Positions 1 through 64,000 of a stretch of DNA of 64,000 nucleotides are shown piece by piece. Position numbers and translations under genes: made by a program. Position 1 is the first letter of the stretch. The number at the start of each line of letters is the position of its first letter. Below the pieces are notes generated by a model. It searched no databases. It saw nothing but the letters and a program-made list of their open reading frames with translations, and was not told the DNA's origin. The stretch is from Blasia pusilla. Its lineage: Eukaryota. Where the stretch lies: contig CM114271.1 of NCBI GenBank assembly GCA_050084515.1, forward strand, positions 10,478,001 through 10,542,000, written 5' to 3'.

Positions 1-3000
1 TGGCATGCATCACAACTTTGAATAAAGTTACCTACATCTTTGAACATAGTTGGCCACCAGTAACGTGCGGCCAAGATTTTCTTAACGATAATTTTAACAA
101 CGTAGTGTCCACCAGAATCAACCGCATGCATGGCTTTGATGACGTGGGGGATTTCTTCTGCTTCCAAGCATCGCCGATACTCTTCATCCGCTCCTAATTT
201 GAATAGTATCCCCTGGCATATCTCATAGGGTCCTATCTTATGTAAAAAGACTGCTTGTTCCTCCGCTGTCATAGGGGCGGGAAGTCGTAGAGTAATTAAG
301 AAACGAAAAATATCTTCATAAAAGGATTGGCACAACCGGTCCTCCGTGATCTGGAACAGGTCTTCATCGGGAAAGGTGTCATCCACGGATTGTGTGAGGT
401 CCGCGTTCGTCATCCTCAACCGGGAAAGAAAATCTGCGTTGGTATGAACCTTGCCGGCACGGGTAATGACATCAAATGTGAATTCTTGGATTAACAGAAT
501 CCATCGCGCAATGCGACCTGACAGGTCCGCATTAACCATTAATGGTTGGAGCGCGAAATGATCTATATGGAAGACAAACTCATACCCTAATAAATAATGA
601 CGGAACTTTTTGCACGAGAAGACCATGCCTAACGCCTCTCGTTCGGTAGTTGTATATTTCTATTCAGCTGAAGATAGTTTCCGCCTGCATAGTAAACCGG
701 GAAACCATGTTTGTTCACATCCAGTTGGCTGAGCACCACTCCAATGGCAAAAGAGGATGTGTCCACATATACGTGGAAGGGTGTGGTCCAATCGGGGGAC
801 CGAAGTACAAGAGCCTTTTGCAATGCTTCCTTTTGGGCTTCAAATGCCGCTTGGCAGGGTGAGGTCCACTCCCATTCGGTAGTTTTTTTAAGTAACCCGG
901 TTAGGGCTCCTGCTTTCAGCGCATAATCCCTAATAAACCGTCAATAATATCCAACGTGTCCCAAGAACCTCTCAATTCACTGAAATTTGTGGGTGGTTCC
1001 AATGCGACTATAATATCCACTTTGGCCTTGTCGACTTCAATTCCTTGGGCCGACACTCTGTGCCCCAACAAAATCCCTTGTTTCATGGCAATATACGATT
1101 TTTCCGTATGGAGGGACAAATGCACTTCGCGACAACGAGTGAGGGTCAATTCTAATTTTTCCAAGTGTTCGGCTTCTGTACTGAAGATACAAAATTCGTC
1201 CAGGAAAATTTCAACAAACTTCCGCAGATACTCTTTGAAGATGGAGATCATCATCTATTGGAAGGTGGCCGGCGCATTGCACAACCCAAAGGGCATCACA
1301 CGATACGCGAAAGTTCCCCAGTCCGTGGTGAAAGTTGTGAGGTGCCGATCTTTTTCTCTTATGGATACCTGGTTATAACCCGAGTATCCATCCAAAAAGG
1401 TATAACGCTCGTGGCCGGCAAATTTGTCCAAAATGTTGTCAGTGAAAGGTAGGGGGTGATGGTCCTTTAAGGTGGCTGAATTCAATTTCCGATAATCCTG
1501 GCATACTCTGATATTTCCCGTTTGTTTTTTGGGTACAATTAAAATGGGCGATACCCACTTGCTACTTAACACAGGGTAAATTATTCATGCTTTGAGACGC
1601 TGGTCGATTTCGTCCTTGACTAACAATAAGTACTTCAGGTTGAGGCGATACTGCCTCATCCGTACCGGGACCGCACCTTCTTTTAGATCAATCTGGTGTT
1701 CACCATACCGTGCTGGAATGCATGTAATTTCATCCATGGAGTACGCAAACACATCCAAATACTCAAACAATAACTTTTTGTTCTTAATGAGTTTGGCTGG
1801 AGACAAATCCGCCGAGAGGCGTAGAGACTTCTGACATGTAATTAAGACCTGCATGTAGTCTTTTTCTTGAACCATATTTTCTGTGAGCTGGAATGTGCTA
1901 TGACCCAACTTCTCTTCCTCCCGGGTCGACCTCTGTTTGCTAGGTACCGACTCTTCATCTATTTCGTAGCATTCTAAATAGTACAAATTAGACGAGGACT
2001 CAGTAGCTGTAGTGCGCTCTTGATCTGACGTATAGCCTTCATCGGTCGGTGGCGTTTCTCCTTGGGGTGCTCATGATTTCCACGACATCTTGATGAGTCG
2101 TTTTGAGACCTGGTCCGGAGCCTGGAACGTGAACCGTCTCCTTTTCCAGTTCGTAGTCACTCTCGCACCGTAAAGCCATGGTCTTCCAATAAGAAAAGGA
2201 TAGCCAGTGGCCGTTAAGGGCTGCAACACTAAGTACTCCAACAGAAATAGCACGCCGCCGAGCATGGTGAGGATTTGAGTGAGCTGTCCAAGGAGTCACT
2301 TCCGGGATTGGTCCACGAACCGCAGATCATTATCCCAGTGCCCGGGCCGTCTGTTTCGTCATAATGTTAATTCCACTTCCCGAGTCAATGGGGACCTTCT
2401 TAATGGTGTATCCCTCAATCTCAACTTCGACCTCTGGGGCTCCCAACTCTTCCACTTTGATACGGAACAGATCCACTACCGGTAGACTCTTTGCGGACTT
2501 CTTGGGTTTTTTGCGGCTTATCTTCCACAGCTGCAGAATTTTACCGTACACAGGGTTATCCATTAATAATTTCAGCAGGGTTATATTTTCTGAGGTTGAC
2601 GCCAAGTCCTTGAGTAAGTCGTAGGCTTCCAAGACCAGAGGTGACATCACAATGGCTTGTACTGCTAGAGCTGTTCCGGTTCTCGAATTCTCTGTTGTCT
2701 GCCTCCCTTCTGGCCCTTGGTCCTGGCGAACTTGAGCCCGAACTTGGTCCTCGATATCTTGATGGAATTACTTAGGGTGACTTCGATCGAAGGCACGGTC
2801 AACATCGCCTTTTAGGATGGCCTTCCCCGCGCGGAAGGCGTCGACACTTTTTGTCTTGGGGTCTTTAGCTTCGCGCGAAGACAAAGCGTCCATCCAAGTC
2901 TTGGTTTTCCCTTCGGTCTAGGTTTTGGACCTCGTGGTGACCGCGAGAGCTCCGCTCAGGAGTTCCGATGGCCACTCCGAGGAGTCTTCAGTTGTCGTCC

Positions 3001-5111
3001 CATCGGCCTCCTCTTCCCTAATGGTAACTTGCCTTGCTTTAGGGGATCCCAACTCCTCCACTCTGACCAGCTGAACATTCACTTCATTTTTGGACTCTGT
3101 TGGTGCCGTTGGGGTAGTTACCGCGGAACCTTAGGCTCCGGGCACTCCACTATAGTGTGCCTGCCTTTCTTACAATTCCCGCACAACGGATTGAGTCCAG
3201 CAGGCCTCTTGGGGTTTGGGCAATTGTTGGCCCAATGGTCGGCCGTCCCGCAGTTATAACATCAGTTCCTTTTTATTGGCGGCGTGAAGGCCACCACACC
3301 CATAATTTATCTTAGGGGTCCCTGCTCCCCGTACTCCGGGGGTAAAGATCTTGGGATCCAATTTCATACTGAATTAGGGGTTGGCATGGCATGGATTGCA
3401 GAACATCCTTCCCATTGGTCGGCTTCATACCACCCTTCTTCCGCCATTGGTTCTTCCTAGATCCAACGTAAATCTCTCTGAGTATGACATTCCTAAGGAG
3501 TATGCCCTTGGGTTCCACAAGCACTACACCACACGTTGGGCCTCATTAGACCTGGTCATCTTCTGGGTTCCTTTTGGGCCGCCAGATGTACTTTTAATTC
3601 CGCCATTTTTTTGCTTAACTCTTCAATGGCAGACTTTCCCAACCTCTTCGATGTCCCTCGTACAAGGGCTGACAGACCTTCGAGGACCATGCTTGGGAGT
3701 GCGGTGGCGTGTATGTTGCTTTTGTTTGGATTTTTGGTCCTCTTTGGAGTCTGTGGACTCCGTCGTGCCATCCATGGAGGCTTCGATGTCTGTAGAGGAC
3801 GCTTCGTCCTCGGAAGAAGAACTAGTTTGCAAAGAACCTCGTCGTTGATGACGTCATCTTCGCATTTTTCGGGATTTCTCGGAGGCCTCGTATGCCTCTG
3901 CGGATGCTATGACTGCTTCAATGGAATCTCGTTGGCCTCGCCGGAAGTACCGGTCCATTTTTTTGGATAGTCTCGACACAAACCAATCTACCAATTGTGA
4001 GGTAGTATTGTGTTCAATTTTATTTACAAGGCTACAAAACCTTTGGGTGTGTTCCCTGAGAGTTTCCTTCTTTTTACGTTTCAGGTCGCGAAGCTTCGTC
4101 TGAAGCCTATCCTCGAACTCCAGGTCACGGATTTCATGAAGAAAGGCCTCCAGTACCCTTTTCCAGGTTTCTGTGACATCCGCTCCCAGACCCTCGTACC
4201 ATTGGCTTGCTCGCTTCTTAAGCAGGCCAGGAAAGACTCGCAACAAATCCTCCTATGAGCCTTTCCCATTAGCCTTAGCTACATGGGTAAATTCAAGCAC
4301 AAAGTTGTCAACATCATCTCGCCATCCCCCTGCAAACGTGGGGTATCTTAGCAGTGTCTTTCTAGTACTGGCCATTGGGAAATTTCTGCTGTTGGGTCCC
4401 GAGCTTGATGCTCGGGAGGGAGGAGGCAGCGGTTCCAATCTGGTTGATTTGGTCGGCTCCTCGTCTCCCGAGTCCCCAAAGGGATTCCAGGTTGACTCTT
4501 CATCCGACTGCGAACGGGCTGGAGACACGCTGAGGAGCGTATTCCTATTTCTCTTCTTGTTCTTGGGCTTCGTGCAAGGCCAAAGACTGGGAGACACCCT
4601 CGGAGGTCTCCAAGACGGGTGATCTTCTTGTTGCTTATTGCGTCCATCAGCTCGTTGATCTCGCGATGAGCGCCAGGAGACTTCCATGAGTCCCTTCTGG
4701 GATTCGGGAGCTTGCTTCCGCACCCACGATCGCCACAAGGTAGGGGTCCATGGAGGGAAATTGGATCTTCCTAATTCCTACATGAGTGTGCGGGTGCTCT
4801 TAATCTACCTGCCAGGTTTTCCTCCCATAAACAGAAGTACCGGGTCATCGCCAAGTACAACTGACCTTCATGGGCGAAGCACCGTTCGGCGACTGGTTCT
4901 TTGACAATGCTAATTAATTGTTCTATCTTTTCTAGCACCAATGCAGCAAACCGGTTCTTATCTTCTTTCATCCATTGTCTTAGGGGGATAGCTAGAGATA
5001 GCAGATGGTTTTCTGTAAGAACTAGATGGTTGGGTCTTCTAGGAGACGAGGCTTCTTTCCCCGCTCCTGGGTTCCCCATGTGTCTCTCTCCCTCTCCAGC
5101 AAAGCTTATGA

Positions 5112-5129
5112 TCCTCAGCAGCGGCGCCA
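5112..5129 (-). promoter_or_regulatory. Primer binding site, TGGCGCCGCTGCTGAGGA (tRNA-Asp type, Athila-like)
   Basis: Minus strand reads TTTTTTGGCGCCGCTGCTGAGGA just inside the LTR, resembling the Athila TGGCGCCGTTGCCGGGGA PBS. Confidence 0.75.
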
Positions 5130-5147
5130 AAAAAGTTTGTTTCTATA

Positions 5148-6359
5148 TGTAATGTATAAGAGTTTCAATTTTACAATTTTTTACTAAGTTCGATCCCCAA
5201 GAGGATCATTGTTTGATGAAAACAGAGTTCCAAATTACAATTCTGTTGTAATAGTTGTATTTAGGTGTGAATAATTTAGATTCAATGTCTTATCAATATC
5301 TTCGGATCTTTCTTAGTACCAAGGTTTCTTTTCTCAATTCTCTCTAGTGGAGTTGATAGCACGCTCAGGTAAATTTCCTCTCGACATCAAGAAACCTCAC
5401 AGAGATCTCAACAAGAAAGCTGGCTTCTCCTACTGTCGGAACTCAATCCGTCTCGGCAGGCTACTCTCTGTCAAACAGATTTCCTACAACTCCATTTTGA
5501 TTATTCCATTGATGAGAAAGGTTTGCTTGATTCACTCTTCACTCTGCAGACCCAAAAAGAATACTCAGACATAAGCATTGCACATCAAAATGAAGGAATG
5601 AGTGCTTTACTACTCCATCAAGAATGAGAAAGCTTCAAAGTGTTTTACAAGCTCGAGAGGGTACTACTCCCTTGCTTGGACCATTCCTGTAGCATAAGGA
5701 CTTCGTAAGTGAATGATGATGATAGCTACTTTCATGTTTCTTAAATATTCTTTGAAGTAGGAGTGTTCCAAAGATTCGAAGCGTTCTTGATGAAGCTAGT
5801 GTCTCTTCAACATTTGTAACTACCTAGATCTATAGTGCTCTTCTCTTTTCCTAAGATCCCTATGAATCCCTATGAATTTGCTTGAGGTTGAAGCTCTTTC
5901 TCCTGATCTGAAGACAAAGCGCTCCATTCTTTGTTCTTGTTCCAGGTTCTTCGTTCTTCATGCTTCGTTCAAGAGCGAAGTACTTCTTTCTCTTCTTCTT
6001 CATGCTTCATGCTTCGTTCAAGAGCGAAGTACTTCTTTCTCTTCTTCTTCATGCTTCATGCTTCGTTCAGGAGCGAAGCACTTCATAGACAAGTTCTTAA
6101 TAGAGCTTTGTTGTCCTTTCGAAGCTTCTTGCTGGGTCTTACTGGGTCTTTATTTTATTCTCCTCTCCTCTCAGGCAAATCCTTGATTTACTATCTCTCT
6201 GCCTTGTCCTTGGAGCTTCTTGATTCATTTCAATCTCACTCATTCTTCTCCATAATAATATATAATAATAACCATAACATCAAAATCATAGTGTATATAC
6301 AAGTCTTCTTTGAATAAAAAGATGTAATTCATCAAAAGTACAAAATTGTGGGTATCACA
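5148..6359 (-). repeat. 5' LTR of Athila-like copy A
   Basis: TGTGATACCC...CATTACA on the minus strand. Homologous over most of its length to the solo LTR at 13958-15097. Confidence 0.85.
5955..6085. repeat. Short tandem repeat (~3 copies of ~40-45 bp, CTTCATGCTTCGTTCAAGAGCGAAGTACTTCTTTCTCTT) inside the LTR
   Basis: Direct repeats visible in the sequence. Confidence 0.8.
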
Positions 6360-8570
6360 ATATGCCTTCCTAGATCAAGTATTGAGTCATTACGGTGCAC
6401 TAGCTAAGGAGTTGACAAACCAGGGTACGGAGTTTCGCGGGGAGTTTTAGGCCTTGTGTGATCAGACGATGATCGACCACCGCACCACGTCACGAGATCA
6501 TCCCGAGGCGGATAGACTAGCAGAGAGGGTTGTGCAGACGGCGAAGAGAGGATTACGCAAGTATGGCTTGCAGAGAGGTCTCTTGGGAGATTGGGACCTC
6601 CAATTGCCGTGGTTGGCGATGAGATACAGATTCAGCAAGCAGACATCCTTAGCGTCTTTCTCACTCTACTTGCTACTTTATGGCCGAGAGTTAGATTCAC
6701 ATGCGGCCATTCGTCAAGATATTGGTGAGGTGTTGAACTGTGATGACCCTGATGCATGGATGCGAGCATGTTCTCAGAGGGTTAAGTTATTTTGGAGAGT
6801 CATGCCCATGGCGTTTGAGAACTTGGCGATTGCGCAACATGGGGATACGTTGAGGTATGCGACTATTTGGGGGAGGTGGTTATCGACCTACTATCTGGAG
6901 GTTTCATCAGGGAGACTATGTCTACTTGTAGCAGACGGCACCCATGACGTTGGATGTGACTGTAGGGCGCACTATCTTGAGAGTGCGTGAGATTTTGCCA
7001 TCCGATGTTTTCTTATATGAGGGACGCGATGGTATGGTTTGGAAGGACCATATGTGTAACTGTGCGCCATCTTATCTTTCGAACATTGACGGTACAATTG
7101 ATTCGAGAGGAGCGGTAAGAGGAGAGAGGAAGATATTGGCAACCCCTAGGGCCCTCTTGGTTTGAAGAGAGTTTCCAACATGTTGGAGAGAGGAAAGTTT
7201 TGACAAGTTGAAAAGGCAATTTTTTTCCAAAAATATTTGGCGGTGAAATTTTTTAAAATTTTTTTTTACCTGTTCAACCCGTTTGAATCCGACGAATTGC
7301 AATTTTTTGGTTTTTTCCTTCTGGTCAAGGAAAAAATTTCTTTTTTTGGGTTTTTTTAACGTTTGCAGTCCTTTAGACTCCAAACGTTAAAAAAACCCAA
7401 AAAATGAAAATTTTTCCCTTAACCAAAAAATAAAATTAAAAAATCCAAAGAATTGCAACCCATCACATGGTTGCACAAAAACGGACAAGTTCGGACATGG
7501 GTTACAAGAGGTGGGATCCACATTTATAGTCCATGATGGAAGGCAAGGCAAGGATGAGTGGAGCAATGAGGGAGGAGGGAGTGGAGGTGGAGGGAGGAAG
7601 AAACGAGGGAGTATGGAACACGAAGGCAAGTAAGGGGAAGGAGAAAGAAGGGAAAGGTGGGGCCCATATGAAAAAGTCCTTCCATAGGACGGACATAAGT
7701 CCACGGACATGGACATGTCCACGGACACGGACTTTGTCCACATCCAACCTTGACCCATCGGATTCCAACGGGTTGCACTAAGTTTGCTCTCTTCAAAAAA
7801 AATTTCCAAAAAAATTACTCACTTATTATCCATAATCTTCAAATTTTTTGGAGAGGGTTTCGGTTTTTTTTTCCTTTTGTGCCTTTTTTTTTAAGAGAGA
7901 CTCTCCTCTCTCCCTCTCTCCTGCCAAAATACCAGCCCCCGTTGATATGAGCTTAGCAGTAGTTCATGTAGGCTTGCGATGTATGCTGTGTGGTTTTGCC
8001 CGTGGTGCAACCACGATGCTAGTCTATGATGGATTTTTGAGAGGGTGGCATATGGCATGTCTGACCCCACCTCTCACTAGGGTTCCTCATGAACGATGAA
8101 TGTGTCCCAGATGTACATAGAGTAGGTAGTTCTAGATTCCGACTTGTGTGTGTGACAGGGATGACAAGAAGGTGACTAATGATGGGGCCATATGAGCACC
8201 CGACCTTCTTGCTCTTAGCGTCCGAGAGATGTATGTCATGGTAGGTAGGGATAGATGGCTATCTGGAGTTAGAGGGACCTAACCACCAGCTAGGGGGGCG
8301 ATTGGAGATACTTTGGTACTTCTTGTCTCGTTGTTTGGATGCCATGAGTTAGCATGGGAATGTGGGTGTTCATGTGTATGTTCGGTGACAGCGATGTATC
8401 TTGTGTAGCGATGTGTATGAGCACAATAGTTGTCACATCTTTTTGTTTGGATCCGCAAGATCAAGTAGAGTGCCTTCGGAGATACTGGAGGACAGCCTCA
8501 GGAGGTCAAGGATGACCTGCTGAGGTCACGGGTAACATGAGAGAGCAGGTTTCCCCTTCTCGATAATACC
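6360..8570 (+). mobile_element. 3' fragment of the DNMT/PHD Gypsy family (integrase core and C-terminus, degenerate PHD finger, PPT, repeat A', start of repeat B')
   Basis: ORF 6454-6990 (HRTTSRDHPEADRLAERVVQTAKRGL) is homologous to 13435-13947. PHD remnant CMLCG...WHMACL at ~7975-8118. PPT TAGGGGGGCGAT at 8291-8302. 8303-8428 matches the reverse complement of 37001-37126. Confidence 0.85.
7105..7940. mobile_element. Non-autonomous (MITE-like) DNA element inserted in the integrase C-terminus
   Basis: Interrupts the host frame NIDGTID|..SLAVVH. Degenerate flanking duplication ATTGATTCG(AG)/GTTGATATG(AG). The right end (...CTGCCAAAATACCAGCCCCC) is the reverse complement of the terminus at 56778. 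It contains AACCCGTTTGAATCCGACGAATTGC, a variant of the palindrome in that element. The left boundary is uncertain by a few bp. Confidence 0.75.
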
Positions 8571-11500
8571 CTGGGAACTTAAGACGTTGATTGTCATAGA
8601 GTAGCACCAAATCCCCTTCTCGTACTGATTGTGGTCGCAGGTTCTTGTCATAGCGTCTCTTTCTTTGTGCTTGGACTATCTTCGTATGGCTAAGAGCAAG
8701 ATGTCTTTCCTCCTCCAAAGTTACCAAGTATTCGTTCCTCTTTTTGGTGATGGCCAAATCTTCATCGTTCCTTTCTTCTTCCAGAATCCGGTTAGTGGGC
8801 AAGTCCCATTCGATTGGAATCACGGGTTGAATCCCATACGTCAGAAAGAGTGGCTTGTACTTGGTAGTGACCTTCTCCATTGTTTGGTAGGCCCAAAGTG
8901 TTGCAGGGATCTTGGTATCCCAATCCTAAGAATAGGTGACAGCTAGGCGGTTTCAGATCCGGCAAATAAGCCCATTGGACTTTTCTGTCAACCCATTGGC
9001 TTTGGGGTTGTAAGGCTTAGTCTTCCTAGGCTTGATAAGGAAGTGTTCGATCAACACCTTGACCGTTTTGTTGAGGAAATGAGTTCCCCGGTCGCTTACC
9101 AACTTCAAAGGACAACCATATATGGTAATTATCATCTCATATAGAAACTTGGCCACTGCCTCAGTGTCATCTTTGCGAGTAGCCACTGCTTCCAACATTT
9201 TGGTACAATAATCTGTAGCAACTAAGATATATTTTCGGCGGGTGTGCCGAGTAGTTAGTGAAATAGGTCCCACAAAATCAATGCCCCATTTCTCAAAAGG
9301 GGCCAAAAGAAGGATAGGAACAAAAGGCCAACGAGAAGTCGTTGTTGGTCTTCCTGCTCTTTGACAAGCATCACACTTTTGGATGAAGATTCGGACATCC
9401 TGATACATTGTTGGCCACCATTTCGGCGAGGATCTTCTTAATAGTATTCTTGACTGCATAATGTCCTCTTGCATCCTCCAAATGCATAGCAATAATCACT
9501 CGAGGAACTCCCTCCCTCTCTTAACATCTTCGGTATTCTTTGTCCGCGTCAAGCTTGAATAGCACATCCTGGCAGAGCTCATAGGGCCCTACCTCATGTA
9601 GAAACACTGCACGTTCTTCTGCTCTCATGGGGGCTAGAAATTGGAGAGTGACGAAGAAGCGCATAATATCTCCATAAGCGGATCTTCGCAGAGTGTCCTT
9701 GTTGATTAGGAATAGATATTTGTCTGGGAAGTTGTCTGCGAGAGTCCTCGTGAGATCAGCCTTTGGCGTCCTTAAGCGTGATAACAAGAAGTCCACGTTG
9801 GTATGGATCTTCCCCACTCTTGTTACCACGTCAGATGTGAATTCTAGCAATAGTAGAATCCACTAAGCAATCCTCCCTAACAAATCTGCTTTCACCACTA
9901 AGGCTCAAAGTGGAAAATGGTTGACATGGAAAACAACCGGGTACCCCAACAAGTAATGTTGGAACTTCTTGCAGGAAAAGACCATCCCCAAGGCTTCTCT
10001 CTCCGTAGTAGTGTACTTTTGTTCCGCAGCTGAAAGTTGGCGACCTGCATAGTATATTGGGTAGTCCTTCTTCTTCCAATCATCCAAGTGGATTAGTAAT
10101 ACTCTGATCGCGAACGAAGAAGTGTCTCCATACACCTGGAACGTCTTCGCCCAATCAGGAGGACAAAGCACAAGAGTTTTCATTAAAGCCTACTTCAATT
10201 CCTCAAATGCTGCTCGGCAGGTGGGAGTCCATTCCCACTCCGTTGTCTTCTTCAACAAGGTAGTCAACAACTTTGCCTTTATGGCATAATCCTTAATGAA
10301 TCGGCGGTAGTACCCTACATGGCACAAGAATCCTCTTAGCTCAAGAAGACTCGTGGGGGCTTCCAACTCCGCAATTATCTCCACCTTAGCCTTATCCACT
10401 TCGATACCACGCGAGGATACTTGATGCTCCAACAGGATACCCTGCCTTATTGCAATGTAAGATTTCTCCCGGTGCAAAGACAATTGTACTTCTCTGTACC
10501 AAGCTAAGGTTAGCTTCATCTTTTGTAAATGCTCGGCTTCAAAACTGAAGCCACAAAAGTCCTCTAGAAAGATCTCTATGAATCTTCGTAAGTACTCTTG
10601 AAAGATAGAAATCATCACTCTTTGGAAGGTGACTGGTGCATTGCAAAGCCCAAAGGGCATAACTTGATAGGCAAAAGTGCCCCAATCCGTAGTGAAGGTA
10701 GTCAGGGCCCGATCCTTCTCTCTAATGGACACTTGATTGTAACTTGAATATCCGTCCAAAAATGTATAGCACTCATGACCGGCCACTTTATCTAAGATAG
10801 TATCAGTAAATGGCAGTGGGTGATGATCCTTCATGGTGGCTGCATTTAGCTCCCAGTAATCCTGACAAACCCTGATCTTTTCCGATTGCCTTTTCAATAC
10901 AATGACTATGGGGATACCCATTCACTATTCATCACAGGATATATGACTCGTGCTTCCAACCGCTGGTCAATCTCATCCTTAACCATTAAAGAATACTTGG
11001 GATTCAGCCTATACTCACGCATTTGTTTAAGATCAATCCTATGTTCTCCATACCTAGCTAACACTCCCTTCATCTCATCCATAGTATAGGCAAACACGTC
11101 AAGGTACTCTGCAAGTAAGGTCTTATATTGTGAAAGTTCAGAAGTAGACATATCTATTGATAGATGCAAAGCCTTGGTGTTGGTGATAAAGACTTCTTGG
11201 TAGTCTTTTTCATGCACCATCTTTTCAGTAAACTGATATGTTGTGAGTCCGGATGGCTCTTGGAGGGCCTACTCTGCTCTAAGTGTAAGAACTCTTCATC
11301 TATCTCATAACATTCTAGATATCAAACATAAGACGAGGATTGTGTGTCGGCCGTCGAGCCCTGATCCGAAGTGTATCCCTCATCCGTAGCGGGTGTCTCA
11401 CCTTGAGAAGGCCTAGACTTCCAAGAAAACTTCACCTTGCTTCTTGGGAGTATTGTATGGTGTCTGAAAGGTGAATCTTTGTCTTTTCCAATCCGTGTTG

Positions 11501-12370
11501 ACTTGAGCCCCATAGAGCCAAGGTCTTCTGATCAGTAGGGAGTAACGTGTGACAGTCAACGGCTGGAGGACAAGGTAGTCCAATAAGAATAGCACTCTTC
11601 CTATCATGGTGGGGATCTGGGTAAGTTGCCCCAATGGTCGCTTTCGAGACTGGTCTGCAAAGCGTAAGTACGTATCAGTGGGCTCATACTTAGTGTAACC
11701 CAAAGCCTGAGCAGTTTGCTCTGTCATTATGTTGATGCCGCTTATGGAATCAATAGAGACCTTCTTAATGGTATGCCCTTCAATTCCACTTCCACCTCGG
11801 GGGCTCCAAGGTCTTCAACCTCTATGCGGAACAAATCCACCACTGGGAGCTTCTTTGTTCCTATCTTCTTCTTGCGTCCCACTTTCCACTGTTGCAGAAT
11901 CTTCCCATAAATAGGGTTATCCATGAGTAGCTGTAATAGTGATATGTTTGCCGGACTCGCTACCAAATCCTTCAGCAAGTCATATGCCTCCATCACTAGA
12001 GGGGAAGCAACCGAGGTCTCCACCCTTGGTTCTTCTTGCTAAATTGAGAACTCTTTAGGTAAGGCTCCACTTGTTCGCTCTTCATGGACTTGGTTGTGGA
12101 TCTGCTCCTCCACCTAATGATGGAAATACTTTGGATGATTACGATCAAAATCTGGGTCCACATTGCCTTTAAAAATCGCCTTCCCTCCTCGAAACATCTC
12201 GGATGCCTTATTTGTAGCTAATTTACTTCGTGAAGACGAAGACTCTTTGGCCTTTGCGCTTGCGGTCTTCTTAGTCTTTGACCGAAGACTTTATTGAGGA
12301 TATCTTCGGGCCAATCTGAGGACTCTTCATCGATCTTCCTCGCAGATCCCTCTTCCTCAATGGTCACCTT
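8570..12370 (-). mobile_element. Athila-like Ty3/Gypsy copy B (end of gag, PR-RT-RH-INT), decayed and truncated at both ends
   Basis: ORFs 11742-12023 and 11413-11727 (PR), 10190-10921 (RT), 9905-10183 (RH), 8953-9492 (INT: WGIDFVGP, VSDRGTHF). Closely similar to copy A. Confidence 0.9.
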
Positions 12371-12474
12371 TGTCGTGCAAATCCACATCGCCATACAACA
12401 TACATCGCTGACATACCATACTCACATACCTACATGACATAGATGAGAGCATCCACAAACACAAGTGTACCACA
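12371..12474 (-). repeat. Repeat A, outer copy (104 bp, TG...CA)
   Basis: Near-identical to 12847-12950. TGTGGTACAC...GCACGACA on the minus strand. Confidence 0.9.
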
Positions 12475-12476
12475 AT

Positions 12477-12844
12477 TGAAATCCGTGAAAGACCTACTGT
12501 CATAAAACACGTATAGAATCATATATAATCGAGCCAAACCCACTCCACGATGGGAAAATCCAGGTCAAAGCTTGCGGGAACCACCATAGCCAAGAGCTCT
12601 ACTCACTACCAAGGCTAATTCCCAACGCAACAGGCTCAACTCAAAGAACTAACTGTTCTTTGAGTGCACTCCACACTATATCCTCCAACCTAAGAGCGGG
12701 CCCTACTGGAAAAGTCACCCTCAACTGAGTAACCCCCAACCCTATGTATGAAACCGCATCTCTACTTAGACACTACAGTCCTACATAAGGTATGGCCTCT
12801 ACTAGCACACTATACTCTACGACATAATCTGTATGGTCATGACA
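12477..12844 (-). repeat. Repeat B, 3' copy (368 bp, TG...CA)
   Basis: About 20 mismatches by eye to 22994-23361. TGTCATGACC...GATTTCA on the minus strand. Confidence 0.92.
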
Positions 12845-12846
12845 AC

Positions 12847-12950
12847 TGTCGTGCGAATCCAAATCGTCATACAACATACATCGCTGACATACCATACTCA
12901 CATACCTACATAACATAGACGAGAGCATCCACAAACACAAGTGTACCACA
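12847..12950 (-). repeat. Repeat A, inner copy, immediately after the PPT
   Basis: Preceded on the minus strand by the purine tract TTAGGGGGGCGAGT (12951-12964). Confidence 0.9.
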
Positions 12951-13125
12951 ACTCGCCCCCCTAACTGGAGGTTAGGTCCCTCTAGGTCCCAAGTAGCCCT
13001 ATACATCTACTACATGCTACACACCTTCGTGGGTGTACGAATCAGAAGGCTGGGTGCTAGGTTGCCCCATTGTTAGTCGCACATCTGTAATCCATATCAT
13101 GCAAAGATCAAGTCATCTACCTCTC

Positions 13126-13270
13126 CTAAGTACATCGAGGACAAACCCACCTTCCAGTAGGAACAACATCCATACGTGGAGTCAAACACATCATGTGCCA
13201 ACCCCTAGAACACCGATCACACACCAACATACGGGCTGCGTTACCAGGAGACCCACACAACATGCACATC
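13126..13270 (-). CDS. PHD finger at the integrase C-terminus (part of the decayed pol)
   Basis: CMLCGSPGNAARMLVCDRCSRGWHMMCLTPRMDVVPTGRWVCPRC is a complete C4HC3 PHD pattern. Confidence 0.92.
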
Positions 13271-13957
13271 AAGCTAGCACGTATCAAGGCTAAGCTTGGG
13301 TCAACAGTACCATCCACATTTGGAAGATGATATGGCGCACAATTACGCACATGGTCCTTCCAAACAACTCCATCACGACCCTCCAACATGAGAACTCCAG
13401 AAGCTAACACCTTGCGCACTCGTAAAATAGTGCGTCATGCCGTCACATCCAACGTTTTCGGTGCAATGTGCTCCAAATAGACATAGTCCCCCACATGGAA
13501 CCTACAAATCGATGGTCGATAACCTCCACCCCGAATGGTTGCATACCGCAACGTATCCCTGTGTTGAGCAATGGCAAGATTCTCAAAGGCTGTTGGCATA
13601 ACTCTCCGAAAGAGCTCTGCCCGTTGAGAACACACTCTCATCCACATCTCTGGGTCATCAAGGTTCACCACCTCACTAGACTCCCAACGAATTGCTGCTG
13701 GCAAGTCTGGATCTTGGCCGTATAACAGAAAAGAAGGTGAGAAGGAAGCCAAGGATGCTTGGCGACTGAACCTATATCCCATGGCTAACCATGGCAACTG
13801 AATATCCCAGTCTCCAAGATGCCCCTTCTGTAGGCCATACTTGCGCAATGCCCTCTTCACCGTCTGAACCACACGCTCAGCCAAACCATCCGCCTCTGGA
13901 TGATCTTGAGACGTGGTCCTATGATCAATCAACGTCTTGTCACACAAGACCTCAAAC

Positions 13958-15097
13958 TGTAATGTATAAGAGTTTCTATTTTACAGTCGTTTTAATAAGT
14001 TCGATCCCCAAGAGGATCATTGTTTGATGAAAAGAGAGTTCGAAATTACAATTCTATTGTAATAGTTGTGTTAAAATGTATATGAGTTATATTCAATGTC
14101 TTATCAATATCTGCTGAACTTTCTTAGTACCAAAGGATCTTCTCTCGATTCACTCTAGTGGAATTGATAGCATGTTCAGGTAGATTTCCTCTCGATATCA
14201 AGAAACCTCACGAAGACCTCAACATGAAAGCTGGCTTCTCCTACTTTCGGAACTCAATCCGTCTCGGCAGGCTACACTCTGTCAAACAGATTTCCTACAA
14301 GTCATGTTGATTATTTCATTGATGAGAAAGGTTCGCCTGGTTCACTCTTCACTCTGCAGACCCAAAAAGAATACTCAGACATAAGCATTGCACATCAAAA
14401 TGAAGGAATGAGTGCTTTACTACTCCATCAAGAATGAGAAAGCTTCAAAGTGTTTTACAAGCTCGAGAGGGTACCACTCCCTTGCTCGGACCATTCCTGT
14501 AGCATAAGGACTTTGTAAGAGAATGATGATTATGGCTTCTGTCTTGCTTCTTAAATACTCGCTGGAGTAGAAGTGATCCAAAGATTCGAAGCGTTCTTGA
14601 TGAAGCTAGTGTCTCTTCACCATTTCTAACTACCTAGATCTATGGTTCTCTTAGCTTTTCCTACGATCCATGTGAATCCGCAGAACAAAATTGTCCTAAC
14701 TACCAATTTGATACAAAGGGTCGTGCCCCTTCCTAGTCTAACTGTTCTAATGTGCGTCGCTTGAAATCACAATCATTCTTAGCTTCGCTTCGCTGGTATG
14801 CTTCGTTATAGAGCAAAGCACTTCGTAGACAGAGCTTCGTTGAGCTTTGTTGAGCTTCGTTGACGTTCCGAAACTTCTTGCTGAGTCTTGAGACTTCGTT
14901 ATTGCATTTTCCTCTCCTCTAAGGCAAATCCTTGATCTTCCATCTCTCTGCCTTGTCCTAGGAGCTTTGTGATTCACTTTAATCTTACTCATTCCTCCTC
15001 ATAATAATAAATAATCATAATCATAATCATAATGTACAAGAGTCTTTGTTGAATAAAGAGATATATTCTTCAAAAGTACAAAATTTTGGGTATCACA
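13958..15097 (-). mobile_element. Solo LTR of the Athila-like family inserted in the integrase of DNMT-Gypsy copy 1
   Basis: Homologous to 5148-6359, with TG...CA ends. Flanks CAAAC/AAAAC are a 5-bp TSD with one mismatch. The host frame rejoins when it is removed. Confidence 0.88.
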
Positions 15098-15533
15098 AAA
15101 ACTCACCCTAAAACTGTGTACCTTGGTCGGTTAGCACTTCAGCTGGTGCACCAAAATGACTAAGCACTCTATCAAGAAACGCATACGCCGTTCCCTCACT
15201 TGCCTTGTCATCTAATGCCACCAACTCAACCCACTTGGAGAAGTGCTCCACCATCACCAACACATATCAATGATGTCGTACAATCAACGATAACGGTCCC
15301 GCAAAGTCCACACTCCAACGGTAACCCAACCCCATAATAGGCAAGGGGTGTAACTGTGGTGTAGGGGCATTGAATGATGCCCTCACCCGGTCACAAACCA
15401 TACAACGTGACACCAATTGCTGCACCTAAGTATGCATGCCACGCCACCAATACTGACCAAGCAGTAAGCTATATGTACGCTTTACCCCAAAATGTCCCAA
15501 CTCCTCATGGGCATGTCGCACAATGCGCTCTCT

Positions 15534-17390
15534 CTAAGCCAAATGCGGCACTACTTGTTGTCTACCATCCTCCCACATACGGAGAATACGTGTTCCCTCC
15601 AATCGATACCTCTTAGCACGTTGAAGAACACGGTCTCGCTCCTTGGCACTCACTATGCCTGGCACCCTACTGGTCCGTAGGAACTCCAACACCAACGCAT
15701 CATCATGAATATCATGCTGATCCGTACCACCATCTCCAACCTTAGGATCTGAAGGCTGGCCATCTATCCTCTGACTAGAGAAAGATGTCATGTGGTCCTC
15801 CATACTAGAGTCCACCCCTAACCAACATAAAAAGGCGAATGCATGCCAACCTGGCATTATCTCCTCATCAACCTCGCCATGCCATCTAGCCCCAGTTGCA
15901 TCCTCTTGGCTAGTACATGGGTTCCTACTCAACCCACCAGCATCAAGGTTGGCAACTCCAGGTCTATGTACCACTTGGAAGTCATACTCCTGTAAGATAA
16001 GAGCCCACCGTGCAAGCTTCCTTATAAGCTTGTCAGACTCCATCAACCACTTGAGCGGCTGGTGATTAGTAACAAGGGTAAACTCTTTGCCAAACAAGTA
16101 ACACCTAAAGTGTGCCATAGCCCACACTACTGCCAAGCACTCTCCCTCATATGAACTGTAGCGCGACTCCGCTGCATTATTCGAACGACTTGCATAGGCC
16201 ACCACAAACTCCATATGCTTATTATCATGTTGTGTCAACACCGCTCCAAGTCCCAACCTACTCCAATCAGTGTATAACTGAAATGGGTGCCCTCTGATAG
16301 GTCTCCTCAAGATAGGCGCCGCCACCAACTGGGCCTTGAGCTCCTCAAAAGCTCTCTCCTGATCATCTCCCCATTGCCACTCCTGATCTGATTTCAACAA
16401 TTGGTTCAAAGGCTTTGTCATAGTACTAAATCCCTTCACATACCTCTGATAGTAGTTCGCCAATCCCATGAATGCCCGAACTCTACTCACATCTACGGGA
16501 TGAGGAATAAGTGCAATAGCCTCCACCTTTGCTTGCTGAACTCCCAAACCACCTGGATAGATCACATGACCCAAGTACTCAACATCCTCATGGAAGAACT
16601 TACACTTTCCTGGATGCAAACGTAGACCATGAGCTTTCAACCGCTCAAACACAATCTGTAAATGTATCTAATGCTCCTCCACCGTGTTACTGAACACCAA
16701 GATATCATCAATGTAACATCGAACAAAATCCAACCCTGCTAGGATCCTGTCCATCACTCTCTGGAACTCCGCAAGTGCATTCTTCAACCCAAAGGGTAAG
16801 AATTTCCACTAGTACAAACAATCCTTGCCATGAGAGTTGACACCCCAAAATTTTGTCTTGGCCTTGTCACTCTCTCGAATTGGCAACTGATGATATCTTG
16901 CCCGATTATCCAAAGTACTGAAAATCTTTTCCTGTCCCACCACATCAAAGATCTCCTCAGGTGTAGGCATGGCATACCTATCAGCTTTGGTCTGCCGATT
17001 GATAGGACGGTAATCTCCACACAACAGCTCATCTGTGTAGTTGCCATGCACATCCTTTTTAGCAGGCATGACAATGGCTGATGCATACTCTCCATGCGAC
17101 AACTCCACTAATCCAGCCTCCAAAAGGTCCAACGTCCTACTCTGAATCATGTCCCTCTCCATATCACTATATCAGTAGGGACGACGGAAGATTGGCGTAT
17201 CACTAGCCAAATCAATCCGTATACTGGGTCCAACAAAAGCACCCAACTCCTTCATGCTAAAGGCAAAAAAAATCCTATCAGCACGTAGGAACTGTGTCAA
17301 GCGTCGTTTCTCACCTCCCGTAAGCTTGGGCCCAAGTAATTGCTCCCAAGTCTCCTCCATTGGCACACTAGAGAGAGAGGACGATGCCAT
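15534..17390 (-). pseudogene. RT and RNase H of DNMT-Gypsy copy 1
   Basis: CGDYRPIN, LPFGLKNA, YIDDILVFS (16690-16720), FQLYTDWS, SSYEGECLAVVW. Stops and frameshifts present. Confidence 0.92.
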
Positions 17391-17639
17391 TGGCTGCTAC
17401 GCAACCCCCTCACAAGATAGTACACCCTTAGTTACACCATTACCTGAACAAATAACTCCTCCACCAGCATGAGAAACCAACTCCACATGCCCAACCATTA
17501 CATCCCATTTACTCCAAGGATGCAAAATACTACTCTCCTCGCCCCCCGCCGATGCCTCTACCGTCCCGGTAGCCATTGAGCTCATCACAAGGGGTAGAAG
17601 ACACACAAACATAGTCCGAAATCGACTCTGCTCGGCCAT

Positions 17640-18600
17640 ACAAAGACTCAAAATCGAAGTCAAACAATTCAGGTCCATGGCCTGACCCAACACATGACGT
17701 CGTGAAGCCTCAGAAATGGAAGCAACCGCTATCACACCAGTAGCAAATCCCATCACACGCTCTCTCTCATCAGCGTTAGGCTCCACCAATTGTCGCACAT
17801 GAGAATCCCATACAAGCCCGAGACCACCTTCCCTGTAGGCATGTGACGAGGGAAAACTCATAAATGTGGGTAGTGCCATCCTAGGCTGGCCCACACGGTT
17901 CACCACTGCCATGGGTGACCGATCAATAACCCTCACCACCTGAGAAAGTCGCCCAATATCCAAGATACTATCCACTGTAAGGCAAGGATCCCGCCAGATC
18001 GCATCATATGCTCGACGTAGAACCTCCTAGGCAACAAGTTTGTCCACCATAAGCGTGGGCGATGTGCCTGTGATCAACTCGTTTGCATCCAACAACACCG
18101 CTGGTCCAATCCAAGACCGCACCTCATGAACACTCGCCATCATCCGGGTCCAAGTGTCATCCAACAATGGAACATTCTCCAGAATGTAAGCTCGAGCACG
18201 TGCCTGATGAACCTGAAGATGTCGTACCACCCGTAACATCTCCCAAAACAATCGAGACCTAGGGTCTTGTAATCCCTCACCATGACCAGCACGTGTATGA
18301 CCTTGACATGGCCATCCAGCAATCACCAAATCCACAAGACCAACCCTCTCAAGGTCCTGCGTCCCCAACAATGCAATGTGTGATGGCAAAGCACGCTGGT
18401 ACCCACGAATAGCTGATGGCGGCAACAACTCAGGATATCTCCGCATCAACTGACCAATATGCCGAGATGAGACTCTGTGTCCCGTCTCATCTCGCTCCAC
18501 ATACACGTATCTCCGCACAGGAATACCGGCCTGCAACACTGCAGCCAAACCAGTGCTAATCCCACCAAAGAGATCTAACACACAAATGCCCTCCGGCAGA
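17640..18600 (-). pseudogene. C5-cytosine DNA methyltransferase domain (DNMT3/DRM-like) within Gypsy pol, copy 1
   Basis: Motif I VLDLFGGI, motif II YVYVE, motif IV DLVIAGWPCQ, RSRLFWE, motif VI ILENV, motif VIII (frameshifted) RPRLWWTNL, motifs IX-X ERERVMGF...RRHVLGQAM. Confidence 0.92.
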
Positions 18601-21600
18601 TACTGCCATACAATGGGTTTAGTATCCAAAGGGGATAACCCAACTGGACCAGAAGTAGGAGTCCGCCTGGGGCCTCCTCTTCCTCGTGAGGTATAGTAGC
18701 CTCACACCAAGCCTCCTGCACTAGGCGATCAGCCTCCTGCACTAGGCGATCAGCCTCCTACCGTAGTGCACCACCTACACTCCAAAGTGGCACATCCAAC
18801 GATAAGGATGCCATTGCTGCAAAACTAGGGACCTCCTCTATCTCCTCATGCACAGAAGAATCCATAGGAGAAACATCACCCTCCAAAAAGTCTCATGGCC
18901 AAGTGACTACTCCACTAAAACCAGCCACAGATGCTAACACCGTTGGGGAAGACCCTCCTGGTCGAGCCCCACAAATAAATCTCACAGGAACTTGGCTCAT
19001 ATGTCCATCCCCTGTCTGCCAACCAGGTCTATAAGATGATGTCTCAGTCCAGTAATCCATCTCAAAACCCATTGAGTAAAATATTGCTCCTGCAACTAGT
19101 ACATCATACGACTCGGCTGATATGACCACTGGAGGTTCTCCCAACCGGGAGCTATCAGTCGCATGATCTGGTCTCAACTATACAGAGAACTTCTCCCGTG
19201 TCATGAATTGAGATCTATCATTGGCTCCTCCAAGTGATGTTTGAATCTGGAATGGGCAAGGCTCAAGCTCTGACCTCCAAATACTCAAACCAACACATGC
19301 CTCCTTTCCCAACATCAAAGGTTGGGCACCAAAGTCTAACAAGACTCTATCTGGTCTATACACTTGTCTTGTAGGACTCACCAATCAGAATATCCCATTC
19401 CAATTGTCCAACATACATACACCAGGTGTAAGCCTCTCACGATCAATGGCTGGCCGGGCTGGTAATGTATCCATCTTCGCCGCTGCTGCCTGCCAAGTAG
19501 CACTGGTACTCAATGCTACAATTGACATAGAGGGTCGCTCCACCGCAACACCCTCATCCATCTCAGCATGTGTAGCAATAACACCCCCACGTTCACACAA
19601 CGTGGCTGCTAGTTGAAATACAAGAGCTAAGTCAACTCCTAAAGCCATCAGCTCCGTGGTCGAAAAAAATGGGGATCCCAACACTGAAATTTCCATCCGC
19701 AATACTGCACTGGATGTTGCATCCGTGTCTACTACACACAATGTAGATGCCTTAGTCCCCACTGTCGGCTCAATAGGCTGCATAGGAACCATGGATGGAG
19801 TCCTAAGCACCTCAGACAACAAGAATGACTGGGGAAGCCTGGCCTGCCTCCCAGCCTCACCCCTCTGTGGGTCCAACTCCACAGTAGCACCACGTGGCTC
19901 TGACGCTCGAGTGGCTCCTCTCGTAACTATAGTTGATGCCTCAACCTGTGCTGCACTCGCCATATAAGAGAGATCATCCCCTCCATAAGAGGTGGAAGCC
20001 CCCTGCTCCCCAACGTGATCTATGCTGGATACCATCCATAATAGCCAACTTTTGCTCCAACTGCTCAATCCTGGCAGCCATAGCTGACTCTGTCGTAGTG
20101 GTAGGGGTAGCCACCGTAGGCTCTCCGACCACTAGTCCACCTCTACCACCCCTACCACCTCTACCACCTCTACCACCTCAGCCTCTCGGAGCTACTCCAC
20201 CACGGCCGCGGCCTGATCTCAACTCTGGATGAAGATCAAAGCAACGCTCTTGAGGATGACCTGGTCTCCCGCAATGATCACACTGAGTTGGGGCCGACTG
20301 AGGCCTATCCGTCTCCCATCCTCTTGGGGATAAAACTTCCTAACATGATCACCTCCACATATCCAACATGACTGTCCTTGCTGCGGGGCGGCAAATGAAG
20401 GCAATGGTCTCTACGCAAGTGTCCCTCTAGGACCTGACTGAGGTCGTGTGTACCCCCCACGACTCCCACTACTACTACGACCACCACTACTACGAGATTG
20501 TGAGGTGGGCTACTGAACACGAGAAGGAGTAGTTGTATCCCTACTAAATGCGGATGTCACCACTCTCTCCTTCACCATGTTAAGCTCAATCTTCTCAGAT
20601 AGAGCAAACACATGGGTCAATGTGGGTGAATCATCACTCATAAGAGTAGCATCACGTACCCTACGACGCAACTCTCTGTCCAAGATCCCATACCAAAACT
20701 GGACTGCTTGAACCTCAGTCACACCCTAGGTAACTGAAATCAAGCGTGGCATACAAGTGTATGCCTCACGAAGACTCTCACCAATCTTTCGCCCAAATTC
20801 TTGAAGACTCCTCAACTTCTCTGTCTTCACTCCCTGATAGTTCTTCTTCAACCTCTTGAAGAACTCTGCAACCGGGCTGAACGATGGTGGGGCACTAGTA
20901 CCTCCACTAGTACCCCCATTGGTACCTCCATGGGTACCTCCACTGGTACCCCCACTCTGGCTCGTACTCGTACCACTCAACGTTGGGTTGGCTGGCATAG
21001 TAGGAGCATTACTACCAATACCACCATGGGTGATAGACACATAGCTTGGAGACCAATATTGTCTCCACGCCTCAATCTCAACAACATGGTCCTTCCTAAA
21101 CTCATGGTAATAATCCATGGGTGGTCCCTCAATCTTTGAAACAACCCTTCCAAGCCAAGAAGGGTGTAAACAACGTATGCGTTCAACAACATGCATATCA
21201 CACCAGGTATCAAACTCCTGCATGAAGTACTCCAAGTCAATGGTGCCCACTGCACCCGAGTATCGTCGTGGGCCCTTCATGGCCCCATATATTCCGTCCA
21301 TGTCCCAAATCAATGGAGCTGCAACACTCGATAACAATGTAGAAGACTCGGTGTTTGGAACACCCTCGTCCTCCTCTTCATCAACCATCGGAAGTGGAAA
21401 AGGTAGCCAACACCTAAATCCACTCCGTGTGAAATCACTAGTGTCCACACCATGGTCCCCAACCAGACCACCTGACAGCTCCGTGATGACCAACGTTGAT
21501 GCCGCACCACCACTAAGTAACCAAGTGACGTCGATGTCACTGTAATATTCTAGCTCTACTAGCTGTGGGTGTAGGCAACCTAACCTGTCAACACCACAAG

Positions 21601-22981
21601 AAGCCTCCCACGGTCTACTGGTCATCACTCCAGCCTCACTACCGGTAGCATACAGGAGTAACACTACTCTGGAAATCAGCGTCAACCCTAACAATGGGCG
21701 CGTAAGCAAGAAACAACGATGGAGGGGATCCAAACAGAGGAAGTCCAACGACAACCCTCCAATCGCAAATGGAAATCAAGGTAACACAATCCACCAAACG
21801 TGGCACCCCTTGAATCCACAAAACCCACCACATAATTCTAACGCAATAGCTACTCCGCCGCAGGTCGATGACGTGCTAGTCGGACTCGCAGCACCTGAAA
21901 ATATCACCTGCATGGAGAGGCTACACTGTACTATGCGCTAGAAGTCCATCAACCAAAAACTTGAGATGCATAAAGCACCTAACATATCTCCAAACAACAC
22001 CAAATGAGCTACACTAGTGTGTATACTGGCATAGTTAAGAACTCAGCAGTTAAGAGTCTTCCAGGCAGAATAGCCCAAAGATGGGTGACCAGTTATGCAA
22101 CACTCAAATCACAATTCCTACAAAAATTCCTCACACCCAAGCAAGCAAGCTTGCTTGCTTGCTCCTTGCTCCTTACTCCGCCTCTCGCGCCTACTCGCCC
22201 CGAGCTACCACGAGTTGCCTCGAAGCCTTAAAACGCCAAGAAATGCCCCTATCGCCGCGTTCGCCACGCTTCGCCATGCTCCGCTATGGAGAGAGGCCCA
22301 ACCAGGGCGCCCCTAATGGGATAGGCGTCTCCAACAACGAACCAGTCACCAACCAACGAGCCCCTCCGATCTGCTGTCCACCATAGTAATTACTAGTCCG
22401 TGAAATTTCGATCAGCAATTACTCCACAAATCCTCAACCAAAATTGAATTTGTTTCAACCAGAATTCAATTGACCACCATAGCTATCTCTCCACAAAAAA
22501 TCAGCTACAACTGAGCTCCATACTCCGAGCTACAAATCAGACAAACTTGCTGTCCATACACCTCCAGAATCGCAAATCCGAGAACGCTTCCGCACAGATT
22601 CATGCACGCAGAAATCCGCAACGCTCCACACACTCAAGAATATAGCTTCACATGAGATCACAATACAAGTAGCAACAGGAACCTCTCACCCGATCTGGAT
22701 GAACTTCAACACAACTTCTGCACTCCAAGCTCTCCACATCAGAAAACCGTTGAACACGGACCAAAATCTTCAATCCTTGATAACTTCCAACTCCCTTGAC
22801 AAACTCTGGCGATCTAAAGCGCGTTGGAAAGCTCTCAGCAAGGCGTCTCTTTCCCAACCAACCACGCATCAGATTCCCACCTCCAAAATAGGCCACAAGC
22901 CATGAACATCCACGGCTGAGTACACAATCAGCCCTAACCAGATCCTAGTGATCCACAATCGAAGCTACCCTCGATCTACTC

Positions 22982-22994
22982 TAGTTCTTTGAGT
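22982..22994 (-). promoter_or_regulatory. Putative self-priming PBS (ACTCAAAGAACTA)
   Basis: Abuts repeat B, does not begin with a tRNA-type TGG, and is a 13/13 reverse complement of 12639-12651 in repeat B, ~30 nt downstream of a TATA-like motif. Confidence 0.7.
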
Positions 22995-23361
22995 GAAATC
23001 CGTGAAAGACCTACTGTCATGAAACACGTATAGAATCACATACAATTGAGCCAAACCCACTCCACGATGGGAGAATCCAGGTCGAAGCTTGCGGGATCCA
23101 CCATAGCCAAGAGCTCTACTCACTACCAAGGCTCACTCCCAACGCAACAGGCTCAACTCAAAGGACTAATTGTTCTTTGAGTGCAATCCACACTATATCC
23201 TCCAACCTAAGAGCGGGCTCTACTGGAAAAGTCACCCTCAACTGAGTAACCCCCAATCCTATGTATGAAACCGCATCTCTACCTAGACACTACGGCCCTA
23301 CATAAGGTATGGCCTCTACTAGCACAATATACTCTACGACATAATCCGGATGGTCATGACA
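22994..23361 (-). repeat. Repeat B, 5' copy
   Basis: Direct repeat of 12477-12844, not accompanied by repeat A. Confidence 0.92.
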
Positions 23362-24545
23362 AGGACTTCGAGTAGTCTTGTTCCAAGCCGTTGTGTCATT
23401 TTCATGGTAACATGGTGATACCTTTTCTTCCCACCATTGGATGGTGATGAATCTTTGCCTTAGCCTTGTCATTACATATTTCCACAACTTCAACGGTTCA
23501 AATCTGTCGTTTAAGCTCCCATGCTAATACCAAAAATCAAAAACCTCATTTAGGGTTTACAGTTTTTAATTCCATGTGTGAGTGGTCATTCGTAAATTTT
23601 CCTTTCCCCTATGTTCGTGGGGCTGGGTTGCCCCTTTGGGAAAAGTTTCATGATTTTTGGACTCATGGTTAAGCAAGAGGGGAGAAAATGGTGAATCAAG
23701 AAGAAGGACGAGGACTTTGAGTATTCTTGTTCCAAGCCGTTGTGTCATTTTCATGGTAACATGGTGATACCTTTTCTTCCCACCATTGGATGGTCATGAA
23801 TATTTTCCATAGCCCTGTCATGGGGGAGGATAGAAAAAGAGGTGTCAAGAAGGAGGATGAGTAGGATTCTTTTGAAGTCCTTATGGTTGTTTCATGTTAA
23901 TATGGTGTCAACGTTTGTTCCCACCGTTGGATGGTAATGAAACTTGGCACAGGCCTTGAAATAAAATCCCTCCACAATATGAACGGTTCAGATTTTTAGT
24001 TTAACCTCTAGAATAATACAACAAATTAAAGTCCTTATTTATCGTTTACAATTGGTAATTCAATGTGTGAGTGGTCTTTTGAAGTTTTTTTTTTAGTGTG
24101 TGTTCCTGGGGTTGGGGTGCCTTTGTGAGAAACTTCTCTTGTTTTTTTCACCCCTGGTCATGGGGGAGTATAGAAAAAGAGGTGTCAAGAAGGAGGATGA
24201 GGACATTGAGTAGGTTTCTTTTGAGGCCTTGTGGATGTTTCATGTTAATATGGTGTCAACTTTTGTTCCCACCATTGGATGGTGATGAAACTTGGCACAT
24301 GCCTTGAAATTAATTCCCTCCAAAACTTGAATGGCTCAGATCAGTCGTTTATCTCTCTAGGCTAATACAAAAAAAATTAGATTCTTATTTAGAATATATG
24401 ATTTTTAATTCAATGTGTAAGTGGTCTTTTGAGGTTTTTTCTTTTGGTTTGTGTTCCTAGGGTTGGGTGCCTCCTTGGGAAAATTTTCCTATTTTTTTTA
24501 CTCCTTGTTCACGGGGGAGGGTAGAAAAAGAGTTATCAAGAAGGA
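23362..24545. repeat. Degenerate tandem repeat, ~350-bp unit, about 3.5 copies
   Basis: TTCCCACCATTGGATGGTGATGAA-like core recurs near 23428, 23777, 23919 and 24267. 23362 and 23711 start near-identical blocks. Confidence 0.75.
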
Positions 24546-24746
24546 GACATGTTGCAGAATAAAAGTGTGTTTATGCTTTTGTAGCTTTGTGCCTAATCGG
24601 AGAGGACTGCCATGTGTTTGGCTCCCTCTCCCATTCTCTGCATGGCAACTTCTAAGATATGGTTTGATAGACAATGGCGGTGTTGCGATCTTAGGTCCTT
24701 TTAAATTACAGTCTGCCTTAGCTTGGCGACCATGGACCTACTGTGT

Positions 24747-28916
<4,170 letters not shown>

Positions 28917-28982
28917 CCTAGGGTTGCCTTAGGTCAAATCGTTCCCCAAGGATGAATGAATAAATAAATGAGTCACCCAATT

Positions 28983-30592
28983 TGTCGTGCGCCTACTCTC
29001 CTTGAACATTAATCTTTGTTGTTGCGGAAGCGTGCGTTTAGTAGGTCATGCTCTCAACAATGATATGCATCCAAACATGCACTCATCCTCAATCCGATTG
29101 CTCTTGCATTCGTTTTCTGCCAATGTCTTAGCTTGCACTTATGCGTTTTCTAAGATCTTTGGTGCGTTAGAAGCATCTCAAGATAAGCTTTCCAATGCGT
29201 TCTTATTTATTTCAAACGCATCTAGGAGATAAACGTTATGGTCCGAAAAATATTCCAATTCCCTAAACGTTAGTCGTGTTCCAAAATTGGTCCTCACCTC
29301 TTTGGCAACTAACCTTCCAAGACTCAACTCATCTCAAGTCTTGGTTTGCGTTTGGTCTAGGTTTCCTAGTCGCAACCACTAACATAAGAAATGCACAACT
29401 CTGTTCCATGTTTCGTCTCTTGGACTTTTCCAAGAGACCTTCTAAAAGCCTCTCTAAAGCGCGATCATCGCAACGTGAGTCCACTTGAGTTCTGATGTTC
29501 CACTTGGCGCCTATTTGGTGTTCGTTTGGTTATGAGGGTTGCGACACTCACCCCTCCTTAGAAGGTTGATGTCCTCATCAATGCAAACCTTTTGTTTAAT
29601 GTTAAGTTTTGGGAAGTCGTCCCCTTAACACTGAATCCCGTTTGGTAGCTAACCCGAAATTCCTCTTTTGGCTTAAGTGTTAGGTTGTCGCTTGCACCAC
29701 TTATAATTATTAGCTTCTTCACTTCAATCAGCCTAGACCAAATCTGCAGAACTAATCTAAACTATCAAAATAAGCTAACTAAGTCTGCAACCTAACACTT
29801 CACTCACTATTTGAAAACAACGGCCTGTTTACCTAACCAACTCGTACTACTTTTGGGTCACTCGTATTCTACTAAGGCGCGTCACTAAGTTCACTCATGC
29901 AACATGAATGAGATCACCACAAACCCCAAGACAGACTAATTTCCCCCGCTGACGTTAGGGCGGGTCCAAATGTTAGTACTTCAACACTTGGTCCTGATCT
30001 AGATGCCTTATCCTAATATAAGATCTCACCTCAAATACTCATTGTTTTTCCTCCTTGACTTACATCCTAAGCATATGAAGACCTACTCATTGCCATGTGC
30101 TACCAAACTCAGAATCACAATCACTAGCATCGAATCTCCAAATCCATGCATTCTTTATTGCAACAACTAAACTTTTCTAGTTACAACGGGTTATCGGCCC
30201 AAGCTTCCTAGTCACAAGTTATGTCCTTTGCTTCACCATGTACTAATATATGTGCCTATCTTGCATCCATTTGAAGTCTTGCAACGCCTCTTGTGCGTGT
30301 TCAAGATCTGCCTCTGTAATCCAAGTCGCCTCTTTCACATGGTAGCCTTTCCACTTAACCAAGTACTCGTACTTGGTGGCTCTACATCTGGAATGGAGAA
30401 TGGTCTCCACCTTGAACTCTAGTTCCTCATTTCTGTTAACCGATTGTGGTCTCAACAAAATCCTTCGTTCCGAACGCACAATGTCTTGAAGACACTTCTT
30501 CATAATGACACATGGAAATTCGGGTGAATCTTGAACTTGTTTGGCAACTCGAATGTGTACACATCCTCAAACAGCTTTGCATTGATCACATA
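28983..30592 (-). mobile_element. 3' fragment of the chromovirus family (integrase end, chromodomain, PPT, internally deleted 3' LTR 28983-29546)
   Basis: ORF 30243-30503 is nearly identical to the chromodomain ORF 47051-47266. The DNA is a reverse-complement match to ~46920-48400 and to the LTR end at ~50490-50596. Confidence 0.9.
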
Positions 30593-30594
30593 CG

Positions 30595-33500
30595 TACTTC
30601 TTCTTCCGGCGCTTCAAGTCGGCCTTTCTTAGGTCTTGGCACTTCACGAGAGTGCGAGGGTGGTCGGGACGACGATCCTTTTTCCGGCCTTTGCCTAGTT
30701 CTTGGCACACTTTGAGGTGTTGCTGGTGGTGTTACTGCTGCTGCTTCCTGAGTACCCAAAGCAAAATGCTTCGGTTGTCTTCGGCTTTCTAAATGGGATA
30801 ACTGTGACCCACTCTAAAGACTCGTCAAGGGCAACCTCCTCGACATAAGTGTACAAGAAAATTAAGAAGGGAGAGAGATAAGACTTCTCTCCCGATGTCA
30901 AAGCTCCTATTAAATATATGACATGGGCCTATACTAGCCCCACAAAATCTACTCCTGGCTCTTCGGCTTGTAGATGCATGTTCCAAAGAGTATAACATTG
31001 CTTCGCAAGCTTATTACTCATATAATACGTCATACCAGGACTGAACAAGACCTGGTACAACTTACAGAATTGCACGAAGAGGGGAGGGCTCAACATCTGT
31101 GACTTGCAGCCGTTTCTTCCTAATCTCTCCATTGTCACGCACCCAAGTTCTTCCAATTCCTCTTGTCAAACAAGAGCGTCACAGTCCAGTTCCTCTTCTG
31201 GGGTCGGGGGTAACTCATACACGACACGCCAAAAATTTGCACACCATTTGTTTGGCTGCGCTTGATATTTATATCCCTTCTTGCCAAATTTGATCACCTT
31301 GGAGCTCGAATCTAGCTCTGCAAGTAACGCCATCGAAGACTACGACCAATCGACTCCAAAGAACTACCACAAAGATCTCTCCTCCAAGGCTTCATGAAGT
31401 TCACTCAAAATCCCTTATGTTGGATACACCCCGCACTTCATGAGAGCCATGTCCTCCTTTTGACCCGAGTCTGCCTGCTTCCGTCGGTTCTTGCAAGATC
31501 TCTACAAGGCTCTCTTTGGTTGACTCTTGACGATTCCTAGTCCTCTTGCCATGTGAAATGAGCAAACTCGCGCCTCTAGTATGACTACTATTGTGACTCA
31601 TAACCGCCAGTCTTACAGAATGGCCGTTCCTTCCGTAACGGCCTCTGGGCATTCTTGGCGATCTAGTGCAAAGAACACGAAGAGCAAGACGGAAAAGACC
31701 CAAGACAAAGACCACCATCCCTTGTCTTTCTTGAGTCTTTGTGAGTCCTGGGTGTCTTTACTTCAACATTCCTGAAGTCTTTAGTGCAGCTCCTGCCCAC
31801 TCGTTCCTTACCCCCTCCCTTAGTCTTCAGTCGGGTGTATGATATCTTTGCACATGCGTGCCATTCACAATGCTTCTCCTCTTAATTTTTCCAATTGTAA
31901 AGAACGATTTTCAGAGATCTCTAGGACTCGATAAGTTCCCATCCAATTAAACTTCAGCTTCCTTGGGAACTTCAGACGACGATTGTCAAAGAGTTGCACC
32001 AAATCTCTTCCTTGTATTGATTGTGGTCTCAGGTTCTTGTCATAGAGCTTCTTTCTCTGGGTTTGGAAAGTCTTTGTATGGCCAAGAGCAAGATGTCTTG
32101 CTTCCTCCACATCTACCAACTCCTCATTCCTCTTTTCCAATGATAGCTAACTCTTCTTCGTTTCTCTCTTCTTCCAGAATTTGGTAAGTGAGTACATCCC
32201 ATTCGATTGGAACAAGGGGTTGAATTCCATATGTCAGATAGAATGGTGTGGACCTGGTAGTGATTTTCTCCGCTATTTGGTAAGCCCAGAGTGTTGTAGG
32301 AATCTTGGTATCTGAGTCATATGAATAGGTGACAGTTAGGCGCTTCAAAATCCTGCAAATAAGCCCATTGGACTTCTCTGTTAACCCATTGGCTTTGGTA
32401 TTGTAGGGTGTAGTCTTCCTATGCTTGATCAGGAAGTGATCCGTCTAAACTTTGACCATCTTGTTGAGGAAATGGGTCCCTCGGTCGCTTACCAACTCCA
32501 GAGGACAGCCGTATCTGGTAATGATAATCTCATATAGAAACTTAGGCATTGCCTCACTAGCATCCTTACGAGTAGCTACTGCTTCCACTATCTTGGTACA
32601 ATAATCTGTAGCAATTAAGATATACAACGGATCTGCCTAGTGGCACGTGAGATAGGTCCCACGAAATCAATTCCCCACTTCTCAAACGGGGCCAAAGGGA
32701 GAATAGGTACCAGAAGCCAGCGAGAATTCGCTGTTGGCCTTCATGCTCTTTGACAAGCATCACACTTTTGGATGAAGAACCTGAGATCCTGATACATTGT
32801 GGGCCATCAATAGCCTACGGCCAGGATCGTCTTGACACTATTCTTGACTGCATAATGTCCTCCTACATCCTCTGAATGTATAGAAAAAATTACTCGAGGA
32901 ACTTCCTCCTTCTCCAAGGTCCACATGTCTGCGCCAAGCTTGAATAACATCTCCATGAAGAGCTCATAAGGCCCTACTTTACGTAAAAAAATTGCCCATT
33001 CTTTTTCTGCTTTAGGGGCTAGAAAGGTAAGAGTGACTAGAAATCGTAGAATGTCTTCATACGAAGATCTTTGGAGGGTCTCTTCGTTGACCAAGAACAT
33101 ATATTCATCCGGAAAGTTGTCTTCCAAGGTCTTCGTGAGATCGGTCTTGGGCACCCTCAAGCGCGACAGGAATTCCGCGTTGGTATGGATCTTCCCCGCT
33201 CTTGTTACTACATCAAAGGTAAACTCTTGCAACAACAACATCCACCTAGCAATCCTCTCGAACAAGTCCGCTTTGACCACTAAGGCACGAAGTGCAAAAT
33301 GGTCGACATGGAAGACAAACAGATATCCCAGCAAGTAATGTCAAAACTTCTTACAAGAAGAGACCATTCCTAAGGCTTCTCTCTCTGTAGTCGTGTACTT
33401 TTGCTCCGCAATTGAGAGTTTCCAACCTGCATAGTAGTCGGGGTAATCCTTCTTTGTCTCATCCAATTGACTTAGTTAGTACTACTCCAATTGCAAACAA

Positions 33501-36500
33501 AGAGGTGTCTACATACACTTGGAACGTCCTCGTCCAATCAGGAGGGCGAAGCACCGGAGTTGTTATCAATGTCTGCTTCAACTCCTCGAATGTAGCTTGA
33601 CAAGTTGGAGACCACTCCCACTCCTCGATCTTCTTCAGTAGGGTAGTTAAGGCTTCGCCTTTAGTGCATAATCTTTAATGAACCGGTTCATTAAAGATTA
33701 TGCACTAAACCCCACATGCCCCAAGAATCCTCTTAGCTCACAAAGACTCATAGGAGCTTCTAACTCTGAAATTATCTCCACCTTAGCCTTATCTACTTTG
33801 ATACCGCACGAAGATACTCGATGCCCCAATAGGATACCCTGCTTCATTGCAATGTGAGACTTATTCTGCTCCTCTAGTCTCTTGGATCTCCTTGGATGTG
33901 TAACAACTTCATCAGTTGCGGGTGAATCCCTACCATCCAAGAGCTGCTTTATCCACTTAGGGTATGACAACCATAGTGGAAGAGCAGGCTGCTCTTTGTA
34001 ATCATCACCAAATTCTTCTTCTTGATGATCAGATGTAAACATTGGTGGTGTGCTCTTGTGGGTTATCTCATCGTTTGATGATAATGTGGACCGACCACTG
34101 ATATCCGCCATTTGAAAAGGCTGTTCCTGGAACACCATATCACGACTCACAAGCATCTTCTTTGACTCAGAACACCATAGGCGATAAGCTTTAGCCTCAT
34201 CACTGTATCCCATAAAGATGCACTTCCTGCTCTTGGACTCCAGCTTGGTCCTAGATGCTCAGGAATATGTACAAAGCACTCACTACCAAAAGTCCTGAAA
34301 TGTTGGACTAATGGTACCTTACCTGAGTATGATTGATGAGGAGTCATGCCTTGCACTGACTTGGTAGCACTTCTATTTAGAATGTAAACGGCAGTATTAA
34401 CAGCTTCATCCCAAAATCCTTCTGTCAAACCTTTTTCTTTCATCATACATCTTGCCATCTCCACCACTGTACGGTTTCAACGCTCAACAACTCCATTTTG
34501 TTGTGGTGTATGTGCCGTGGTTAACTGTTGCCCGATTCCATGCTCCCCCAAATATTTGTTGAATTCTGTTGATAAGAATTCTCCTCCTCAATTGGTGCAA
34601 AGCTTCTGTACCTTCTTTCCTGTCTCATTCTCAACCAGCTTGTGCCATACTTTAAATTTTCCAAAAGCACTTGCCTTATCACGAAGGAAATACACCCACA
34701 TCTTCCAACTATAATCGTCGACAACTAAAAAGAAGTAGGAAGAACCACCTAATGCCAATGTTCTCATTTTACCACAGAGGTCAGCATGAATCAGCTTTAG
34801 AGGAGCCTTTGCTCTATTGCTGGACTCTTGTGGAAATGGTTTTCGGTGTCGCTTGCCCATCATACAAGCTTCACATGTATCCGACACTCCAGAAATTGTT
34901 GGTAAATCAACAACCATGCCAGATTTCTGCATCTGACTTAGTAAGGGGAAGCTTAGGTGACCAAATCTTTCATGCCACAACTTACTGCTACTAAGATCTA
35001 TACCTACACTTGTCTTGAAAGCATACAACTCGTAGATATTTCCACGTCGTATACCTTCATCCACTTATTTCCCATTGGCATCCTCAATGACTGCTCCAGT
35101 TTTCTTGAAACGAACTTCTAGGTCACGATCACATAATATTGCTATTGAAATCAAATTTTGCTTCAACTCTGGTACGTACAATACATCAGTTAACTTCTTT
35201 TCATCTCATTTTTGTGAGACTAAAGAAATTGTGCCTTTCCCTTATATAGGGCACTTTGGATTATTTCCAACAGTAACAACGATGGGCTCCTGTAGAGGCT
35301 GTAAGGAGCTATACCAGTCCTTATGATTGGTCATATGCCTAGATGCTCCACTATTGAGCACCCATGCATCTTCACTCTTTGACTTAATGGAATGTTTTGC
35401 TTGTGTGCAAAACTCTTCGATTGCTGCCCAAGCATCTACCTCATGCTCTCCTAGTTCTACAGAATTTCCAGACTCCTTCTTAGGTCTTAAACAACCGTTC
35501 TTCTCATTCTCACTTCTCTTTCTACAATCTTTGATAAGATGACCTAGCTTACCACAATAAAAGCATTTGAAGGCTTTCCTTAGAAATTTCTTCTTGACAT
35601 TTGAACTGTAATACTGATTTCTATCTCTCTGTACATTGGCAGTAAATGCTGCATCACTTCCCTCTCTTGCTTTGAAGCGCATTTCCTCTTCTACCAACAT
35701 TGCACTAAATTTTTCAAAAGTAAGCGGCCTAGGTCTTACTTACTTCAATTTTCAATGCAGTGACCAAACTGTCATACCTTGGAGGAAAAATCCTTATGCA
35801 TCGACGAGCCAAATCTTTGCTAGACTTTGAAATTCCTACAAACGCCATCTGATCTTGAAGATTCTTGATCCTTGTAAAAAATTGCTCCATGCTTTCTCCT
35901 TCTGAAAAGTTCTCGGACGTAAGCTAATTCTCCAGATTCTAAATCCGAGCCTCATTTCTCTTTTCATACTGATTCTTCAGAATGTTCCACGCCTCAGCAA
36001 CAGTGGTTGTATGTTGAATGAGAGTCATGACAAAATCAGTTATATTCGTGACAATCGCATATAGAGCATCAACTTTTCTGCGTTTCCATGCCAACAATAC
36101 AACATGATCGATATCCCTAGATGAAGATGAAGATGAACATGTAGAACTCAAAGTAGCTTGTGGATTCAAATCGACCCCTCTGGCCGTCTCCCAGATCTCA
36201 AATGATTGGAGGACAGTTCTCATTTTGAACTTCCATAATGTATAGTTAGACCCATCTAACTTCCCTTCACCCCGCACCTCATGCAATATAGGGTTAAATA
36301 ATCCTAGTAACGCTACTCCGTAAACCACCTACATCATATTACTATGACTCCTCCGACGTCTAAGTTGAAACCATCAATCTAGGCTTCTCCTCATACAAAG
36401 GGGGCCGATCAGATTAATGGTGATGAGAGAAGTGGATGTTGAGAATCCAACATGTCCTCCCTTCTTGCAGTTACCACATAGGGGATTCAACCCTACGGAT

Positions 36501-37000
36501 CTCTTTGGATTTGGACAATTCTTTGCGCAGTGTTTGGCTTCCCCACAATTATAACAAAAATTCCTCTTAATTGGTGGGATGAATGCTGCGGGCCCCATGA
36601 TATGACGTAGAGGCCTCTATTCTCCATACTCGGACGGTGCGTATCTAGGAATCCAACTACGAGGAGTACTAGCCCCGGGAACTTCCTGAACCGCGTAGCA
36701 TCCTTCCCACTGATCTGGCTCATACCATCCCTCATCCCTTGAGGGTTCTTCTTGCATCCAACGTAAATTTGGTTGAAGCGGACACTCTGGCATTGTATGC
36801 CCATGAGTTCCACAAGCGCTGCGCCAAGTGTACCTTTAGTTCGGCCATTTACTTTGTCAACTCATTGATGTCGGACTTCTCCCCATCCTTCTTAGTCTTA
36901 CGGGGGTGACTCACAGACTTGCCACTCTCTATCTTCGCGCTCGCGTCCTTATGCCCCGAACATTGTCTTGGGTGTCTTGATTTCTTCTTCTTCTTGCCCT
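30595..37000 (-). mobile_element. Athila-like Ty3/Gypsy copy C (gag 36453-37000; RT end, RH and INT 31865-33860; probable 3' LTR remnant left of the PPT at ~31810), disrupted by Copia and a deletion
   Basis: CYNCGEAKHCAKNC and CGNCKKGGH knuckles. ORFs 32807-33334, 32445-32627, 32124-32348 and 31865-32140 match copy B. Purine tract AAGGGAGGGGG at 31811-31821 on the minus strand. LTR limits are uncertain. Confidence 0.75.
33862..36452 (-). mobile_element. Truncated Ty1/Copia element (LTR remnant, gag, PR, INT; RT and RH missing)
   Basis: KLDGSNYTLWKFKMR, CFYCGKLGHLIKDC, WVLNSGASRHMT, WHERFGHL, IHADLCG, MGYSDEAKAYRLW, RRSKR. Starts TGTTGG at 36452 and is fused directly to Gypsy RT at ~33862. 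Confidence 0.9.
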
Positions 37001-40000
37001 TGTTATGCGCATACACATCGCTACACAACATACATCGCTGTCACCAAACACACACACAAACACGCACAATCCCAAGCTAACTCATGGCATCTAAACAACG
37101 AGACAAGAAGTACCAAAATATCTCCATTAAAATAAGATCCAATCTCTCTCACAACACCATAGTTCTCAAATGTGTGCACTCTCACACGTCTCTCTTAATG
37201 TCAAACCAAACCCACTCTCCTAATGAGAGGCTTGCGTTACACACACAAGGCAAGCAAGACCATAGCTCCACCGCCTCATGCCAAGAAGTTGAACAAAGAG
37301 AGAATGAGCTCTCAAGCTCACTCTCATTGAGGTATACCCCTCCCCTCTCCCAAGCTCTCTATACCATCACGTCCCTCCAATAAGAGAATACCATATGGCA
37401 AAATCTCACGCACTCTCAAGATGGTGCATCCTACAATCATATCCAAGATTGTGGGTGCCGTCTACTGCAAGTAGACATAGTCTCCCTGATAAAACCTCCA
37501 GATAGTAGGTCGATAACCACCTCCCCAAATAGTCGCAAACCTCAATGTATCCCGATGTTGCGCAATCGCCAAGTTCTCAAACGCCATGGGCATTACTCTC
37601 TAAAAAAACTCAGCCCTCTGAGCACATGCTTGCATCCATACATCAAGGTCTTCAAGGTTCAACATCTTACCAATATCTCGATGAATGGCCGTAGGTAAAT
37701 CTGGCTCTCGGCCATATAAAAGTAAGTATGGTGAGAAAGACGCTAAGGATGCCTGCCTGCTGAATCTGTACCCCATCGCCAACCACGGCGACTGGAGGTC
37801 CCAATCTCCTAGGTGACCTCTCTGCAAGCTATACTTGCGTAATCCTCTCTTCATTGTCTGCACAACCCGCTCCACTAGTCCATCTGCCTCTGGATGATCT
37901 CGCAAAGTAGTGGGGTGGTCGATCAATGCCTGATCACACAAGGCTTGAACTCCCCGCGGAACTCTGTACCTTGGTTTGTCAACACCTGAGCTGGTGCGCC
38001 ATAATGACTCAACACTCGATCTAGGAAGGCATAAGCTACTCCCTCACTCACTTTGTCAGGCAAGGAAACCAACTCTATCCACTTTGAGGAGTGTTCAACC
38101 ATCACCAACACATAACGACTATGGCGCTGGGTCAAAGGCAAAGGTCCTGCAAAATCCAAACTCCATCTATAACCTAAACCCATGATCGGAAGTGGATGCA
38201 ACTATGGATTCAGAGCATTGAACGATGCTCGGACTCAACCACACACCATGCATCTGGCAAGAAACTTCTGAACGTCAGTCTGCATGCCTGACCACCAATA
38301 CTGAACGTGGAGCAAGTTGTACGTTTGTTTCACTCCAAAATGACCCAAATCCTCATGGGCATGACACACCAAACGTGCTCTCTACAAAGGATGAGGCACT
38401 ACACGCACTCTACCATCCTCCCACACTCACAACACATATGTCCCCTCCCACTGAAACCGTTTGGCTCGCTGTAGGATCCGATCCCGCTCTCTAACATCCA
38501 CTGTGCTCGCGACACTGCTAGTACGTAGGTACTCCAAGATCACTCCATCGTCGTGAATGTCTCAGTCACATGTCGTCTCCTTACGGGCCTCTGGATCTAA
38601 GGACTCTCCATCAGACCTTGCCATAGAAGTCTCAGCAATCTGGCTCTCCATAACCAACAAGCCCAAATAGGCTGATGCATGCCATCTTGGCACCAACTCC
38701 CCATCACTCTCACCAAGCCAACGAGCTCCTCTTGCATCTCGCTGACTCGTGCATGGGTTACGGCTCAAACCATCTGCATCTTGGTTGAGCATCCCAGGTC
38801 TATGCACCACCTAGAAGTCATACTCCTGCAATAAAAGAGCTCACCTTGCAAGCTTCCCTATAAGGTTGTCGGACTCCATCAACCACTTAAGTGGCTGATA
38901 ATCAGTAATGATGGTAAAGGGATTACTGAATAGATAACATCTGAAATGTGTGATAGCCCATACTGCAGCCAAGCACTCATCCTCATACGAGCTTTACTTC
39001 GCCTCTATAGCGTTGTTCGAGCGACTAGCATAAGCCACCACAAACTTTCTATCATCATCGTCATGTTGGATGAGCACGGCTCCAAGCCCCAACATGCTCG
39101 AATCGGTATGCAACTCAAAAAGATGCCCCCTGATCGGTCTCCTCAATATGGGCACGGATGTCAATCTGTCCTTAAGCATCTGAAATGCTCTCTCCTGCTC
39201 ATCCCCCGCGGTGCCACTCCTGATCCACCTTGGTCAGCAAGGTCAGTGGCTTTGCAATCGAGCTAAAACCCTTGACGTACCGTCAATAGAAGTTTGCCAA
39301 TCCCATGAATGCACAAATTCGACTCACATTTATAGGGCGTGGAATGCGTGAAATAGCCTCTACCTTCATCTGCTGCACACCAAGGCCCCCTGGGTGTATC
39401 ATATGACCAAAGTACTCAATCTAGTCATAGAAGAACTTGCACTTGCCTGGATGTAGCTTCAGCCCATGTAATTGCAATTGTCGAAACACCTCCTCTAGAT
39501 GTCACTCATGCTCCTCAACCGTGGCGCTAAAGACTACGATGTCATCAATATAACACCTAGCAAAATCCAGACCTGCCAAGATCCTATCCATAACCCTCTG
39601 AAATTCAACCGGGCCTTGTTTAACCCAAATGGTAAGAATCCTTCTCGGAAGGATTGATATCCCGAAATGTCATCTTTTGCGTGTCCTCCAATCTAATAGG
39701 CAGCTGATGGTACTCGGCTCGAAGATCTAATGAACTGAAGACCTTTGCATGCCCAATAGCATCAAAGATCTCCTCAGGAGTGGGCATGGCATACTTATCA
39801 GACTTTGTCTGTCGATTGATAGGTCGGTAATCTCCACACATCTGCCTATCCGTCCACTTGCCATGCACATCCTTCTTGGCAGACATGACAGTGGTAGATG
39901 CATACTCTCCATGCGACATCTCCACTAGTCCAGCGCCAACCAAGTCCTGGCTCCTACACTGAATCAGAGCCCTCTCCATGTCAATGTACTTGTAGGGTCG

Positions 40001-40529
40001 TTGGAAGATTGGCGTGTCACTCGACAACTCAATGCGGATCCATGGACCCTTTAGTGTATCCAAATCCTGCATACTAAATGCAAAACAACTCCTATAACTC
40101 CTAAGGAACTGATGTATTTGGCGCCGCTCTCTTTTTGTCAACTTAGGACCCATGTGTGGCTTCCAAGTCTCCATCGTGACTACGGTAGGACTCTCCAGCT
40201 CGGCTACCGATGGTTGCTATGGTGCAACCCCGTCTCGGACAACAAAACTTGACCACTCCTGTGCAGCCAACTACAAAATCGGATCTCCATTTGCAGTACT
40301 TGGCACCACACTCGATGTTGCGGGTACCATCTCTTGACGTACATTCAAAAAATCCCAAGAAGTCCAAGGGCGTCTCTCCCGATCACCCCTGGTGTAGCGA
40401 TCTCATTGGGTCTCGCTCCCGGCCACTGTCTCAACTGTCTTGCTAGGCATGGGGCTCACCAACGCAACTTTTGTGATCTATCGCATCCTTAAACGACGTT
40501 GCTCAACTACTCCTAAGTTGAAAATCCAT

Positions 40530-41460
40530 GTCAAGCAATTCAGGTCAATTGCTTGACCCATGATGTCATGATACCTTTGATAGTGATAGTACTGTCGTCA
40601 CTCTTGTGGGGAATCCCATCGCTCGCTCTCGCTCATCGGCATTGGGCTCCACCAAGCTCGTACCTGGTCATCCCAAACCAAGCCAGGTCTGGCCTCCTTG
40701 AATGCATAGGAAGCAAGAAAACTCACCAATGTGGGAAAGGTTGCTCGTGGCATGCCAATCGTGTTGACCACAATCAACGGCCGTCGATCATTGTGTCTCA
40801 CTGCTTGTGATCGACGGCCTGGATCCAATATAGAATCCACCAACCAATCGGAGGGAGGCTCCACTCTCGCATAAGCCCTCCGCAACACCTCATGTGGTAT
40901 CAAGTTGGTCCACCAAAGATGCGGGCGGTATGCTCTAGAACCTACACTCACCGCATCTAACAACAGTGCCAGGCTGATCCATGTGCGCACCTGATGTGCA
41001 CTCGTCACCATGCGGGACCTCGAATCACCCAAAATCGGCACATTCTCCAAAGTGTATGCTGGAGAACGAGGCTGATGCGCCTGTAAATGTTGCAAGATTT
41101 GCATCATCTCCCAAAACAACCTGGACCGAGTTTCAGCCAACCCGCTACCTTGTCCAACACTCGATAGGCCCTGACACGGCCAACCATAAATGACCAAGTC
41201 GATGGTCCCTACCCGCTCCAAGTCATGCGCCCCCAACAATGAAATGTCCCTCGGTAGGGAACTCTGGTAACCGTGAATGGCGGACACAGACAACAAGTTG
41301 GGAAAATAGAGGCGTAACTGCACCACATGGTGAAGTGAAGCGTGCCTTGCAACATCATCAATCTCCACATACAGGTATTGTTGCATGCGCACTCCAGCGT
41401 GCAACCCAATAGCTAACCCAATGTTGATCCCTCCAAAGAGATCCAACACCCGGATACCCT
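40530..41460 (-). pseudogene. C5-cytosine DNA methyltransferase domain within Gypsy pol, copy 2
   Basis: IRVLDLFGGI, YLYVEID, DLVIYGWPCQGLS, RSRLFWE, LENVP, RAYRPHLWWTNL in ORF 40598-41587. Confidence 0.92.
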
Positions 41461-42744
41461 CCTCTGGGATGCACCACACAATTGGGGTGTTGTCCAAAGG
41501 GGTCATAGCAGCACTCCTGCCTACTTGGGGTTCCTCTGACCCATCACACTCTAGTGCAAACGGTCTCGCTCCACGCGGCCTGCACATGCTCAGTGGCTAA
41601 GCGTCGAAGCTCTTCAGTCGGGCCTCAAAACGGCACCTCTCCTCCACGGACTGATGCGACTACCATGACACTCCTCTCCATAGAAATATCAAGAATGGGA
41701 CTATCCTCTGCATGGACGTGTCCCTCAATCAAATCACTAGGCCAAGTGATGGCACTGCTAAATGTTGCTAAGGTCGCCATCTCTCCTGGCTGTCGTTCTA
41801 TCACTACACCTGTGAATCGAACGGGTAATGAGCTAAGGCGCCCATCACTTGACTGCCATCCTGGTATGTAGGACATCGACTCCTCCCAATAATCCACAGA
41901 AAACCCCATCAGGTATAACACTGCTCTACCAACCAAGACATTGTAGGACTCTACATTAGTCACTATCGCCTTGGCTTGCACCATGGACTCATCTATAGGA
42001 TGTTCCGGGAAAATCCTCACCACGACCTCATGTCGGGTGATATACTGTGTGGTACTCGCTCCACCGGATACAGACATCCAGTATATGGAGCGTTGTCCAT
42101 TCCGGATACAGACATCCAAGGATGTCGTGCGCCGACTCTCCTTGAACGTTAATCTTGTTTGTTGCGGAAGCGTGCGTTCAGTAGGTCACGCTCTCAACGC
42201 TGATCTGCATCCAAACACGCACTTTGGTTAGCCGGGACTTGGATTCCAACCCGAAATTCACTTCGTGCAAGTCTTGGTGAGGAACTCATTGGATGTTCAT
42301 CGGACAGTTGGAACCGCTAGGCGCGAAACGCCGTTTTAGGTTCCTGAACCGACCAGAAAGTCTGTCCCAAGTCTTTCGAGACTTGCCCGTGTTGGAAACC
42401 GCGAAACTAGGAAGGTTGAGCTTGAAGAGAGAGTCCGAGATGGGAACTCGGAAAGTAATCCCGCTGATTGATCCAAGTCCTGGCTAACCAAAGTGCGTGT
42501 TTGGATGCAGATCGGCGTTGAGAGCGTGACCTACTGAACGCACGCTTCCGCAACAAACAAGATTAACGTTCAAGGAGAGTAGGCGCACGACACGTGGTAT
42601 CAGAGCAATTCCTTGATGAGCGTGAACTTGGGGTCGTTGAAGATTTGGACGTTTGGGGAGAACTCAAGGTAACCGGAAGACCGCGACACCGAGGAGGAAC
42701 GCAAGAGGCGAGGAGGAGATCTGAGAAAAGGCGACGACTCGCAA

Positions 42745-45700
42745 ATGGCGACCAAGGGCGAAGAACCGAGGAAACCGGGAGTCAAAGCCAAGAAGCCAAG
42801 AGACGAATCAATGACGGACCGAGAGCCGGAGGTGGAATTTGCGACTCCCGAAGTGCCGAGTCCCACACATGAGGATGTTCCAACCGAAAATATTTCCGCG
42901 AGACCTTTGGGTCCAAACTTAAACAATCCGGCCTTTTATACCCAAATGATGGGATTGATGAAGGTCATGGCGGACCAGATGGCTGAATAGAGCAAGGTGA
43001 TATCGGAATTCAAGTCAAATGGACCCTCTAGTTCTGGCAAGAAGCTTTGTAAGACTAATTTGCCAACGCCATTCACAGGAATGGGGCGTTCTCGGAAAGT
43101 GAGCGAGTTTCTAACGGAACTCGAACTCTATTTCAAAGCGCAAAAGGCAGATGAACAAGACAAGGTGACTGTAGCGGTCACGTTTCTGAAGGATCATGCT
43201 CTCCATTGGTGGACGGCTCACCGCAAAGAACATCTAGGTCGTGGGAAAATGTTGAGTTGGGAAGATTTCAAGGAGTTGATTGGGAACCGATTCACTCCGT
43301 AATATGAGGAGTACCGCGATGGCATGGAGGTGGTGAGGTTGCGCCAAAGTGGATCACTTGGCGCTTATGTGCGAGAGTTTAGTGCGCTCATAAGTGCACT
43401 TTCCACGGATGAACATACTAAAAAGGTGATCTTCCTAAGTGGGCTCAAACCGAGTGCCGAGAAGGCTCTCTTTTGTATGCCTCACATCCCAAAGTCGTGC
43501 GCGGACCTCTTGAGACTAGCCGAGCGGATTGGGGACGATGAAGTCCAACACCCGAAACCCTTTGAGACAAAAAGTTTTTCTAAGCTACAGAAGAACAAAG
43601 GGACATCCAAGAGGGTTTGGAATGGGGGTGAGCGTGACCATGGAGGGTCTCTCGCCCCAGCGGCAAAACGAGTGGAACTCAACGCGAAGCCAAAGGGGCC
43701 GTCGTTTACAAAGTCAACGAATGCCAAAGTGATTTGCTACAATTGTGGCGAACCCGGGCATATGGCTAAGGAATGTGTTAGGCCCAAGGTTAGTAAACCG
43801 AGTATGATTGCGTTTGCCGCTAAGCATTTATCGGGGGGAGATCTAGATACATCTCTACAAGTCACCAAGAGAACGCCCAATTTGGTTTACCTAGGATCCA
43901 AGATCGCTAATCGCGATGTGATGTTGCTCATTGATACAGGTGCTTCGCACTCATTCTTGAGTCCGAGAATCGTAAAAACGTTGGGATTGCCAACCACCAA
44001 GGCGGATGAACCCATTAGGGTAGGATTCGCGGGAGGCAAGTCCCACCAGACATCAGATCTGGTTTTAGGGCTAGTTGTGAGATGCGGAGTATTTGAGTTG
44101 AAGGAGAATTTTACAGTTTGCGAGATGGACGGTATCGACGGAGTCTTGGGGAACACGTTCTTGGATGCGTATGAGGTGGAACTGAGGCGAAGACCTTTGA
44201 GGTTGAGCGTCTTGGTTAACGGCAAACGGACGGACGTCAGATTGGTTCGTGAGGTGCCTAGAAAGACGGAGTTGGTGAACGCCATCACGAGGACGAGTTT
44301 GGCCGAGTTAGAGGAAGGATTCCTTTGCTTGATGAGACGAGTAGAGGATGATGCAAGCGCGAGATGCAGAGATCAGAACTCAGCTTCAAGAGGGATCCCT
44401 GAAACACTCAAGAGAGTTGTGAAAGAATTTGAAGATGTGTTGACTAAGGAGCTTCCGACTGAGTTGCCACCACATAGGGCAGTTGATCATAAGATTGAGG
44501 TGATACCAGGATCTCAACCACCTTCAAAGGCACCATATAGGTTGAATCAAGAGGAACTTGCTGAGTTGAAGAAACAGTTGGGTGAACTCCTAGAGAGGGG
44601 TTACATCCGAACAAGCAAGTCACCTTATGGGGCGCCCGTCCTCTTTGTAAAGAAGAAGGATGGGAAGTTGAGACTCTGTGTTGATTATCGGGCGCTGAAT
44701 AAAGTGACGGTAAGGAATAACTATCCTCTACCGAGGATGGATGACCTCTTTGATCGATTGTCGGGTGCCAAGTATTTCAGCCAGATTGACCTGAAATCAA
44801 GATATTATCAGATTCGGATTGCCGAAGCGGATGTAGAGAAGACTTCCTGTAGGACGAGATACGGTTCGTTCGAGTTTGTAGTAATGCCTTTCGGTCTTTG
44901 TAATGCACCTCCGACGTTTACCACTTTGATGAACTCCATCTTTCACAAGGAGACGGATGAGTTTGTGATCATCTATATAGATGACATACTCATCTATTCG
45001 AAAACACTAGAGGAGCACGCTCGACATTTGAAGACGGTGTTTGAGAAACTTAGGGCGAACAAGCTGTATGCGAATGCGGATAAGAGTGAGTTCGGTTTGA
45101 CGAAGATCAAGTTCTTGGGGCATGTGATAAGTGCGGATGGAGTGAGTCCAGACATGGAAAAGGTGAGCGCGATTGCCGAATGGGAACCGCCTTCCACGGT
45201 GAAGGGGATGAGAAGGTTCATCGGAGCTGTCCAGTTTTACCGGACATACGTGAAGAACTTTTCGGGCATAGTGAAACCTCTCACGGATTGGACCGCAAAG
45301 TTTTCCAAAACTACATGGACCGAGGAAGTGGATAAAGCGTTCAATCGAGTCAAAGAGATCCTCTCGTAGGAACTAGTTCTGAAGCTGCCAGAGTTTGAAC
45401 AACCGTTCGAGGTGCACACGGATGCTAGTGATTTTGCGATTGCAGGAATGTTGGTGCAAAAAGGGAGACCTGTAGCATACGAAAGCAAGAAGCTGACCGA
45501 CACCGAAAGGAGATGGCCTACTCATGAGAAAGAGTTGTTTGCGGTGGTTCATTGCTTGAGGAAGTGGCGTCACTATTTGGGACTTCACAGGACTCGAGTA
45601 TTCACTGATAACATATCGCTCAAGTATTTTGAGACCCAAGATCGCGTGATGCCAAAACAACTTCGGTGGCATGATACCTTGGCGTTGATGAATGTGGAGC

Positions 45701-47266
45701 TAATCCACAAGCCGGGGAAAGAAAATGTCATTCCAGATGCGTTAAGTCGCAGGGATGAACACATGCCATCGACGACACAAGTGTTGAGAGCAATGTTCCC
45801 TAATGAAACAGACCTGGAAAGAAGGATTCGTGAAGGATACATGAAGGATGAGCAAGCGAGGGAGTACCTTGGGAAGTTAAAGCGGGGCAAGAAGGTGGCC
45901 AATCTGAGTTTGAGACACGGCTTGCTAAAGTTTAAGCAGAGAAGGATCTATGTAGGCCAAGACAAGCTACGGACCAAGGTGTTTGTGGAATGTCATGATG
46001 GACCTTTGGCGGGATACAAAGTGGAGAAATCCACTCTTGCTGTTTTGTCTAAGAGGTTCTTCTGGCCCAACATGAAGGAAGATGTTGCTCAATATGTGAA
46101 AACATGCGTGACTGCCGCCAAAGCGAACGCGTGTCTTATGCGAAGAAACAAGGTTTACTTCATCCTTTGCCAATCCCGGAGGGACCCTTGCAAAGCATTA
46201 GCATGGATTTCATTACGAGTCTTCCAGAATCTGAGGGATACAACGCTATACTTGTGATAGGTGATCGGTTTAGCAAGTTGGGGAGGTTTGTGCCGACGAG
46301 ATAGTCTGCGACGGCCTATACGACTTCCCGACTATTCCTGGATGGTTGGTGGCATGCGCACGGATTGCCTAGAAGCATTGTGTCCGATCGGGATCTGAAG
46401 TTTACCAGTGCCTTTTGGAAACATCTATTCAGGAGGTTCCGGACCAAACTCAGCTTTAGTACGTCCTTCCATCCTCAAACGGATGGGCAAACGGAAAAAG
46501 TAAACTCGGTCGTAAACCAATACTTACGGAATTACGTGAGTGCGGACCAAAGAGATTGGGCCAAGTGGTTAAGTATGGCTGAGTATTGTTACAACTCGAC
46601 TAAGCATTCTGCAATCGGAGAATCTCCGTTTCTTCTGGCGTATCAAAGAGAACCAAAAGGGCCTCTTGACTTAGCTCTTTCGAAGGGCAATACATCGACA
46701 CACACTCGTCAAGCGGAATGTTTGTTAGTGGAAATGCAGGAACGACAAGAGCGAGCGAGAGAAAGTCTCGCCAAGGCTCAACTAAGGTACGTAAAGCATG
46801 CTAACAAAAGTCCGCGCCAAGTGAGTTTCCAAGTTGGGGAACAAGTGTGGTTGAGTGTTAAGAATCTCACTCTTCCAAAGGAATTGTCCGCGAAATTGTC
46901 AGCCAAGTATGCTAGACCGTATGTGATCAAGGCAAAGCCGTTTGAGGATGTATACACGTTGGAGCTGCCAAACGAGTTCAAGATTCACCCGACTTTCCAT
47001 GTGTCATTATTGAAGAAGTATCTTCAAGACATGCGTCATGATGAAGGAGGATGTTGAGACCACAACCGGTTATCAGAAATGAGGAACCAGAGTTCAAGGT
47101 TGAGACTATTCTGCGTTCCAGACGTAGGGCCACCAAGTACGAGTACTTGGTCAAGTGGAAAGGCTATCATGTGAAAGAGGCGACTTGGATTGCGGAGGCG
47201 GATCTAGAACATGCGCAAGAAGCATTGCGTGACTTCAGATGGATGCAAGAAAGGCACGTGCGTTAG
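42745..47266 (+). pseudogene. Chromovirus gag-pol (gag, CCHC, PR, RT, RH, INT, chromodomain) with a few stops and frameshifts
   Basis: CYNCGEPGHMAKEC, LLIDTGASHSF, MPFGLCNAP, YIDDILIYS, HTDASDFA, SISMDFIT, SDRD, PQTDGQTE, EYLVKWKGY...ATW. Confidence 0.95.
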
Positions 47267-49471
47267 TACATGGTGAAGCAATGGACATAACTTGTGACCG
47301 GAAAGCTTGGGCCGATAACCCGTTGTAACTAGAAAGGTTTAGTTGTTGCAATAAAGAAGACATGGATTTGGAGATTCGATGCTTGTATTGTAATTTTGAG
47401 TTTGGTTTGTGCAAGGCAATGAGTAGTTCTTCATATGCTTAGGATGTAAGTCAAGGAGACCAAACAATGAGTATTTGAGGTGAGAGCTTGTATTGAGATA
47501 AGGCATCTAGATCAGGACCAAGTGTTGAAGTACTAGCATTTGGGCTCGCCCTAACGTCGGCGGGCAGATGATGAGTCTGTCTTGGGGTTTGTGGTGATCT
47601 CATTCATGTTTCATGACTGAACTTAGTGACGCGCCTAGGTGGGAGTACAGGTGACCCAAAAATAGTAATGAGTTGGCTAGGTAGAAGCGGTTGTTTACAA
47701 ATAGTGAGTGAAGTGTTAGGTTGCAGACTTAGTGAGCTTATTTTGATAGTTAGATTAGTTCCAGAACTAGTCTAGGCTGGTCGTAAAGAGAAGCTAATAA
47801 GTCTAAGTCTTTAAGCGACAACCTAAGAGTTAAGCCAAAAGAGGAATTGCGGGTTAGCTACGTAACGCGATTACGTGTTAAGGGTCGGCTTCTAAGAACT
47901 TAACATCAATAAGGTTTGCGTTGATGAGGACATAAACCTTCTAAGGAGGGGTGAGTGTCGCGACCCTCATAACCAAACAACACCAAATACGCGCCAAGCG
48001 AAACATCAGAACTCAAAGGAACTCACGCCGCGAGGTTTGCGCTTTGGAGAGGCGTTTGGAAGAGTCTCTTGGAAAAGTCTAAGAGACGAAACGCGGAACA
48101 GAGTTGTGCGTTTCATGCGTTAGTGGTCGCGACCAGGAAACCTAGACCAAACGCGAGCCGAGACTTGAGATGAGTTGAGTCTTGGAGGTTGGTTGCCAAA
48201 GAGGTGAGAACCAGTTTGGAACACGGCTAGCGTTTGGGAGAATCTGACTGTGTTTAGGACCATAACGTTGAGCTCCAAGATGCGTTCAAGACAAGTAAGG
48301 GCGCGTTGGAAAGCTGATCTTGAGACGCTTCCAACGAACCAAAGATCTTAGCAAACGCATAAGTACGGGATGAGATATTGACCGAAAACGATTCAGAGAG
48401 CAATTGGGTTGAGGGCCAATTGGAGGGGCCCGGGTATCTTTCCCTAAATGTAGGGGGCCCCCGGAGATCCCCAGAAGTACTAGTAAGGGGAGTACCTTCT
48501 CTGAGATGTCTCGGGAAACGAAACCCCACTTTGGGCGCCAAACGGCGTTTGAGGCAGGATGAAACGGGAGTTTGGCGCGAAACCCAAACCCAAACTGTTC
48601 CAAGGGAGTCGACTTTGTACGCCACACTTGGATTCCAACCCGAGATTCACTTCGTGCGAGTCTTGGTGAGGAACTCATTGGATGTTCATCGGACAGTTGG
48701 AACCGCTAGGCGCGAAACGCTGTTCCAGGTTCCTGAACCGACCAGAAAGTCTGTCCCAAGTCTTTCGAGACTTGCCCGTGTTGGAAACCGCAAAACTAGG
48801 AAGGTTGAGCTTGAAGAGAGAGTTCGAGACAGGAACTCGGAAAGTAATCCCGCTGTCGTGTCGAGAGCCTTTCTTCGAGCAAGGGCGCGCCTTCTAGCTG
48901 CGGTAGATACGGTCGATGCAATGTGAACTCTCTAACAAGTTATCCTTTTTCAATACAAAATTATGATGTACACTCTCCATTCTCTCACGACAGGTATCAC
49001 AAATGGAAGTGCCGAGGCGATCACTTCTTCGTAACATCGGACCCCGAAATTCCTAACTATAAAATCCTTATAGACTATTTTACGCTTGTACACGAGGAAG
49101 ATAGCACAACTAGTGTTAAACCCTACTTGAGCAGGCCTATTGACATCCATGGATCACTATATAAGGACATACAAAGTACAATCCCATGTCCTTCCATATG
49201 TGACGATAGGAAGGATTACCGGAGTTGGAGATTGCATGACCCGGTTCATGAACGCCTCCCCAAAGTGATAAACTAAATACCGAGTGAACTAGTGCCTATC
49301 TACAAAGAGTACCTTGACATGGTATGGATTGAGGAAAGGAAAGTCGGGCACAACTCGTGCTCCGCCCCTATCCATGCTTGCCAGAAATTCTCTACTCTCC
49401 TCAAGAATGGGTTTTGGCGGAGTTATTCTCCCAAGAGGGATAATCCACTCTCATTGGGAAAGTAACAAGCC

Positions 49472-49644
<173 letters not shown>

Positions 49645-49733
49645 GAAATCCACTCTCATTGGGAAAGTAACAAGCCAAAACATCCGCTATTTCAGTATGA
49701 CTAAACTCCTCTAAGGTGACAAACCTCTCATCT

Positions 49734-49882
<149 letters not shown>

Positions 49883-51056
49883 TCTCTAGAAATCTCTAGG
49901 TTAGACTATGGTCAAGTTACTCTCCCAAGAGGGGTGATCCACTCTCATTGGAAGAGCAAGCAATCCCAAAGCCATACACTCAAGAGAGACGCGAGAGACT
50001 CAAGATGTGGAATAGAAGGTGCTGAATCCTTGAAGGTCCCTCCTCTTTATATACTCACAAGGGATCCACAAGAGTACGAAATAGAGCTTATCTTATCTTG
50101 TGCCACATGGCTTCCTCTCAAGGCTTAGCCAATCACATTTTGACACAAGTAGATTTCCTCTTATCTCTTCCAAAATATCCTCTTTTACCCACATGATATT
50201 TTCCAAATTACCCCAACTAACCTAGCCACCAACCAAGACTACTTTTGCTTTTCATTAAAGCAACTACTTTACTTTTATAAAGTCATCTTTTATTTATTAC
50301 CTCCTTTTCCTAAAGTTGGGCCCGCATAAAAGAGGCACCATAAAGAGGTTTAAACATAAGAATCTCCTTTTTCTAAGCCTATTTACTTAATACTAATGAA
50401 ACTCTATCTAAAACTTAATGACGAAGGAGTTTACACACTGGTTGATTTTACTATACAACACCGCTGATTGATCCAAGTCCCGGCTAACCAAAGTGCGTGT
50501 TTGGATTCAGATCAGCGTTGAGAGCGTGACCTACTGAACGCACGCTTCCGTAGATCTACCTAAACGTTAACGTTGAAGGAGAGTAGGCGCACGACAAAGG
50601 ATGTCTGTATCCGGAATGGACAACGGTCCACATCGGCTCTCATCAAGCCCACTTCTCTGAATGATGCTTTCCCCAACATCAAGGGTTGCGCTCCTGAATC
50701 CAACAAGACGCGCTACGGACTAAAAGCTCTACCTCCTGGACTCACCAACTGGAATACCTCTCCACGATTATCCAGCAAAAAAACACCAAGAGAAGCCATA
50801 GCACACTCTATCGTAGGTCTAGCGAGCATCTTTACCATCCTACCAGCCGTAGCCTACCATAAATCTGACCTGGACGGCCCGAGCATCAGCTCCAAGGGCA
50901 GGTCCATCACCTCCTCTACAATCACCTCTAAATGTGATGCATGAACTCCAACTCCACACTCACATAGAGTAGGGCCAACAAAAAAACATTGGCGGGCGTA
51001 CCTCCCAACGTCATAATATCGGAAGCAGAAAAGAAAGGAGCACGGTACACAACGAT

Positions 51057-53270
51057 TGTCGCGACCCCCATGACCAAACGAGTGCCAAAGCAAAACATTA
51101 GAACACTAGCGGGCTCACGCTAAGATGGTTTGCGCATTGGAGTGGTCTCGGAGAAGAGACAAGAGACGAGATGCAAGCAAGGCTTCGCGTTTCATGTGTT
51201 GTGGTCGCGACTGAGAAACCTGGACCAAACGCAGATCAAGGCTAGAGAGGAGTCAAGTCTAGGAAGGAATCCGGATTTGGCATGCCACTAGCCTTTTAGA
51301 GTTTCCGATTGTATTTATGGCCATAACTTTTACCGCCAAGATGCGTTTGGGACGAATAAGGATGTGTTGGAAAGAATATGGAAAGACGGTTTAGACACAC
51401 TAAAGATTTCCGCAAACGCACAAGTAGCAGTTGAGAAACAACCCGAAAACAATTGTAAGTAGAGTCGGGTTGAGGGCCACAATGAAGGGCCCAACCATCC
51501 TTTTTGAAAGGTAGGGGTGTTTGGAGATCCCCTGAAGTACTAGTAAGGGGGAAAGTCTCCAAGGGTGCTTGGGACTCGAACCACACTTTGGGCGCCACGG
51601 GGCGGCTCAAGGGCATGGAACAGATCGGGAGTTTGGAGTCGGGCTTGAAAACCTAAACCAAGTCTATTGAGGTGATTCTTAAAGATCCCTCTTGGATTCC
51701 AACCCGCGATTCAATTACTTGGGTCCCGGTTAGGAACTCGCACGAGGTCCGTTGAACAATTGAGACTGCTAGGCGCGCAGTTTCCGTTTTAGGTTCTTGG
51801 ACTAACCAGAAAGTCTGTTCCAAGTCTTGAAGGACTTGCCATGTTGGGATCCTAGGAAGTAAGGAAGGTTGATCTTGATGATATGCCGAGTTGAGAACTC
51901 AGTGGGTTGGAAGGCCGCTTGATCCAAAGCCACACTAATGTGAGTGCCTTTGGGTGCAGGTTGGCGATGATAGCGTTATCGTATCGAGAGCCTTTCTTTG
52001 AGTAAGGGCAGGCCTTCTAGCTGCGGTAGATGTGGTCGATGCAAGATGAACTCTCTAAGAAGTTCTCCTTTTTTTCAATACAAAATTATTATGTATACTC
52101 ACGACAGGTATCACAAATGGAAGTGCCGAGGCGATCACTTCTTCGTAACATCGGACCCCGAAATTCTTAACTATAAAATCCTCATAAACTACTTTACGCT
52201 TGTACACGAGGAAGATATCACAACTAGTGTTAAACCCTACTTGAGTAGGCCTATTGACGTCCATAGATCACTATATAAGGACGTATAAAGTATAATCCCA
52301 TGTCCTTCCACATGTGATGATAGGAAGGATCACCGGAGTTGGAGATTGAATGACGTGGTTCATGAACGCCTCCCCAAAATGATAAACTAAATAGCGAATG
52401 AACTAGTGCCTATCTACAAAGAGTACCTTGATATGGTATGGATTGAGGAAAGGAAAGTCGGGCACAACTCGTGCTCCACCCCTATCCATGTTTGACAAAC
52501 ATTATCTACTCTCCTCAAGAATGGGTTTTGGCGGAGTTATTCTCCCAAGAGGGGTAATCCACTCTCATTGGGAAAGTAACAAGCCAAAACATTCACTATT
52601 TTAGTATGACTAAACTCCTCTAAGGTGACCAACCTCTCATCTCCACACACACATACCACACTCTAGAAACCTGTCGAAGAATAGACCATGGTCAAGTTAC
52701 TCTCCCAAGAGGGATGATCCGCTCTCATTGGAAGAGCAAACAATCCCAAAGCCATACAGTCAAGAATGACACTAGAGACTTAAGATGTGGAATAGAAGGT
52801 GATGAACCCTTGAAGGTCCCTCCTCTTTATATACTCACAAGTGATCCACAAGAGTACGAAATATGACTAATCTTATCTTATGCCACATGACTTCCTCTCA
52901 AGGCTTAGCCAATCATATTTTGACACAAGTAGATTTCCTCTTATCTCTCCCAAAATATCCTCTTTTACCCACTTGATATTTTCCAAATTACCCCAACTAA
53001 CCTAGCCACCAACCAAGCCTAGTAATCTTTTATTTATCATCTATTTAAACCTCTTTATGGTGCCGCATAAAAGAGGCACCATAAAGAGGTTTAAATATGG
53101 GAATTTCCTTTTCCTAAGCTAATTTACTTAATACTAATAAAACTCTGTCTAATACTTAACGAGGAAGGAGTTTACACACTGGCTGATGTTACTATAGGAC
53201 AACGTGTCCTACTGAACGTACGCTTCTGCAATACTAGAGATTGACGTTCAAGGAGAGTAGGCGCACGACA
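51057..53270 (+). mobile_element. Solo LTR related to the chromovirus LTR, inserted in DNMT-Gypsy copy 2
   Basis: TGTCGCGACC...GCGCACGACA with TSD ACGAT/ATGAT. Confidence 0.87.
51977..53201. mobile_element. Second solo-LTR-like element with a 4-bp TSD, nested in the chromovirus-type solo LTR
   Basis: Homologous to 48854-50460. TSD GCGT/ACGT. Confidence 0.85.
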
Positions 53271-56200
53271 ATGATGGCCGTCCCCAACAACGTGCTTGAC
53301 ACATGCCTCTCCTGAGCATTAGCAATAGGACTCGTCGCACTCACTTCTCCTATCGCCCTCCGTGCCTCCACACCAACAACATCACAAACTCTCCAGGAAC
53401 TTTGATTAGGAACCATCGATGGGGTCCTCATTGCCTCAAACAACGTGAAAGACTGAGGAAGCCTGGTCTGTTTCTTGGCTCCCTCTGGCTGTGGATCCAA
53501 CTATGCGGCTGCTCCACTCGTCACAACTGCGGGGGCCTCGATTTGGGCAACCCCGCACATCCAACCTAGATCCTCCATATCTCTGGCTGCTCCATATGAT
53601 GTCGATGCCACGGATCCGGCATCGGGTAATCTCAATGCCATGGCGGCAATCTACTCCTATAGCTGCTGTATCTGAGTAGCCAACCCAACCTCACGCCCGA
53701 CGTCTCCCTCGACACATCTAGGTGGTGGGACTCTACCTCCTCCATGGGCAGCTCCACCACCCTGTCGGGAAACTCCAACTCCTCGTCCCCCAACGGGACC
53801 ACGTGGTGCACGATCTCTAGGCCCACACGGACCAGCTACTCGCTCTGGTGCCCTCTTTGGCCCTCGGTCTGGATGTAACTCAGGGTGTAAACTGAAATAT
53901 CTTGCGCGTGTGTGACCATACCTCTGAAAATAGTCACACGGATAACCTCCTGGTGCAACACCATCTCCTCCGCCATGCTGAGGCACGCGTCCATGACCCT
54001 CAAGAGTTCAATCGCGCTGATGATAGGCTCCACCACATGACCAACAAGTAATCGTAGGCGGTTACTGCCGAGCCGCATATTAAGGCCCAGGTCTCTATGG
54101 CACGACCTCCAGATATCCTCCTTGAGCTCGTGGTGCCACAATCAAACTATCTCGGAGTCCACGTTGCTGCACAAGTGGTGCAGATAATCGTGACTGCTCT
54201 CGCCCAAAACCCATTGTGGCTACACTCTCCTCCGCCATGTTGCGCTCAATGTTCTCAGCGGTCCTAAGAACATCTCTCAAGGTAGGGAAGGTGTTCATAA
54301 GAAGCATCCCCTCCCGGACCCGTGTTCGTAGGGTCCGGTCCAGCATCGCGTACCATGACTCGATAGCCTAAGCCTCTGTCATCCCCTGAGTGACGATGAT
54401 CAACCGGCGCAAGCGAGTGTAAGCCTCACGCAAACTCTCACCTGGGCGCCTTTGGAAGTCGTGGCTGCTCCACAAATTCTCCGTCCGTACCCCCTGGTAG
54501 CTTGCCCTCAACTCTGTGAATAACTCAACCACGGGATTGAACTTGGGACGAACCCGACTAGATGGTGCAACTGCTCTAGTGCAAGTGATCCCTCCTAAAA
54601 CATCACTAGTGGAAGAGGAAGTAGCCTCTCTTGACTCCTCCTCCTCAGCTAGGAACGGCTCCATCCATGACACATAGTGTGGGTCATAGTAGAGTCGCCA
54701 TGCCTCAATCTCTTGGGCATATCTGTGGGAGAACTCATGGGTATATCTGTAGGAGAACTCATTGGCGCCCCCCTAAATGCTAGAACACACCATTCCATGC
54801 TGTAAACGGGTTAAACTCTCTAGAGTTCCTAGCCCGCTGTGAGTCACACCAACTCCTTAACTCCGCAATGAAGTCGTGTAGCTCTATAGTGCCTACAACA
54901 CCCAAAAACCTACGCGGTCCTCTACCGCGGTCGTCCATCTCGTACGCCTAACATGTAGGACCACTCAATATGTATGGTGGATCACTAACACCTTCCTCTA
55001 TATGCTCCCCCTTGTTTGAAGATGACACAGAAGGAGTTCGAGGTGGTCTCTCATGTGGAGACCTTCAAAACCTTGCACCACTCCGGGTAAACCCTCCAGA
55101 GGTACTCTCAGGTCCACTACCTCGCCTCTCAAAATCCCAAAAGAACGCTGTGATGGCCCTTATGCCCCTCTCACATGATCACTCCCGATCTCGCGAGTAA
55201 TCCCTCAATCACTCAAACTAAACATGCGGCACTCAATCTACACTTTCTCATTGAGACGTGTGATGTGCGGCAAGAAGCAGGGTGGTGCGGTACATCAACT
55301 AACCTATCGTCTCATCGACAAACCATCCTCAACTCTAGACATCCCACACAAGTCAATGTCCCCTAAACCCATACATCATCAATGCTCTTAGCTGCAGCAT
55401 GAAACCCAATATCCCAAATAACTTCCTAATACCCGTAAATCCCTCACACGTACAAGGTAAGAGACTAGAATGGGTAACCTGACAAGAATGTCGATGTTGC
55501 TCCTCGGTAACTACAAATCTTGACCCCAACTCGGTCGTGAAGATAACTTCTCCAATCAGCAAGTTGTACTCCTCTCGTACTGACGCTGCTCAAACCTCCT
55601 TGATGTGCGGTGCAGGTTCAGCGGTCCGGTGCGGCACGGAACGGCACAACACTCGGGAATGGGGTGCGGTGCGGCCACGAGTGGCACGGTGCCGCAATCG
55701 GCGCACGCGCCCATGCGGCTATAGGCATCACGACACAGTACTAGATTATCGTCGAGTGGCTACCAATCACAATATAGCAGCATGAAATGAAAACTCAAAT
55801 ACCATAACTTGAGGTCACCTACCATCACTCGTTGACAAAATTGCGATGATGGTGGTAGCCAAAACAAAGTACGTGGTAGCGGCGTAAGTCAAAGAATCAA
55901 CGGTTGTCGTGGGAGACCCTCTACTCCGTAATGGCGGCAATGGCAAGGAAGGGTGGACAACGGCCAAACGCGGCTCTACGCAGCGCTAGACGGCGGCGGA
56001 TGGTGACGGTTGACTATTGATGGTGACGGCGGACCATTGATGGTGAAGGTTGACCATTGATAGTGACTATGACGGCGACGGCCGCCACCAGTGCGGCGGC
56101 TGGTTTAGGGTTTGAACAATTTAACCCTAAAAATTGCCTAGCAATGGTAATTTTGCAAGATTGACTATAACTTTTTGCTCGCAACTCCAAATTGCGCACT

Positions 56201-56639
56201 GTTTGTTGCATAGCGTGCATAGCTTCACAATCTACGATATATTAAAAAATATTTGAATAAAAAATTCCTGTAAAAACTGACGGGGACTGTTGTAAAGCCC
56301 AATGTCTCTTTCTCCTACACAAAATTTGGCAGCGCTTCCGCGCTGATTTCTCCCAACAAAAATATATAACATGTGAGAACACAAATCAGCAAGCTACATG
56401 ATGCTCTTGAGAGCACCAACATGAAGCAATGCGCCCCCATACTAAATTCCTATAAAAAATTGGGCAGCGCTACCGCTTGCCACTCTCCCGTACAAAAAAT
56501 TAACAAAGCAAAACAGCAAATTTGCACGGCTCTTGCTCCGGTGAGCACTCCCATAAGCCATGAAGTGGGGAACATGGTCCCCCAACCTGCACCAAACAAT
56601 GAGCAACCAGCGAGCTCCCTCATGAAGCTCTCTCACTCA

Positions 56640-56654
56640 CTCATTCTCTCTCTG
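56640..56654 (-). promoter_or_regulatory. Putative self-priming PBS of copy 2 (CAGAGAGAGAATGAG)
   Basis: 14/15 reverse complement of 37294-37308 in repeat B'', which begins ~28 nt downstream of a TATA-like motif on the minus strand. Confidence 0.65.
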
Positions 56655-59199
56655 TAAAATGAGATCCAATCTCTCTCACAACACCATAGTTCTCACATGT
56701 GTGCACTCTCACATGTCTCTCTCAATGTCAAATGAAACCCACTCTTCTAATGAGAGGCTTGGGGTACACACACAAGGGGGGGCTGGTATTTTGGCAAAAG
56801 AGAGTAAGAGAGGAGAGTCTGTCTTCTAAAAAAGGGCCAAATCCGCCTCCTCTCTTCAAATTTTTTTGACATATTTGAAATTTTTGTTTGCTTTCAAATT
56901 CATGAAATCTTTAGAAGAGAGTAGGTAGTGGTCCACATTTGGCCCTAAAAACCTCCTTTTCCTGGGTAAAAAAAAAAAGTAGACATCATAAGACCACTAC
57001 AAACATTTTTCCATCACTCTCCATGTGAGCCTAAGTTTCTTAACATTACCTGTCTCGGTCTACAAAAAGCAGTGCCCATGGGTATTTTTGTTGGAGGACC
57101 ACCCGGATGCCAACCTCTCTTTTTGCAGGGATTGTTGCCTGCATCATGGCCTCCCTCGATTGCCCCATAACCAACTTTTCGTTGGTTATGAATGGTGTCT
57201 GCTCAAGACCAACTTTGTGAAATGTGAACACATGAGAGGATAATTGAACCAAAAGATTGTTAGCTGTCTGAAGTAAAGAGGAACTGATGTCCCTTCATTC
57301 AGATCCTAAAGCTGAGAAACCGAGAAGTTGCACCCCTCCCAACCCGTAAGAAAGCTCACCATAAGAAAGGAAAGACTTCTAGAAGTGATTTTCTTCCACC
57401 CTGCACCCATGACAATCTAACATGTTGGGAATCCGAAATGGCAATCCGACAGGTAGTAGGAATCCTGCACATCTTAGACAAGAAAATAAGCCTACAACTG
57501 GTTTGACGAATGTAGGGGAACGAGCCAAAAGTTAAGAAGCCCGCCACAATGCGTCAGAAGTTGGTCTCACAGGGAAAGAGTCCGATCACTCAAGCAGCCA
57601 ACTTGTCGGAATGTGACAACTTGCCTGGAAATGGTTAAAAAGTTGCAGTGGGCAAAAAGCTCAAAGTTGCAACCCGTTGGAATCATACGGGTTGCAAAAT
57701 TGTAATTCCGAGTAGCTAAAATAACACAATGCACTAGTCCCAAAAAGTTTTCCAGCAAACTTTTACAAACACCACTGTCGGTTGAAAAAATCTCGACCTT
57801 TATTACCTCTGAAGGAAACTCGGAAATGTGCATTTGACCTAGTCTATGATTTCTTCAGCCTCGTCATCTACAAATCTACTCCTAACTCTCCTCGGTGACA
57901 GTACAAAAGGAATGTCAGGCCGATTGTAGACGGGGATCGAAAATGTTGGCGAATTTGAGAGCCTTGGCCCCCCTAGGTACGCCATAATGGTCCCATGTAA
58001 CCTAATTTGAGTCCCATCGCCTTCCTTGGTAGTATACCTTGTACGCTTTGCAATGTGACACCCATACAATATCAATATGTGCTCCGTCCTTGGTAATACC
58101 ATTATGGCAATCGCACAGGTAGTAGGAATCCAACACGTTTGAGAGAAGAAAAGAAGCCTACGCCTGCCTTTACGAGTTGAGGGGAAGGTGCCAAGGGAAG
58201 AAGCCCGCCAGATTGCCTCTTAAGTTGGACCAACAAGGAAAGAGTCCGATCAGGCAACCTGTCGGAATCCGACAGGTTGCTTGGAAGTGGTAAAAAGGTG
58301 TTGTCGTCAAAAAGTGAAAAGTTGCAAGCAGGAGAAATCCGACGGGTTGCAAAATAGATATCCGCGGAGTACATAGACGATCACATTTGAAAAGACATAA
58401 AAAATGTTCAGAAAACTTTTACAAGCACCACCATCGTTTGAAAAAATCATCTCCTTTATATCATCCGAAAAAAGCTCGGAACTGTACATTTAATCTATTT
58501 TATGAAATCTTTTGCCTCATCATCAAATAACTCCCTACTCCAAACCCTGTAGTCAAGCTGGGTCCTTGAGTTCTTTGAACTCACTCGTCATCGTCCGAGA
58601 GCTCTTGCAAAATTACTTTCGGTCTTGCCCTCCCGATTTTCGGAATCGTTGGAAGTGATGATGGAGTCACTACCACTGGTGGGTCTACAACCGGAGCTCT
58701 CGGCTTCGGTGGAGAGTTGTATGCCCCAATGAGCCCTTCGTATTCAGCCTTTGCCTCCTTGCAAAGGTCAAACAGTTCCTGCCTTCCCTCGAGGCACAGA
58801 ATGTTCCTGCCACTCTGCCAGACGCCTTTGATACTTGCCCCTGAAAGTCCCACTAAGTCGAACACCAAGTCACACGGCCTTGAGCAGAGCTCGATGAGCG
58901 TTTGCATCAGGGCTGGCGACTTTTCCCTTCCTCCCAGAAGTGGGGTACCGTCTTGCATGTAAATTCCCGGGGGGGGAATTGTACAAACTATCTAAGCTGT
59001 ACCCATTTGAGCATGGATCCACAGGATCCTGTATCTTGAACACCTGGAAATTGTGCTCGGGCCGAACGAAGCAATAAAAGTAGGAGTGGTCCATCTGTAA
59101 AGAAGCACGTTGGAAACAATGTCAACAACTTGGCATAATGTGCAACACGTCACCAAAGAACTCGACTTGACCCTAGATAACTTTTTTCAATTACTTACT

Positions 59200-59515
59200 T
59201 TGGATCAACCTGTCAGAGTCCGACGGGTTGTTTTTTCCCTGACCAACCCGTCGGAAGGCGACGAGTTGCTGGCCTAGAGCAGCCCATGCTCGGCTGAGAG
59301 AAACCCGTCGCTTTCCGAGGGGTTGCAGCTTTCCGAAAACATAGGGAAAAACCAAAAGCAACTGCAACCCGTCGGGTTCAGAAGGGTTGCAGGTACACCA
59401 CGGTTTTCCCTGTGTTTCTGGGAAAGATGCAACCCGTCGGAAACCGACGGGTTGCTCTTAGCCGAGCATGGGATGCTCTAAGCCTGCAACCCATCGCCTT
59501 CCGACGGGTTGCTCA
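59200..59515. repeat. Array of palindromes GCAACCCGTCGG-n3-CCGACGGGTTGC in an intron
   Basis: For example GCAACCCGTCGGAAACCGACGGGTTGC at ~59429-59455, with about six variants. Confidence 0.85.
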
Positions 59516-61689
59516 CGGACAAAAATAACGGAGATATACTATCTGAAATTCACACGCATTGAGCCTTACCCGAATTTGAAAATATATTTGAGATTTTACT
59601 ACAGGAATTGAGCCTTACCCGAATCTGACTCGTCGCGGATCGGAATGGGTACTCATTTTTTATGATCCAAGATTGCGTCATCCTCCACTTTAGCGACCTC
59701 TTGACGCACTGGAGGTTGAAGAGCTCGTCCTCGCTCCCTCTAGTCAACACTAAGAAGCAACCCCTATCACTCAGATAGACGTCTGCAAAGGAGAACAATA
59801 GCGCGATTTGGTCATAAGAGAGCGGCACATTCCAGTAAGGTACCCCGTCCGACGGATTCTCGCCCCACAGTCACAACCCCGAGGGCAGATCAGCGATCAA
59901 GAGATCCACCGCAACCTCTTCGACCACTCCATTCACCGTCCAAGTAGCATGCCCGTTTCGTTGGAGCTTCCGTCCCAGCGTTGTCAATTTATCAATGGCT
60001 GGTGTCAACGCTTGAGAACTGAATCTTTTCAGCTCATCCAATAAAGGAGTGAACTGAAGGAGGACGCTTGTCCGGGTCGTTGTTTGTCTGTGTCTTCCCA
60101 AGGATGATGGACTGTATTCTCCTTGGGACAACACTGGCACCTCTCGCTTCCGCTTCTCCCAAGTCTGTGGATGGCTTGTGGGGGTCTCTATGACCTCAGA
60201 CTCTGGTGGGGTTTTTTTTGCCGAGGACCTGGTCTGACCCTCTTTCTCCGCTTGCCTGGACGATTCCGCCTCTGGCCTTGAATCTTCAGCCTCTCTTTGG
60301 GAAGACTCGGCCTCAAAATTTTTCCCTCCCCTCCCCTTGCCTTTGAGACCCGCTGTGGATTTGTCTTTGGCTGTGCGGACCTTGGAAGCCAACTCAGTTG
60401 TCTCGTGGGCTTGCTCTTCCCCATCTCCTCCGAAGAAGTCTTCATGCTGCACAAAATTGGGGATGTCGTCTTGTCCTGAGGCCACTGCATCATGAAGCAC
60501 TTGTAAATCCTTATCGGTGATGTCCTTAGGGTCGTTGAAGTCAAGCCAAATGGGGCAATTCTCCACCTCCCAATCGGACATGTGCTGCCCCATCTCCATG
60601 TCGTACATGGAGAATGTCTCTCCATTAGGCGATGAAGTCCACAATTTCAAGGTTGCCGGTAATTTTCCCCAGGTACCTGCATTCTTACAGTGGACGAGGT
60701 ACCTGAAGACCATCCGTTGGGCAGCTTTTACTCGAACCAAGCGCCGCCTGCTCTGAGATCTCGCTTCTTCTTTGCTTGATCCCGTTTGTTCCCCTCGATT
60801 TCTTTGTCAATCTCTGCATGAGGGAGGACGCAAACCTTGAACATTGTCTTGAATCCTGGGTTTTTGATTGGCTTGTCCCGGATGTCGTCGAGCCAAACCT
60901 CGAAATCTACAAAAATTTCCAGGTTTGCTTCATCTGGAATGGGCTCTAATCTTTTGAGCTCCGCTTGCAGACCGTCCAGCACAGACTTCCCGATAACCCG
61001 CAACGCGTCCCAGAACGACCATTCGCGTAGCCAGTGGGAGATCAATGGATCGGTCACACCCGGAGGATGGTGTGCCGCCCTCTTCTGGGCCTCTGTGCCC
61101 TCAAGATTGATTTTCATCAGTCAGATCCTCCTAAACTCGCTTATGCCGGACAACGCAAACCGATGCACGCGATCCAGGGACACTTTCTCCCCAATCCGAC
61201 CTTGCGGATCTTCATCCCTTTTCCGCTGGCGCTTGATAATCGCCTTCAACTCCTTGTAAAACTCCGGACCAAGTTAGGGGTTGAGAATGCTGATGTATCC
61301 CTGCATCTTGCTCTCCGTGTATTTTGTGGCTGCAGATACTGCAGCTTGGATGAATTTTGCACGCTCAGACCCACATACTTTCTCCCTCCGCTTCAGCTCC
61401 AGTGCAGCGCTCTTCTTCGCGGCCTGTATCTTTGACCAGCAAAGGATGGTTACGGCTGCATCTTGGGAAATAAACTTATTTGCCCAAGTTTTCTTTTTTA
61501 TCTGTGCACCCTTTGCAAGCATCTGATTTACCAGGGCATCGCCCAAGAACCCCTTGTACTCTCCCGGGTGCGTCGTAAGCACCTTCTTCACCTGATCGTA
61601 GTCCTTGATCCAGTGGTGGATGACATTCCCCTCCAATACAATCCTTCACATCCAAATTCAACCCGTCAGAAAAATTGTAAGTAACATGG

Positions 61690-62415
61690 GTTCCTGCAAC
61701 CCGTCGGACTCCGACGGGTCGTCACAGCTTAAGGTTGGATTCTAGCAACGAGCTAAATGATGCGACCCGTCGGAGTCTGACAGATTGCATTCACATTTGT
61801 GAATGCTTGGTTTCAACCCGTCGGACTCCGACGGGTTGTCAGATAGTCCGTATCAAACGTGAACATAGCAACCCGTCAGAGTCCGACAGGTTGCGCAATT
61901 GAATGGAAACTTGCAATTTGACGCGAAATTTGCTAAACCAACTTCCAAATGCAACCCGTCGGACTCCAAGGAGTTGATTTTGGCCAAAAACAGTTTTGAG
62001 TCAAGCAATGCGTCAGACTCCAACGGGTTGCTTTGGGCCAAAAACATACTAAACCTGCGGTCAGTCGAACAACTCGTCGGAGTCCGACGAGTTGCTTTCT
62101 TCAAAAAAACATCCTGAAAAGGCGGCGAGTCGAGCAACCCATCAGACTCCGACGGGTTGCTTTGGGCCAAAATCTTATTAAACCTGTGGTCAGTTGAACA
62201 ACTCGTCGGAGTCCGACGAGTTGCATTCTTCAAAAAACATCCTGAAAAGGCGTCGAGTTGAGCAACTCGTCGGAGTCCGACGAGTTGCTTTCGGCATAAA
62301 ATAACCTAACCCATTCCTCAATCGAGCAACTCGTCAAAGTCCGACGAGTTGTGTTTGGCCAAAAGCATCCCAACAACAGTGCCGACCCAAACAAATTGTC
62401 GGAGTCCGACGGTTT
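61690..62415. repeat. Larger array of the same palindrome (CAACCCGTCGGACTCCGACGGGTTG variants) in an intron
   Basis: More than ten variants at roughly 55-65-bp spacing. Confidence 0.88.
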
Positions 62416-64000
62416 GCGGCAAGAAGATACTTACGTGTTCATGGCATGCATTGCCATCTCCACCGTCGCCATGTGATGAGGGAATGGATGAAGGACCGCT
62501 GCCTTCACGCAAATGTGCCTCCAAGGAGTTGGGCCGCTCCTTTGCAAACTTGGTCCACGCCATGAACCTGTGATTTCCATCCCATATGAAGAAATACAGA
62601 TTCCTCATCCAGCTGAATTCCGTGCCCTCTACTTGCCTTCTAAAATCCTGGTCTCTCATCCTCCAGAATGTGTCGAGCTTATCCAAGTCCTCCTCCGTAA
62701 CCAGGGCTTGGGTTCCATGCTTGTCGTAAGGCTGAACATAGAAGGGAGGAAAGTTGTCGACGTAGGATGCTGTTGCCGCCGATTGTTTAAGCTTTGCCAT
62801 GTCCTCGTCGGACGGAATTTCGCGGACGTATTCCATTGTCCGCAATCGGCAAAGTGGAATCCTCGGGGCGTTGTGGCCCTCCATCAGTGCCATCTGCTTT
62901 ACCACCTGTCAGAACCGGGACAAGATCAATAAGCTACACTGAATTCCCAATTAATTGCAATTAACATAATTCAAAAAACCCAGATCCTCTCTTACCCGCT
63001 CGAAAATTGGGTCGGTTTCTTGACCAGCCAACTTGTCTGAGATAGCAGTTGGAAAATCGACTGGGAACTCGTCCATCCGATAGAGGTCGATGTCTTCCGC
63101 CGGGCTTGGAGACGAGAATGACCGCTCTCCGGCTTCCTCGGAAATGTCCACCATCTCCACGCTGGCGGTCCTCATGACCTCATTGTCCGTGATTTGAACT
63201 TCTGGCATTTCCGCTATATTGATTGTGTCCCCGGACTTCATCGGGGACATTTCCCACATCTCAACACTTTCGGTTGGACGGGCAGGGTTGTCGTCAATGG
63301 CTATCGCTTTTTCCCTCCTCGCTTTAGCCAATTCTGCTCTCCTCACCGACACGTCCAGACGCTTCTTTTCTCTCTTTTCGTCGGCGATCCTTTTCTTCAA
63401 GGCATGCGACGTCTCAGCCTCTGCGTTCAATCTATCGAGCGACTCTTGAACACGTCTCGCAAGAAGCTCCTGGTTGTGCATCTCCGCTTCCCTTCCCCGC
63501 TCCTCGATTTCATGCTGCCTAATTTCATTTGCCGACCGAGGCCCTGGAGATGCTTACGCAGGAGTCCTAATGGACTTCGGAGTGAAGCTCCCAGACTTGT
63601 TTGATTGAGCCTTTTTCCTCGTCATTTTTCCCGGAAATGCCTCCACCTATGTCCATGATGAATCGCTTGATCAATCACCTTGTTGATGTCGAGATGAGTC
63701 GCCTTAATGGGTAGCTCGAATCATCTCGCGATCGTTCAGTCGAACCGTCTCGCTCTCGTCCGGTCGAACCGTCTCGCTCTCGTTCCCTCGTATCGACTCG
63801 CGATGACTCGCTGTGTGAAACGCCCCTTGGTATCTGATCAGCTGCTGCGCGGGAGAGAGAGGAATGGAGATCGCAAAATGAGAAACCGGAAATGAGCTAT
63901 TTTTGCCCTATTTATACTTTTCTAGCCGTTGGGCTGACCGTTGGGTCCGGTCGTCCTTTCGACGGCGACGTGCCGGCCGTTACGGAAGTCTAGACGTGAA

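Follow-up and report, generated by a model that had tools for sequence, protein, structure and literature searches.

Retrotransposons of the Ty3/Gypsy type are bounded by two identical LTRs, with TG..CA termini and a target duplication (TSD) of 4-6 bp. In a 64,000-nt stretch of Blasia pusilla DNA (hereafter the window), one element encoding a DDE integrase is bounded instead by split direct repeats, and the question is how an integrase could have produced such ends. This element, copy 1, runs on the minus strand from 23361 to 12371 and reads B(368)-internal-PPT-gt-A(104)-gt-B-at-A, so that its 5' end is B alone and its 3' end is A-B-A. Its repeats and junctions are as follows.

22994..23361, minus strand: B2, the 5' terminal repeat, 368 nt, TGTCATG...GATTTCA, without A upstream; contains a TATA-like box and a primer arm
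12953..12966, minus strand: polypurine tract (PPT) ..TTAGGGGGGCGA, followed by gt and A2; kept in all related loci
12847..12950, minus strand: A2, the internal A copy, 104 nt, TGTGG...CGACA
12838..12853, minus strand: palindrome at the A-B junction, CGACA-gt-TGTCATG; putative integrase site
12477..12844, minus strand: B1, the 3' B copy, within which RNA coverage drops
12371..12474, minus strand: A1, the terminal A copy, joined to B1 via 'at'; 3' end of the element

The initial annotation had described this layout, and both the coordinates and the repeat identities bear it out: B2 and B1 are 94.6% identical over 368 nt, A2 and A1 95.2% over 105 nt, and both pairs were also picked up as repeat families D3 and D19. 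Each unit is bounded by TG...CA, the internal sequence after B2 starts with ctcaaagaac, and the PPT core, aggggggcga, lies at 12962-12953 (both on the minus strand). The flanks (..cgaagtcct before B2, aaggtgacc after A1) hold no TSD at the ends of copy 1, as had been noted, with TCCT before B and AAGG after A.

Copy 1 is degenerate (dead) and belongs to a bryophyte LTR retrotransposon of the Ty3/Gypsy type, probably self-priming, with the domain order gag-PR-Dnmt3-like methyltransferase-RT-RNase H-DDE integrase-PHD.

20726..21775, minus strand: gag ORF remnant, similar to Sphagnum protein P0042
19385..20131, minus strand: protease-region ORF remnant, with VDTDAT where D-T/S-G is expected
18027..18701, minus strand: C5 cytosine methyltransferase domain (motifs FGG, PCQ, ENV; PF00145), between protease and RT
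15534..17171, minus strand: RT (YIDD) and RNase H, with one stop and a frame change
15112..15562, minus strand: N-terminal part of the integrase, with the HHCC zinc finger and two Asp of the DDE core (PF17921, PF00665)
13954..15098, minus strand: foreign 1145-bp insertion, not the element's own, TG...CA, solo-LTR-like; splits the integrase core
13435..13980, minus strand: C-terminal part of the integrase, including the Glu of DDE (DHPEADGLAER)
13126..13434, minus strand: PHD finger at the pol C-terminus (PF00628)

Zn-knuckle remnants lie downstream of the gag ORF remnant in other frames. The Pfam run covered three read-through sense frames and eight antisense ORFs of at least 100 aa; RVT_1, RT_RNaseH, RT_RNaseH_2, Integrase_H2C2 and rve were matched in this order along pol, as in Ty3/Gypsy elements. 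No match to the tyrosine recombinase domain PF00589 was found at E<=0.01 in these sense frames and antisense ORFs, which agrees with the earlier reading of an rve-type DDE integrase and no tyrosine recombinase. The nearest proteins are those of Marchantia and Sphagnum. An unnamed protein, P0048, shares 38% identity in the methyltransferase, which there follows RNase H rather than preceding RT. The 1145-bp insertion has 5 nt, AGTTT, common to both sides, and its empty site is covered by 28+32 RNA reads and one DNA contig.

The recurrence of the pattern at other sites in the window, also pointed out initially, is real, and is found in two copies of a second subfamily.

6361..8439, plus strand: copy 2 (subfamily 2), 3' part only: C-terminal part of the integrase, PPT, A', gt, TGTCACATC, then broken
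36997..56777, minus strand: copy 3 (subfamily 2), with nested insertions at about 42074-50599 and 50949-53402 and an internal deletion

On the plus strand, copy 2 has its PPT at 8292-8301, then t, A' at 8303-8428, gt, and TGTCACATC from 8431. At the 3' end of copy 3, B''...TTTTA (ending at 37128) is followed by a, A'' (37126-37001) and the flank agggcaag, the spacer between B and A being 1 nt compared with 2 nt in copy 1. Its 5' B'' (56777-56655) is truncated on its own 5' side and passes directly into internal sequence with no A between. The statement that every unit is TG...CA thus holds for copy 1 and fails for subfamily 2, where B'' ends in TTTTA.

A family survey in metagenomes yielded 50 loci, 41 of them distinct; the related copies are without exception old and decayed, and metagenome assemblies, their source, can mis-join repeats. 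The 3' ends of 13 distinct loci read (A-)B-A or A-B, and two other copies in the window also show (A-)B-A. Complete B-internal-A-B-A copies number three (L003, L018, L041), each with B alone at its 5' end and A-B-A at its 3' end. A upstream of the 5' B start was seen in 0/9 distinct related loci, as in copy 1 of the window. In these loci the split layout is the canonical one, and the scenario named at the outset, in which most intact copies carry two identical LTRs, was not borne out. The layout B...A-B-A is a family trait, not an accident of tandem insertion or recombination. Identities of the A/B pairs are 93.9/90.8% in L003, 93.8/92.1% in L018 and 92.2/89.5% in L041, beside 95.2/94.6% in the window; since the A and B pairs are similarly diverged within each complete copy, both duplications date from insertion. 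Contig L035 reads PPT-A-B and then PBS, which might reflect either wrap-around or tandem arrangement. Post-insertional rearrangement of ordinary A+B LTR elements (tandem insertion, unequal recombination or a 5' deletion) would suit the missing TSD and the unrelated flanks of copy 1, but it is very improbable given that the same breakpoints occur in independent insertions of at least two subfamilies, that A is absent from all nine 5' ends, and that in five of seven complete copies the TSDs lie exactly at the B start and the A end.

These TSDs also bear on the type of integration. A 4-bp TSD flanking B-start and A-end is perfect in 5/7 complete relatives (L003 CATA, L018 AAGG, L010 TACA, L025 TGTG, L044 TACA) and matches at 3/4 positions in the other two (L041, L045); the chance of at least five perfect TSDs in seven is 2e-11. 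The lack of a TSD is therefore specific to copy 1. The element termini are TG..CA in all copies, as in Ty3/Gypsy elements. We conclude from the perfect TSDs that integration was integrase-type and not DIRS-type. DIRS, Ngaro and PAT elements carry a tyrosine recombinase and no DDE integrase and insert without a TSD; an HHCC/DDE integrase, TG..CA termini and 4-bp TSDs are not expected of insertion by a tyrosine recombinase. The layout is formally that of Ngaro/PAT (A1-int-B1-A2-B2), which, together with the missing TSD of copy 1, could suggest a tyrosine recombinase acting in trans or host recombination on a circle. We regard this as highly unlikely, as no Phage_integrase domain was found, all three unexpected features are present, and the TSDs contradict it.

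The ends produced by reverse transcription can be located from the PPT, which lies directly before A, and the PBS, which lies directly after B and can pair with the U5 region of the element itself, an arrangement proper to Ty3/Gypsy elements.

22980..22993, minus strand: PBS-like CTCAAAGAACTAGA, directly after B2, complementary to a segment of B; candidate for self-priming
12640..12652, minus strand: primer arm TTAGTTCTTTGAG of B1 (positions 193-205 of B), 176 nt short of the B end

The counterpart of the primer arm in B2 lies at 23157-23169 and has one mutation. In window copy 1 the complementarity is a 13-nt run, reached by 0/1000 shuffles. In six of nine copies tested, a complementary run of 11-14 nt links the 14 nt after the 5' B to a stretch of B lying 171-188 nt from the end of B, the observed run being reached by at most 11 of 1000 shuffles; it is missing in the other three, by mutations in L003 and L044 and by deletion of the arm in L010. 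The complementarity is kept in three unrelated sequence pairs (window copy 1 with L018/L038/L045; window copy 3; L035), which shows that the primer arm and the PBS covary, and predicted folds pair the 5' arm with the PBS. The primer arm is preceded, at about 30 nt, by a TATA-like box. RNA reads fall on the element's strand, with a depth of 103/167 in the bin 12625-12999 that declines to 13.8/21.9 in the bin 12250-12624; the predicted start lies downstream of a pile of 21 RNA fragment ends at 12683, which is position 162 of B, and does not account for it. The LTR of reverse transcription, set by the PPT and the probably self-priming PBS, is gt-A + NN + B.

Integrated copies do not end where this LTR ends: their termini are the halves of an internal palindrome of the LTR (..CGACA-GC-TGTCATG..), and genomic copies therefore begin at B and finish at A, with 4-bp target duplications. 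The internal A-B site singled out in the initial annotation is this CA-NN-TG palindrome, from which both integrated ends derive. Its spacer is 2 nt in 14/15 visible junctions, with the consensus GACA-GC-TGTC; in L018 the junction is a perfect 16-bp palindrome, CATGACAGCTGTCATG, and the palindrome is retained where A and B no longer align (L035 and window subfamily 2). The B-A joint consists of the U5 end and the U3 start. It reads CA + GT/AT + TGTGG in 8/11 distinct copies and carries a PPT tail, (C)GA, before GT in the other three (L013, L015, L046). This is the sequence expected if the terminal A were the PPT-primed left end of the cDNA, and the suggestion that the joint arose by joining of cDNA ends fits it, PPT remnants included.

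Taken together, the data are probably best explained by a self-priming Gypsy-type element whose cDNA termini are joined and whose integrase opens the internal palindrome; our picture of the intermediate is drawn entirely from integrated copies. In the complete cDNA, A-B-internal-A-B, the two termini would be joined to each other (U5 end ..TTTCA + GT-A), either before integration, as a 2-LTR-circle junction, or after it, by host end joining. The integrase would cut the palindrome of the upstream LTR in a staggered manner, behind each CA, which would yield two 3'-processed ends in a single step, and insertion of both would give B-internal-A-B-A. A linear-first order, in which the cut and integration would precede the joining of the cDNA termini, fits equally well as a circle. 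Because a 2-LTR circle contains the palindrome twice, in identical form, equal frequencies of B-A-B-internal-A and B-internal-A-B-A would be expected. The former was found at 0/9 5' ends, compared with five B-internal-A-B-A, and the form predicted by the circle proposed initially thus failed to appear, which counts against the circle.

The same asymmetry would follow if reverse transcriptase alone made a permuted cDNA, with no ligation of termini and no circle: the plus strand, with U5 done, would switch end-to-end to the U3 start and copy A, and the left A would be removed by long-range 3' processing at the palindrome. This would account for B-internal-A-B-A but never B-A-B-internal-A, and for the mostly precise B-A joint (8/11). 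However, there is no sequence feature to halt synthesis exactly at the A end, and the PPT remnants and a 21-nt filler at 3/11 joints resemble end joining of imperfectly trimmed ends. We know of no obligatory third jump of this kind, and consider the explanation rather unlikely.

A second common form, B-internal-A, which the initial annotation had not foreseen, is roughly as frequent as B-internal-A-B-A, and this half of the copies has no terminal repeat whatsoever. LTR finders that expect two identical LTRs would miss or mis-annotate such families. Under the joined-termini mechanism, B-internal-A could come from use of both palindromes, from a 1-LTR circle, or from a later A x A deletion. Alternatively, it may be the primary product, a linear cDNA cut at both palindromes, with B-internal-A-B-A a minority by-product or the two forms made by separate routes. 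In keeping with this, 13 distinct loci end in PPT-A and then flank, four complete B-internal-A copies have a TSD (three perfect, one at 3/4), and the two forms are interspersed on the tree, where 8 changes compare with a mean of 8.7 after shuffling. On the other hand, the form can also arise from B-internal-A-B-A by A x A deletion; the branches of its copies are longer by trend (median 0.08 compared with 0.05; not significant, p=0.15); and two of the 13 ends, L004 and L016, which part from a B-internal-A-B-A relative 3-4 nt beyond the end of A, may be truncated. Moreover, RNA of B-internal-A lacks the 3' R and U3b, so that B would not be regenerated, and this form would not by itself maintain the family. 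We hold this alternative to be quite unlikely. Solo B-A units, which could calibrate recombination rates, were not seen among related copies.

If the joined-termini model is right, this might, as a tentative claim, be the first natural retroelement whose integrase acts obligatorily on an internal palindromic site, each productive insertion needing cDNA termini joined in a junction of the 2-LTR-circle type that survives in the integrated copy. In effect, the circle-junction route, whose role in retroviral integration has long been debated, would here be built in and inherited. The bryophyte and charophyte elements would then be a natural system for an integrase that makes a restriction-like cut at a palindrome as against trimming cDNA ends, and end-joined (2-LTR-type) cDNA as integration precursor would be testable in a tractable plant, e.g. 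Marchantia. The methyltransferase and the PHD finger would link transposon integration to host chromatin.

Among known systems, IS3 and IS30 also use abutted inverted ends as a reactive transposase substrate, but they are DNA transposons without reverse transcription, and the likeness is one of analogy. The integrases of PFV and HIV-1 are reported to cut the palindromic LTR-LTR junction of 2-LTR circles (PMC1180852, PMC1905944); the palindromic CA..TG site here may by analogy be cut likewise into two 3'-processed ends. In retroviruses the palindrome arises when LTR ends are joined, which is a side route, whereas here it is a fixed part of the LTR, and it is the B-A joint of the cDNA ends that stays within the integrated copy. 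With the Tf1/sushi group and the plant Tcn1 clade, the latter reported in mosses (Neumann et al. 2019, PMC6317226), the family may share self-priming, in that its putative PBS would match the element's own 5' RNA region and not a tRNA; it differs from them in having a PHD finger where they have a chromodomain, and also an extra methyltransferase and split repeats. Troyka, suggested earlier as a split-repeat group, is no such group and is described as a Gypsy-related LTR retroelement of animals defined by CG..CG termini and 3-bp TSDs (Kojima 2025, PMC12440569); both have unusual termini, but with TG..CA and 4-bp TSDs the present family falls outside that description. Split direct repeats of the form X-internal-Y-X-Y are common to DIRS/Ngaro/PAT elements, from which the family is set apart by its DDE integrase, TG..CA ends and 4-bp TSDs and by the lack of a tyrosine recombinase in the frames searched. 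A close likeness by description is KnitGypsy-Dnmt3 of Klebsormidium nitens, for which a figure legend gives DIRS-like repeats with Gypsy domains (de Mendoza 2018, PMC5890265, Fig. 4c legend): both combine such repeats with a Gypsy pol that has a Dnmt3-like C5 methyltransferase in the polyprotein, and the main text of that paper gives no TSD, palindrome, PBS or mechanism. Unlike KnitGypsy-Dnmt3, the present element has a bryophyte host, with its best protein matches in Marchantia and Sphagnum. Since Klebsormidium already offers a published case of DIRS-like repeats on a Gypsy element, the present family adds to a known oddity, and what is new is the mechanistic evidence.

The element under study, copy 1, occupies 23361-12371 on the minus strand and carries two split repeat units, A (104 nt) and B (368 nt), each present twice: B2 (5' B), B1 (3' B), A2 (internal A) and A1 (terminal A). 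The repeat positions agree exactly with those of the initial annotation, which had read the layout as B-internal-PPT-gt-A-gt-B-at-A (PPT, polypurine tract).

Repeat features of copy 1 and of the two other copies in the window
23361-22994, minus strand: B2, 5' repeat of copy 1, TGTCATGACC...CGGATTTCA, 368 nt, then directly internal sequence ctcaaagaactagag...
12966-12953, minus strand: polypurine tract of copy 1, ..ttaggggggcga, then gt, then A2
12950-12847, minus strand: A2, internal A of copy 1, TGTGGTAC...GCACGACA, 104 nt, then gt, then B1
12844-12477, minus strand: B1, 3' B of copy 1, then at, then A1
12474-12371, minus strand: A1, terminal A of copy 1, with unrelated flank beyond
6361-8439, plus strand: copy 2, PPT-t-A'(8303-8428)-gt-TGTCACATC, broken beyond
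37126-37001, minus strand: A'' at the 3' end of copy 3, B''..TTTTA-a-A'', then flank
56777-56655, minus strand: 5' B'' of copy 3, reached across nested insertions, with internal sequence directly after B'' and no A; its own 5' side is lost

The B pair of copy 1 is 94.6% identical over 368 nt and the A pair 95.2% over 105 nt. No A was found upstream of B2, and the 4 nt bordering the element differ (TCCT on the 5' side, AAGG on the 3' side). Copy 1 is bordered on its 5' side by a satellite-like array (period ~489 bp) and then a long 8-bp microsatellite (23362-24444 and 24682-25037), which may be connected with the missing target duplication (TSD) there. Copies 2 and 3 form a second subfamily, whose A and B sequences differ from those of copy 1. 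Junctions of the kinds PPT|A, A|B, B|A and B|internal thus occur in both subfamilies. Copy 3 is interrupted by nested insertions at 42074-50599 and 50949-53402, the first of which contains another Gypsy RT on the plus strand (44518-45750). A different Gypsy family, 30-40% identical to copy 1 at the amino-acid level, has two ~80% alike copies at 8569-10870 and 31957-33862 (minus).

Pfam analysis of the three sense frames of copy 1 gave the domain order gag with zinc-knuckle remnants, protease remnant, C5 methyltransferase, RT/RNase H, integrase, and PHD. The methyltransferase is of the C5 cytosine type (PF00145) with FGG, PCQ, and ENV motifs, the RT motif is YIDD, the integrase has an HHCC finger and a DDE core, and the C-terminal PHD finger is PF00628. 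Neither these frames nor the eight antisense ORFs of at least 100 aa, as which the antisense strand was covered, contain a tyrosine recombinase domain.

Coding features and insertion in copy 1
18027-18701, minus strand: Dnmt3-like C5 methyltransferase, between protease and RT
13954-15098, minus strand: foreign insertion, 1145 bp, TG...CA, solo-LTR-like, splitting the integrase core
13126-13434, minus strand: PHD finger, downstream of the integrase

Copy 1 is dead, with numerous stops and frame changes and an interrupted integrase core. Proteins of Marchantia polymorpha, Sphagnum, and Calypogeia match the methyltransferase ORF at 70-78% identity, and the C-terminal part of the integrase shows 87% identity to one Marchantia protein; these matches place the host among the bryophytes. 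Relatives of this methyltransferase- and PHD-bearing pol were found in Marchantia, Sphagnum, Calypogeia, and Closterium; in a distant relative, P0048, the methyltransferase is placed after RNase H instead. The 1145-bp insertion has 5 nt (AGTTT) common to both sides, and its empty site was found in other copies (28+32 RNA reads and one DNA contig). A 77-90% similar copy in opposite orientation at 5148-6360 adjoins the integrase of copy 2; the two insertion points are ~90 bp apart in the coding sequence, one family having entered the same gene region twice.

Metagenome contigs were scanned for relatives with an alignment of the C-terminal part of the integrase. This yielded 50 loci (named L plus a number) with 62-86% amino-acid identity, 41 of them distinct (nine pairs had common flanks), whose proteins group with Sphagnum proteins. 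Reference segments for A, B, PPT, and post-B sequence were taken from L018 and matched 37 of the 50 loci; at the other 13, downstream sequence was too short or divergence too high for these references. Two arrangements were found, each at 13 distinct loci: B-internal-PPT-A-B-A, as in copy 1 (form i), and B-internal-PPT-A followed by flank (form iii).

Arrangement of the related loci
Form i, complete: L003, L018, L041
Form i, incomplete: L039/40 (terminal A truncated); L038, L034 (contig stops within 3' B)
Form i, 3' ends: L007/11, L013, L015, L022, L026, L046, L017/28
Form iii, complete: L010, L025, L044(/29), L045
Form iii, 3' ends: L004, L006, L012/14, L016, L021, L023, L024/27, L030/31, L042

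None of the nine distinct visible 5' B starts was preceded by A or B-A. A canonical A+B 5' LTR was thus seen at 0/9 element edges, so that the condition named in the initial annotation as refuting it, a majority of intact copies with two identical A+B LTRs, was not borne out. In a tree built from the 3' kilobase the two forms were mixed, with 8 changes against a mean of 8.7 after shuffling, and the branches of form iii were somewhat longer than those of form i, a difference that was not significant. The related copies are all old and come from metagenome assemblies, where de Bruijn collapse of an A-B-A loop could produce B-internal-A contigs; we judged such collapse unlikely where the A pairs differ by 6-8%. 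Two form-iii loci (L016:2750 and L004:883) are near-identical to form-i copies (L013, L038) until 3-4 nt beyond the A end and then diverge; truncation, rearrangement or assembly are possible causes of these breaks right at the palindrome described below. A more distant relative (L035:8540-9040, 68% amino-acid identity) reads PPT-tt-A*(104)-gt-B*(362), and PBS, not A*, comes after B* (order PPT-A-B-PBS); this could be a wrap-around contig, a tandem, or a 1-LTR-circle-like arrangement.

The seven complete copies were compared at their flanks.

Flanking 4 nt of complete copies (5' / 3')
L003: CATA / CATA, perfect
L018: AAGG / AAGG, perfect
L010: TACA / TACA, perfect
L025: TGTG / TGTG, perfect
L044: TACA / TACA, perfect
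L041: AACA / AATA, 3/4 match
L045: GGTA / AGTA, 3/4 match

Perfect 4-bp TSDs in five of seven copies (chance ~2e-11) border exactly the TG of the B-start and the CA of the A-end, which is the signature of a DDE integrase and argues against tyrosine-recombinase or homologous insertion. The absence of a TSD, correctly noticed in copy 1, is hence a property of that copy and not a family trait. In each complete form-i copy the divergence of the A pair was about that of the B pair, indicating that both duplications date from insertion.

Of the 15 A|B junctions seen, 14 (all but L034) read CA-NN-TG with a spacer of 2 nt. This spacer is gc six times, ac three times, and at twice; the window copies and L035 have gt. 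The junction consensus, GACA-GC-TGTC, is palindromic, and L018 has a perfect 16-mer. The integrated left end is the right half of this palindrome (TGTCATG...) and the integrated right end its left half (...CGACA). The integrated ends thereby form a good terminal inverted repeat, whereas the RT-defined ends do not (A-start TGTGG, TGGAG or TGAGA; B-end TTTCA or TTTTA). Were the palindrome cut behind each CA, two ends with a CA-3'OH and a 5' overhang of 2 nt would result, as 3' processing normally yields. A cut of this kind is reported for PFV and HIV-1 integrases at a palindromic 2-LTR-circle junction (PMC1180852, PMC1905944).

The PPT always adjoins gt-A (~30 junctions). Directly after the 5' B lies CTCAAAGAACT, which is conserved between the window and loci with differing surrounding sequence; no tRNA-type PBS (TGG...) was found after B. 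This post-B sequence is complementary to a stretch of B located 171-188 nt ahead of the B end. Runs of 11-14 complementary nt were present in window copies 1 and 3, L018, L038, L045, and L035, with at most 11 of 1000 shuffles giving runs as long; the pairing is gone in L003 and L044 by mutation and in L010 by deletion of the arm. Because three unrelated primer-arm/PBS pairs occur (GTTCTTTGAG/CTCAAAGAAC, ATTCTCTCTTTG/CAGAGAGAGAAT, and ACATTCTTGTCAAG/CTTGACAAGAATGT, the distant L035 having its own), the complementarity covaries. Some 30 nt upstream of the primer arm is a TATA-like box, and predicted folds pair the arm with the PBS. By prediction, transcription starts at the GTTCTTTGAG arm, and poly(A) addition falls within 3' B, downstream of this arm. 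This architecture would match that of Tf1/sushi-type self-priming elements; in mosses, self-priming elements are reported for the Tcn1 clade (Neumann et al., PMC6317226).

Two RNA read sets of the host species (X22 and X23) lay on the strand of the element, and at bin resolution depth dropped ~7-fold within 3' B. Just 19/4261 and 17/4163 mapped reads were at least 99% alike to copy 1, so that the RNA comes from other copies. The PPT abutting gt-A, the post-B PBS, and the drop in depth together delimit an RT-level LTR of composition gt-A + NN + B, in which U3 extends over A and the first half of B, followed by R/U5 in the other half. Among the RNA ends listed, 21 fragments in X22 end at 12683 (B1 position 162), at the TATA-like box and upstream of the predicted transcription start; this pile conflicts with a simple U3-R-U5 reading, and we did not accept it as the poly(A) site. 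Among the joints listed, 23328->23040 in B2 goes back 289, joining B position 322 to 34 (3+8 reads in X22 and X23). It has no clean GT-AG splice reading and could reflect either a template switch or an expressed copy in which B is partly duplicated in tandem. Another, 13598->15752, skips 2153 nt with 9 other letters between (16+29 reads in X22 and X23) and is an expressed deletion derivative without most of the integrase.

The B|A joint consists of the U5 end (..TTTTCA), GT, and A in 8 of 11 distinct copies, with GT as after the PPT. The first spacer position is G or A and differs between the orthologous L017 and L028, which points to mutation. The three other copies carry a PPT tail within the joint: TTTTC-GAGT-TGTGG in L046, TTTTC-GAAT-TGTGG in L013, and a 21-nt filler with last letters CCGAGT in L015. 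The terminal A thus looks like a PPT-primed left cDNA end that has been linked to the cDNA's own right end, with primer removal sometimes imperfect. Since the RNA ends within 3' B, as judged from coverage, the B|A joint should arise anew at each insertion.

In the simplest model, the cDNA would be A-B-internal-A-B. Joining of its termini would either precede integration, giving a 2-LTR circle, or follow it through host end joining; in the latter case both palindrome halves would already have been inserted into the target by an intasome assembled at the upstream palindrome. Opening of the palindrome by integrase would give B-internal-A-B-A with a 4-bp TSD. B-internal-A may come from use of both palindromes, from a 1-LTR circle, or from later deletion between A copies. 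The initial annotation had a linear cDNA circularise and integrate through the site between A and B; this reading is supported in part, namely for the site used by the integrase and for the joining of the ends, and the circle itself, like all features of the intermediate, we infer from integrated copies. A circle with two equivalent palindromes should yield B-A-B-internal-A equally often, and its absence (0/9 5' ends, against five for form i) is the main difficulty of the model. It might be met by fast collapse of B-A-B via recombination between B copies, by a linear-first pathway with kinetic preference for the upstream LTR, or by some mechanism at the RT level. Should experiments confirm it, this mechanism would be of high interest.

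Troyka, suggested in the initial annotation as a comparison group, was rejected: it is described as having CG..CG termini, 3-bp TSDs, and animal hosts (PMC12440569), in contrast to the TG/CA ends and 4-bp TSDs of the present family. The listings of our literature search gave no description of a DDE element with split repeats, and no relevant paper on a Gypsy element with DNMT in Marchantia and Klebsormidium or with DNMT3 and PHD in Marchantia. From Klebsormidium nitens, de Mendoza et al. (2018, PMC5890265) reported KnitGypsy-Dnmt3, a Gypsy element whose pol includes a Dnmt3 domain, and the legend of Fig. 4c there describes its repeats as a DIRS-type arrangement, so that the split-repeat Gypsy observation is already in print for a charophyte. 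TSDs, circles, and bryophytes are not mentioned in the main text of that paper, and in the literature searched we found no use of the name beyond it. We therefore file the copy 1 element under an already known, odd kind of Gypsy element. Within the literature searched, what appears new is its occurrence in bryophytes, the TSDs of 4 bp, the origin of both integrated ends in an internal palindrome, the traces of the PPT in the B|A joint, the putative self-priming PBS, and the B-internal-A form without terminal repeats.

Follow-up and report, generated by a model that had tools for sequence, protein, structure and literature searches.

A DNMT3-bearing Ty3/Gypsy family of Blasia pusilla with a PHD finger at the end of its integrase and a predicted stop-codon readthrough junction

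DNMT3-bearing Gypsy elements, PHD-bearing Gypsy elements and elements that combine a DNA methyltransferase (DNMT) with a chromodomain have already been published separately. The first kind is represented by KnitGypsy-Dnmt3 of Klebsormidium nitens, present in few copies and carrying its DNMT in the same ORF as reverse transcriptase (RT) and RNase H (RH), whose authors proposed, in the peer-review file of the paper, that methylation takes place during reverse transcription (PMC5890265); DNMT3 in streptophyte retrotransposons is also mentioned in the available part of PMC12344493. What makes retrotransposons retain an enzyme by which they are normally silenced has been asked since 2018. The EpiLTRs of Cymbomonas and Euglena join a chromatin reader and a cytosine methyltransferase in one LTR element, in the form of a chromodomain, a DAM domain and a DNMT that is sister to DNMT4 (available part of 10.64898/2026.05.21.726589). 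PHD fingers in retrotransposons have been called widespread (PMC6673714, PMC8557442 and 10.1101/2021.11.30.470311, in their available parts). One from a green-lineage Gypsy, Gypsy-7a_cRei of Chlamydomonas, was proposed to reduce harmful insertions; in the accessible portion of that paper the domain list holds no DNMT and the legend puts the PHD before the integrase (PMC9940879). It had been allowed beforehand that PHD-bearing Gypsy integrases may already be catalogued in non-seed plants. REM1 of Chlamydomonas reportedly has its PHD in a separate antisense ORF.

Here we analysed a stretch of 64,000 nucleotides from Blasia pusilla (the window). The element of interest, copy 1, spans 23361-12371 on the minus strand and comprises Gag, zinc knuckle, protease (PR), DNMT, RT, RNase H, integrase (INT) and PHD (Table 1). 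It belongs to a high-copy Ty3/Gypsy family, with the order PR-RT-RH-INT and a DDE integrase, whose coding capacity is divided into ORF1 (Gag-PR-DNMT3) and ORF2 (RT-RH-INT-SH3-PHD) with an in-frame UAG-CAR-YYA between them. At the 5′ side, the weak PF03732 (Gag) match in ORF1 of the family copy L029 fell below the cut-off (E 0.0067), and PF13650 (protease) was over the cut-off in the relative P0213 and under it in P0186.

Table 1. Features located in the window (feature, position, strand, basis).
Feature	Position	Strand	Basis
5′ terminal repeat A1, starts TG	22994..23361	-	94.6% identical to A2
Gag core, matched part; Gag reaches further upstream	20501..20878	-	tblastn 91% to copy L029
CCHC zinc knuckle of Gag	20241..20282	-	translation; PF00098 in relative P0213
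Aspartic protease, active-site motif altered in copy 1	18992..19408	-	tblastn
DNMT3-like C5 cytosine methyltransferase, last ORF1 domain	17649..18596	-	PF00145 E 7e-10
In-frame TAG + CAR-YYA hexamer, predicted readthrough junction ORF1/ORF2	17391..17399	-	conserved across copies
Reverse transcriptase, private stops in copy 1	16473..17171	-	PF00078, tblastn
RNase H	15954..16301	-	PF17917 E 4e-35
Integrase HHCC domain + first part of DDE core	15099..15521	-	tblastn 94%; PF17921, PF00665 in family copies
Private 1145-bp insertion in integrase core, 7-bp duplication	13960..15100	.	0/40 other copies
Remaining integrase core, catalytic Glu	13801..13959	-	conserved motif, tblastn
SH3-like integrase C-terminal domain + linker; private stop 13435-13437	13291..13530	-	beta-strand run, fold matches
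C4HC3 PHD finger, last domain of ORF2	13132..13266	-	PF00628 + PDB matches
ORF2 terminal stop	13126..13128	-	common to 39/40 other copies
Repeat B1 ending CA + 2-nt spacer before A2	12845..12951	-	CA/2 nt/TG junction in 25/31 copies
Repeat A2	12477..12844	-	repeat match to A1
Repeat B2, 3′ end CA	12371..12476	-	4-bp target duplication in 10/13 other copies, none in copy 1
Decayed PHD of related subfamily (copy 2); insertion separates it from integrase tail 6355-7102	7980..8117	+	tblastn E 1.5e-11
TAG-CAA-CCA junction of third divergent subfamily	40211..40219	-	DNMT 41467-40520, 55% identity; RT from 39991
Third DNMT-bearing subfamily (copy 3), split by nested insertions	37360-42074 and 50596-54538	-	
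Chromovirus-type Ty3: PR, RT, RNase H, integrase, SH3 tail, chromodomain	43303-47263	+	inserted in third DNMT copy
Repeats flanking chromovirus-type element	42237-42466 and 48626-48855		
Other decayed retroelement, RT-bearing frame	26008-27742	-	PF00078 E 2.7e-31
Other decayed retroelement, retroviral SH3-like domain	33698-34258	-	
Further Ty3 RT, RNase H and integrase pieces	1-2644 and 8569-12005		
Long dinucleotide arrays	about 24750-24970, 28780-28910, 49475-49880		

The repeats follow the layout A...B-A-B, that is DIRS-like split direct repeats, and two ordinary matching LTRs were not found. Both ends were located in 13 of 19 copies tried (6 lacked one end), and all 13 begin with TGTCA and have TG/CA ends; a 4-bp target duplication flanks 10 of 13 other copies and is absent from copy 1. 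Integration is therefore the work of the DDE integrase. Divergence between A1 and A2 has a median of 0.028 (21 copies). Inspection by eye revealed no tRNA primer site (TGG) after A1, and the 64-kb window contains no tRNA genes. The B1/A2 junction resembles the junction of a circle with joined ends, and priming and replication may depart from the standard route in a DDE element that has DIRS-like repeats. Membership of DIRS/Ngaro was rejected on the rve + H2C2 DDE integrase, the lack of a tyrosine recombinase and the 4-bp duplications. Troyka, defined in the available part of PMC12440569 by CG...CG ends, a 3-bp duplication and animal hosts, was likewise rejected, the present ends being TG...CA with 4-bp duplications.

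The intact C4HC3 finger that had been noted at the end of the pol of copy 1 matches PF00628 with an E value of 2.5e-11 (43.8 bits, cut-off 24), and the interval 13126-13419 holds this PHD plus part of the SH3-like integrase C-terminal domain. The beta-strand run of the latter corresponds to residues 288-338 of the family integrase model (pLDDT 80.7), whose best fold matches are the PFV (foamy-virus) and Ty3 integrases. In copy 1 itself the PHD is confined to a 102-aa open frame and severed from the integrase core, because of the private stop at 13437, which is shared by 0/38 other copies, and the private insertion, which stretches the anchor distance to 1259 from a modal 114. The insertion is non-coding, and a relative of it abuts the copy-2 integrase core (5148-6360) in opposite orientation.

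Family copies were collected with the PHD region from the 390-Mb assembly (150 scored matches at ≥90% identity, from 10,937 candidates), and 40 were sampled (L021-L060). Score rank decided 31 of them and long open frames the other 9, a choice that biases PHD conservation among the 40 upward. Between DNMT motif I and the PHD, the modal distances separating the anchors are all divisible by three, except for the two intervals flanking one poorly detected anchor (10-11 copies). The interval from INT5 to GPY is in frame in 30/36 copies, GPY to SH3 in 37/38 and SH3 to PHD, which lay within the search query, in 40/40. Over the full span from integrase core to PHD only 18/36 copies are in frame, since copies carry many small indels, and core and PHD share a single stop-free frame in 8/40, 7 of which had been picked for long frames. 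Across the family the PHD is a true domain of the integrase C-terminus, joined to it in frame; the predicted fusion accordingly stands for the family and is broken in the copy for which it was claimed.

The PHD closes the frame where a chromodomain might be sought: the copy-1 family gave no PF00385 match, and neither ORF a Pfam match to a DAM domain or chromodomain. The chromovirus-type element nested in copy 3 carries its chromodomain (PF00385, E 2.5e-14) at 47045-47263, directly after the integrase tail, which confirms the positional analogy drawn between the PHD and the chromodomain of chromoviruses. One genome offers a natural contrast of PHD versus chromodomain targeting. A degenerate second finger had been placed at about 7975-8118, and a decayed PHD was indeed recovered there in copy 2, a member of a different subfamily about 70% alike; its third and fourth Cys are lost, a stop stands at the Trp, and the portion before the stop has no Pfam match. 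After the integrase tail of copy 3 no PHD was found.

Predictions for the ligand of the finger come from its residues. The aromatic-cage Trp of H3K4me3-reading PHDs lies two positions before the His ligand, and an Asp after Cys3 and the N-terminus pocket P-x-G-x-W are features of unmodified-H3-tail readers. Counts were taken from the 104 of 120 listed homologues that fit the PHD pattern. At the cage position, Gly occurs in 100/104 homologues and 40/40 family copies, so that the cage Trp of an H3K4me3 reader is absent there; the Asp after Cys3 is found in 99/104 and the pocket Gly in 83/104, with P-x-G-x-W retained alongside the Asp. The best 60 of 148 PDB matches include CHD4, KMT2C/D, ATXR5, KDM5-PHD1 and BAZ as well as DPF, UHRF1, PHF21A and AIRE fingers, whereas ING- and BPTF-type fingers are absent from those 60. 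We take the unmodified H3 tail to be the state that ADD also reads. Most PHDs among the top PDB matches presumably read this tail (partly also PMC5415848). With KDM5-PHD1, BAZ2A/B, DPF, UHRF1, CHD4 and ATXR5 the finger has in common the Cys spacing, the Asp, the missing cage Trp and P-x-G-x-W, and it resembles readers of the unmodified H3 tail.

Unlike those readers, the PHD of this branch is net basic and has no acidic wall. With the wall position taken from an alignment to DPF2 (before the first beta strand, according to the available part of PMC5415848), acidic residues occur in 0/35 own copies, 0/5 nearest relatives and 57/80 distant relatives, and net charge is +4 in 28/35 copies, distant relatives having a median of -4. 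Loss of the acidic-wall charges weakens H3 binding by BAZ2A/B (PMC5415848, available part). A complex predicted for the PHD and 30 residues of the host H3 tail, run without alignment and without controls, scored 0.30 against a mark of 0.34 and is counted neither for nor against binding. The charge and the missing wall, shared with the five nearest relatives, would fit a land-plant-branch PHD that no longer reads H3 and binds target or nucleosomal DNA or a host factor; we consider this unlikely, since the Asp after Cys3 and P-x-G-x-W are kept and the nearest solved relatives are H3-tail readers. H3K4-directed integration by the PHD, as originally proposed, is plausible as a hypothesis.

The PHD is also the least constrained of five domains tested, with dN/dS of 0.42-0.64 in comparisons across families and 1.6 in those within (46 codons, non-independent pairs). 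Such weak constraint, together with the lack of a recovered PHD in copy 3 and its decay in copy 2, could mean that the finger is a vestige at the integrase end with little function in this branch. That reading appears very improbable, given that seven of eight zinc ligands are invariant in 12 PHDs from families with 32-73% identity and that PF00628 was recorded for 119 of the 120 homologues listed (317 found).

The DNMT was compared in the same manner. Its best PDB match is DNMT3A/B (E 6e-15), followed by DRM-type enzymes (5e-8) and HaeIII (1e-4), and its motifs stand in unpermuted order. The catalytic Cys is present in 33/33 and ENV in 34/34 family copies, and among homologues the Cys is kept in 49/51 and 28/31 (two sets). 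Against one related family, dN/dS of the DNMT is 0.16-0.23 and that of RT 0.10-0.18 (five non-independent pairs); two further, distant pairs were saturated. These values support a DNMT3-like enzyme with intact catalytic motifs under purifying selection, in agreement with the DNA-methylation writer that had been predicted in the element. Marchantia polymorpha and Calypogeia fissa supply the nearest named homologues (up to 80% identity), with Sphagnum and Closterium next, and on that account the host is probably a liverwort. In P0189-P0205, many Marchantia gene models that bear the label ‘DNA methyltransferase’ or ‘hypothetical protein’ correspond to Gag-PR-DNMT ORFs of this group, and a census of host DNMT3 genes could include them by mistake.

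Because of the in-frame TAG at 17399, no single open frame holds both DNMT and PHD here. This stop between DNMT and RT is shared by 28/29 aligned copies, and a search of the genome with the junction pattern returned 335 loci with TAG versus 1 with a codon not beginning with T, a pair of patterns that left out sense codons beginning with T. The hexamer CARYYA follows the stop in 19/31 copies and other in-frame stops in 0/162; the downstream frame is in phase, as in a TMV-type site. One copy retains Gag-PR-DNMT as 1254 aa up to the junction stop and then RT-RH-INT as 934 aa. An origin of the TAG as a C-to-T decay hotspot was rejected on the 335:1 ratio and on its recurrence in divergent families. 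CAR-YYA is the sole readthrough signal in TMV and directs readthrough in other plant viruses too, and stop junctions separate ORFs of the retroelements MuLV (gag-pol), SIRE1 (pol-env) and Tca2, the last a case in which a plausible readthrough context can mislead (PMC2194720, available part). The present junction likewise places an in-frame stop between ORFs, with the TMV consensus as its hexamer; versus MuLV-type junctions, the stop comes after protease and methyltransferase, not after Gag. RNA structure behind the stop was nothing unusual (z 0.0).

Conservation beyond the family was examined in 80 metagenome loci, many of them redundant. The DNMT lies just upstream of RT in 60, and the two are in frame with one stop in 17, with none in 7 and with several in 14, and in different frames in 22. 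All 11 single-stop loci with RT identity ≥63% carry TAG-CAR-YYA (5) or TAR-CAA-CCC (6), so a readthrough-type signal recurs in families whose RT identity is only 63-77%; the remaining 6 (RT 43-46%) have other stop contexts. Flanks differ among the 11 signal-bearing loci, with the first ATG 9 to 192 nt after the stop. Eighteen of 38 DNMT homologues terminate 64-134 aa past the DNMT without RT. The junction is not universal among relatives. In the related families L072-L074, L109, L111 and L112 the RT is in the -1 frame and shares 19-28 nt with the last part of the DNMT frame, an overlap by which these families may solve the same junction through frameshifting.

Transcription was assessed with two RNA runs of one study, matched by species label and mapped on L029 at 85% likeness (6% and 12% of each run sampled). 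We obtained 5258 and 5149 mapped reads, 919 and 738 of them at ≥99% identity, covering all 30 bins of the element; first mates were mostly on the minus strand, which in most stranded libraries means sense RNA. The element is therefore transcribed in sense over its whole length in both runs. Depth climbs from ~55-85 to ~120-150 across the UAG junction, a step located where related families contribute loose ends near L029:6505, and ORF2, where depth is higher, is the region where related families cross-map. Reads also join the Gag start to the integrase tail/PHD region (L029:2394-8908; 6 and 5 reads, ends GT..TC), and another joint skips 7822-8828 (16 and 31 reads); both are probably transcribed deletion derivatives, a similar internal deletion being present in L039.

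The higher depth over ORF2 could also be read as expression of ORF2 independent of readthrough, its own ATG being used through reinitiation, an internal promoter or splicing; DNMT and PHD would then never share a chain. An in-frame ATG does lie 9 nt after the stop in the copy-1 family and in one related family, a Coleochaete transcript is annotated as a complete 1083-aa ORF from RT to PHD, and Tca2 offers a precedent (PMC2194720, available part). However, divergent families share the hexamer and not the position of the ATG, none of the 15 RNA joints listed (of 18) removes just the stop, and the depth step falls where the related-family loose ends lie. We regard expression of this kind as unlikely. 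On sequence grounds, the UAG is quite probably a programmed readthrough site with DNMT3 made at Gag level, a joint reading in which we have good confidence. The claim that reader and writer form one polyprotein survives, then, only by way of predicted readthrough of a stop conserved in nearly all copies.

Relatives place the two modules in several arrangements. Among 121 proteins, 59 have a DNMT match and 58 combine DNMT, integrase and PHD within a single frame, in the orders RT-DNMT-INT-PHD (29), DNMT-INT-PHD (26) and DNMT-RT-INT-PHD (3); P0186 is a single chain of 2811 aa, Gag-PR-DNMT-RT-RH-INT-PHD. A quick RT tree (75 rows; homologues and two window outgroups; SH-aLRT only) gathered the 25 RT-DNMT-INT-PHD rows, without exception, into one clade (99) that also holds Pleodorina, Tetrabaena and Haematococcus, and the copy-1 family, Coleochaete and the readthrough-type loci into another (98). 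The DNMT thus adjoins the integrase in the algal clade with named chlorophytes. Algal members (P0034, P0044 and others) often extend 100-300+ residues past the PHD, with a conserved-looking tail domain. A B-gap-B repeat follows the PHD in 6/17 metagenome loci examined, an atlas search added just PHD clusters, from Chlorophyta, Streptophyta and Mollusca, and no protein named K. nitens was among the matches listed. By this distribution the pairing of DNMT and PHD is old. The DNMT shifts place and the PHD stays on the integrase, which argues for independent modules.

These arrangements bear on whether PHD and DNMT work as a single reader-writer unit in which the finger, as ADD does for DNMT3, would direct methylation to insertion sites with H3K4me0. 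The two would be in a single chain after readthrough and are so in P0186, the DNMT directly precedes INT-PHD in a well-supported clade (29 + 26 of 121), and the finger is of the unmodified-tail class. In the copy-1 family, however, a conserved stop and RT + RNase H separate the domains and a protease is encoded, and the position of the DNMT varies by clade, unlike that of the PHD. ADD abuts the catalytic domain in DNMT3, and the PHD here does not. A reader-writer unit is hence quite unlikely. The ADD-style coupling of integration to methylation that had been suggested finds little place in this element, because its DNMT is in the Gag-PR frame, ~1,000 residues from the PHD, and it has its own protease. 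Only the minor readthrough product would hold reader and writer on the same chain, with about 1,000 residues between them.

The preferred model, which we favour slightly overall, is a Gypsy-DNMT3-type element with two separately acting chromatin modules. The UAG would be read through at a few per cent, making RT and INT-PHD minor products, and because readthrough would be so rare, DNMT3 would be produced in Gag-like amounts, with many copies of it packaged; this first part is probable. The element protease would then free DNMT3, which could methylate newly made cDNA inside the particle or on its way into the nucleus and so pre-silence or mask the new copy, a step to which we give an even chance. 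The PHD would stay on the mature integrase and tether the intasome to nucleosomes as a chromodomain does; a chromatin tether of some kind is slightly favoured, and its most likely route, the H3 tail unmethylated at K4, which would bias insertion away from active promoters, is more tentative. The writer would not be guided by the reader.

Extended to the whole lineage, the model describes an ancient green-plant group (chlorophytes, charophytes, mosses, liverworts) that pairs a PHD-tethered integrase with its own DNMT3, and a bryophyte branch that moved the methylase before a leaky UAG, each capsid subunit delivering enzyme. Particles would pre-methylate cDNA, the transcribed family, whose copies number from hundreds to thousands, could set some of the host non-CG methylome, and the PHD would steer insertion to H3K4-unmethylated chromatin. 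Taken jointly this full reading is possible and still doubtful. To the question of why the enzyme is kept, the junction adds a concrete prediction, namely that the methylase is a packaged Gag-level protein acting on cDNA, apart from integrase targeting. DNMT3-bearing Gypsy elements are further extended into land plants at high copy number, including Marchantia gene models; they can be studied in Marchantia and may inflate host DNMT3 counts there. The weight of the finding lies mostly in the junction with its predicted readthrough and in how broad the lineage is, not in reader-writer coupling.

Among described elements, the EpiLTRs resemble the copy-1 family in uniting reader and methyltransferase, and differ in that the family has a PHD and a DNMT3-like enzyme. 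The combination of PHD and DNMT had been singled out beforehand as the notable part; a reader plus a DNMT in one LTR element is already on record with a chromodomain, and the pairing of PHD with DNMT3 was not found in the available parts of the printed sources. Likewise no description of PHD + DNMT3 in this lineage, of its bryophyte expansion or of the readthrough junction was found in the accessible literature, a body without most subscription journals, Repbase and theses. The term ‘PHD’ is absent from the text and readable supplements of PMC5890265, whose Fig. 4c may show one, and the text of the REXdb paper (PMC6317226) has neither ‘PHD’ nor ‘methyltransferase’.

KnitGypsy-Dnmt3 shares with the copy-1 element the DNMT class and the split-repeat layout (PMC5890265, available part). 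Like Gypsy-DNMT3 elements, the family has an unpermuted Dnmt3-related DNMT, DIRS-like repeats and purifying selection on the DNMT. Unlike KnitGypsy-Dnmt3, it has the DNMT at the end of the Gag-PR ORF, before a conserved UAG, and at least 335 copies; a DNMT within the RT/RNase H ORF occurs only in relatives such as P0186. Because this same-ORF feature is missing, we do not file the family as KnitGypsy-Dnmt3 proper. Chromoviruses likewise place a reader domain right after the integrase SH3-like tail, and differ from the copy-1 element in their chromodomain, ordinary LTRs and lack of a DNMT (PMC6317226). The element would work like a chromovirus-style tethered integrase inside a Gypsy-DNMT3 element.

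Follow-up and report, generated by a model that had tools for sequence, protein, structure and literature searches.

A DNMT3-type methyltransferase domain in the Pol of a Gypsy retrotransposon of the liverwort Blasia pusilla, seen in two decayed copies

Cytosine methyltransferases in described retrotransposons

Retrotransposons have captured cytosine methyltransferase (DNMT) domains repeatedly, as stated in the texts of PMC5890265 and of the 2026 preprint bioRxiv 10.64898/2026.05.21.726589. Closest to the locus considered here is KnitGypsy-Dnmt3 of the charophyte alga Klebsormidium nitens, in which, as the text of PMC5890265 describes it, an unrearranged Dnmt3-type DNMT lies inside the Gypsy Pol ORF. 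The DNMT domain of this element has Ka/Ks<0.2; its repeats are described 'as in DIRS', A-coding-B-A-B, together with Gypsy domains and a DDE integrase (PMC5890265). In yeast the domain produced no methylation, the human DNMT3B positive control failed in the same assay too, and the authors' verdict was inconclusive (PMC5890265). The same text reports a Dnmt3 within Gypsy Pol from K. nitens only, and it makes no mention of Marchantia, PHD or bryophyte elements. The text of the 2026 preprint, citing the 2018 work, speaks of 'streptophytes (Gypsy-DNMT3)'; a 2025 paper does likewise.

Two further systems share parts of this design. SymbioDIRS-Dnmt3 of Symbiodinium resembles our element in its Dnmt3-type domain in Pol, in an ORF common with RT, in A-coding-B-A-B repeats and in the coexistence of two structures with different domain orders; however, it has a tyrosine recombinase and belongs to the DIRS class, whereas the family described here has a DDE integrase (PMC5890265). 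De novo CG activity of the SymbioDIRS-Dnmt3 DNMT was demonstrated in yeast, and its likeness to KnitGypsy-Dnmt3 is regarded as convergent (PMC5890265). The EpiLTRs of Cymbomonas and Euglena are, like our element, LTR elements with a DNMT and a chromatin-reader domain; their DNMT is sister to DNMT4 and lies at the 3' end of pol with an adenine methyltransferase (DAM) and a chromodomain (bioRxiv 10.64898/2026.05.21.726589), whereas our element has a DNMT3-type domain, no DAM, and a PHD finger as the reader.

The window, as we call the whole 64,000-nucleotide stretch of Blasia pusilla DNA that was analysed (contig CM114271.1, positions 10,478,001 to 10,542,000), very probably holds two dead copies, from two sublineages, of a Gypsy LTR element with the order gag-PR-DNMT3-RT-RNase H-IN-PHD (PR, protease; IN, integrase), an element of the KnitGypsy-Dnmt3 kind by its shared traits. 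These traits are a Gypsy Pol with a Dnmt3-type domain, purifying selection and the A-coding-B-A-B repeats, the comparison with the account in PMC5890265 being one of descriptions and not of sequences; the hosts differ, a land plant (liverwort) in our case and a charophyte alga in the other. The first-pass annotation of the window had warned that membership in an already described lineage would lower the novelty, and the warning is apt: what defines the Klebsormidium Gypsy-DNMT3 is present in our element too, and since a Dnmt3-type domain in Gypsy Pol and DIRS-like repeats have already been described (PMC5890265), the novelty is lower. New as far as we could check are the liverwort hosts, the large environmental family, the two domain orders divided by one split, and the PHD finger that they share. 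In the literature within reach (subscription journals, figures and supplements lay outside it) no DNMT-bearing Gypsy was described in liverworts, and none of the four Marchantia gene identifiers that we searched for occurs in any paper.

A tyrosine-recombinase element of the DIRS/Ngaro kind was ruled out: Pfam found no phage-type integrase in the copies or in intact relatives, and rve and Integrase_H2C2 were found instead.

Layout and state of the two copies

Both copies lie on the minus strand, copy A at ~12371-23362 and copy B at ~37128-56777 (Table 1). Pfam, tblastn and the relative P0077 gave the Gypsy order: gag (CCHC), aspartic protease, RT, RNase H and integrase.

Table 1. Features of copies A and B and of the elements inserted in them, in window coordinates
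Feature	Position	Strand	Evidence
Copy A, repeat A1 (5' terminal repeat, 369 bp; TGTCATG start, TTTCA end)	22994-23362	-	94.6% identity to 12477-12845
Copy A, gag region with CCHC-like knuckle CWICGGDH	20028-21775	-	tblastn Marchantia P0008 residues 1-424 at 21301-20028; ORFs
Copy A, aspartic protease region	18893-19384	-	motif and homology; Asp_protease_2 at matching place in P0077
Copy A, DNMT3-type C5 methyltransferase domain (type from profile and modelled fold of a relative)	17397-18701	-	PF00145, motif positions, alignment, tblastn HSP break
Copy A, RT and RNase H	15534-17396	-	RT_RNaseH 4.2e-35, RT_RNaseH_2 7e-32, RVT_1 5.4e-05 (Pfam)
Foreign 1.1-kb insertion within copy A integrase	13958-15098		blastn A vs B; 90% match to 5148-5869; RNA reads join 13953 to 15099
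Copy A, integrase C-terminal part	13435-13957	-	blastn to copy B 37364-37942 and 37960 onwards
Copy A, PHD finger, C-terminal end of pol	13126-13434	-	PF00628 E 2.5e-11, 43.8 bits; same position in relatives
Copy A, repeat B1 (105 bp)	12847-12951	-	95.2% identity to 12371-12475
Copy A, repeat A2	12477-12845	-	94.6% identity to A1
Copy A, repeat B2 (3' end of element, CACGACA end)	12371-12475	-	pairs with B1
Copy B, 5' terminal repeat remnant	56655-56777	-	92.7% identity to 37128-37250
Copy B, gag region, displaced by nested insertion(s)	53408-54926	-	tblastn P0008 residues 8-499, P0009 residues 57-185
Unrelated Gypsy nested in copy B, between gag and PR	42237-48855	+	LTRs 42237-42466 / 48626-48855, 96% identical
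Copy B, protease region	41565-42185	-	tblastn P0008/P0009; ORF
Copy B, DNMT domain	40523-41596	-	PF00145; tblastn; motif positions
Copy B, RT and RNase H	38430-40216	-	tblastn P0009 residues 696-1189
Copy B, integrase	37600-38201	-	rve E 4.6e-08 at 38201-37923

The first-pass annotation, made from the letters alone, had placed a C5 methyltransferase inside Gypsy pol between PR and RT and had noticed a second, diverged copy with the domain at the same position; on both points we came to the same result. The frame of copy A running from 18701 to 17397 matched PF00145 (E-value 7e-10, 39.3 bits), the sole match among the 10 pieces scanned, and so did the stop-free 332-aa ORF of copy B at 41596-40598 (E-value 1.6e-11, 44.6 bits), the Pfam gathering cut-off being 22 bits. 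The domain order of copy B is that of copy A (PR-DNMT-RT-RH-IN, with RH for RNase H), and its DNMT is in frame with RT. The DNMT of copy A is in frame with RT as well, because 18701-15534 is a single reading frame interrupted by stops only; those in the RT/RNase H frame are at 17399-17397, 17174-17172 and 16811-16809. Between the PR and DNMT frames of copy A there is one frame change, near 18660-18700, where the tblastn HSP breaks; in the intact relative P0077 the DNMT is in frame with both PR and RT. A programmed frameshift between PR and DNMT was considered and rejected: the frame offsets differ between A and B, and P0077 has one ORF.

The protease piece of copy A gave no match in the Pfam scan; its active-site stretch is LLDFGA, against LLDSGA in Marchantia relatives. 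Beyond the foreign insertion, which is missing from copy B and from transcribed copies, the integrase core of copy A resumes at ~15099-15533. Copy B has an extra gag piece at 50596-50991.

Identity between the two copies at DNA level is 71% from RT to IN and 65% in the DNMT (blastn); we therefore regard them as two diverged sublineages, not recent sisters. One could suppose that a DNMT fragment or some other element had been inserted by chance in a Gypsy copy, or that the arrangement was produced by mis-assembly, and nested insertions are indeed abundant in the window. Nevertheless, two copies with an identity of no more than 65-71% share the position of the domain and keep it in frame with RT; 28 of 35 related loci, the 2188-aa ORF of P0077 and proteins of Marchantia and Calypogeia have this order too. 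We give such an artefact practically no credence. The domain is a trait of the family and not a one-off capture, as had been proposed at the outset, given the divergence of the copies, the liverwort and environmental relatives and the dN/dS values described below.

The CpG observed/expected ratio is 0.56-0.65 in the DNMT elements and 0.94 in the younger nested Gypsy. Such depletion is compatible with methylation-driven decay, in which self-methylation and methylation by the host would be indistinguishable, and it is not counted among the arguments here.

Type and conservation of the methyltransferase domain, and transcription of related copies

Copy A has motif I (DLFGGISTG, 18575-18549), motif II, motif IV (GWPCQG, 18317-18300), motif VI (LENVP, 18182-18168), motif IX (ERERVMGF, 17768-17745) and motif X (LGQAMD, 17690-17673). 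The list given for 17640-18600 in the first-pass annotation was thus correct for I, IV, VI, IX and X, and wrong for motif VIII (RxRxxWTN): in copy A this stretch is scrambled, with an in-frame TAG at 18029-18027, and the motif was found in copy B only, with the second Arg replaced (RAYRPHLWWTN, 40936-40904). Motifs I, IV, VI and VIII of copy B are in frame within the 332-aa ORF; IX and X, at ~40650-40560, are in shifted frames. A complete catalytic motif set in an open frame was found neither in copy A nor in copy B, and both copies are dead, in agreement with the early remark on their decay: copy A has lost motif VIII and acquired stops; copy B has motifs IX and X frameshifted and is split by the nested Gypsy. 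The motif order, I-IV-VI-VIII-IX-X, is normal and not rearranged, unlike that of DRM.

In a search of all PDB sequences with the family profile, the best E-values were obtained for DNMT3A (7.3e-15), DNMT3B (7.3e-12) and DNMT3C (4e-11), with weaker ones for plant DRM (5.3e-7), HaeIII (6.8e-6), HhaI (1.2e-4) and DNMT2 (3e-3); the profile alignment spans motifs I, IV, VI, VIII, IX and X. The relative P0006 from Calypogeia was modelled with AlphaFold2 from a 38-row alignment; pLDDT was mostly 88-98 over residues ~300-640, and the N-terminal part was poor. Foldseek comparison of this model with the PDB returned, among the matches listed to rank 49, DNMT3A/B/C only (best E-value 2.6e-17); TM scores on the target were 0.76-0.84 where the chain was the isolated catalytic domain and 0.40-0.55 where it was longer. 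On the evidence of the sequence profile and of the predicted fold of this intact relative, the methyltransferase domain of the window is assigned to the DNMT3 type. The catalytic domains of animal DNMT3A/3B/3C are its best matches in both sequence and fold, and the motif VIII region (AHRxRxxWxN), IX and X align; however, identity to them is 22-24% only, the window domain lies inside a retrotransposon polyprotein and has no PWWP or ADD, and across the wider Gypsy family ECQ is frequent at motif IV.

Selection on the domain was assessed by the Nei-Gojobori method. The dN/dS ratio of the DNMT was 0.21 between copies A and B, with dS saturated, and 0.24-0.34 between copy A and five metagenome copies, with dS of 0.70-0.83; the RT/RH region gave 0.17-0.31 between A and B. 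Among near-identical metagenome copies the DNMT ratio was 0.46-1.0, as expected for dead copies, and these values give no support. Between lineages the domain is under purifying selection (dN/dS 0.21-0.34), well below the value near 1 that the first-pass annotation had named as a refuting result.

Purifying selection could also keep a module with no catalytic role, one that binds DNA or chromatin or senses SAM, and the state of motif IV gives this reading some ground. Among 139 family DNMT domains motif IV is ECQ in 64, PCQ in 45, has other residues in 3 and is unmatched in 27; a part of the family, with ECQ in place of the canonical PCQ, may have altered or lost catalysis. The absence of activity of the Klebsormidium domain in yeast (PMC5890265) points in the same direction; yet in that assay the human DNMT3B control failed as well. 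Against a non-catalytic role, the Cys-Gln pair (xCQ) is present in 126 of the 139 domains and the arginines of motif VIII (R.R..W.N) in 131, while the Glu-Asn of motif VI is widely kept (EN[VT] in 109); all four motif patterns occur together in 77, many rows being fragments or decayed copies. In the window's own clade (16 rows) motif IV is most often PCQ (9 rows; ECQ in 5, unmatched in 2), and ENV is kept in 13. We think it rather unlikely that the domain was retained without methyltransferase activity.

In an index of sequencing runs, the DNA runs listed shared at most 0.48 of the sampled words, and no RNA run was listed. Reads from three stranded RNA runs with the same species label nevertheless covered copy A in 30 of 30 bins, at a depth of ~6-170-fold. 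Almost all first mates were on the plus strand; if the libraries are of the usual type, the RNA is from the minus strand, the sense strand of the element. Most reads were 90-99% alike to copy A (in run X22, 19 of 4261 reads were at least 99% alike), and 77 reads joined 13953 to 15099, skipping the insertion; therefore the RNA comes from other copies of the family and not from copy A. The reads also diverge from copy A at 18067/18084, the site of its broken motif VIII. Related copies are thus transcribed; the reads speak to transcription and not to translation.

Relatives, terminal repeats and a possible mechanism

A word-seeded search with the copy B ORF returned three proteins of similar length and seven longer ones, those with species names being from Marchantia polymorpha and Calypogeia fissa; protein models of M. 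polymorpha include a 1248-aa gag-PR-DNMT and a 1190-aa PR-DNMT-RT-RH. PF00145 was over its cut-off in 7 of 8 relatives scanned, the eighth, P0012, having 21.3 bits against the cut-off of 22. A profile search of representative proteins gave 19193 at E<=1e-3, 2615 at 1e-10 and 510 at 1e-30; the looser counts include plain Gypsy elements, because RT-RH columns of one member were part of the profile too. Among the environmental relatives, one cluster is assigned in the ESM Atlas mostly to Streptophyta (score 0.78), no more than a lead, and one fragment bears the label of a bacterial MAG, which we regard as a binning error; a homology search with a wider profile brought in no further named hosts.

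Two domain orders were seen in the family, the commoner RT-RH-DNMT-IN-PHD and the window's PR-DNMT-RT-RH-IN-PHD. Domain probes applied to 159 proteins (P0003-P0161) placed the DNMT after RT/RH and/or before the integrase in 99 of them (38 being complete RT-RH-DNMT-IN-PHD) and after gag/PR or before RT, as in the window, in 17; a further 42 had the DNMT only and one had RT-RH only. Uninterrupted members of both kinds exist: P0077 is a 2188-aa polyprotein in which Pfam recognises zf-CCHC, Asp_protease_2, DNA_methylase, RVT_1, RNase H, Integrase_H2C2 and rve, and in locus L023 the pol is intact over 2027 aa and runs RVT_1, RNase H, DNA_methylase, integrase, PHD. A metagenome scan gave 594 pattern matches, of which 146 were relatives, and 80 loci were kept. 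The first 35 of these had the window's order in 28 cases, RT-RH-DNMT in 4, DNMT-IN in 1 and DNMT only in 2, proportions that are biased, since a sequence of the window type served both as seed and for ranking. The 28 loci form two subfamilies, with DNMT ~65-72% and ~33-38% identical to the Marchantia probe.

In an unrooted FastTree of the 139 DNMT domains all 16 window-order rows, with two of unknown order, fell in one group (support 98), and both window copies clustered with the proteins of Marchantia and Calypogeia in a set of 8 rows (support 100). An unrooted IQ-TREE mixture-model tree of 56 rows recovered the split between the orders (SH-aLRT 98). In the unrooted RT-C/RNase H tree (88 rows) copy A was beside Marchantia P0009, followed by the P0077 cluster. 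A single change of order is enough for the DNMT tree and also for the RT-C/RNase H tree, in which only three rows carry the window-type label; because the trees are unrooted, no direction of the domain move was inferred.

The terminal repeats of copy A, read in the orientation of the element from 23362 to 12371, follow the order A1, coding part, B1, A2, B2. The A pair has TG..CA ends; however, the G-run (polypurine-like in copy A) precedes B1 and not A2, and an extra B follows A2. Reading by eye, we saw no canonical TGG primer-binding site after A1. Among 14 loci examined, the A-coding-B-A-B layout was also present in four (L012, L016, L019 and L032); L018 and L023 showed part of it, L008 and L002 (a locus that stops at A2) had the A pair alone, and in the other six the layout was not found. 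In all five complete cases, copy A included, A starts with TGTCATG, B ends with CACGACA(A) and a G-run stands directly before B1; from these ends it follows that the B|A junction is a near-palindrome. Duplications of 4 bp flanking A1...B2 were noticed by eye in two of the five elements (L012 and L019), a weak observation; by eye, none was seen around A1...B2 in copy A or L016, and L032 gave an ambiguous picture. In the literature within reach on direct repeats of the split kind, whether of Gypsy or of DIRS elements, A-coding-B-A-B in a further Gypsy element was not found outside the legend on KnitGypsy-Dnmt3.

The likeness to the Klebsormidium elements might be convergent, with a liverwort Gypsy capturing a host DNMT3 on its own. 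DNMT capture has, after all, happened repeatedly (PMC5890265; bioRxiv 10.64898/2026.05.21.726589), and the case for a lineage shared with Klebsormidium is one of shared traits. Still, elements of the window type form a single clade next to the highly diverse RH-DNMT-IN group; DNMT clade, integrase, PHD finger and split repeats are common to both orders, and KnitGypsy-Dnmt3 is likewise reported to combine the unusual A-coding-B-A-B layout with a DDE integrase (PMC5890265). As both the Gypsy-DNMT3 design and the split repeats are common to KnitGypsy-Dnmt3 as described there, one origin is likelier than two, and we hold an independent capture to be quite improbable.

The following mechanism can be put forward tentatively. 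In live copies the methyltransferase would be made as part of Pol and then be freed by the protease or kept N-terminal of RT; it would methylate de novo the element's own new DNA or its insertion site, so that the element would set its own methylation state, and the PHD finger would steer integration by reading histone H3 tails. Methylation of the cDNA or of the insertion site by a DNMT packaged with RT, as the first-pass annotation had proposed, is a published hypothesis. Taken as a whole, the identity given above together with this mechanism is probably the best explanation of the locus, the mechanism by itself being less likely than not.

One could speculate further that all these elements belong to one old Gypsy lineage with DNMT3, PHD finger and split repeats, a reading that, in its entirety, is doubtful. 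The lineage would have passed from streptophyte algae into land plants, and would be plentiful in environmental eukaryotes and still transcribed in a liverwort with a genetic model among its relatives; the DNMT would have moved once between the RH-IN and PR-RT positions. As to replication, the A-coding-B-A-B layout might represent, speculatively, a two-LTR circle, with B-A as the LTR and priming from the G-run that precedes B, which the DDE integrase would open at the B|A palindrome (…GACA|TGTC…), a route undescribed for Gypsy elements. If all this were true, self-methylation would be a widespread transposon strategy, testable in Marchantia.

The sole printed Gypsy example has so far been from an alga with few copies and an enzyme without result in yeast (PMC5890265); the question of what a transposon-encoded cytosine methyltransferase does is now posed in a genetically tractable land plant. 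The family proteins of M. polymorpha had been annotated and yet gone unremarked. The existence of two domain orders and the pairing of split repeats with a DDE integrase are also relevant to the replication and rearrangement of these elements.

A histone-reader module at the integrase C-terminus is a feature of chromoviruses as well; in the window's element, however, the reader is a PHD finger and not a chromodomain. We know of no DNMT in chromoviruses. Assignment to the chromoviruses was rejected, Pfam showing the PHD finger in place of a chromodomain at the integrase C-terminus. Two relatives, P0182 and P0183, have both Chromo and PHD in their precomputed Pfam annotation.

Variation among relatives of the DNMT-bearing family

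Considering the family to which the two decayed Gypsy elements with a methyltransferase in pol (copies A and B) belong, we saw that 64 of 139 members (proteins P0012-P0187) carry ECQ in place of the canonical PCQ at methyltransferase motif IV, an unusual swap of the conserved proline beside the catalytic cysteine. One cluster of relatives from ENA assemblies, that of P0181, contains 20 polyproteins with the RT-RH-DNMT-IN-PHD order; among the 15 members listed, six share a length of 1981 aa and come from contigs as long as 690 kb. The cluster appears to represent an element that was active not long ago in a single organism. In two further proteins from ENA assemblies, P0182 and P0183, precomputed Pfam annotation places a chromodomain alongside the PHD finger.

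Other retroelements and base composition

The unrelated Gypsy nested in copy B is the younger element; it retains long open frames (688 aa with PR-RT, 295 aa, and 250 aa with integrase), and its CpG observed/expected ratio is 0.94 versus 0.56-0.65 in the DNMT elements. Copia-type fragments were also observed.

Both DNMT elements show a strongly strand-asymmetric base composition, the coding strand being rich in G and T. On their plus strand the frequency of C is 0.29-0.31 and that of G 0.18-0.20, with a GC skew of roughly -0.2 to -0.27, and TpG is in excess (observed/expected 1.48).

Repeated sequences and retroelements in the window
Feature	Positions	Strand	Remarks
Second copy of the 1.1-kb sequence	5148-6360		identity 90% and 77%
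Third fragment of DNMT-Gypsy integrase C-terminal region	6443-7101		inverted; 73% identity to 13301-13958
DNMT element, copy A	12371-23362	-	
Diverged tandem repeats	23362-24546		unit ~350-490 bp
8-base tandem repeat, long array	24687-25035		
Copia-type fragments	34588-36861	-	gag knuckle, integrase-like ORFs; adjoin 3' end of copy B
DNMT element, copy B, part on the 3' side of the nested Gypsy	37128-42236	-	
Unrelated Gypsy	42237-48855	+	LTRs 96% identical
8-base tandem repeat, long array	49390-49910		

Repeated 1.1-kb sequence and tandem repeats

The 1.1-kb sequence that interrupts the integrase of copy A is present a second time in the window, and there too it adjoins a fragment of DNMT-Gypsy integrase; the pair is thus adjacent twice, with its relative orientation differing between the two sites.

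Tandem repeats of two kinds were seen as well: diverged units of several hundred base pairs, located immediately upstream of the 5' terminal repeat of copy A, and an 8-base unit forming long arrays at two sites.
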